Positions 1 to 32,000 of a DNA stretch of 32,000 bases are shown here, piece by piece (position 1 is the first letter of the stretch; the number at the start of each line of letters is the position of its first letter). The position numbers and the translations under genes were made by a program. The stretch spans positions 112,588 through 144,587 of the forward strand of contig NZ_SODD01000001.1 of NCBI RefSeq assembly GCF_004365815.1, given 5' to 3'. Under the pieces are notes generated by a model that was given only the letters and a program-made list of their open reading frames with translations, was not told where the DNA came from and made no database searches. Source of the stretch: Breznakia blatticola (GTDB lineage Bacteria; Bacillota_I; Bacilli_A; Erysipelotrichales; Erysipelotrichaceae).

Positions 1-1275
1 TTGTTGGCTGCTATCATTACTTGCCAAGTAAACAATCAGTATGAAACCTATGAAAAGAAAGCAAACTATCAGAAACTGACATCACTGGAAAACAATTCTG
101 ATATACATGCGTTGGATTTAGAAAACTATCGCTTTGAAGATTTACGATTTGTCTCTACCAGCGTAAATACAGCTTCACCAAAACTCAAACGCACAAGTAT
201 GTATACAAGCATCAATAATAGTTCATATAATATATTCTTCTACGATGTGATGATGCAAGCCATTCCAAGTAAAAACCGTGTAATTACTTCATATCAACAC
301 AATCCAGTTTTTGCCAAGTTGATGGGGATTCGATATTTGTATACTACAAAGAAATACGTTCCGATTGGCTATGAAGTGTATGCAGAAACAAAGGATTATA
401 AAATTCTTGAAAATAAAGAGGTTCGTCCAATTGCATACGGTACAAGTAAACTGCTACATACAGATGTCTTTGAAAAACTATCAGCTGTTGAAAAACTACA
501 GGCGTTGCAGTCATATCTAATTACAGACAATACATCAAATCAAGCGTATGAAAATAAAGTACAATCTGTAGCATTTCAACCAACCTTTACAAAACAAAGC
601 ACATCGCTACAACTTGAAATGAAAAACGATACACTGCTTGTGCAAGCAAAGAAAAAAGCAAGTGTAGATCTTACGCTCGAGCAAGATATTAAAGGAATTT
701 TAGTGATTGAATTTGATGTCGAAGATATCTCAAATATAGCCAAACAGGATATGTATATTGATATCCAAGGTGTTCGAAATAAACTATCAAGTTTACATGC
801 TGCTTATCCAAATCACAATACGCATTTCACTTACACACTTAGTGATGCAAAGGAATTAAAAAAACTGCACCTTACCTTTTCTGAAGGTAACTATAAACTC
901 ACAAATATTCAACTGCATCAATTCGAAGATGTCTCTATAGATCAATTACATCTTGATACATTTACACAAATTGAAAGTGATGCAGTTTTAGAAGGAACTA
1001 TCACAATGCAAGAAGATGGCATGTTTGCCACTTCCTTGCCGATGCAAGATGGCTACCAACTTTATGTAGATGGTAAAAAACTAACCATTGAAACTGTGAA
1101 TACAACCTTTGTTGGCACAAAACTAAGCAAAGGCAGTCACACAATCAAATTAATCTATACGCCTCCAGGAAAGCCTTTAGGGTTTTTGATCAGCGGATGT
1201 ATGTTTATCATACTTTGCCTAAAAGGTGTATGGGAAAGGAGACCCTATGTTCAACATCGACAAACAACTCATTAA
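1..1275 (+). CDS. YfhO-family membrane glycosyltransferase, C-terminal part (5' end outside window)
   Basis: The ORF is open from base 1. A large extracytoplasmic-type domain ends in HTIKLIYTPPGKPLGFLISGCMFIILCL, a terminal TM helix of the kind seen in YfhO proteins. It lies directly upstream of GtrA-like and GT2 genes, the usual YfhO context. Confidence 0.65.
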   Translation: MLAAIITCQVNNQYETYEKKANYQKLTSLENNSDIHALDLENYRFEDLRFVSTSVNTASPKLKRTSMYTSINNSSYNIFFYDVMMQAIPSKNRVITSYQHNPVFAKLMGIRYLYTTKKYVPIGYEVYAETKDYKILENKEVRPIAYGTSKLLHTDVFEKLSAVEKLQALQSYLITDNTSNQAYENKVQSVAFQPTFTKQSTSLQLEMKNDTLLVQAKKKASVDLTLEQDIKGILVIEFDVEDISNIAKQDMYIDIQGVRNKLSSLHAAYPNHNTHFTYTLSDAKELKKLHLTFSEGNYKLTNIQLHQFEDVSIDQLHLDTFTQIESDAVLEGTITMQEDGMFATSLPMQDGYQLYVDGKKLTIETVNTTFVGTKLSKGSHTIKLIYTPPGKPLGFLISGCMFIILCLKGVWERRPYVQHRQTTH

Positions 1276-1648
1276 ATATATTTTCAATGGTGGTTTCACC
1301 ACACTTGTAAACTACATCGTTTACTTCATTTTGACATATGTAGGGGTTCAATATTTAATTGCAAATACAATTGCTTGGGTAGTAGCTGTGCTAGTTGCAT
1401 TTTATACCAATCGTTTATGGGTATTTCAATCAAATGAACCATTTATACAACAATTAATCAATTTTGTATCATTGCGCGCTTTAACTTTACTGATTGAAAA
1501 TGGACTACTGTATGTTTGTATTCAACTTATCGGTATTGCTAGTATACCTGCAAAACTGTTTGTGAGTATTATTACAGTTATCGCAAACTATGGAATATGT
1601 AAAAGTAAAATATTTAGAAAAGGAGAACCGAATTATGGAAACCATTAG
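1247..1648 (+). CDS. GtrA-family small membrane protein (candidate polyprenyl-phosphate-sugar flippase)
   Basis: The N-terminus MFNIDKQLIKYIFNGGFTTLVNYIVYFIL matches the GtrA-type signature, and the ~130 aa protein has 4 predicted TM helices. AGGAG lies 5 nt before the ATG at 1247. The ORF-track start at 1226 is a GTG without an SD. Confidence 0.8.
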   Translation: MFNIDKQLIKYIFNGGFTTLVNYIVYFILTYVGVQYLIANTIAWVVAVLVAFYTNRLWVFQSNEPFIQQLINFVSLRALTLLIENGLLYVCIQLIGIASIPAKLFVSIITVIANYGICKSKIFRKGEPNYGNH

Positions 1649-2561
1649 TATCATCGTTCCTTGTTATAACGAAGAAGAATCCATCCCATTATTCTACACA
1701 ACAACAAAAGCAGAACTTCAAAAAATTGAAGGTGTGAATTATGAGTTTATTTTTGTGAATGATGGTAGTACAGATCAAAGTATTCATGAACTAAAGTTAC
1801 TTGCTTTACAAGATACAAACTGTCACTATATTTCATTCTCAAGAAACTTCGGAAAAGAATCCGCAATGTTTGCAGGATTGCAAAAAGCAACGGGTGAGTA
1901 TTGTGTCATTATGGATGCAGATTTACAACATCCTCCTACCTTACTAAAAGAAATGTATCAAGTCTTGAAATATGAAAACTATGATTGTGCAGCTGGTAAA
2001 CGCATGGACCGTACAGGTGAAGGAGGCTTACGTAGCTTTTTAAGTAAACAATTTTACAAAGTCATTAGCCGTCTAACAAAAATGGATATGAGTGATGGTT
2101 CTGGTGATTTTCGAATGATGCGACGCGTAATGGTTGATGCGATTTTACAAATGAAAGAATACAATCGTTATATGAAAGGAATCTTCTCATTTGTTGGTTT
2201 TGATACAAAGTGGATTGAATTTCATAATGTAGAACGCGTTGCTGGACAAACTAAGTGGAGTTTAAAAAGTTTATTCTCCTATGCCTTTGAAGGAATTGTA
2301 TCTTTTTCTACTAAGCCATTATTGTTTGCGGGAATTGTTGGAACTATCCTACTAGCAATATCAACCATTCTAGGAATGAGCATTATTATTCGTTTATGTT
2401 TAAGCCAAGTGATTTCCTCATCATTTTATCTACTTACACTGCTTGTCTTTTTAAGTAGTCTACAAATGATTTTCGTATCTATACTTGGTCAATATGTATC
2501 AAAGGATTACTTAGAAAACAAGAAACGCCCAATCTACATTATCAAGGAAAGTGATTTATGA
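1635..2561 (+). CDS. Family 2 glycosyltransferase, polyprenyl-phosphate sugar synthase type (CsbB/GtrB-like)
   Basis: Contains ISIIVPCYNEEESI, FVNDGSTD and MDADLQHPP (GT-A DxD-type motifs) plus two C-terminal TM helices, as in GtrB/CsbB. AGGAG lies 9 nt upstream of the ATG at 1635. Confidence 0.85.
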   Translation: METISIIVPCYNEEESIPLFYTTTKAELQKIEGVNYEFIFVNDGSTDQSIHELKLLALQDTNCHYISFSRNFGKESAMFAGLQKATGEYCVIMDADLQHPPTLLKEMYQVLKYENYDCAAGKRMDRTGEGGLRSFLSKQFYKVISRLTKMDMSDGSGDFRMMRRVMVDAILQMKEYNRYMKGIFSFVGFDTKWIEFHNVERVAGQTKWSLKSLFSYAFEGIVSFSTKPLLFAGIVGTILLAISTILGMSIIIRLCLSQVISSSFYLLTLLVFLSSLQMIFVSILGQYVSKDYLENKKRPIYIIKESDL

Positions 2562-3187
2562 GTTATGCGAAAATTCTACTTTGTCTTAGTATTTTACTTT
2601 TTAAAACTCCTACAATCCAACAAACAGAACATACAAGTTTGATGATCGTTGCACATCCAGATGATGAATCGCTTTTTGCTGGTGAAGAAATTAGCTCACA
2701 TCCCTATTTTATTATATGTATTACGAATGGAGACAATCCTACACGTAGAGCGGAGTTTATGCAAATGCTAAAGAAAACAAACAATAATGGAATCATTCTT
2801 TCCTATCCAGATAAAGTAAACAATAGGCGAAGTGATTGGTATTACGAAAAAGAAAGCATCAGAAAGACACTTTCTTTCTATACAAAAATATACGACTGGG
2901 AAAAAATTGTTACCCATAACCCGCAAGGTGAATATGGGCATCAACATCACATCATGACAAGTAATATAGTAAAAAATATTACTCAACAACAAAACATAAA
3001 AGAAAAACTCTATTGTTTTTCCTATTTCAAGAAAGAGCAAAATCCACCATATGCAAAACAACTCACGAAAGCACAACATCAAGCAAAAGTGGAATTACTT
3101 GAACTCTATTCTTCACAAGAAAAAACAGTTCATAAGTTTGATCACTACATTGACTATGAGAAACTTGTTCCCTATTTCAATGATTGA
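2558..3187 (+). CDS. PIG-L/LmbE-family N-acetylglucosaminyl deacetylase with signal-peptide-like N-terminus
   Basis: Carries the MIVAHPDDE motif and a later GHQHHIM histidine cluster, typical of LmbE/PIG-L zinc deacetylases. About 25 residues precede the AHPDDE motif and form an n-region plus hydrophobic core (MSYAKILLCLSILLFKTP). Its start forms an ATGA overlap with the GT2 stop. Confidence 0.75.
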   Translation: MSYAKILLCLSILLFKTPTIQQTEHTSLMIVAHPDDESLFAGEEISSHPYFIICITNGDNPTRRAEFMQMLKKTNNNGIILSYPDKVNNRRSDWYYEKESIRKTLSFYTKIYDWEKIVTHNPQGEYGHQHHIMTSNIVKNITQQQNIKEKLYCFSYFKKEQNPPYAKQLTKAQHQAKVELLELYSSQEKTVHKFDHYIDYEKLVPYFND

Positions 3188-4515
3188 AAGATTTGTTCAA
3201 TCTCTTGTCTTTGCCAAGCATCTAGTGTTCCTAGGTGCTTTTTTAATAACGTATACCACTCTCTAGCGCTTTCTAAGCGATGAAGTGTATCTGCATCTAA
3301 TGTGGGTGTCTGTTGAAACAAAAACTCCTCAGGATAGATATAACGAAACAATAAAGCAAGCGTTAAACTATCCAACTTACAAAAATAGGTTTCATATTCT
3401 TCTTGATTAAAAATCGACATATCAAGAATATCCAAAACATCATGAATGGATGCCTTAGATGATAGCAATCGTTGAACTCTAGCTTCTGTACAAGATTCTT
3501 GTTCAATCTGTTCCACTATATCCAAAAATGAATCATTGTCCATCGCATGATGTACTTGAAATTGTACTTTATTACAATCTTCCATTTCATAAATAATAAA
3601 TGAATCAAAACTTTGATGGCTAATGGCAATTTGTAATTCTTGGACAAATCGTTCTTTGAAGCGTAAAGAATATGTGTACATTTCAGGATTAATACTATTT
3701 TGCAATCGCTTGTATGCTAGATTGGCAAATGTATTTGCATTTGTAATTTTCCGCGCTAAAAATTCTAATTCTACTTTAGTGAGTAATAATTTCTTTGGAT
3801 TTGGGAGTAAGCAGGCAAACAGTTGTTGTCGAAGTAGTAGTTCCATAATATTCAAACCTAGTACATGTACGCTAATCCCCTTTTGCAATTCATACCAATG
3901 TACGAGTGTTTCTAACTGATTTTCATACAAATGACAAAACTGTTGTTCCAAATCGAAACGATTGGCATATTCTTGTGCTAAATCAAGACCAACCAAACCA
4001 TACATTTGATGATCCAAAGCAAGCCCATCTAATAGTGGATAATCAAAATCTTGCTTACAAAGTGTCGCTTTATATGCAGGATGATAATCCTTAATAAAAT
4101 CAAAGAATTGATGATGTAAGACATCTTGATAGCGCTCATTTTCCACGTGCAGTGCTTGTTTTTCTAAACGTAATGCTTGGTGCTTTAAAGATTCAAGTTG
4201 TTTCTCTATGTACTGAAAGCCCTGTTGATAGAAGCATTCTATATGATTTGCTTGTAATAAACTAGGGTTGTCTTTATATGTATGTACATGATCAAGTGCA
4301 TACAAAATACTACGATGGATTTGCTTATAGGCATGCAATGATATAGTGGAACTTCTTTTATGGTTATATTGCAATACCAAATGATGTGCAATCTTTACTA
4401 GTTCACTTTCAATTGCTTGTATTTGCACCTCATCTATTTTCCCTTCTTTTTGTAGTTTATGAACCATATCCGTAAATGAATATTCTTGATATTGTGCATG
4501 TATTAGTTCATTCAT
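3172..4515 (-). CDS. Hypothetical cytoplasmic alpha-helical protein (~447 aa), function unknown
   Basis: A long clean ORF with no TM segments and no catalytic motif I recognise. The ATG at 4515 overlaps the upstream gene's stop (ATGA), so that start is preferred over 4554. From memory it may correspond to a Firmicutes-only DUF family (DUF6179-like), which I could not verify. Confidence 0.65.
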   Translation of the reverse strand: MNELIHAQYQEYSFTDMVHKLQKEGKIDEVQIQAIESELVKIAHHLVLQYNHKRSSTISLHAYKQIHRSILYALDHVHTYKDNPSLLQANHIECFYQQGFQYIEKQLESLKHQALRLEKQALHVENERYQDVLHHQFFDFIKDYHPAYKATLCKQDFDYPLLDGLALDHQMYGLVGLDLAQEYANRFDLEQQFCHLYENQLETLVHWYELQKGISVHVLGLNIMELLLRQQLFACLLPNPKKLLLTKVELEFLARKITNANTFANLAYKRLQNSINPEMYTYSLRFKERFVQELQIAISHQSFDSFIIYEMEDCNKVQFQVHHAMDNDSFLDIVEQIEQESCTEARVQRLLSSKASIHDVLDILDMSIFNQEEYETYFCKLDSLTLALLFRYIYPEEFLFQQTPTLDADTLHRLESAREWYTLLKKHLGTLDAWQRQEIEQIFQSLK

Positions 4516-4919
4516 TTTGAAGACCTCACAGTTTGGATAATTTGGTAGATACATTCACTATCTAATTGACCATGATTATGCAAGTAATGCTGATACATCA
4601 ACGCAACTAGTTCATCATCATACAAACGTGCTCGTACATATTTACGTATGGCATAATACGAATTCATAAAAGATGCAATTACATCCACAAAATCAACTTG
4701 TCGAATATATGGTGAATACGCAAGTTTACTAGCAATGGTAAAAATAATATTCGCATGAATATCAATTAATCCAAATTGAGTATAGCTTTGTTTCTGACAA
4801 ACGATCAATTTGTTAATATCTTCATTTGATAATTGATGTCCAGCTTGTGCAATTTCATAATTCACATCATGTAATTGAAGACTAAAATCAGTTGTGCTTG
4901 GGATATTGTTTTGTCTCAT
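4512..4919 (-). CDS. Hypothetical small cytoplasmic protein (~135 aa), partner of the 447-aa protein
   Basis: GGAGG lies 7 nt upstream of the ATG at 4919, and the stop overlaps the downstream start. It has no recognisable motif. It may be a DUF6323-like family member, from memory and unverified. Confidence 0.6.
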   Translation of the reverse strand: MRQNNIPSTTDFSLQLHDVNYEIAQAGHQLSNEDINKLIVCQKQSYTQFGLIDIHANIIFTIASKLAYSPYIRQVDFVDVIASFMNSYYAIRKYVRARLYDDELVALMYQHYLHNHGQLDSECIYQIIQTVRSSK

Positions 4920-4938
4920 AAATAACCTCCGTGTACTC

Positions 4939-4967
4939 TTTATACGCCTCATCGCTAAACATGACAA
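4939..4967 (-). promoter_or_regulatory. Candidate sigma-A promoter for the two-gene unknown operon
   Basis: The minus strand reads TTGTCA, 17 nt, TATAAA, ending about 20 nt upstream of the ATG at 4919. Confidence 0.4.
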
Positions 4968-5014
4968 GCCTTGAAAAAAAGGCGAAAATATGGTAATATA
5001 ACACTATAAAAGAA

Positions 5015-5065
5015 GCAAAAAAGTAGAGAAATTTTCCACAAAACGGAAACTCTCTACTTTTTTAT
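5015..5065 (-). terminator. Rho-independent terminator after the histidine phosphatase gene (bidirectional shape)
   Basis: An outer stem AGTAGAGA/TCTCTACT and an inner stem TTTCC/GGAAA with a 7-nt loop, flanked by an A-run and a T-run. It sits about 30 nt downstream of the stop at 5089. Confidence 0.65.
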
Positions 5066-5088
5066 TTTAGTATATCAAATCTGTCAAG

Positions 5089-5673
5089 TTACACATCAAG
5101 TTCGCGAAAGTCATGAGAAATCATTTCCTCAAACATGAGTTTTCCATCTTCATATGTAAAGCGTAAGATTGCACAGTTTGGAATTGGATACGTAATCTTT
5201 GTTTTTGCATATGTTTCATTCGCGCGATAGAGTTGTGCACACGCTGCACCATGAGATACCATCAACACCTGTTGATGGTCTTCTTGATCCATAATGTTCG
5301 TGACAGTATCCATCAAACGTTTACGAAACTCCATTTCGTCTTCTCCACCATATTGCACAAAGAAGTCACCATATGGAGGTTTTGGGTCTACCACATCATT
5401 AGATCCTTCTAAACGTCCAAAATTCCATTCCTTTAATCCACGCACACGTTGGTATGCTTGCTTACTAACAAGCTCTAATGTATCACTTGCCCGTTCTGAA
5501 GTTGACGAGTAAGCGTGATCAAATACAATATCATGCTCTTTAAAATATCTTCCTGCAATGATTGCTTGGTTTTTTCCTAAGGTGGTTAGTGGAGAATCAC
5601 TCCACCCTTGTTTAAGATGTAAGACATTGAACAACGTTTGCCCATGTCGCATAAAATATAATGTTTTTGCCAT
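5089..5673 (-). CDS. Histidine phosphatase superfamily protein (phosphoglycerate-mutase-like branch)
   Basis: Has the N-terminal catalytic motif FMRHGQT, then SSTSERASDT, and the distal VSHGAA histidine. GGGAG lies 5 nt upstream of the ATG, inside the end of the preceding gene. Confidence 0.85.
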   Translation of the reverse strand: MAKTLYFMRHGQTLFNVLHLKQGWSDSPLTTLGKNQAIIAGRYFKEHDIVFDHAYSSTSERASDTLELVSKQAYQRVRGLKEWNFGRLEGSNDVVDPKPPYGDFFVQYGGEDEMEFRKRLMDTVTNIMDQEDHQQVLMVSHGAACAQLYRANETYAKTKITYPIPNCAILRFTYEDGKLMFEEMISHDFRELDV

Positions 5674-5674
5674 A

Positions 5675-6343
5675 CTACTCCCTTACTATACACTTATCAA
5701 TAATTTCTCTTTCTTGTATTGCTGTTTCTTGTAAATACGTCGCAAAACCTGAAGCATTTTGTTTGTTAATACACGTTGCAACATAAGATGCATCATCTTT
5801 TAAAAACACATGAGGTGTCAGTTGCCATTTCAATAACATATAATTCAGCAATAATTCACATACACATGTATTTCCTTGTGTAAAAGGCTCACCTTTTCTC
5901 ATCGCTAGATACAATGAAGCAACTTGCTTATACTGTCGTTTAATAACACGAACTTTGGAATGATGAAATGTATCCAACACTTCTTTAAATGCCAATTTTG
6001 CTTGTGTATTCCTATATGTTACTTCAATATTTGCATCCTTGTAAAGAAGTTGTACAAGTTCTAGCACATCATGTTCATCTATATCTTTCTTACTACTTGC
6101 AAGTTCTAACATTTGATTAAATGCATGCTTGTAATTGAGAATCGCATAAATTTGCTGTGGAGATATTGTAAGAATGAACTCACTTGCATTAAATGCCAAA
6201 GCATATACTTCTGCGTATGATAAATATTGTTTTTGTTCAGATAACGCAAAGAAAATACTTCGCGATACGAAGCTACGATAATACAGTGTCTGTTCCTTTA
6301 ATAAATCTGTGACATTCATTACTATCATTGTACATGAGTCCAT
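5675..6343 (-). CDS. Fic-fold protein with degenerate active-site motif (probable pseudoenzyme)
   Basis: EPFTQGNTCVCELLLNYMLL aligns position by position with the Fic motif HPFxDGNGRxxRLLxNxxL, but H, D, G, R and R are replaced by E, Q, T, C and E. The start codon is uncertain: three ATGs lie at 6343-6317 and none has a clear SD. Confidence 0.55.
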   Translation of the reverse strand: MDSCTMIVMNVTDLLKEQTLYYRSFVSRSIFFALSEQKQYLSYAEVYALAFNASEFILTISPQQIYAILNYKHAFNQMLELASSKKDIDEHDVLELVQLLYKDANIEVTYRNTQAKLAFKEVLDTFHHSKVRVIKRQYKQVASLYLAMRKGEPFTQGNTCVCELLLNYMLLKWQLTPHVFLKDDASYVATCINKQNASGFATYLQETAIQEREIIDKCIVRE

Positions 6344-6382
6344 CGTATTTGTCGTTACTTATTCATTGAACAAAATTGCACA

Positions 6383-6571
6383 TCATTCATCTTTTTGTTT
6401 TTTCTTTTCTTGATAGATTTTATAACTAGCAAAAAGATACATTGCGTCGGCAAAAAGAATGGCGATAGCAAAGGCGAACTCACTTCGATCGTTGGTTAAC
6501 AAAACATACACAGCGTATATCAATGTTAGTACACTTATTATATCACTAAGCGTTTTTAAGACTTTCTTCAT
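6383..6571 (-). CDS. Small two-TM membrane protein (~62 aa)
   Basis: MKKVLKTLSDIISVLTLIYAVYVLL...FAFAIAILFADAMYLFASY followed by a Lys-rich tail. The longer ORF-track start at 6616 would overlap the terminator hairpin of the upstream gene, so the start at 6571 is preferred. No clear SD. Confidence 0.4.
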   Translation of the reverse strand: MKKVLKTLSDIISVLTLIYAVYVLLTNDRSEFAFAIAILFADAMYLFASYKIYQEKKKQKDE

Positions 6572-6611
6572 ATTTGCATCATAACATATCAAATATTGAA
6601 TTGCATATTTA

Positions 6612-6637
6612 TACAAAAAGCAGTCGCTAGACTGCTC
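6612..6637 (-). terminator. Rho-independent terminator after the anti-sigma gene
   Basis: A 7-bp stem AGCAGTC/GACTGCT with loop GCTA lies immediately after the stop at 6638, followed by TTTTTG on the minus strand. Confidence 0.6.
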
Positions 6638-7711
6638 CTATTTTTGTAATGGTGAGAACTTTGCATCGAAGACCTGCATATAGTATGTATTTTCATCCTG
6701 CAATAGTTTTAATGCAGTTTGCTTATCCACAACTAAACGTATTCCATATATCTTTGTTTCATCATTCTTTAGTTTATCAACTTCGTCATTGATTACATCG
6801 ATTACATATGGATAATTTATAGCTCGTTGAAGAAATTCACTATGATCTTTCAGTAATTTTAAAGAACTTGCATAAACTTCTTTTAATCCTTCTTCAGTAT
6901 AAACTACATCTCCACATAATCCTGGATATGATGTTGAACACACTTGCGGGAAGTAGAGTGGTGAGAATCCTAGCGTATTAATATCGCGTATGTTTGTCGC
7001 AATGTATTGCACGTCCACATCAGCTAAGATACCCTGTTTATATGTGACAAATTGATCAAAACTCATCGACTTGTCAAAGGATATAGATATGTCAACTTGT
7101 GCTGACTCAGGTAAATTATCAATGTCTTTTTTTAGGGCTTCATGTTGTTTAGCTATTTCATTCTCACTAAGTTGAGGATAATTGTCTTCATCTGTTATTT
7201 GCTTATCCTTTGAATAAAACTGATACACATGAAACATTGTATTTAATTGAATGCGACGATTACTTACTTCAATTATATCCTCTGATTCACCATAATTTAT
7301 TCGATCTAGATACGAAATATACTTTCCATAATACTCATAGTTACCAGAACCCAAGTTTGTGTAGCTACCATCCCCGAAAAGCGGAACATAGACAACTCCA
7401 GGATTTGCTACTGAAATATATGCTGAGACAAGCATTTGGAAATCCTGACGATCTATTGAATCTTCCTCATCACCAAATACATTATAATATCCTTCAATCT
7501 TTTCATTTACTGGATTGTAACTTGTAAGTTCTTTAAGCTTGTTTATACCAAAATACGCTCCTGCTAAAACAAGTGCCACAATTAGTGTATATACAAGCAT
7601 TCGCTTAACAAAATTCATATTCATACCATGTTTGATTTTCTTGAATGTTTTTTGATCAATATCTTTAGTGTCCATTGATAATAAATCATCGATTTTTTTG
7701 TCTTCGTTCAT
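6638..7711 (-). CDS. Single-pass membrane protein, putative anti-sigma factor with large extracytoplasmic domain
   Basis: Its start forms an ATGA overlap with the stop of the ECF sigma gene. It has a short cytoplasmic N-terminus, one TM helix (MLVYTLIVALVLAGAYFGI), and a ~290-aa external domain. Confidence 0.6.
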   Translation of the reverse strand: MNEDKKIDDLLSMDTKDIDQKTFKKIKHGMNMNFVKRMLVYTLIVALVLAGAYFGINKLKELTSYNPVNEKIEGYYNVFGDEEDSIDRQDFQMLVSAYISVANPGVVYVPLFGDGSYTNLGSGNYEYYGKYISYLDRINYGESEDIIEVSNRRIQLNTMFHVYQFYSKDKQITDEDNYPQLSENEIAKQHEALKKDIDNLPESAQVDISISFDKSMSFDQFVTYKQGILADVDVQYIATNIRDINTLGFSPLYFPQVCSTSYPGLCGDVVYTEEGLKEVYASSLKLLKDHSEFLQRAINYPYVIDVINDEVDKLKNDETKIYGIRLVVDKQTALKLLQDENTYYMQVFDAKFSPLQK

Positions 7712-8205
7712 AACATTTCCTCCTCTTTTGCATAAGCGATTAGTTTTTGTTTCACTCGATATCGTATACTGCGAATATGATCAAGTGATATTTTAAGCAA
7801 CTGTGCAATTTCTACATCGTCCAATTGCGATACCAAACTTAACAACATAACATTACGTTCTTTATCTGATAGTGTGTAGATTTTACGATACAGCCACCGT
7901 TTTTGCTCATCTTTAATATATTTCTTTGTTGCATCATAAGGATCTACTAACCACTCTACTTGATATTGACCTTCATCTAATATGCGATGATTCTTTCGAT
8001 ATGTATCAATAAACTGATTTTTCAATACTCGAAATAACCATGCTTCAATTTCTTTTTCACTTTTCAAATTAGACACACCTAATTTAATAAATGTTTCAGA
8101 TACCAAGTCTTCAGCGGAAGCTTCATCTTTTGCTAGAGACAACGCAAAAAGATATAGACGTTGATGATATGTATGATACAAAATTTCTAGCCAACGATTC
8201 TCCAT
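7708..8205 (-). CDS. ECF-type RNA polymerase sigma-70 family factor
   Basis: Region 2 is visible in LYLFALSLAKDEASAEDLVSETFIK and WLFRVLKNQFIDTYRK, and a region 4 HTH in LSDKERNVMLLSLVSQLDDVEIAQLLKISLDHIRSIRYRVKQKL. AAGGGGA lies 5 nt before the ATG at 8205. Confidence 0.85.
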   Translation of the reverse strand: MENRWLEILYHTYHQRLYLFALSLAKDEASAEDLVSETFIKLGVSNLKSEKEIEAWLFRVLKNQFIDTYRKNHRILDEGQYQVEWLVDPYDATKKYIKDEQKRWLYRKIYTLSDKERNVMLLSLVSQLDDVEIAQLLKISLDHIRSIRYRVKQKLIAYAKEEEML

Positions 8206-8234
8206 ACGTTTCCCCTTCACTTATATAACGAACT

Positions 8235-8262
8235 TATAGACAAAAAATGACAAAACTTTTCA
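8235..8262 (-). promoter_or_regulatory. Candidate ECF-type (autoregulatory) promoter
   Basis: The minus strand reads TGAAAA, 16 nt, TCTATA, loosely like the B. subtilis SigW-type TGAAAC-N16-CGTATA. It lies about 30 nt upstream of the sigma start. Confidence 0.25.
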
Positions 8263-8389
8263 AAAAAAGTGTACCATGTATTCTAGCAAAAAAAATATCT
8301 ATTATTGACAACATGCGAATGTTTTACCCCACAAATAAATACTGACAATATAAAAGTTAGAAGCTAATTGATTTTCAATATAATATTCA

Positions 8390-8453
8390 AGCAAAAGCAA
8401 AAGATAGATTATATAACCCACACAAAGTAGTACATGATATCATATAATCTATC
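8390..8453 (-). terminator. Possible terminator hairpin after the lipoprotein gene
   Basis: A 12-bp perfect stem GATAGATTATAT/ATATAATCTATC is followed on the minus strand by TTTTGCTTTTGC. The loop is unusually long (27 nt, containing the inner palindrome ATGATATCAT), so this call is weak. Confidence 0.3.
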
Positions 8454-8474
8454 CTTTTTTGATCTTTTTCATTT

Positions 8475-8912
8475 TTAATTCTTTTTGTTTATATTTTTTG
8501 CAATATCAATAATCATTTTTTCAAAATCTTTGTTACTAATCCCGATGTCAGCAAGTAAATCATCAAATTCTTTTCTGCACATTTGACTTTCAGTGTAGTT
8601 ATCTTCGCCATTTGTGTATACAATACATTCTTTTGATTGTTGTTGAACTTTACCTAATGTAATAACTGCATTACTTTTAGAATTGACCAAAAAAACTATA
8701 TTCAAATCTTTTAATTTTGTCTCATTATTAAATTTATATTCTTTATTTTCAAGATTTACAGTTATCACATCATTTCCTGCCCATCTATTTGCACTTATTT
8801 CGAATCCACTTTCAAGAAATAAAGATATATGATCGTCATCAGACTTACATATCATCAACACTACACATGATATCAGTAAAGCAAAAATAAAGACTCCTTT
8901 TTTAATTTTCAT
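8475..8912 (-). CDS. Small putative lipoprotein (145 aa), no recognisable family
   Basis: The signal peptide MKIKKGVFIFALLISC carries a lipobox-like LISC. The mature part is hydrophilic. Confidence 0.5.
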   Translation of the reverse strand: MKIKKGVFIFALLISCVVLMICKSDDDHISLFLESGFEISANRWAGNDVITVNLENKEYKFNNETKLKDLNIVFLVNSKSNAVITLGKVQQQSKECIVYTNGEDNYTESQMCRKEFDDLLADIGISNKDFEKMIIDIAKNINKKN

Positions 8913-9191
8913 CTTAACCTCTCATAACTTTTTTGAAAAACTCTCCAACTCTAGGTGAAAATTCAAACAATTCAGCAAAGCGTTTATTCTGTTGTATTTC
9001 CAAAGATTGCAAAATTTACCATTACAATCAATGAAAATATCATACAAAACCTAAAATCATTAACTTTTTTCACCTTCTCATTGTTTTTAACTGTGAAGAT
9101 AATATGTTCACAATTTAAATTGCTCTCTCAGTAATTTAAAGAATTTCATAATAACAGAAATTCTAGTTATTTTATCTCAACACCATTCAGT

Positions 9192-9674
9192 TTATTTACT
9201 ATCAACTTCACATGTATAGCCTTTAATTACTAATTGCTTAATAATGTCATTCATAATTTTCGAATCATTCGTATCATCAAGTATTAGTTCATCTAAGACA
9301 TTATCTTTAGCAATAAAGACCACTCTGACCCCTTCATTGACAAAGTCAACAGTAAGCTTAGATTCATCCAATCCCATTTCATCACTGAATGTTTTCTCAA
9401 TTTCTTTGCGATCATCTTCATTCAATTCCTTTTTATCACCAATGAAATAGTCTGGATGAAAAACAAGTTTAACTTCAATTTCATCTACTATCGTTTCATA
9501 ATCGAGTGAGCTTATCTTATAAGTGCTAATAATACCTGCTTCCTGCATCTTACATATTTCAGTTTTATAATTAGTTTTTCCATCTACAAATGACAGATTG
9601 TTAGAACATCCTGCTAAAATCGCAGTTAAGATAATAAGCATGATTGTTTTCTTTGTTTTTTGATTTTTTTTCAT
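9192..9674 (-). CDS. Putative lipoprotein (~160 aa)
   Basis: MKKNQKTKKTIMLIILTAILAGCSNN has a canonical LAGC lipobox. GGAGGA lies 4-5 nt upstream of the ATG at 9674. The mature part is acidic. Confidence 0.6.
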   Translation of the reverse strand: MKKNQKTKKTIMLIILTAILAGCSNNLSFVDGKTNYKTEICKMQEAGIISTYKISSLDYETIVDEIEVKLVFHPDYFIGDKKELNEDDRKEIEKTFSDEMGLDESKLTVDFVNEGVRVVFIAKDNVLDELILDDTNDSKIMNDIIKQLVIKGYTCEVDSK

Positions 9675-10493
9675 CTCTCCTCCAATATTCGTTATGTATT
9701 TTTCAACCATTTATTGAAAAGTGTTATTTCATTTTATATTACATCGATTCTATGTTGGAACAACGGTCGTTTCCCAAAACATATTAGAAAATGAATTGCA
9801 TTGATATAACATAGACGATGGGTGTACAACCTACATTCTACTTTAAACATTTGTTGTTTATCTTTTTGTTAAATATCATAGTACTTAATAGTGTTTGTCC
9901 TATTTTATTACAAACATATTTTTCTACACTCAAAACTTTACTTATATAATCAATAATTGTTCTTTATTGCCCTTTCGTTGTTTTAGAAGAGTTCTCATTT
10001 ATTAACCCCTCGTTTTCTTTCGTTAAACTACTATATTCTACAAATGACTTAGCTCTATTATCACTCAAAGTTATGACTACACCACTATCGGTATCCACGA
10101 ATGTTCAAGAATACTTTCATTAGAAATTTCAATTCTAGTTGTTTCTTCGACACTTTCAGTAAAATCTTCCATTTTTATTACATCCTACTTAGCATCTTCT
10201 CTCTCAACATTATTCAACACAGTATAATAGAGAACGTTACGACTGAACTTAAAATTAATAAATATTTTTTTAAATCCCCCTTTTTTAAGTGTTTAATCAA
10301 TCAAATCCACTAAGCAATTCAATTTATTTCTATAGTTTATCTCTCAACATTAGTAAAACTTTCTACACCTCCTACTTCGTTTAATAACGTGTACTCTTTA
10401 TTTAATAGTTCTATAAATATAATAGGTCAAATAAATACAAATGTCAACACTTAATCAAAACAACGATATTCAAAGTAATTTTATAAAAAGCAT

Positions 10494-10528
10494 AAAAAAA
10501 CCATATAATCCCGAACAGGACTATACGG
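10494..10528 (-). terminator. Strong rho-independent terminator, about 227 nt downstream of the wHTH gene
   Basis: The minus-strand RNA forms an 11-bp stem CCGUAUAGUCC/GGAUUAUAUGG (two G-U pairs) with a 6-nt loop, followed by U7. Confidence 0.7.
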
Positions 10529-10754
10529 CTTCATTTTTAGTACAATAATACCTTGTTATTTATGAATCAAAGCTCACAATATACGTTTTACTTACTGCAA
10601 TATCTCAAATATAGAATGAGTAGTTCCAACAACATTTATAGTTGTACTATTTTCTCTTTGTATTAATTCTGTACAGTTAGCATGAAAATCACCCAAAACA
10701 TTCTTTACAAATTCAAAAATAAACTTGTTAAGTAAACTAATATTGAAATCTTCA

Positions 10755-11051
10755 TTATTTGCTTCCTGTAGTAAGACTATTTAGTATATTTACATATTCT
10801 AAGAATTCACGTCTTCCCTTCTTTGTTAACGAATATGTAGTTTGCGGCTTATTGTTAATAAACTCTTTTTTAACAGATATATAATCATTTTCGATTAATT
10901 TTTTTGTATGAGTCGTCATATTACCATCTGAACATTCACAGATATCTTTTAATTCGCGATATGTTAAATCAGATACTGAAAGGCTTGCGATCATTTGCAA
11001 ACGAATATTTGATTCGAATACCTTTGACGTTTGAAGAAGTTTAGTCGACAT
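10755..11051 (-). CDS. Winged-helix transcriptional regulator (small, ~98 aa)
   Basis: IRLQMIASLSVSDLTYRELKDICECSDGNMTTHTKKLIENDYISVKKEFINNKPQTTYSLTKKGRREF shows the HTH plus beta-wing pattern of ArsR/PadR-like small wHTH proteins. It overlaps the end of the upstream membrane gene. An alternative GTG start exists at 11060. Confidence 0.7.
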   Translation of the reverse strand: MSTKLLQTSKVFESNIRLQMIASLSVSDLTYRELKDICECSDGNMTTHTKKLIENDYISVKKEFINNKPQTTYSLTKKGRREFLEYVNILNSLTTGSK

Positions 11052-11733
11052 CTTTAGCACTTCTCAATAATAACCAGCAATACAATAAAGAAATAATCGG
11101 AATTATATTAAAATCTGCAAACCAAACAAAACAATCGTTCATTTTAACTATAAAAAGAAAATAATCTGTCAATTCAACCGCTGTCTCCATAGTTATCCTT
11201 ACATAAACAACACATGCAAAATAGATTAACAAAAAAATAATAGGTAGTAAAAAAGTTTTTCTTTTCGTAAAGTTATATATAAGTAGAAAAGCAGCTATCA
11301 TAATAATTACTTCCAACGGTATCATTAAATGCATGTAATACATTATAATTGAATCAAAATAGTATATAAGAATAAAAACTAGACTATTAAATGACAATAA
11401 AATTGGTATTATCATAAATGAGTGCAAGAAATTTTTATCAGATAAATTCATTTTATTTCGCTTAACAAGATAATAATATAAGCATGGAATTACTATATAA
11501 AATGATATCAGCATTATTCGATATATCGAATAATATAGTTCACTCTGATAAAGTCCATTTATGCGCATAATTGATTGGTATATATATATAATTGTAGATG
11601 CGATAAAATAGAAAAGGAAAAGATATTTCATATATTTCGATATATTACGAGTATCTTTGTTTTTCGACAATACAAAATGAGTATTACTTATTGCGGTGTT
11701 AATTATTTCTTTTGAATTTTTCATGTGATTCAT
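11041..11733 (-). CDS. Polytopic membrane protein (230 aa), unknown function, co-transcribed with the wHTH regulator
   Basis: About six hydrophobic helices that are very Ile/Leu/Tyr/Phe-rich. Its 3' end overlaps the regulator gene. Confidence 0.55.
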   Translation of the reverse strand: MNHMKNSKEIINTAISNTHFVLSKNKDTRNISKYMKYLFLFYFIASTIIYIYQSIMRINGLYQSELYYSIYRIMLISFYIVIPCLYYYLVKRNKMNLSDKNFLHSFMIIPILLSFNSLVFILIYYFDSIIMYYMHLMIPLEVIIMIAAFLLIYNFTKRKTFLLPIIFLLIYFACVVYVRITMETAVELTDYFLFIVKMNDCFVWFADFNIIPIISLLYCWLLLRSAKDVD

Positions 11734-12040
11734 CCTCTAAAATAATTATAGGAAAAGCATTTAAGTATGTAAAGATATTTGTCACGTAAACTAAGTGTTT
11801 TATTTTATCGATATTACTATTTATTAAAAAGTAATAAAGCTAAACTACAACTGTCGTAAAAAGCTTTTGAAAATTTATAACTCGATAGTTTGATAAAGAT
11901 TCATTTCTTTTAATTTTACATTTATTATCAGACTTTAGCTTTCTTTTCATTTTAGAATAAGTTAAGTATTCTGTTTATTCCTTTAACTCAACTATTAATA
12001 ATATGTGTACCATACATACACATTGTCTAATATCAACAAC

Positions 12041-12069
12041 TTTACATCAATAGTAGCTTCAACTATAAT
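12041..12069 (+). promoter_or_regulatory. Near-consensus sigma-A promoter for the small-peptide unit
   Basis: TTTACA (12041-12046), exactly 17 nt, TATAAT (12064-12069). Confidence 0.45.
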
Positions 12070-12146
12070 AACCATATCGATAACTGTAATACATAAAGAA
12101 AGAACTACTAGATTCAGACTAATGACTTGAAAGGAGAAAACAATAC

Positions 12147-12242
12147 ATGTATAGACTTATTTATGACGTAATACAATTAATGTTATTATTATATATCGCA
12201 ATAAAAGTTAGTGATATTAAGAGTAATGATCATGACAGATAA
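12147..12242 (+). CDS. 31-aa hydrophobic peptide, candidate type I toxin / holin-like toxin
   Basis: This ORF is absent from the ORF track because it is under 60 aa. AAGGAG lies 10 nt upstream of the ATG. The peptide MYRLIYDVIQLMLLLYIAIKVSDIKSNDHDR has one TM helix and a charged tail. Its YDVIQLMLLL core resembles the FQALMLMLA / YESLMVMI cores of B. subtilis BsrE/TxpA-type toxins, as I recall them. Confidence 0.4.
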   Translation: MYRLIYDVIQLMLLLYIAIKVSDIKSNDHDR

Positions 12243-12486
12243 TAAAAATATTAGCAGTAATTCTGTTTATCGCTGACTAATCTCAACACGATATAACACA
12301 GTGTTTATATAACTTGAGAAGATTAAAACGAGTAAAAAGCACTAGAGTTTATGGTGTGTGTTCATGCAAGCGAATAGTACACCACTATTGCTATTAAAAA
12401 GGGACCTCGCATACCACAATTTGTACAGTTCCGTATACACCGTTTCAATTAAACTTATATCTTAGTACATATCAATCTAAACAACT

Positions 12487-12512
12487 AACTAGTCAATCTT
12501 GACTAGTTTTTT
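12487..12512 (+). terminator. Rho-independent terminator closing the small-peptide transcription unit
   Basis: A 10-nt inverted repeat AACTAGTCAA/TTGACTAGTT runs directly into a T-run. Confidence 0.55.
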
Positions 12513-12637
12513 AGGTATTACATGCACCATATATTATAAGCGTATAAGATGATAATGCAGGTTTATGTATGATTATTTGTCTTGCTTGGTCTATACAATA
12601 ACTAACTTTTGAAGACACCATTATTCTATTTATAAAT

Positions 12638-12976
12638 TTATTTAGCAATATCTTCGTCACTAGCATCTTTGATATTTAATATATAACCATCATCTGCATA
12701 CGTCACTATCATTCCTTTGTATGGTTTGGGTAACCCCGTAATCTTCTCATTGCGTACAAGTTCTGGATATCCTCCTTCTTTGATAAGAAATGAGCGTTCA
12801 TCCTGAAATTCAATGATCGTACCCGGCTTCATACTTGCAGGAATGAGACTTTCCACATTTTCACATGGCTCGCATTCCATTTGATTTGAGTTATCCTTTG
12901 CTTTCGATTCTTGTTGAGACTGACAACCACATACATATATACACAAGCAAACACATAAACACAACACTTTCTTCAT
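12638..12976 (-). CDS. Small putative lipoprotein (112 aa)
   Basis: MKKVLCLCVCLCIYVCGCQSQ is a Cys-rich signal peptide with a VCGC lipobox-like site. The mature part is hydrophilic. Confidence 0.5.
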   Translation of the reverse strand: MKKVLCLCVCLCIYVCGCQSQQESKAKDNSNQMECEPCENVESLIPASMKPGTIIEFQDERSFLIKEGGYPELVRNEKITGLPKPYKGMIVTYADDGYILNIKDASDEDIAK

Positions 12977-13023
12977 ATGCAGACCTCCCGATTATGAATT
13001 CAACAATGTTTTTATTAAAGCAC

Positions 13024-13047
13024 AAAAAAACTTGGAAATCATCCAAG
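13024..13047 (-). terminator. Terminator downstream of tRNA-Asp
   Basis: The minus strand has the stem CTTGGA/TCCAAG (6 bp, 5-nt loop) followed by T7, about 15 nt after the tRNA 3' end. Confidence 0.5.
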
Positions 13048-13061
13048 TTTAATAAGTAATA

Positions 13062-13137
13062 TGGCGGTCCTGATGGGACTCGAACCCACGATCTCCTCCG
13101 TGACAGGGAGGCATGTTAACCACTACACCACAGGACC
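13062..13137 (-). tRNA. tRNA-Asp (anticodon GTC), CCA encoded
   Basis: The reverse complement reads GGTCCTGTGGTGTAGTGGTTAACATGCCTCCCTGTCACGGAGGAGATCGTGGGTTCGAGTCCCATCAGGACCGCCA. It has a 7-bp acceptor stem GGTCCTG/CAGGACC, an anticodon stem CCTCC/GGAGG with loop CTGTCAC, and a GTTCGAGTC T-loop. Confidence 0.9.
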
Positions 13138-13179
13138 ATATTTTCTTCATTTGCGAATTGTTTACCGCTAACGAAGTTA

Positions 13180-13208
13180 ATAATAACAAAGTTTTTCTAT
13201 CTATGCAA
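13180..13208 (-). promoter_or_regulatory. Candidate tRNA promoter with A/T-rich UP-like element
   Basis: The minus strand reads TTGCAT, 17 nt, TATTAT, about 40 nt upstream of the tRNA 5' end. Long A/T tracts at 13215-13250 precede it. Confidence 0.45.
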
Positions 13209-13271
13209 GTCTTTTTATGCAACTTTTTTAATTTTTTTTTATTTTTTTATAATTCGCTATATTTACTTGGT

Positions 13272-13883
13272 TTATGCGATCTCTAAACCTAGCATAATCG
13301 CGATACTTGCTGCTTGATCAAAACGTATTTTTAAGCCTTTACTATGCTGTAAATCTAGAAACAAACTTTCAAATTCACAAGTACTTATATCAATCCCTGC
13401 CAGTTTGGTTTCACGCAAATCTAACTTTTGAATCATACAATGGTCAAATTGTAATTCCTTATGTTTCGTATGTAGAAATGAAGCTTCTACAAGTTCACAC
13501 GATTCAAATAAAACATGCTTTATTTTTGTTGATGCAAAATTAGCATACCGAAGAATCGAATCTTTAAAACGGACATATCCTAAATTCGCTTCAATAAATA
13601 AAGAACCAACCAATTTGCAGTGAATGAAATCAACACGATGTAGTAGTGTTTCTTCAAAATTGCAGTTTGATAAATCACAGTATAAAAAAATCGTATCCAA
13701 CATTTCAATCTTTTCAAAAGTTGGTAAGGTAAAAGTACAACGTTCAAACTTCACTTGATCATATGTATATGTGTCTTCATCAACAATCGTACATGATTTA
13801 TAGTAAGTATTTGGTTCAATATGGCTAATGACTTCATTTTCGATAATGTCATCGTATTGTTCAATCGGTGTTATATGTTTCAT
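13272..13883 (-). CDS. Pentapeptide-repeat protein, Qnr/MfpA-like
   Basis: Tandem A(D/N)LxF-type pentapeptides appear throughout (CDLSNCNFEETLLHRVDFIHCKLVGSLFIEANLGYVRFKDSILRYANFASTKI...). The C-terminal tail GLKIRFDQAASIAIMLGLEIA resembles the Qnr-family dimerisation tail, e.g. E. faecalis Qnr ...GLKVTPEQAIYLASALGLVIT as I recall it. Confidence 0.8.
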   Translation of the reverse strand: MKHITPIEQYDDIIENEVISHIEPNTYYKSCTIVDEDTYTYDQVKFERCTFTLPTFEKIEMLDTIFLYCDLSNCNFEETLLHRVDFIHCKLVGSLFIEANLGYVRFKDSILRYANFASTKIKHVLFESCELVEASFLHTKHKELQFDHCMIQKLDLRETKLAGIDISTCEFESLFLDLQHSKGLKIRFDQAASIAIMLGLEIA

Positions 13884-14007
13884 ATATTCTATGATAGCTC
13901 AAATTATAAAAATGCTAAAGGACTTTTTCAAATCCGTGTACCTGCTTTGCATGTATAGAAATGCTAAGGTATAGTAGAATTAGCTAAGAACTAGGGAGGG
14001 ACGACAA

Positions 14008-14382
14008 ATGAAACAGTTTGATGCAAAACGTATTACTGAAGTTGTTGAACGCTATATGGATGCTGTATACAAAGGAGATATTGAAACTTTAAAAAGTATT
14101 TTCTATGGGGATGCAGCAATGTATGGATACATCAAAGAATATGGAGTGATGGCTACACCACAATTATTCTATGATGAAATCACAAGCAAACCAACAATGG
14201 AAGAAAACCATGATCTATGTGAATATGTGATTACACATTTACAAGTAGAAGGAAACATTGCTTCTGTTTGTTTGCAAGTGGAAGGCTTCTATGGAGACGG
14301 TACAGTAATCGATATGTTCCACTTAATGAAAATTGAAGGTGTTTGGAAAATTACGTGCAAAACATTTTCACAGAGAGCATAA
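14008..14382 (+). CDS. NTF2-fold (SnoaL/lumazine-binding-like) small protein
   Basis: A 124-aa protein with VVERYMDAVYKGDIETLKSIF...GVWKITCKTF, the pattern typical of NTF2-like cone-fold proteins. GGGAGG lies upstream. Confidence 0.55.
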   Translation: MKQFDAKRITEVVERYMDAVYKGDIETLKSIFYGDAAMYGYIKEYGVMATPQLFYDEITSKPTMEENHDLCEYVITHLQVEGNIASVCLQVEGFYGDGTVIDMFHLMKIEGVWKITCKTFSQRA

Positions 14383-14384
14383 AA

Positions 14385-14407
14385 GAATCCCAATGGGATT
14401 TTTTTAT
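14385..14407 (+). terminator. Weak terminator after the NTF2-like gene
   Basis: The GAATCC/GGGATT hairpin is followed by T7. Confidence 0.4.
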
Positions 14408-14421
14408 AGTATGATATACAT

Positions 14422-15348
14422 ATGAAAAATAGAAAACAAAAAAGTACATTTCTAATTGGTCTAGCAATTCTTTGTGTTGTCTTACTAAGTATAATTGCCT
14501 ATAAAGGTGTTCGTACAATTATGCACAAAGAAGATATGACACCAATTGCTTTATATGAAAATTCAACAAGCTTATTCACAAAACAAACGCCAGATATTTC
14601 TAGTGTAATAGAAACTGATTTTCCAAATGGAAGATTTTATGAAGAACGTAAAAAAGCAGAGGAAGAAAAAAAGGCAAAAGAAGAAGCAGAACGTAAAGAA
14701 CGTGAACAAAAGCAACGACAAGAACAAGAGGCTAATAATCAGCAACCGAGCACCTCTGTTCAAATACCACAGTATAATGGTGATAAAATTGTGTGTTTAA
14801 CTTTTGATGACGGCCCTGGTTATGGCTCTACAGAACGCATTCTTAACACGTTGAAACAATATAACATCAAAGCTACATTCTTTGTATTGGGTCAAAAGGT
14901 TGCACAAAATCCTGGTTTGCTTATGCGTATGATTGCAGAAGGTCATACAATTGGTTCACATAGTTATGACCATCCAGATTTGACTACTTTATCTATAGAA
15001 AGCATGAAGGCACAACTTAGTTCAACTGACCAACAGATTATTGCTGCTGGTGGCTATACAACAAAATATCTTCGACCACCATACGGAAGTTATAATGATG
15101 CAATTACTCAAGCAATTGATAAGAAAATCATTTTATGGAATGTGGATAGCAATGATTGGCGTAACAAGCAAAACCCACAAGGTACAGTCAATAATGTAAT
15201 GTCAACACTTCAACCACATTCACTCATTCTTTTCCACGACATCTATGATAGTAGTGCAACTGCACTTGAACAAATCATTCCACAATTACTTGAAAATGGA
15301 TATCGATTTGTGAGTTTGGAAGAGTATATACAATTAACTGGATATTAA
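14422..15348 (+). CDS. Membrane-anchored polysaccharide deacetylase (NodB domain; peptidoglycan GlcNAc deacetylase-like)
   Basis: An N-terminal TM helix and a Lys/Glu-rich linker precede the NodB motifs LTFDDGP, HSYDHP, RPPYG and LFHD. Confidence 0.85.
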   Translation: MKNRKQKSTFLIGLAILCVVLLSIIAYKGVRTIMHKEDMTPIALYENSTSLFTKQTPDISSVIETDFPNGRFYEERKKAEEEKKAKEEAERKEREQKQRQEQEANNQQPSTSVQIPQYNGDKIVCLTFDDGPGYGSTERILNTLKQYNIKATFFVLGQKVAQNPGLLMRMIAEGHTIGSHSYDHPDLTTLSIESMKAQLSSTDQQIIAAGGYTTKYLRPPYGSYNDAITQAIDKKIILWNVDSNDWRNKQNPQGTVNNVMSTLQPHSLILFHDIYDSSATALEQIIPQLLENGYRFVSLEEYIQLTGY

Positions 15349-15356
15349 ACAAAAAA

Positions 15357-15392
15357 GGTAAGTCAATCACCCCATGTGAACTTACCTTTTTT
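15357..15392. terminator. Bidirectional terminator between convergent genes
   Basis: The stem GGTAAGT/ACTTACC is flanked by A6 on one side and T6 on the other. The loop is 16 nt. Confidence 0.5.
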
Positions 15393-15430
15393 GCTCTCGA
15401 TTTGCATGTATGTTTGTGAAACGATTCGAT

Positions 15431-15694
15431 TTAGTTTCGATATTTACTGAATAAAATATCCGCTAGTTCTAAACTGAACTCACCTTTACCAATAAGTTCA
15501 ATCGTTTTTGGATCAAATCCATCTTGACCTTTTACAAGATCTTCAATCTTTGAAAAGATTTGTTCATGTTTTTCTTTCACTTCACCATAGCTTAAGTTAT
15601 ACATTTTGGCTAGCGAAAGTAATGAACCTTCTGCTTTTACATAATCATCCATGTATGTTTTTTCTTCTTCATTTAAAATATTGTACCAATTCAT
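15431..15694 (-). CDS. Small HTH-like protein (87 aa), DUF2089-type C-terminal module without zinc ribbon
   Basis: DDYVKAEGSLLSLAKMYNLSYGEVKEKHEQIFSKIEDL resembles the FIxxxGNIKEVEKELGISYPTVRNRL module, from memory. GGGGA lies 6 nt upstream of the ATG. Confidence 0.4.
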   Translation of the reverse strand: MNWYNILNEEEKTYMDDYVKAEGSLLSLAKMYNLSYGEVKEKHEQIFSKIEDLVKGQDGFDPKTIELIGKGEFSLELADILFSKYRN

Positions 15695-15869
15695 GATAAG
15701 TCCCCACTTTCATATCGCTAATCATTTCACGTTTTGTATTGTAAGAAATCCCCATACAATTGAATTTCTTAGTGCTATTCTAACAAAACCGAAATAAAAC
15801 TTCTATAGAATCTTTTGTGTTTTTTGTGTGATGTTATACGTAATTTACTTTTTCTTAAGATTTTTCATG

Positions 15870-15904
15870 AAATCCAAAAGAAAAGTGAGCATACATCTCA
15901 CTTT
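15870..15904 (-). terminator. Terminator after bcp
   Basis: The stem AAAGTGAG/CTCACTTT overlaps the stop codon and is followed by TTCTTTT on the minus strand. Confidence 0.5.
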
Positions 15905-16364
15905 ATAGTGCTTTTAAGTAATCAACAATTTGTTGCGCATTCTTTTCTGGACTTGCCTTTTTATATACTTTTATAATCGTTCCAGTTTCATCGATAACAA
16001 ATGTTGAACGAGCAACACCCATGTATTTCTTTCCATACATGTTCTTTTCTACCCATACACCATAGTTTTCAATAGCATCTAGGGTTGGATCACTCAACAA
16101 GATAAACGGAAGATCATATTTATCAATAAATTTCTGATGACTTTCTCTTCCATCTTTACTAATACCAATAACTACTGTATTTTCATCCTGTAAATCTTGA
16201 AATGCATTACGAAATGCACATGCTTGTTTTGTACATCCTGGGGTGTTGTCTTTTGGATAAAAGTAAACGACGACTTTCTTTCCTTTATAGTCATGTAAAT
16301 GATGCAGTTGTCCTTGCGCATCTTCTAAAGCAAAATCATATGCTTTCATTTTTTCTTCTAACAT
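15903..16364 (-). CDS. bcp: Thioredoxin-dependent thiol peroxidase (peroxiredoxin Bcp)
   Basis: VVVYFYPKDNTPGCTKQAC carries the peroxidatic Cys motif in an AhpC/TSA fold. GAGGTG lies 6 nt before the ATG at 16364. Confidence 0.9.
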   Translation of the reverse strand: MLEEKMKAYDFALEDAQGQLHHLHDYKGKKVVVYFYPKDNTPGCTKQACAFRNAFQDLQDENTVVIGISKDGRESHQKFIDKYDLPFILLSDPTLDAIENYGVWVEKNMYGKKYMGVARSTFVIDETGTIIKVYKKASPEKNAQQIVDYLKAL

Positions 16365-16418
16365 GATATCCACCTCTTTTCATCCATACTTTATCGTGGT
16401 TAATAGTTGAATGCAATT

Positions 16419-16955
16419 TTATTGCCCGTAGTGTTCATTACATAAAGCATAAATTAGATGATCTTGCCATGCTCCATGTACATATATACTTCGCTTTGCT
16501 AGACCAATCTTTTCAAAGCCACAACGTTCAAGCAAATGAATGGACTGCTCATTTGATGGCATAACCCAAGCTTCCAAACGATGCAATTGAAGTTGACTGA
16601 AAGCTAGTTTAATAATTTGGTTCATTGCTGCAGTTGCATAACCTAAATGTTGATAGTCTTGATCAATACAATAACCAATCCAGGCATTTTGCATAGCTCC
16701 TCTTTCCACTTGAAATACATCAAAAGTTCCAATCAATTCATCTTCAACAAAAATACCATAACTATATGCAAGATCACTCATTCGCATTGCTAGTACATGC
16801 TCCATGCGCATTTCTTGTCCCTCACGCGTAAAAAAGCTATCTGGTTTGGTTGGGTTAAACTTCTCAAAATTCTCTTTATTGTATGTTTCGAACTCGACCA
16901 ATTGGTCAATATCGTTGACGCTCAAAAAGCGTATTGTAAATTTTTCTTCATTCAT
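16419..16955 (-). CDS. GNAT-family N-acetyltransferase (RimJ/RimL-like)
   Basis: The QHLGYATAAMNQIIKLAF acetyl-CoA-binding motif and HRLEAWVMPSNEQSIHLLERCGFEKIG are typical of Acetyltransf_3-type proteins. Confidence 0.8.
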   Translation of the reverse strand: MNEEKFTIRFLSVNDIDQLVEFETYNKENFEKFNPTKPDSFFTREGQEMRMEHVLAMRMSDLAYSYGIFVEDELIGTFDVFQVERGAMQNAWIGYCIDQDYQHLGYATAAMNQIIKLAFSQLQLHRLEAWVMPSNEQSIHLLERCGFEKIGLAKRSIYVHGAWQDHLIYALCNEHYGQ

Positions 16956-17034
16956 ATATCCATTATACCCTATTTACCTTACATTTTTGTTATGGGATAC
17001 TTGAGTTATTCATGGTACAATAATTTCGGAGGGA

Positions 17035-18072
17035 TTGCCTATCAAAAAAAATGTACTAAACGCACTGCTTTTAATTGCTCTTATTACATTTGCTTTGTGG
17101 TTTGCTTTACATGATGATTACCAACAAGTTATTGAAAACATTAAGGCTATACCAATATGGCTAGTCTTCATTGTTTGTGGCTTAGGTATCACCTATTATT
17201 TACTACAAGGATATGTTATAAGCCAATGTGCGAAAATATATAAAAAAGATATTCGTGTTATCGATGGTATCCAAAATGCATACGTTGCTGCTTTCTTTAA
17301 TGGAGTTACTCCTGTTGGCGGTGGCCAAGTTGCACAAAGTTTTGCTTTAAAACAAATTGGAATGAAAATTCCTGACATTGCAAGTACGCTTTGGATGGAT
17401 TTCTTTATGTTTCAAATTGTTGTAATTATCTATGCGGCTTTGATGTTGCTGTTTAATTTAGAATTTGTCTTTGGAAACATTATGCTGTACTTCCCGTTCA
17501 TCGTAGCTGGTTGGTTGATTAACTCTGCGGTAATTGTCGCTTTATGGTTAATGACAAAATTTCCAAACTTCTTTATTAAGTTAACAACAAAAATCATTAA
17601 TTTATTACACAAAATTCGGATTGTAAAAGAACCAGAAGAAACAGCAAAAAAATGGAAACTCTCATTGGAGTATTTCCATAGTGAAATCATCAAGTTGAAA
17701 ACACGTAAGAAATTACTTGTCAAAGGAATTCTATGTAATATCATTCGTATGACGATTTTCTATAGTATTCCATATGTCATTGCTCTAGGTTACAATATGC
17801 CTTTTGATGCCATTGATGTACTACATATCATTGCGATTTCCTCATTTGTGCATATGCTAAATGCATTGACACCACTTCCTGGTGATACAGGATTTACCGA
17901 AACCATGTTTATTTTAATGTATGCCGTTGTCTTCCATGATTATGCAAAACCAATCATGATTATATGGAGACTAGCAACATACTATATCAACATCATCATT
18001 GGTGCTTGTGTGCTTTTCTATTTTCGAATCAAAGGTGCAAAAGCAAAAAGTGATGACATCTATCAACAGTAA
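17035..18072 (+). CDS. MprF-type transmembrane (flippase-like, UPF0104) domain protein without synthase domain
   Basis: About 8 TM helices, with GVTPVGGGQVAQSF and LTPLPGDTGFTE motifs resembling the LPG_synthase_TM family. The TTG start is uncertain because GGAGG lies only 2 nt upstream. Confidence 0.65.
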   Translation: MPIKKNVLNALLLIALITFALWFALHDDYQQVIENIKAIPIWLVFIVCGLGITYYLLQGYVISQCAKIYKKDIRVIDGIQNAYVAAFFNGVTPVGGGQVAQSFALKQIGMKIPDIASTLWMDFFMFQIVVIIYAALMLLFNLEFVFGNIMLYFPFIVAGWLINSAVIVALWLMTKFPNFFIKLTTKIINLLHKIRIVKEPEETAKKWKLSLEYFHSEIIKLKTRKKLLVKGILCNIIRMTIFYSIPYVIALGYNMPFDAIDVLHIIAISSFVHMLNALTPLPGDTGFTETMFILMYAVVFHDYAKPIMIIWRLATYYINIIIGACVLFYFRIKGAKAKSDDIYQQ

Positions 18073-18105
18073 GAGACAGATCCAATGGACCTGCCTCTTT
18101 TTTTA
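18072..18105. terminator. Hairpin between convergent genes (flippase-like gene and histidine kinase)
   Basis: The inverted repeat AGAGACAGATCCA/TGGACCTGCCTCT has two A-C mismatches on the plus RNA, which become G-U pairs on the minus RNA. It is followed by T8 on the plus strand. Confidence 0.45.
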
Positions 18106-19320
18106 TTGCATAGGTAGTATAACCTGTACTGTAAATATATCATTTTGACTATGTATTGCCATCGTTCCTTTATGCATCTCTACAATACGTAAGCAAATGG
18201 ATAATCCTAAGCCATGCCCGCCAGTTTGTGAATTGCGATCATCATCTACGCGATAGAAACGTTCAAATAAACGGGACTGTTTCTCTGCTGGTATGGTCGG
18301 ACTTGGATTACTGATTGATAGTTTCACCTGCTTTTGGTCAACATGTAAATCTACCCGAATCGTATGCCCTGCGTGTGTATACTTCAATGCATTTTCTAGT
18401 AAAGAGCGTACGACTTGTTCAAGCAATTCTTTATTCCCTGAAATGTGTACGTGTTCTTGAATATTTGTTTGTACGCTTAACTCTTTTTCAAATGCTTGAA
18501 CTTCAAAAGTTAAACATTCTTCATCAACGACACGTGAGAAATCAAAATCTTGATGTTGTAGTTCATGTTCATCTTCAATTTTGGTTAAGTATAATAAGGA
18601 ATTAGTCAATTTCGTTGTACGCTTTAATTCTTCTTGAATATTATCTAACCACTTTTTCTGACTTTCTACAGTTGCATCCTTACTTGTAAGAATTGCATCT
18701 ACATTTGTAGAAATGATGGTAAGTGGTGTTTTTAGTTCATGTGATGCATCGCTAACAAAATCTTGTTGCTTCTTGAAGTTCTTTTGAATTGGTGCAATTG
18801 CTCGTCCTGCAAAGTAATTAGAAAATAATGCAACCACTACAATAGAAACTACACTCACAAGTCCAAATGCAATCAACATTTCCGTAATTACACCAACTTG
18901 TTGGTTAATATCTAAAAAAGCAACCAAGTAATTGTTGCCGTATGCTTTCAGCTTATAGGCAAAATAACGTCCATCTAGTTGGAAATATCCATCCTCATCT
19001 TCAATTTCCACATGTTCAAGTAAGTTTGAATAGACACTTTCACTCATGGACACAAATGATGGTTCATCTAAAGATAGAATCTCTTTCTTTTGATTTACCA
19101 ATACCAAATACGTCATATTTCCAGGACCTTCATCTTTTGGTTTCCCTTTTAAATCCGGCATGTTTCGTGGCACATCTAGACGCATGCTCAATTCATTATC
19201 AATATCTCTTGATGTATTTTGAATACTTATAAAACCAACGGCAAAAAAAGCAACCAAAAGGATACAAACAATACTAAGCAAATTCATCCATAAAAACTTT
19301 TTGCGTAACGTCTTAAACAT
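18103..19320 (-). CDS. Sensor histidine kinase (two TM helices, HisKA + HATPase_c)
   Basis: Contains the H-box SHELKTPLT, the N-box LLENALKYT, and the G-box GGHGLGLSI. The ATG at 19320 overlaps the response-regulator stop by 8 nt. Confidence 0.85.
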   Translation of the reverse strand: MFKTLRKKFLWMNLLSIVCILLVAFFAVGFISIQNTSRDIDNELSMRLDVPRNMPDLKGKPKDEGPGNMTYLVLVNQKKEILSLDEPSFVSMSESVYSNLLEHVEIEDEDGYFQLDGRYFAYKLKAYGNNYLVAFLDINQQVGVITEMLIAFGLVSVVSIVVVALFSNYFAGRAIAPIQKNFKKQQDFVSDASHELKTPLTIISTNVDAILTSKDATVESQKKWLDNIQEELKRTTKLTNSLLYLTKIEDEHELQHQDFDFSRVVDEECLTFEVQAFEKELSVQTNIQEHVHISGNKELLEQVVRSLLENALKYTHAGHTIRVDLHVDQKQVKLSISNPSPTIPAEKQSRLFERFYRVDDDRNSQTGGHGLGLSICLRIVEMHKGTMAIHSQNDIFTVQVILPMQ

Positions 19321-19996
19321 CGGACACCTCCGTAAGTTTATAACCAACACCACGAATGGTTTGAATGATCGTTGTTGAACTTAAATATTTTAGTTTCTTA
19401 CGAAGAAAAGAAATATAGACTTCAACATGATTGAAACTTGCATCACTGTCATATCCCCACACTTTATCTAAAAGTAATTCTTTTGTGGTAATACTTTGCT
19501 GGTTTGACATAAGTAGTTCAAGTATTTCTGCTTCCTTCAAAGTTAAACTAATTTGATCATTTCTACTTTTGACAATTAGATTTGCTTTATCAAGAACAAT
19601 ATCATGAAACGCTAATTCATCATCTTCCATAGCCACATTGCGTCGTCGTAAATTGGCACGAATTCGTGCTAGCAATTCTTGTGTATCAAATGGTTTGGCA
19701 ATGTAATCATCTGCACCATAATCAAGTCCACGAATTTTATCTTGTACACGATCTTTTGCAGTCAACATTAAAATTGGAATTTGAATATCTTGCGCACGTA
19801 AAGCAGATAGCACTTCAAATCCATCTTGTTTTGGTAACATCACATCCAAAAGAATTAAATCATGGATATTTGCAAGTGCTTGCTCTTCTCCATCGATTCC
19901 ATCATATGCAACATCTACTATATAATTGTGTTTTTTTAGAACTTGCGCTAATGAATCAGCAAGTTTCTTTTCATCTTCAATAATTAATATACGCAT
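19313..19996 (-). CDS. OmpR/PhoB-family response regulator
   Basis: The receiver domain shows MRILIIEDE, LILLDVMLP (phospho-acceptor Asp), TAKD and KPF. The C-terminal winged helix ends in IQTIRGVGYKL. Confidence 0.9.
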   Translation of the reverse strand: MRILIIEDEKKLADSLAQVLKKHNYIVDVAYDGIDGEEQALANIHDLILLDVMLPKQDGFEVLSALRAQDIQIPILMLTAKDRVQDKIRGLDYGADDYIAKPFDTQELLARIRANLRRRNVAMEDDELAFHDIVLDKANLIVKSRNDQISLTLKEAEILELLMSNQQSITTKELLLDKVWGYDSDASFNHVEVYISFLRKKLKYLSSTTIIQTIRGVGYKLTEVSDV

Positions 19997-20124
19997 AATG
20001 TTTTTCCACTTTGATTATAACATTCTTTCTTAAAATAACCTTAAAGTTCATTTCAAGTTCTTTTAAGACTTCTTTTGTATACTCACTGATGAAGCAAGAG
20101 CTTTACCAACAGAAAGGATAGATT

Positions 20125-20916
20125 ATGGCAAAAGAAGTATTTGGTCGTCATGAATGTAAATTCAAAGTGACTCAACAACAAAAAGATGCATTACTTGCAG
20201 ATTTAGCAGGCACAATCGAAAATGACATCTACAACAAGGATGGAAAACCCTATACCATCTACAACTACTATATCGATGATATTCACAATACATTTATTCA
20301 AAGATCCGTAAGTAAACCGCTGTATAAAGAGAAATTGCGAATTCGTGCATATGAACCGTTTTGTGATGACACGATGGTTTTTGTGGAAATCAAAAAGAAG
20401 TATAAGAAATATGGAAATAAGCGGCGTATCATGATGCCTTTCAAACAAGCAAAGGCATTTGTTGAAAAAGGTGAACTACCAAGTGATCTTTCAAACATCA
20501 ACCAGCAAGTTTTACGCGAATTGAAATATACCATTGATAAACAACGATTGCAGTTAAAAGTACATGTACAGTATGAACGGTATGCGTATTTTTCAATCGT
20601 GCAAAAAGGACTGCGATTCACCTTTGATACAAATATCATCAGCAATCGCATTCGCGACAAACAACGAAGTTTACTAGAAAAGAATATGTACATATTGGAA
20701 ATCAAAGCAGAACAAAGTTTTCCATTATGGTTAGTCAAGCTACTACAAAAACATAAGATATATAAACAAAGTTTTTCCAAGATTGGAAAAGAATACGAGT
20801 TATATACAAAAGAAAGAAAAGAGATGAAACAACATCAGGAGGAATTATATGTTAGAAACACTTTTAAATATGAGTACGGATACAACAACGCTGTCGCTCA
20901 CAAATCTACTACTTAG
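20125..20916 (+). CDS. VTC-domain protein (triphosphate-tunnel, polyphosphate-polymerase-like)
   Basis: The N-terminal RHECKFKV (ExK tunnel motif), KPLYKEKLRIRAY, VFVEIKKKYKKYGNKRR and ILEIKA strands match the bacterial VTC/CYTH-like family as I recall it. Confidence 0.65.
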   Translation: MAKEVFGRHECKFKVTQQQKDALLADLAGTIENDIYNKDGKPYTIYNYYIDDIHNTFIQRSVSKPLYKEKLRIRAYEPFCDDTMVFVEIKKKYKKYGNKRRIMMPFKQAKAFVEKGELPSDLSNINQQVLRELKYTIDKQRLQLKVHVQYERYAYFSIVQKGLRFTFDTNIISNRIRDKQRSLLEKNMYILEIKAEQSFPLWLVKLLQKHKIYKQSFSKIGKEYELYTKERKEMKQHQEELYVRNTFKYEYGYNNAVAHKSTT

Positions 20917-21532
20917 TATGAGCATTGCCTTAGTACTTGGAGCAAGTATTGCATTTACTTATAAACATACAAGTAAGAACCACTATTCGCAAAACTTGAT
21001 AAGCAGTTTATTATTACTGCCTGTATTAATGTGTTGCGTATTTCTACTCATTGGAAACAATGTAGCAGGTGCATTCTCATTAGCTGGAGTATTTTCTGTC
21101 ATTCGCTTTCGGAGTGCACCAGGAAGCAGCAGAGATATTGTATATATTCTATTTTGCGTAGCGGTTGGTCTTGCTTGTGGCTTACAAGCTCCCCTATTCG
21201 CCATTATCATTACAGTATGTATTTGTATTGTCTTTTTCATTTTGGACCTACTACAAGTAAGTACAAGTGGCACAAAACGAATGAAACTTGTAATGCTTGT
21301 TCCTGAGGAAATGAATGAAGAAGAAAACTTTAGTGAAATCTTAAAAGACTATACGAAATCGTATGAACTGGTCCGTATGCGTACAAAAGACTTTGGCAGT
21401 ATTTTTGAATTAACCTACGTGATTACCCTTTATGAAAGTCAAAATAAACACGAACTTTTAGATAGTTTACGTTGTCGCAATGCAAACCTAAACATATCGT
21501 TAAGCAATATGATGCACACAGATGAATTTTAG
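20849..21532 (+). CDS. DUF4956-like membrane protein (usual partner of bacterial VTC-domain genes)
   Basis: Four TM helices are followed by a soluble C-terminal domain. AGGAGG lies 7 nt upstream of the ATG at 20849, and the gene overlaps the VTC gene tail by 68 nt. Confidence 0.6.
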   Translation: MLETLLNMSTDTTTLSLTNLLLSMSIALVLGASIAFTYKHTSKNHYSQNLISSLLLLPVLMCCVFLLIGNNVAGAFSLAGVFSVIRFRSAPGSSRDIVYILFCVAVGLACGLQAPLFAIIITVCICIVFFILDLLQVSTSGTKRMKLVMLVPEEMNEEENFSEILKDYTKSYELVRMRTKDFGSIFELTYVITLYESQNKHELLDSLRCRNANLNISLSNMMHTDEF

Positions 21533-21540
21533 GAGGCTAC

Positions 21541-23145
21541 ATGAAATATATAAAACACATACTACCTATCTTACTTGTATTGGTTCTTGTTAGTGCTTGT
21601 CAGACAAACACTAACGAAGAAGAAAGTGATACAAGTACTTCAGGATCAACAATCACCTTAAAAAATGATTCCATTACCAGTGATGATACGAGTGTCCAAA
21701 TTAGTGAGACAACAGCAACAATAACCAAAGCCGGAACGTATACGATTAGTGGAACACTTGATGATGGACAAATCCTTGTTGATGCAAATGATACTGCAAA
21801 AGTTACCATCATTTTAGATAATGTTGATATTCACTGTGAAACAAGCAGTGCAATTTATATAAAAAATGCAGATGAAACAACCATCACCCTAAAAGAAAAT
21901 ACAGAAAACACATTGAGTGATGGAAGCACGTATACCGTTCTTGATGAAAGTGAAGAACCGGATGCTACACTATTTTCTAAAGACGATCTTGTGATTGACG
22001 GAAATGGAAGTTTAACGATTCAAGCAAACTACAAAGATGGAATTGGTGGAAAAGATGATGTAAATATTAAAGATGCTACAATTTCTATCCAAGCAACTGA
22101 TGATGGGATTCGTGGTAAGGATTCTCTCATTATTGAAAATGCAACGCTTACTATCACTGCAGTAAATGATGCACTAAAAGCAACAAATGATACAGAAGCA
22201 GATAAAGGAATTTTAGAAATTCATGACGGTTCGTATACTCTTACAACAACTGGAACAGATGCGACAAGTCACAAAGCCATCAAAGCCTATACATCTATCA
22301 CTATTAGTGATGGAACATTTGACATTGATGCAACGGATGATGCAGTACACTCACAAAATGTCACAATTGATGGTGGAACCTATACGATAGCAACTGGGGA
22401 TGATGGAATACATGCTGATGCAACTTTACTTATTCATGATGGAACCATTGATATCAAACAATCTTATGAAGGTCTTGAAGCTGCTGACTTACAAATACAT
22501 GGTGGTAACATTCAAATCGTCGCTAGCGATGATGGGATAAATGCAGCTGGTGGTAGTGATAGTACAACTGAAACAAGTACTCCAGGATTCAATGGTGGTC
22601 CTGGTGGAAATGATATGTTTTCTACCTCAACAGGTACTTTACAAATAAGTGGTGGTATAATCACTGTTGATGCACAAGGAGATGGAATTGATGTAAATGG
22701 AGATGCAACAATCACAGGTGGTACAATCACTGTATATGGACCAGCTAACGATGGAAATGGTGCACTGGATTATGATGGAAGTTTTGCAATTTCTGGTGGT
22801 CAATTAATCGCCTATGGAACAAGTGGAATGGCATTAAATGTAAGTGAAAATTCAAGTCTAACAACTGTTATGATAAATCTTGATACAACCATTGCAGCAG
22901 GTGCAAATGTTTCAATTGTTGATGATGAAGGAAATGAAATTTATAATGGAACAAATGCTAAAAATGCAAATTCCTTTATTATTGCAAGTTCTAAACTAGC
23001 TATTAATAGCACGTATACACTACAAGTTGATGGTAGCAAACGAACAACATTCACCCCAACTAGTACAGTCACAACCATTGGAAATAGTGGTGGTATGAAT
23101 GGAGGACCAGGCGGTGGCTTTGGTGGACCCGGACAAGGAAGATAA
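21541..23145 (+). CDS. Secreted lipoprotein with parallel beta-helix repeats (Cthe_2159-like carbohydrate-binding family) and Gly-rich tail
   Basis: The lipobox is LVSAC. About ten repeats of ~21-22 aa follow the pattern GTxxIxAxDDGIxAxxxLxIxG (e.g. GTYTIATGDDGIHADATLLIHD, GNIQIVASDDGINAAG). The C-terminus reads GGMNGGPGGGFGGPGQGR. Confidence 0.6.
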   Translation: MKYIKHILPILLVLVLVSACQTNTNEEESDTSTSGSTITLKNDSITSDDTSVQISETTATITKAGTYTISGTLDDGQILVDANDTAKVTIILDNVDIHCETSSAIYIKNADETTITLKENTENTLSDGSTYTVLDESEEPDATLFSKDDLVIDGNGSLTIQANYKDGIGGKDDVNIKDATISIQATDDGIRGKDSLIIENATLTITAVNDALKATNDTEADKGILEIHDGSYTLTTTGTDATSHKAIKAYTSITISDGTFDIDATDDAVHSQNVTIDGGTYTIATGDDGIHADATLLIHDGTIDIKQSYEGLEAADLQIHGGNIQIVASDDGINAAGGSDSTTETSTPGFNGGPGGNDMFSTSTGTLQISGGIITVDAQGDGIDVNGDATITGGTITVYGPANDGNGALDYDGSFAISGGQLIAYGTSGMALNVSENSSLTTVMINLDTTIAAGANVSIVDDEGNEIYNGTNAKNANSFIIASSKLAINSTYTLQVDGSKRTTFTPTSTVTTIGNSGGMNGGPGGGFGGPGQGR

Positions 23146-23202
23146 GCTTCCTTGTTTTCTATTATTCTATTCATATGCTACACTAATCACAGGAGGCATA
23201 TC

Positions 23203-24192
23203 ATGCAAAACATAAATAAAGATCGTTACAATAACATGCAGTACAACTACTGTGGCAAAAGTGGATTAAAACTGCCAGCTTTATCATTTGGACTATGGCA
23301 TAACTTTGGTGATCATACACCGTATCAAAGTATGGTTGACTTAGTACTTACAGCATTCAACAATGGAATTACACATTTTGACTTAGCTAATAATTATGGA
23401 CCGATTCCAGGACGTGCCGAAGAAAACTTTGGCAAGATTCTAAAAGAAGAACTGGCGGGTTATCGAGATGAGTTAATCATTTCAACCAAAGCAGGATATA
23501 CCATGTGGGATGGCCCATACGGAGATTGGGGTTCAAGAAAATATCTTATCGCTTCATTAGATCAAAGTTTGAAACGACTGGGTTTAGATTATGTGGACAT
23601 TTTCTATCATCATCGCATGGATCCTAATACACCACTTGAAGAAACGATGGGAGCTCTACATTCTATTGTACAAAGTGGAAAGGCGTTATACGTAGGATTA
23701 AGCAACTATGATGGAACTACTTTAGAAAAAGCAGTAAACATACTTAACAAATTAGGTACACCTTGTATTATCAATCAAAATAAGTATTCCATCTTTGTGC
23801 GCGATATTGAAGAAAATGGACTAAAGGAAACTGCAATCGCTGCAGGTAGTGGGATTATCAGTTTTTCACCATTAGCACAAGGCTTACTCACGGAACGTTA
23901 CATTCACGGAATTCCTGAAGACTCACGTGTAAAAACAGATGCTCGCTTTCTTCAAGAAACTGGAGTGAAAGAAAAATTACCACAAATCCAAGCACTTCAT
24001 GAAATTGCCAAGAAAAACAATATGACACTTTCACAAATGGCAATTAAGTGGCAATTTAGAGAACCAGGAATTACCAGTGTACTCATTGGAGCAAGTAAGC
24101 CTTCACAAATCATTGAAAATATAGAGGCACTCAATAAACCCGACTTAGATGCACAAACCATCGCTGAAATTGATGCAGTAATCAAACCTTAA
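23203..24192 (+). CDS. yghZ: Aldo/keto reductase, L-glyceraldehyde-3-phosphate reductase (YghZ/Gpr) type
   Basis: YNYCGKSGLKLPALSFGLWHNFG, GITHFDLANNYGP, ELIISTKAGY, SRKYLIASLDQSLKRLGLDYVDIFYHHR and SGKALYVGLSNY are near-collinear with E. coli YghZ. AGGAGG lies 7 nt before the ATG at 23203. Confidence 0.85.
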   Translation: MQNINKDRYNNMQYNYCGKSGLKLPALSFGLWHNFGDHTPYQSMVDLVLTAFNNGITHFDLANNYGPIPGRAEENFGKILKEELAGYRDELIISTKAGYTMWDGPYGDWGSRKYLIASLDQSLKRLGLDYVDIFYHHRMDPNTPLEETMGALHSIVQSGKALYVGLSNYDGTTLEKAVNILNKLGTPCIINQNKYSIFVRDIEENGLKETAIAAGSGIISFSPLAQGLLTERYIHGIPEDSRVKTDARFLQETGVKEKLPQIQALHEIAKKNNMTLSQMAIKWQFREPGITSVLIGASKPSQIIENIEALNKPDLDAQTIAEIDAVIKP

Positions 24193-24291
24193 TAAATCGC
24201 TAAACAATACTTATTTATCGTAAAACGATATATTTGTATTGTTTTTTAATATTTATTGTGTTATTTTAAATATAGAAACATGGAGGTACTT

Positions 24292-24771
24292 ATGAAGGGA
24301 AAACATATTCCAACCATTTTGTTTATATTTATTACATTGATTTTAGTATTCGTAGCATTTCTATATGGATTTTTTATTCCAGTATTAGCTGAACAGTATA
24401 CATATGGGTTTCCAGAATTAGAAAGCATCAAAAATATCGTCTTAGTTTTCATTGAATGCACAGGAATTCCTGTACTTATCATTCTTGGACTTGGATATGC
24501 TGTTGGTATTCAAATCATGAAGTTTGAACACTTTACAAGAAAAACCGCAAAGTACATGCGTAGTATTTCTGTTTTATCTTTGTTTGATGCAATCTACTTT
24601 GGTATAGGAATGTGTATTATGGCATTTTTTGGTTATATAGATCCACCTACTATCATTGGCTCAGGTGCTGCTATTATCTTTGCACTTGCTGTAGCTGGTG
24701 CAAGTTATGCTCTTAGTTATTTCATTTATGAAGCAGCAAAGTTGCAAGAAGAAAGTGAGTTGACAATTTAA
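24292..24771 (+). CDS. DUF2975-like four-TM membrane protein
   Basis: GGAGG lies 5 nt before the ATG at 24292. It has four hydrophobic helices, and its stop overlaps the start of the small HTH gene (TAATG), the conserved DUF2975/YozG-type pairing. Confidence 0.55.
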   Translation: MKGKHIPTILFIFITLILVFVAFLYGFFIPVLAEQYTYGFPELESIKNIVLVFIECTGIPVLIILGLGYAVGIQIMKFEHFTRKTAKYMRSISVLSLFDAIYFGIGMCIMAFFGYIDPPTIIGSGAAIIFALAVAGASYALSYFIYEAAKLQEESELTI

Positions 24772-25001
24772 TGGAAGAACAAGGTAAAATTGTTTTCAAC
24801 ATTGATGTAATGTTGGCAAAACGAAAAATGAGCGTCACCGAATTATCTAGACTTGTAGGAATCAATATGCCCAATATGTCTATTTTAAAAAATGGAAAAG
24901 CAAAAGCCATTAAAGTTCATACATTATTAAAACTCTGTGAAGCCCTTGACTGTCAGCCTGGTGATTTACTAAGCTATGAAAAAAATGATGATAACACATA
25001 A
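24771..25001 (+). CDS. Small XRE/Cro-type HTH regulator (YozG-like)
   Basis: IVFNIDVMLAKRKMSVTELSRLVGINMPNMSILKNGKAKAIKVHTLLKLCEALDCQPGDLL is a full-length match to the YozG-type pattern. Confidence 0.85.
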   Translation: MEEQGKIVFNIDVMLAKRKMSVTELSRLVGINMPNMSILKNGKAKAIKVHTLLKLCEALDCQPGDLLSYEKNDDNT

Positions 25002-25010
25002 ATATAAGCA

Positions 25011-25046
25011 AAAACCGCAGTTCTCAATTTTGAACTGCGGTTTTCT
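25011..25046. terminator. Bidirectional rho-independent terminator
   Basis: A 13-nt perfect inverted repeat AAAACCGCAGTTC/GAACTGCGGTTTT with an 8-nt loop lies between the convergent HTH gene and the distal TrkA gene. Confidence 0.8.
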
Positions 25047-25053
25047 TATGTGC

Positions 25054-25713
25054 TTATGCAAATAATGCATTTAGTTCTTCAAGTTGATCATCATAACATA
25101 AGAACATGATGTGATCATTACTTTCAATTGTAGTATTTCCTTTTGGAATGACTACTTCATGGTTTCTTGTGATTGCAATTAAGACAGCTTTATCAGGGAT
25201 TGCTAGATCCTTAATTTCTTTTCCAATAGCCATTGAATTTGCTTCTACTGTGATTTGACTAATTGAGTATTCTCCACGGTTTAATTTCATCAATGTCATA
25301 ACATTACGCATGTCAATTTCATCAACTACTAAACGTGCAAGCAATTCTGCTTGATTGACTTTCACATCAACTCCCATTTCTAAAGTAAATAACCATTCGT
25401 TGCTTGGGTGATTTACACGTGCGATTACACGGTCCACACCAAACTCATATTTTGCGATAGTTGCACTTACAAGGTTAACTTCATCTTTACCTGTAACACA
25501 AACCACGACGTCACAATCTTGCATCCCTGCTTGTGACATGATCACTGGATCACTACCATCACCTTCAACTAAGATGTCTGGACTGAATTTACCACGAATC
25601 TTTTGTAGTACTTTTTCACGTGATTCGATAACTTTTACATCGATTTCGTGTTTAACGAGTATATCTGTAATGTAAGAACCAACTTGTCCTCCACCAATAA
25701 TAATAACTTTCAT
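25054..25713 (-). CDS. TrkA/KtrA-type RCK protein (TrkA_N Rossmann + TrkA_C), copy 2
   Basis: MKVIIIGGGQVGSYI is the GxGxxG NAD-binding loop, and the C-terminal RCK_C-like part contains IAITRNHEVVIPKGNTTIESNDHI. GGAGG lies 6 nt upstream. Confidence 0.8.
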   Translation of the reverse strand: MKVIIIGGGQVGSYITDILVKHEIDVKVIESREKVLQKIRGKFSPDILVEGDGSDPVIMSQAGMQDCDVVVCVTGKDEVNLVSATIAKYEFGVDRVIARVNHPSNEWLFTLEMGVDVKVNQAELLARLVVDEIDMRNVMTLMKLNRGEYSISQITVEANSMAIGKEIKDLAIPDKAVLIAITRNHEVVIPKGNTTIESNDHIMFLCYDDQLEELNALFA

Positions 25714-25723
25714 GATGTACCTC

Positions 25724-26371
25724 CTAATTCATTCCCAGTAGGCTTTTTAGTGTACCTACTGAAGAATTTAAGACAGCGATAAACAATCCATCATTTGGTT
25801 GAAGAATCGTTCCACTAGTTGGTAAGAAAGCATCGTTGTTGCGCTCAATTGAGACAACGCGCACTTCTCCAAGGCGATTGATTTCTTCAATGGTTTTTCC
25901 AACAAGCAATGCTGGTACATCCACTCTCACTAATTCAACACCACCACCAAGTGACATGATGCCATCAAGTTGAGTGTATGTGATAATCTCACTAGCTCTT
26001 GCGATTCCCCAATCTGTTGTAGAAATGGTTTGTACACCTAACATTGAGTAAATCTTTGCTTTGTCGCGGTCATATAACCGCGCAATAACATGTGGAACAC
26101 GATAGATGTTCTTTGAAATTCTTGCAATTAGTGCATTGGTTTCATCGGAATTGGTACAACTGATTAATGCATCACTTCTTTCAATTCCTGCTTGTTCTAA
26201 TACCTTTTTATCAAACCCCAATCCATTAACTGCCGTGAATGCACTTGTTTTTGCAAGTTTTTCTAATACTTCTTGGTTGGTGTCAATCAAGGTAATTTTG
26301 TGGCCTTCTAAAGAAAGTTTTTGGCATAATCCGCTTCCCATTCTTCCGCCACCGACGATAATGATATTCAT
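25724..26371 (-). CDS. TrkA/KtrA-type RCK protein (TrkA_N + TrkA_C), copy 1
   Basis: MNIIIVGGGRMGSGL is the Rossmann loop, and the C-terminal part contains VVSIERNNDAFLPTSGTILQPNDGLFI. Its ATG directly abuts the ATPase stop codon (TAAATG). Confidence 0.8.
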   Translation of the reverse strand: MNIIIVGGGRMGSGLCQKLSLEGHKITLIDTNQEVLEKLAKTSAFTAVNGLGFDKKVLEQAGIERSDALISCTNSDETNALIARISKNIYRVPHVIARLYDRDKAKIYSMLGVQTISTTDWGIARASEIITYTQLDGIMSLGGGVELVRVDVPALLVGKTIEEINRLGEVRVVSIERNNDAFLPTSGTILQPNDGLFIAVLNSSVGTLKSLLGMN

Positions 26372-29188
26372 TTACTTCACCCCTTTGCTTGATGATTTTT
26401 GTTTCGCAATTTCTTTTCCATACATGATTTTCTTACGTAATTCTTCAAGTGCTACAACTGGAATTGGAATAAGTGCCAATATAATCCATTGCGTTAAACC
26501 AAGAGGTCCTGTATTAAAGACATCTTGTAAGAATGGCACATACATCAATAATGCAAGAAGCACGATTTCAAAGACAATTCCAAATACGATTTTTTTATTT
26601 GAGAATAAACCAACGGTAAATACCGAACGTTTATTTGTTCGACAGTTAATAACTGCTCCAATTTGACAGAACACAATTGCTGCTAGTGTCATTGTTGTTG
26701 CTTCCTTATAAACAGCTCCACTACTAGCAAGTGGCACATTTGGCCAACCATTTGCAATATTAATTAAGAAATATCCTGCCATTGAAATTACTGCCGCAAT
26801 CAATCCATACCATAAGAATGCTTTGATGATTAGAGATTTCGACAACAAGCGATCTGATTTCTTACGCGGTGGTTGATCCATAATTCCTTCTTCAGGAAGT
26901 TCTGTTCCTAGACCAAGAGCAGGTAGCATATCTGTACCAAGGTCAATTGCAAGAATTTGCATAACTGTTAATGGAAGTGGAATGAGTCCACCAGAGAATA
27001 AGAATGCTGCACTAGGCACCGCTTCTGCCATATTTGAGTTTAATATATACAGTAAGAAACGACGAATGTTTGCATATACTGCACGTCCTTCTTCTACTGC
27101 TTTTACAATACTTGCAAAGTTGTCATCTGTAAGAATCATATCTGCAGCTTCTTTGGCAACATCGGTTCCCGTGATCCCCATGGCAACCCCGATGTCTGCC
27201 TTTTTCAGTGCTGGTGAATCATTTACTCCATCTCCTGTAACGGCAACCGTTTCACCCATTTCTTGGAGCATGCTCACAACACGATATTTTTGTTCTGGTG
27301 CAACTCTGGCAAAGATAATTTCATCTTTTAGCGCTTGCTTTAATTCATCATCTTCCATGCTTTCTAGTTCCATTCCAGAAACTACACGTGGATTTTCACC
27401 TTTTACAATACCAATTCGTTTGGCAATACTTTCAGCAGTCAATCCATAGTCACCTGTCACCATGACAATACGAATACTTGCCTTGTGACATAGTTCAACA
27501 GCTGCTGCTACTTCTGGACGTGGTGGGTCAAGCATAACAACTAGCCCAACAAAGACCATATCTTGTTCGATAATCTCTGGTGTATAAGCACTCATTTGTA
27601 CTGGCACATTACTATCCTTTGTAATTGGACGATAACTTAATGCCAACACACGTAATCCATTACGCGCATACGTGTCATTTGCTTCCATGATTTTTGTTCG
27701 ATATACTTCGCTCATTTCCACTTTTTGACCATCAACGATAATATGTGTAGATAGTTCCATCACTTCTTTTGGTGCACCTTTTATAAATGCAATTCGTTTA
27801 CTACCATCTACTTCTTGATGCATTTGATGAATCGTTGTCATGCGTTTACGACGAGAATCAAATGGTAACTCACGAACTCTTGGAGCTTCCTGTGCAAGCT
27901 GTGTTAAGTCAATTTTCGCTTTCTGAGCAACGACACCTAAACATGCTTCCGTTGGATCTCCTAACACGGTATAACGATCATTATCTTCATTTGGTGGCAC
28001 AATTCTTGCATTGCTACATAGCGCCATCCCACGTAATAATAAATCTAAGTCTTTATCATCTTTGTATGTTACAGCTTTTCCATCAAGTTCGACACTTCCT
28101 TCACTTGAGTAACCCAAGCCTGTAACTTTATATTCTTTATTTGGTAACCAAATATCACTTACTGTCATTTCGTTTTGTGTTAGTGTTCCTGTTTTATCCG
28201 AACAGATAACACTCGTACTACCTAGCGTTTCAACGGCACTTAGTTTTTTAACCAAAGCATGTTCTTTTGCCATACGTTGTACAGCCATCGCTAGAGATAG
28301 TGTAACTGTTGGCAATAAACCTTCTGGAATAAAGGCAACCATCATTCCTAAGGCGAAAATGAAACTTTTCGCTACTGGGTCATGTACAAATACAATCGCT
28401 GCAATAAAGAAGAATAATCCAATTCCTGCTGCAATCATTGAAATTTGACGGGTTAAACGGTCCAATTCTTTTTGTAGTGGACTTGATTCAACTTCCATGT
28501 TTTGCGTTAAATTGGCAATCTTACCAAATTCGGTATTCATTCCAATTGCAGTAACAACTGCTTTTCCAGAACCACTTGAAACACTTGTACCAGCAAAGAT
28601 TAAATTTGGATATTCAAAGCGAGTTAAATCATCTTTTAATACCGCATCACTTTGCTTATGTACAGGATTACTTTCTCCTGTTAAGGCACTTTGATTCGCT
28701 TGAAAATCTGAAGTTTCAACAAGACGTGCATCTGCACTAATCTTATCTCCTTCTTCGACAAGCATCACATCTCCAGGCAATAACTCTTCTGTTAGGATTT
28801 GTTGTTCTTGTCCATCACGAATCACACGTGCATATGAAGGCAACATTTTCTTCAATGCATCTGTTGCTTTTCCAGCTTGGAATTCTTGCCAGAAACTAAA
28901 CAATCCATTGATGACATTAACTAGCCAAATCGCTATACCTAATTCTGGCATTTCGGCAATAATCGCAACGATACCACCAAACCAAAGTAGAATTGCCATC
29001 ATCGAAGTAAAGTGACCTAGAAACAATTTCCAAGTGGGCTCCCCTTTAACTTCTTCAATTTCATTCTTTCCATAGGTAGCACGTAAACGATCAAGTTCAT
29101 CACTTGAAAGTCCTTGGGGCTTGCTACCAAGTTGTTCATAAACTTCTTGAGGGGGAAGTTTATAAATCTGCAAATTTTTCTTCTCCAT
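26372..29188 (-). CDS. P2-type cation-transporting P-type ATPase with Na,K/H,K-ATPase-like (P2C-like) M4/M6 motifs
   Basis: Contains CSDKTGTLTQNEM (phosphorylation site), TGES, MVTGD, TGDGVNDSPALKKADIGVAMG, M4 AFIPEGLLPTVT, M5 YILNSNMAE and M6 ILAIDLGTDMLPALGLG. The ATG at 29188 follows GGAAAGG by 5 nt, whereas the ORF-track start at 29203 has no SD. Confidence 0.9.
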   Translation of the reverse strand: MEKKNLQIYKLPPQEVYEQLGSKPQGLSSDELDRLRATYGKNEIEEVKGEPTWKLFLGHFTSMMAILLWFGGIVAIIAEMPELGIAIWLVNVINGLFSFWQEFQAGKATDALKKMLPSYARVIRDGQEQQILTEELLPGDVMLVEEGDKISADARLVETSDFQANQSALTGESNPVHKQSDAVLKDDLTRFEYPNLIFAGTSVSSGSGKAVVTAIGMNTEFGKIANLTQNMEVESSPLQKELDRLTRQISMIAAGIGLFFFIAAIVFVHDPVAKSFIFALGMMVAFIPEGLLPTVTLSLAMAVQRMAKEHALVKKLSAVETLGSTSVICSDKTGTLTQNEMTVSDIWLPNKEYKVTGLGYSSEGSVELDGKAVTYKDDKDLDLLLRGMALCSNARIVPPNEDNDRYTVLGDPTEACLGVVAQKAKIDLTQLAQEAPRVRELPFDSRRKRMTTIHQMHQEVDGSKRIAFIKGAPKEVMELSTHIIVDGQKVEMSEVYRTKIMEANDTYARNGLRVLALSYRPITKDSNVPVQMSAYTPEIIEQDMVFVGLVVMLDPPRPEVAAAVELCHKASIRIVMVTGDYGLTAESIAKRIGIVKGENPRVVSGMELESMEDDELKQALKDEIIFARVAPEQKYRVVSMLQEMGETVAVTGDGVNDSPALKKADIGVAMGITGTDVAKEAADMILTDDNFASIVKAVEEGRAVYANIRRFLLYILNSNMAEAVPSAAFLFSGGLIPLPLTVMQILAIDLGTDMLPALGLGTELPEEGIMDQPPRKKSDRLLSKSLIIKAFLWYGLIAAVISMAGYFLINIANGWPNVPLASSGAVYKEATTMTLAAIVFCQIGAVINCRTNKRSVFTVGLFSNKKIVFGIVFEIVLLALLMYVPFLQDVFNTGPLGLTQWIILALIPIPVVALEELRKKIMYGKEIAKQKSSSKGVK

Positions 29189-29299
29189 AATTACCTTTCC
29201 CATAACATTCTAACAAATGTAAATATGAATGGACCTAAAAATCCATAAGCACAATCATACTCTTTTCTTCCTATAAATCAATACTAAACTTTAATGAAT

Positions 29300-29328
29300 T
29301 TTATAGCAATTATGATACTTCATTTGAA
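29300..29328 (-). promoter_or_regulatory. Candidate promoter of the ATPase-RCK operon
   Basis: The minus strand reads TTCAAA (29328-29323), 17 nt, TATAAA (29305-29300), immediately downstream of the 11-bp repeats. An alternative TTGATT-16-TATGAT lies at 29281-29254. Confidence 0.3.
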
Positions 29329-29329
29329 T

Positions 29330-29362
29330 GTTAAGATTCGGTTAAAATACGGTTAAAAATCG
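29330..29362. repeat. Three head-to-tail 11-bp direct repeats (candidate regulator-binding array)
   Basis: The plus strand reads GTTAAGATTCG GTTAAAATACG GTTAAAAATCG with no spacer, so the period is one helical turn. Confidence 0.6.
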
Positions 29363-29429
29363 CTTATTTTCCCCTTATTATTTACGAAAGTATATGAGAG
29401 AAATATAAAACTTATATGGCTATTGTTGA

Positions 29430-30071
29430 CTAGTAAATCGTGAATTCACTAAGATGATAATCAATGATTCCTTCATCACGCATCTTGGATAATTCCGCAC
29501 TCAATGCCGAACGATCGACGGATAAATAATCTGCGAGTTCATTTCGATTGAATGGAATACTAAAACGATAGTTTCTTTGTTGCTGGGCTTGCATTGATAG
29601 AAATGCAAGTACCTTATCACGTATTTTACGTTTACTTAAAATATCCATCTTTTGTGACATAAAGACATTTTTGCTGGAAAGGATATACATCATATTTTTC
29701 ATCAGTTGCGGATACCGAACACCAAAGTCAATAAACTGTTCCCCAGTAATAAATAAGATATCACTATCTTTATGTGCGACAACATTTACAGGCAATTCTT
29801 CTACCCGAGAAAAGGCGAAGGACTCACAAAAAATCTCACCTTTTCCTAATACATTGACAATACTACGATTTCCCCAGTAATCCAATTTTGAAACGGTTAC
29901 ATTCCCTTTTAAAATAAAACCAATTGCATACTGCGATTCTCCCATCGCAAATACAGTCTGCTCACGGTCGTATGTCTTACGATGCAAACTTTCTAAGATT
30001 ACTTGTACTTCTGAATTTTTTAATCCCTTGAATAAAGGATGTGCATAAATCATTTGAAATATTTTATTCAT
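29430..30071 (-). CDS. Crp/Fnr-family transcriptional regulator
   Basis: An N-terminal cNMP-binding beta-roll (GESQYAIGFILKGNVTVSKLDYWGNRSIVNVLGKGEIFCESFAF) is joined to a C-terminal HTH (FNRNELADYLSVDRSALSAELSKMRDEGII). It has no N-terminal Cys cluster. Confidence 0.85.
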   Translation of the reverse strand: MNKIFQMIYAHPLFKGLKNSEVQVILESLHRKTYDREQTVFAMGESQYAIGFILKGNVTVSKLDYWGNRSIVNVLGKGEIFCESFAFSRVEELPVNVVAHKDSDILFITGEQFIDFGVRYPQLMKNMMYILSSKNVFMSQKMDILSKRKIRDKVLAFLSMQAQQQRNYRFSIPFNRNELADYLSVDRSALSAELSKMRDEGIIDYHLSEFTIY

Positions 30072-30084
30072 AAACTACCCCATC

Positions 30085-30100
30085 TGTTGTAAAAACAACA
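30085..30100. promoter_or_regulatory. Palindromic candidate Crp/Fnr-type operator in the divergent intergenic region
   Basis: TGTTGT-AAAA-ACAACA has perfect 6-4-6 inverted arms. Its centre lies about 37-40 bp upstream of the likely TSS following the TATAGT -10 element (30117-30122) of the Fe-S/cupin operon, and 14 bp upstream of the crp-like start codon. Confidence 0.4.
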
Positions 30101-30165
30101 TACTTCTTAAACTCACTATAGTATTCTATCATTACAAAGTCAAACGACGTAAAGGAGAAATTCAA

Positions 30166-30906
30166 TTGAAACGTAACATAGTAACGATAAATGAAGATTT
30201 ATGTAATGGGTGTGCTGCATGTGCAGTTGCCTGTCACGAAGGTGCCATTGCAATGATTAATGGAAAAGCCAAACTAATCAAAGAAGACTATTGTGATGGA
30301 CTTGGTGATTGTTTACCAAGTTGTCCAACCGGTGCAATTACCATTGAAGAAAAAGATGTAGAAGCTTATGACCAACAAGCCGTTGATATCCATGTGAAAG
30401 CGATGGCAGAAAAAGGAAATCCACATCATACGAATGTCGAAGTTCCAATACATGCGCATGCACATAGCGGATGTCCAGGTTCTATGGCAAGAAGTTTGCA
30501 ACCACAAGCAAAGACTCAAGAAAACACACAAGTAAGCAGTCAAAGTCAATTAAGACAGTGGCCAATTCAAATCAAATTAGCTCCTGTGAGTGCACCATAT
30601 TTTGAAGATGCAAATCTACTAATTGCAGCAGACTGTACAGCATATGCATATGCAAGATTTCATGAAGACTTTATTAAGAATTCCATTTGTATTATCGGTT
30701 GTCCAAAATTAGATGAAGGTGACTATACTGAGAAACTCGAGCAAATCATTGTGCAAAACAATATAAAGAGTGTCACAATTGTACGTATGGAAGTACCATG
30801 TTGTGGTGGGCTTGAACAAGCCGCAAAACATGCACTACAAAACAGTGGAAAGTTTATTCCATGGCAAGTAAAAACCATCAGTATCGATGGCAAAATCATA
30901 GATTAG
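30166..30906 (+). CDS. Iron-sulfur protein: N-terminal 2x[4Fe-4S] ferredoxin domain + His-rich linker + Cys-containing C-terminal domain
   Basis: Two cluster motifs are present, CNGCAACAVACHEGAI and CDGLGDCLPSCPTGAI. The linker reads HHTNVEVPIHAHAHSGCPG, and the C-terminal domain contains ADCTAYAY, IGCPKLD and VPCCGG. The start is TTG, with GGAG 8 nt upstream. Confidence 0.75.
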   Translation: MKRNIVTINEDLCNGCAACAVACHEGAIAMINGKAKLIKEDYCDGLGDCLPSCPTGAITIEEKDVEAYDQQAVDIHVKAMAEKGNPHHTNVEVPIHAHAHSGCPGSMARSLQPQAKTQENTQVSSQSQLRQWPIQIKLAPVSAPYFEDANLLIAADCTAYAYARFHEDFIKNSICIIGCPKLDEGDYTEKLEQIIVQNNIKSVTIVRMEVPCCGGLEQAAKHALQNSGKFIPWQVKTISIDGKIID

Positions 30907-30918
30907 AAAGGAGCTATC

Positions 30919-31254
30919 ATGAATAAAGTTGTAAAGAATATCACACCAAGTGAAGTTATGGAACTAAAAGATTTAGTGAATGCGAATCCTGGAGAAGTCG
31001 TAAGTAAAATCATCGTCCAAAATGATAAAGTATCGATGACATTGTTTGCATTTGCCCAAGGTGAAGAAATTGGAGCACATACCTCAAAAGGGGATGCCCT
31101 TGTTACTGTACTAGAAGGAAGTGCGATTATTACTATCGACAATGTAGAACATACTGTATCTACGAATCAAAGCATTTTAATGCCTGCAGACATCTTACAT
31201 GCACTGTATGCTAAAGAACCGTTTAAAATGCAACTTACCCAAATGTTTGAATAA
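30919..31254 (+). CDS. Cupin-domain small protein
   Basis: A 111-aa protein with the G(X)5H-type motif QGEEIGAHTSKGDALVTVLEG and a second beta-barrel motif at MPADILHAL. AAGGAG lies 7 nt upstream. Confidence 0.7.
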   Translation: MNKVVKNITPSEVMELKDLVNANPGEVVSKIIVQNDKVSMTLFAFAQGEEIGAHTSKGDALVTVLEGSAIITIDNVEHTVSTNQSILMPADILHALYAKEPFKMQLTQMFE

Positions 31255-31260
31255 TGCAAA

Positions 31261-31287
31261 GCGACCGATTTCACGGTCGCCTTTTTT
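31261..31287. terminator. Bidirectional rho-independent terminator
   Basis: The GC-rich 7-bp stem GCGACCG/CGGTCGC (loop ATTTCA) is followed by CTTTTTT and preceded by an A-rich stretch. It lies between the convergent cupin and kinase genes. Confidence 0.8.
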
Positions 31288-31894
31288 ATAGATTTTGACT
31301 AAATGTATCAAGTTGCGCTTGTGTTGCTAATACACTAAGTGCTCCTTTTTGCGTTACGGTATATGCTGCATACAAATTTGCAAAATCCGCAAATTCTTTT
31401 AGTAGTAAGTCATCTACTACTTCGATGTTCTCTACATTTGCTTCAAGTAGTTTGTACAAGAAAGCTCCAATAAAAGAATCACCAGCTCCTGTCGTATCAA
31501 CTGCTGTTACTTTTACTCCTTTCGATGTAATGCATGTATTCTTACGATATATACTTGCGCCTTCTTCTCCACCTGTAATAATTAATAATTTACAACGATA
31601 CGCAAATAATAGTTGCTTGATTTCTTCAATCTTCATTTCATCAAATAAAAATTCAAGTTCATCTTGTGAAATCTTCACAATATCAGCGTATTGCAAATAT
31701 TCATGAACTACGTTTTTCAACGCAACTAAATCGTCCCATAAAGAAAACCTTAGGTTTGGATCAAAACTAACAAGAATATTTTGTTGGATTGCTTTTTTTA
31801 TTACATATGTATGTGCATCTTTCATTTCACTATCTACAAGTGAAACCGAACAAAAATGTACAACTCCACAATCTTCTAGAGTCTTATTTGTCAC
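31286..31894 (-). CDS. PfkB-family sugar kinase (fructokinase-like), C-terminal ~2/3 only; probably interrupted or truncated
   Basis: VSFDPNLRFSLW, the VDTTGAGDSFIGAFLY catalytic/anion-hole motif and TQKGALS are visible. The ORF begins at a GTG with no SD and lacks the ~110 N-terminal residues expected for this family. Confidence 0.7.
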   Translation of the reverse strand: MTNKTLEDCGVVHFCSVSLVDSEMKDAHTYVIKKAIQQNILVSFDPNLRFSLWDDLVALKNVVHEYLQYADIVKISQDELEFLFDEMKIEEIKQLLFAYRCKLLIITGGEEGASIYRKNTCITSKGVKVTAVDTTGAGDSFIGAFLYKLLEANVENIEVVDDLLLKEFADFANLYAAYTVTQKGALSVLATQAQLDTFSQNL

Positions 31895-32000
31895 ATATGA
31901 TGGTTGGCTTAATTCAACCAGTGCATACCAAGTCTCGATAAATCACTGATAAGTACTGAATAATTTATGTGTCTTTAAAGCATTTCTTGTGATGGTAAAA

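What the first reader, a model, noticed from the sequence alone, without database searches (positions are those of the whole stretch)
25054..29203. Na,K-ATPase-like P-type pump translationally coupled to two RCK (TrkA) proteins, with no TrkH/KtrB partner
Seen in sequence:
- One minus-strand operon encodes a ~940-aa P2 ATPase followed by two paralogous TrkA_N+TrkA_C proteins.
- The ATPase stop and the first trkA-like start are contiguous (TAAATG). The second gene follows after 10 nt with its own GGAGG.
- The operon ends at a strong terminator (25011-25046), and no K+-translocating TrkH/KtrB-type membrane subunit is present in it.
- The pump's M4 (IPEGLLPTVT) and especially M6 (ILAIDLGTDMLPALGLG...IMDQPPRK) resemble the Na,K/H,K-ATPase alpha-subunit signature (VPEGLLATVT; CIDLGTDMVPAISLAYE..DIMKRQPR). 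They do not resemble the SERCA/bacterial Ca-pump signature (IPEGLPAV; VNLVTDGLPA).

Established knowledge: RCK/TrkA rings gate K+ channels and Ktr/Trk transporters in response to nucleotides. They are not known as partners of P-type pumps.

Inference: this may be a K+-handling P2C-like pump regulated or assembled with a hetero-oligomeric RCK ring, which would be an undescribed architecture.
Basis: partly seen in the sequence, partly recalled or inferred. Interest (0 to 1): 0.7.

Follow-up and report, generated by a model that had tools for sequence, protein, structure and literature searches.

The report
P-type ion pump with RCK partners
A bacterial ATP-driven ion pump whose ion-binding pocket resembles the animal sodium-potassium pump is almost always encoded together with two potassium-channel-type "RCK" regulator proteins, across several phyla, which points to an undescribed kind of regulated pump, probably for potassium.

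Summary
On the minus strand, a 943-aa P2-type ATPase (26372-29203) abuts RCK-A (TAA|ATG). RCK-B follows after 10 nt, then a terminator.

The three-gene unit is strongly conserved:
- 83 of 84 pump loci, from Bacillota, Coriobacteriia and a Chloroflexota MAG, have RCK-A then RCK-B directly downstream. The median gap is 1 nt and ATGA overlaps are common.
- 60 of 61 informative metagenome loci found through RCK-B alone carry the pump.
- The unit recurs with pumps only 53%, 48% and 41.5% (Streptomyces) identical.
- No TrkH/KtrB gene lies in the window or in the scanned flanks of L001-L083.

RCK-A and RCK-B correspond to the two halves of tandem TrkA, that is, a split TrkA. In Thermotoga, such a pair sits beside trkH. 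Here a pump occupies that place.

The pump's ion-site residues match Na,K-ATPase at every K+-coordinating position and are invariant. The Na+ site-III aspartate is absent, there is no beta-subunit loop, and no curated P2 subfamily cutoff is met.

No paper in the searched library describes RCK partners for P-type pumps.

Best reading: a K+-handling P2 pump controlled by a nucleotide-sensing split-TrkA ring. Physical association, ion and direction remain inferred.

The parts
26372..29203 (-). P2-type P-type ATPase (943-aa ORF; probable true start at ATG 29188, giving 938 aa). Its cation site is like that of Na,K-/H,K-ATPase: E294, Y719, S723, N724, E727, D754, T757, D758, Q847, E879. Residue A850 sits where Na,K-ATPase has the site-III Asp.
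   Evidence: ORF; Pfam domains; below every NCBIfam P2 equivalog cutoff; residue-level alignment to Na,K-ATPase and LMCA1; M5-M10 half ranks P2C first; site residues invariant in 81 orthologues; 100% identical to a Breznakia blatticola protein.
25724..26371 (-). RCK-A: a TrkA_N + TrkA_C protein (215 aa). It corresponds to the first RCK unit of tandem TrkA and to Thermotoga TM1088A. The GxGxxG motif is conserved.
   Evidence: Pfam; best PDB match is TrkA residues 1-218, and TM1088A scores above TM1088B; directly follows the pump in 83 of 84 loci; motif conservation.
25054..25713 (-). RCK-B: a TrkA_N + TrkA_C protein (219 aa). It corresponds to the second RCK unit of tandem TrkA and to Thermotoga TM1088B. 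GGGQVG and E30 are conserved in at least 90% of orthologues.
   Evidence: Pfam; best PDB match is TrkA residues 234-451, and TM1088B scores well above TM1088A; follows RCK-A in 80 loci; motif conservation.
26369..26386 (-). Pump/RCK-A junction. The pump stop TAA (26374-26372) abuts the RCK-A ATG (26371-26369). An SD-like AAAGGGGTG (26386-26378) lies inside the pump's 3' end. This layout fits translational coupling.
   Evidence: Sequence. Across 83 loci the pump-to-RCK-A gap has a median of 1 nt; 38 of 83 are 0 or negative, and -4 (ATGA overlap) is the commonest value.
25711..25726 (-). RCK-A/RCK-B junction: stop TAG (25726-25724), GGAGG (25724-25720), a 10-nt gap, then ATG (25713-25711).
   Evidence: Sequence. 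Across 80 loci the A-to-B gap has a median of 12 nt, and 74 of 80 are 30 nt or less.
25010..25045 (-). Intrinsic-terminator-like hairpin that ends the operon.
   Evidence: Consensus scan: 14-bp stem, 6 GC pairs, followed by a T-run.
29204..29429 (-). 5' intergenic region of the operon. It holds a weak sigma-70-like match (29281-29254, 9 of 12 positions) and no recognisable riboswitch.
   Evidence: Promoter scan; Rfam at gathering threshold and in E-value mode finds nothing; 10 diverse loci also have no RNA element upstream.
29430..30071 (-). Crp/Fnr-type regulator (cNMP_binding + HTH_Crp_2) just upstream on the same strand. It is a possible local regulator and not a conserved part of the unit.
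   Evidence: Pfam. A similar regulator lies about 160-230 nt upstream of the pump in only a few loci.

Best explanation
The three genes encode one functional unit.

Components:
- A P2-type P-type ATPase with a two-site cation pocket like that of Na,K-/H,K-ATPase.
- Two cytoplasmic RCK proteins that together are a split TrkA.

Proposed assembly (inferred): by analogy with tandem TrkA and with the Thermotoga TM1088A/B ring, RCK-A and RCK-B form a hetero-octameric ring (4A+4B). The ring binds adenine or nicotinamide nucleotides through its conserved Rossmann motifs. It docks on the pump's cytoplasmic side, in place of the TrkH channel it serves in Trk systems, and switches the pump on or off according to the cell's energy or ionic state.

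Proposed transport (inferred): the pump most likely handles K+. The favoured mode is ATP-driven K+ uptake as the counter-ion, in exchange for H+ or Na+, with at most two ions per cycle, because the third Na+ site of Na,K-ATPase is missing.

What is shown: gene structure, domain identities, residue conservation, and near-obligate two-way linkage with fixed order and start/stop overlaps over large evolutionary distances.

What is inferred: physical complex, ring stoichiometry, ligand, K+ specificity and direction.
For: Linkage:
- Forward: 83 of 84 pump loci (61-100% identity) from many orders of Bacillota, Coriobacteriia and a Chloroflexota MAG have an RCK-A orthologue and then an RCK-B orthologue directly downstream.
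- Pump-to-RCK-A gaps have a median of 1 nt, and 38 of 83 are 0 or negative, mostly ATGA overlaps.
- Reverse: of 80 metagenome loci found with RCK-B alone, 60 carry pump+A+B, 19 are cut by a contig end, and 1 lacks the pump.
- The unit recurs with distant pumps: 53% (L167), 48% (L168) and 41.5% in Streptomyces fungicidicus (L174). Each has 4-nt overlaps and the A-like-then-B-like order.
- Flanking genes differ between loci and there is no recurrent fourth gene.
- No TrkH family member is among the flanking membrane proteins of L001-L083 or in the window.

RCK identity:
- RCK-A matches TrkA residues 1-218 and RCK-B matches residues 234-451.
- The same split is seen against TM1088A and TM1088B.
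- The TM1088A/B genes overlap and sit beside their TrkH partner TM1089 (PMC4380455). The pump occupies that position here.
- GxGxxG plus an acidic residue is conserved in both proteins.

Ion site:
- E294, Y719, S723, N724, E727, D754, D758 and Q847 are invariant in 81 pumps. T757 (80/81) and E879 (78/81) are nearly so.
- These equal Na,K-ATPase E327, Y771, S775, N776, E779, D804, D808, Q923, T807 and E954.
- LMCA1 differs at three of these positions.
- The M5-M10 half scores 88-99 bits against Na,K-/H,K-ATPases, 83 against SERCA and 50 against LMCA1.
- A canonical Ca2+-type pump (PEGLPAVVT, NLVTD) in one of the same loci (L040) is only 36% identical.

Wider context:
- Some sister pumps carry a fused N-terminal PTS_EIIA_2 domain. 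EIIA-Ntr is a documented regulator of TrkA and KdpD (PMC9239096 and its reference 42).
- Other sister pumps have abutting Usp genes.
- S. venezuelae is reported to lack TrkH/KtrB yet to hold RCK_C proteins without a partner (PMC10117811).
- The M. tuberculosis 'Trk' system is described as two TrkA proteins, and that paper never mentions TrkH (PMC13163235).
Against: - No experiment or structural model shows that the pump and the RCK proteins touch.
- No natural pump-RCK fusion was found among the best 150 pump representatives or the top 120 RCK-A relatives.
- Some close pump relatives lack RCK genes: P0121 (57%), P0123 (51%) and L. plantarum pEM1 (56%). One RCK pair (L153) and one pump (L044) stand alone. 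The pump can therefore exist without the pair.
- The K+ assignment is indirect. The whole protein scores equally well against the Listeria Ca2+ pump, and the best NCBIfam score is PMR1-type Ca2+. The pocket keeps four carboxylates, as SERCA does.
- No K+-linked riboswitch lies upstream and there is no c-di-AMP signature.
- Whether these genomes hold orphan TrkH/KtrB genes could not be checked.
Confidence: 0.6

Rival explanations
1. The two RCK proteins are an ordinary two-subunit TrkA that gates a TrkH/KtrB channel encoded elsewhere in the genome. The pump is merely co-transcribed for physiological coordination, for example Na+ or H+ extrusion accompanying K+ entry, without touching the RCK ring.
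For: - The closest solved relatives of RCK-A and RCK-B are TrkA halves and TM1088A/B, whose partner is TrkH.
- Databases name these proteins 'Trk system potassium uptake protein TrkA'.
- In E. coli, trkA and trkH are unlinked (own knowledge).
- Some close pump relatives work without RCK genes.
Against: - Linkage to the pump is near-obligate in both directions (83/84 and 60/61), with fixed order and frequent 4-nt overlaps, down to 41.5% pump identity.
- No trkH/ktrB lies in the window or in the scanned flanks of L001-L083, although the characterised two-subunit TrkA genes sit beside trkH.
- At least one Streptomyces species is reported to have RCK_C proteins but no TrkH/KtrB at all. It is not shown that this species carries the unit.
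Confidence: 0.15
2. The RCK pair does regulate the pump, but the pump's substrate is not K+. It could be a Ca2+ (or other divalent cation) exporter, or a pure Na+ exporter, with the RCK ring acting only as an energy or ion sensor.
For: - Whole-protein best hits tie between Listeria LMCA1 (528 bits) and Na,K-ATPase (528 bits).
- The best NCBIfam score is the PMR1-type Ca2+ pump (632 bits).
- The pocket has four carboxylates, as in SERCA.
- Some RCK domains, such as MthK, sense Ca2+ (own knowledge).
- JGI labels some members 'potassium/sodium efflux' or 'Ca2+-transporting'.
Against: - The positions that separate Ca2+ pumps from Na,K/H,K pumps (M6 N796->D754, M8 E908->Q847, M4 PEGLL) are all of the P2C type and invariant.
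- The M5-M10 half ranks 34 Na,K/H,K chains ahead of any Ca2+ pump.
- A canonical Ca2+-type pump is present in one of the same loci, L040, at only 36% identity.
- Every characterised partner of TrkA_N+TrkA_C proteins is a K+ (or K+/H+) transporter (own knowledge).
- No curated Ca2+-pump cutoff is met.
Confidence: 0.2
3. The complex is a K+ (or Na+/K+) efflux pump of the ENA type, with the RCK ring opening it when cytoplasmic K+ or Na+ is excessive, rather than a K+ uptake system.
For: - RCK proteins also control K+ efflux systems such as KhtTU, CpeAB and Kef.
- Some sources annotate members as 'potassium/sodium efflux P-type ATPase'.
- No feature in the sequence fixes the direction.
Against: - The fungal ENA model scores lowest of the P2 models (475 bits against a cutoff of 645).
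- The pocket matches the pumps that import K+ as the counter-ion.
- The efflux-type RCK proteins KhtT and CpeA bind c-di-AMP through a signature that is absent here (0 of 161).
Confidence: 0.2

Closest known systems
Na,K-ATPase / H,K-ATPase alpha subunits (P2C P-type ATPases)
   Same: - M4 motif PEGLL-TVT.
- M5 Y..SN..E, M6 D..TD, M8 Gln and M9 Glu, that is, every side chain that coordinates the two K+ ions.
- The M5-M10 half scores best against these proteins.
   Different: - The Na+ site-III Asp (D926) is replaced by A/M/V/Q, and T774 by Asn.
- The M7-M8 loop that binds the beta subunit is about 25 residues shorter, and no beta or FXYD gene is present.
- TIGR01106 scores 622 against a cutoff of 946.
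- The host is bacterial and the pump is partnered with RCK proteins.
Trk system with a two-subunit TrkA ring (Thermotoga TM1088A/TM1088B + TrkH TM1089; tandem TrkA-TrkH of Vibrio)
   Same: - Two adjacent, often overlapping genes encode an RCK1-like and an RCK2-like protein.
- These correspond to the two halves of TrkA, with conserved nucleotide-binding motifs.
   Different: The neighbouring membrane gene is a P-type ATPase, not a TrkH channel. No TrkH family gene is in the window or in the scanned flanks of L001-L083.
KdpFABC (P1A K+-uptake pump)
   Same: It is an ATP-driven P-type system dedicated to K+, built from a P-type ATPase plus parts borrowed from K+ channel systems.
   Different: - Kdp borrows the channel-like membrane subunit KdpA and has no RCK.
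- Here the pump keeps its own P2-type ion pocket and borrows the cytoplasmic RCK regulator.
- The KdpB models score far below cutoff (113 against 528).
KhtTU / CpeAB (an RCK protein regulating a K+/H+ antiporter)
   Same: A soluble TrkA_N+TrkA_C protein encoded next to a non-channel cation transporter controls it (PMC10117811).
   Different: - The partner there is a secondary CPA2 antiporter, and a single RCK protein is regulated by c-di-AMP.
- Here the partner is a primary pump, there are two distinct RCK proteins, and the c-di-AMP signature is absent.
Prokaryotic P2C-like pumps of methanogenic archaea
   Same: They are uncharacterised prokaryotic pumps with Na,K-ATPase-like ion sites, flagged as an open enigma (PMC10654040).
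   Different: - Those are reported to conserve all three Na+ sites. This clade lacks the site-III Asp.
- An RCK partnership is not mentioned for them.
Mycobacterium tuberculosis CeoB/CeoC 'Trk' system
   Same: An operon of two TrkA-type proteins that is implicated in K+ uptake, with no TrkH named as partner (PMC13163235).
   Different: ceoBC is not known to be linked to a P-type ATPase. Whether it is related to RCK-A/B was not tested here.

Membership tests
P2C (Na,K-/H,K-ATPase alpha) | M4 PEGLL motif and the K+-coordinating residues of M4, M5 and M6 (E327, S775, N776, E779, D804, D808) | tested here: met
   E294, S723, N724, E727, D754 and D758 align to these positions and are invariant in 81 orthologues.
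P2C (Na,K-/H,K-ATPase alpha) | Na+ site-III aspartate (D926), or the M5 lysine of H,K-ATPases | tested here: not met
   Position 850 is A, M, V or Q and is never acidic. The M5 position is Ser, not Lys.
P2C (Na,K-/H,K-ATPase alpha) | Obligatory beta subunit and the long M7-M8 ectoloop that binds it | tested here: not met
   The alignment breaks between query residues 825 and 838, against 844 to 882 in the alpha-4 chain, so the loop is about 25 residues shorter. No conserved extra gene is in the unit.
P2C (Na,K-/H,K-ATPase alpha) | Curated family score (NCBIfam TIGR01106) | tested here: not met
   621.6 bits against a cutoff of 946.1.
P2A Ca2+-ATPases (SERCA, PMR1/SPCA, LMCA1) | Curated family scores (TIGR01116, TIGR01522) | tested here: not met
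   579.8 against 703.4, and 632.1 against 798.3.
P2A Ca2+-ATPases (SERCA, PMR1/SPCA, LMCA1) | Ca2+-site signature: M6 N..TD (LMCA1 N..ND), M8 Glu, M4 PEGLP/PEAL | tested here: not met
   M6 is D..TD, M8 is Gln847 and M4 is PEGLLP. LMCA1 differs at three aligned positions. A canonical Ca-type pump in locus L040 is 36% identical. The SERCA motifs are from own knowledge.
P2D ENA-type Na+/K+ efflux ATPases | Curated family score (TIGR01523) | tested here: not met
   474.6 against 645.05.
TrkA-type RCK gating ring (two-subunit form) | TrkA_N + TrkA_C architecture, with the two proteins matching RCK1 and RCK2 of TrkA | tested here: met
   Pfam. RCK-A matches TrkA 1-218 and TM1088A; RCK-B matches TrkA 234-451 and TM1088B.
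TrkA-type RCK gating ring (two-subunit form) | Rossmann nucleotide-binding motif (GxGxxG plus an acidic residue after beta-2) | tested here: met
   RCK-B has GGGqvG and E30 in at least 90% of 80 sequences. RCK-A has GxGxxG conserved and D30 in 60-90% of 81 sequences.
TrkA-type RCK gating ring (two-subunit form) | A TrkH/KtrB channel as membrane partner | tested here: inconclusive
   No PF02386 (TrkH) member was found among flanking membrane ORFs of L001-L083 or in the window.
TrkA-type RCK gating ring (two-subunit form) | Octameric ring assembly | not testable with these tools
   No multimer modelling is available. This is inferred from homology to 3L4B and 4J9U.
c-di-AMP-binding RCK_C proteins (KtrA/KtrC, KhtT, CpeA) | RCK_C signature (I/L)(I/L)X2DX1RX5N(I/L)(I/L) | tested here: not met
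   0 of 81 RCK-A and 0 of 80 RCK-B match, even with a loosened pattern (signature taken from PMC10117811). KtrA and KtrC score only 34-37 bits.
KdpFABC | KdpB-type P1A ATPase with KdpA, KdpC and KdpF subunits | tested here: not met
   The KdpB model scores 113.3 against a cutoff of 527.9. No kdpA/C-like recurrent neighbour was found.

The most novel reading that the evidence does not exclude
A split-TrkA RCK ring is a true subunit of a P2-type pump. That would be the first soluble, nucleotide-sensing gating ring known for any P-type ATPase. Together they would form a previously unrecognised ATP-driven K+ uptake system (K+ in, H+ or Na+ out). It would be widespread in anaerobic Gram-positive bacteria and Actinomycetota, and would explain why some bacteria have TrkA-type proteins but no TrkH/KtrB. 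Related pumps that instead carry fused EIIA or Usp-type modules would then form a pump superclade with interchangeable cytoplasmic regulators.
Probability: 0.5. Interest if true: 0.88.

Novelty: new variant of a known kind. Interest (0 to 1): 0.78.

Why it matters
- RCK rings are the textbook regulators of K+ channels and channel-like transporters. P-type pumps are known to use quite different accessory subunits: phospholamban/sarcolipin, beta/FXYD, CDC50 and KdpA/C/F (PMC10654040). A conserved RCK-pump pairing would join two heavily studied fields in a way neither has described.
- It would give a concrete, testable function for prokaryotic pumps with Na,K-ATPase-like ion sites, which the field lists as an open enigma.
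- It would correct a systematic annotation. Hundreds of genomes label these RCK genes 'Trk system TrkA'.
- It offers a candidate answer for organisms that have TrkA-type proteins but no TrkH/KtrB.
- The unit is small (three genes), occurs in cultivable bacteria (Breznakia, Caproiciproducens, Anaerocolumna, Paenibacillus, Schleiferilactobacillus, Enterococcus spp., Streptomyces), and is well suited to complementation, reconstitution and cryo-EM.

Tried and rejected
1. K+-linked riboswitch. No ydaO/c-di-AMP riboswitch or any other Rfam family lies upstream, in the window or in 10 diverse loci. This gives no support for K+, but it is not evidence against it.
2. c-di-AMP control. The published RCK_C signature is absent from all 161 RCK-A/B orthologues. 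Rejected as the likely ligand.
3. Rosetta-stone fusions. No pump-RCK fusion is among the best 150 pump representatives or the top 120 RCK-A relatives. The long relatives instead carry EIIA, Na_H_Exchanger or weak Usp/ETF-like extensions.
4. Recurrent fourth gene or TrkH in the flanks. None was found; only generic ABC and response-regulator families recur.
5. Docking-surface positions. A search for pump positions that track with having RCK partners gave only H459. There are too few confirmed RCK-less sequences, so this is uninformative.
6. Mirror-tree test. Pairwise distances of pump, RCK-A and RCK-B co-vary (Spearman 0.76-0.82). There is no independent control gene, so the result only fits co-inheritance.
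7. AlphaFold2 model of the pump from the 17-sequence alignment. Mean pLDDT was 57 and pTM 0.39, too poor to use. Fold search was therefore not run.
8. Whole-genome check for orphan trkH/ktrB in Breznakia or other carriers.
9. Literature. Nine searches found no paper linking RCK/TrkA (or EIIA) to a P-type ATPase other than Kdp. The library lacks most subscription-journal papers, so absence is not proof.
10. Exceptions inspected. L044 is a 4-kb MAG contig with a pump but no RCK. L153 is an RCK pair with no pump, no pump remnants and no TrkH nearby.

Full report
**1. The observation**

The window is from Breznakia blatticola (Erysipelotrichaceae). The pump is 100% identical to an NCBI protein of that species.

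Three minus-strand ORFs lie exactly where the finding states:
- a 943-aa P-type ATPase at 26372-29203
- a 215-aa protein at 25724-26371, here called RCK-A
- a 219-aa protein at 25054-25713, here called RCK-B

The junctions read as follows:
- The pump stop TAA is directly followed by the RCK-A ATG. An SD-like AAAGGGGTG sits inside the pump's 3' end.
- RCK-B starts 10 nt after the RCK-A stop, behind GGAGG.
- A terminator-like hairpin with a 14-bp stem at 25045-25010 closes the unit.

Pfam finds the full P-type ATPase domain set in the pump and TrkA_N + TrkA_C in both small proteins. The real pump start is probably the second ATG at 29188. Homologues are 938 aa and an SD-like GGAAAGG precedes that ATG. 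The window holds no TrkH/KtrB gene anywhere.

**2. Is the linkage conserved?**

*Forward direction.* A scan of one genome per species found at least 531 relatives of the pump, and the best 80 were kept. Together with three loci from protein look-ups and the window, 83 of 84 loci have an RCK-A orthologue immediately after the pump. 80 have an RCK-B orthologue after that, and three more are cut by a contig end.
- The order never changes.
- RCK-A orthologues are 43-92% identical to RCK-A but only 23-30% identical to RCK-B, so the two are ancient, distinct orthogroups.
- The pump-to-RCK-A gap has a median of 1 nt. 38 of 83 gaps are 0 or negative, and a 4-nt ATGA overlap is the commonest arrangement. 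The A-to-B gap has a median of 12 nt.
- Hosts include Erysipelotrichales, Oscillospirales, Christensenellales, Lachnospirales, Acetobacterium, Peptococcaceae, Lactobacillales, Bacillales/Paenibacillaceae, Coriobacteriia and a Chloroflexota MAG.
- Flanking genes are unrelated between loci, and no fourth gene recurs.

*Reverse direction.* 80 metagenome loci were found with an RCK-B alignment alone. 60 carry pump+A+B, 19 end at a contig edge, and one (L153) has the pair without a pump.

*Distant pumps.* The unit also accompanies much more distant pumps, each time with 4-nt overlaps and the A-like-then-B-like order:
- 53% identity (L167)
- 48% identity (L168)
- 41.5% identity in Streptomyces fungicidicus (L174)

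*Limits.* The linkage is not universal in the wider family. Relatives at 57%, 56% and 51% identity lack RCK genes. One pump on a short MAG contig (L044) also lacks them.

**3. What the RCK proteins are**

Against solved structures, RCK-A aligns best to residues 1-218 of tandem TrkA, and RCK-B to residues 234-451. KtrA and KtrC score far lower.

The same split appears against Thermotoga TM1088A and TM1088B. These form a crystallised two-subunit TrkA octameric ring. Their genes overlap, and they lie beside the gene for their TrkH partner, TM1089 (PMC4380455). The pair here is therefore a split TrkA. In this unit the position held by trkH in the characterised system is held by a P-type pump.

Further properties:
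- Both proteins keep the Rossmann GxGxxG motif and the following acidic residue. This is especially strong in RCK-B.
- Neither protein, in any of 161 orthologues, has the published c-di-AMP-binding RCK_C signature.
- In Erysipelothrix and two other loci, RCK-B is naturally reduced to the N-lobe. This resembles TM1088A.

**4. What the pump is**

The whole protein reaches no curated NCBIfam subfamily cutoff:

| Model | Score | Cutoff |
|---|---|---|
| PMR1-type Ca2+ | 632 | 798 |
| IIC (Na,K/H,K) | 622 | 946 |
| SERCA | 580 | 703 |
| ENA (IID) | 475 | 645 |

It ties between the Listeria Ca2+ pump LMCA1 and Na,K-ATPase in the PDB.

The ion-binding half is more decisive. For M5-M10 alone, the 34 best PDB chains are all Na,K- or H,K-ATPases (88-99 bits). 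SERCA follows at 83, SPCA at 81 and LMCA1 at 50.

Residue by residue (pig Na,K-ATPase numbering from established knowledge):

| Na,K-ATPase | This pump |
|---|---|
| E327 | E294 |
| Y771 | Y719 |
| S775 | S723 |
| N776 | N724 |
| E779 | E727 |
| D804 | D754 |
| T807 | T757 |
| D808 | D758 |
| Q923 | Q847 |
| E954 | E879 |
| T774 | N722 (changed) |
| D926 (Na+ site III) | A850 (changed) |

Across 81 orthologues the matching residues are invariant or nearly so. Position 850 is A, M, V or Q and is never acidic. LMCA1 differs at the positions aligned to E727, D754 and T757. A canonical Ca2+-type pump with PEGLPAVVT and NLVTD motifs, found in one of the same loci (L040), is only 36% identical. The M7-M8 ectoloop that binds the beta subunit in animals is about 25 residues shorter.

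The pocket is therefore that of a two-site Na,K/H,K-type pump, but the protein is not a member of the P2C family.

**5. The wider superclade**

An exhaustive search of 1.84 billion representatives shows that the PEGLLP / SNE / DTD / Q signature is shared by a larger prokaryotic group. Context look-ups, domain scans and one annotated region show the following:
- Several of the nearest non-RCK relatives carry an N-terminal PTS_EIIA_2 domain (P0124, P0125, P0175, P0197).
- Others have Usp genes abutting the pump (L165, L169, L171, L174).
- P0163 has a C-terminal extension with weak, sub-threshold Usp/ETF-like similarity. The similar extension of P0149 gave no such hit.
- One relative is fused to a Na_H_Exchanger domain.

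EIIA-Ntr is a documented regulator of TrkA and KdpD (PMC9239096 and its reference to Lee et al. 2007).

A crude neighbour-joining tree places the core RCK-linked clade and P0122 together. The RCK-linked P0133 falls elsewhere, so the association is either old with losses or was acquired more than once. The overall picture is one pump lineage that recruits different small cytoplasmic sensor modules.

**6. Best-supported mechanism**

*Shown:* a three-gene unit with near-obligate two-way linkage, a layout that fits translational coupling, a split-TrkA pair with intact nucleotide motifs, and an invariant Na,K/H,K-like two-site pocket.

*Inferred from established knowledge:* conserved gene order with overlapping genes is typical of proteins that assemble together. 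Every characterised partner of TrkA_N+TrkA_C proteins moves K+.

*Proposal:* RCK-A and RCK-B form a hetero-octameric ring that docks on the pump and gates its cycle according to ATP/ADP or NAD(H). The pump moves K+, most likely importing it as the counter-ion for H+ or Na+ export, with at most two ions per cycle.

*My estimates:*
- about 0.75 that the pump and RCK pair are a functional unit
- about 0.55 that K+ is a substrate
- about 0.4 that the direction is uptake

**7. Rival explanations**

(a) The pair serves an unlinked TrkH, and the pump is only co-expressed.
- This fits the homology and the database names.
- It fits poorly with the linkage statistics and with the absence of trkH from the window and the scanned flanks of L001-L083.
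- It also fits poorly with reports of actinomycetes that have TrkA-type or RCK_C proteins but no TrkH.
- It could not be excluded, because whole genomes could not be scanned.

(b) The substrate is Ca2+ or another cation. Whole-protein scores and the four-carboxylate pocket leave this possible. The discriminating residues argue against it.

(c) The complex is an efflux pump. Nothing in the sequence fixes the direction.

**8. Novelty**

Nine full-text searches found no paper that pairs RCK/TrkA proteins, or EIIA, with a P-type ATPase other than Kdp. Palmgren's 2023 survey of P-type ATPase subunits and open questions lists no such partner, and it calls prokaryotic P2C-like pumps an enigma. Public annotation simply calls the RCK genes 'Trk system TrkA'.

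I classify this as a new variant of known kinds: a P2 pump combined with a TrkA-type ring. The library lacks most subscription-journal papers, so a prior description cannot be ruled out.

**9. Negative or unusable results**
- No riboswitch lies upstream.
- No natural pump-RCK fusion was found.
- No informative partner-specific positions were found on the pump.
- The distance co-variation test had no control.
- The AlphaFold model was too poor to use (pLDDT 57).

Noticed in passing
Proteins P0124, P0125, P0175, P0197 (locus L164 5001-8207 for P0124): The nearest non-RCK relatives of the pump (44-49% identical, same Na,K-like ion-site signature) carry an N-terminal PTS_EIIA_2 (EIIA-Ntr/PtsN-type) domain of about 150 aa fused to the P-type ATPase. 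I found no description of such fusions. EIIA-Ntr is a known regulator of TrkA and KdpD.
   Followed up: partly
L165 3878-4360; L169 276-725; L171 3164-4000; L174 2874-4710; proteins P0149 and P0163 C-termini: Universal stress protein (Usp) genes abut related pumps in four contexts. Two pumps have C-terminal extensions of about 330 aa. The P0163 extension has weak, sub-threshold Usp/ETF-like similarity (Usp 21 bits against a cutoff of 24); P0149 gave no such hit.
   Followed up: partly
Protein P0251 (1305 aa): A Na_H_Exchanger (CPA) membrane domain is fused N-terminally to a complete P2-type ATPase (39% identical to the window pump). This is a secondary antiporter and a primary pump in one polypeptide.
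   Followed up: no
L174 (Streptomyces fungicidicus p1, 292767-305499): The Streptomyces copy of the unit sits among two Usp genes, a nitroreductase, Hsp20, DUF1876 and nicotinate phosphoribosyltransferase. From memory, this gene set resembles actinobacterial dormancy/hypoxia (DosR/OsdR-type) regulons. L175 (P0142) has a GAF-HisKA_3 kinase and a GerE-type regulator nearby.
   Followed up: no
L021 9457-9861 and L016 (Erysipelothrix); L049; L068: RCK-B is only 134-148 aa (N-lobe only, no TrkA_C), with no second ORF supplying the C-lobe. This is a natural variant that resembles Thermotoga TM1088A.
   Followed up: partly
L153 4334-5663; L044 70-2877: These are the only two true exceptions to the linkage. 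L153 is an RCK-A/RCK-B pair with no pump, no pump remnants and no TrkH nearby (neighbours are a thioredoxin-reductase-like gene and ligA). L044 is a pump on a 4-kb MAG contig with no RCK genes in the 1.3 kb downstream.
   Followed up: yes
L173 (Lactiplantibacillus plantarum plasmid pEM1, 15506-18280 in the record): A pump 56% identical to the window pump is carried on mobilizable L. plantarum plasmids without RCK genes. A 224-aa hypothetical protein follows after a gap of about 465 nt. This shows the pump lineage is plasmid-mobile and can occur without the pair.
   Followed up: partly
window 29430-31254: A Crp/Fnr-type regulator lies 226 nt upstream of the pump on the same strand. It is followed divergently by a 4Fe-4S protein and a cupin. 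Each of these three families also recurs in a few other loci (4 loci per family), which may simply be close relatives of Breznakia; co-occurrence of the trio in the same loci was not checked.
   Followed up: partly
window 8001-12000: A stretch with markedly low GC (0.26-0.28, against 0.32-0.39 elsewhere) and strongly negative GC skew. It holds short minus-strand ORFs; the one scanned (11041-11733) had no Pfam hit. A tRNA gene lies nearby at 13065-13137. This could be an island or foreign DNA.
   Followed up: no
window 20125-23145 and 24256-25001: VTC-domain, DUF4956 and Cthe_2159 carbohydrate-binding-like genes lie in a row. Just downstream of the operon's terminator, on the opposite strand, is a DUF2975 membrane protein with an overlapping HTH_26 (Cro/C1-type) regulator.
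   Followed up: no
L040 248-2998; L004 1240-3912: A second P-type ATPase lies a few kb upstream of the unit in these loci (36-37% identical to the pump). The L040 copy has canonical Ca2+-type motifs (PEGLPAVVT, NLVTD); no such motifs were found in the L004 copy. It served as an internal outgroup.
   Followed up: yes
L039 (Leptolinea sp. UBA1437 MAG): The complete unit occurs in a Chloroflexota MAG, and its pump groups with Clostridia pumps in the NJ tree. This suggests horizontal transfer of the three genes together, or a binning error.
   Followed up: no
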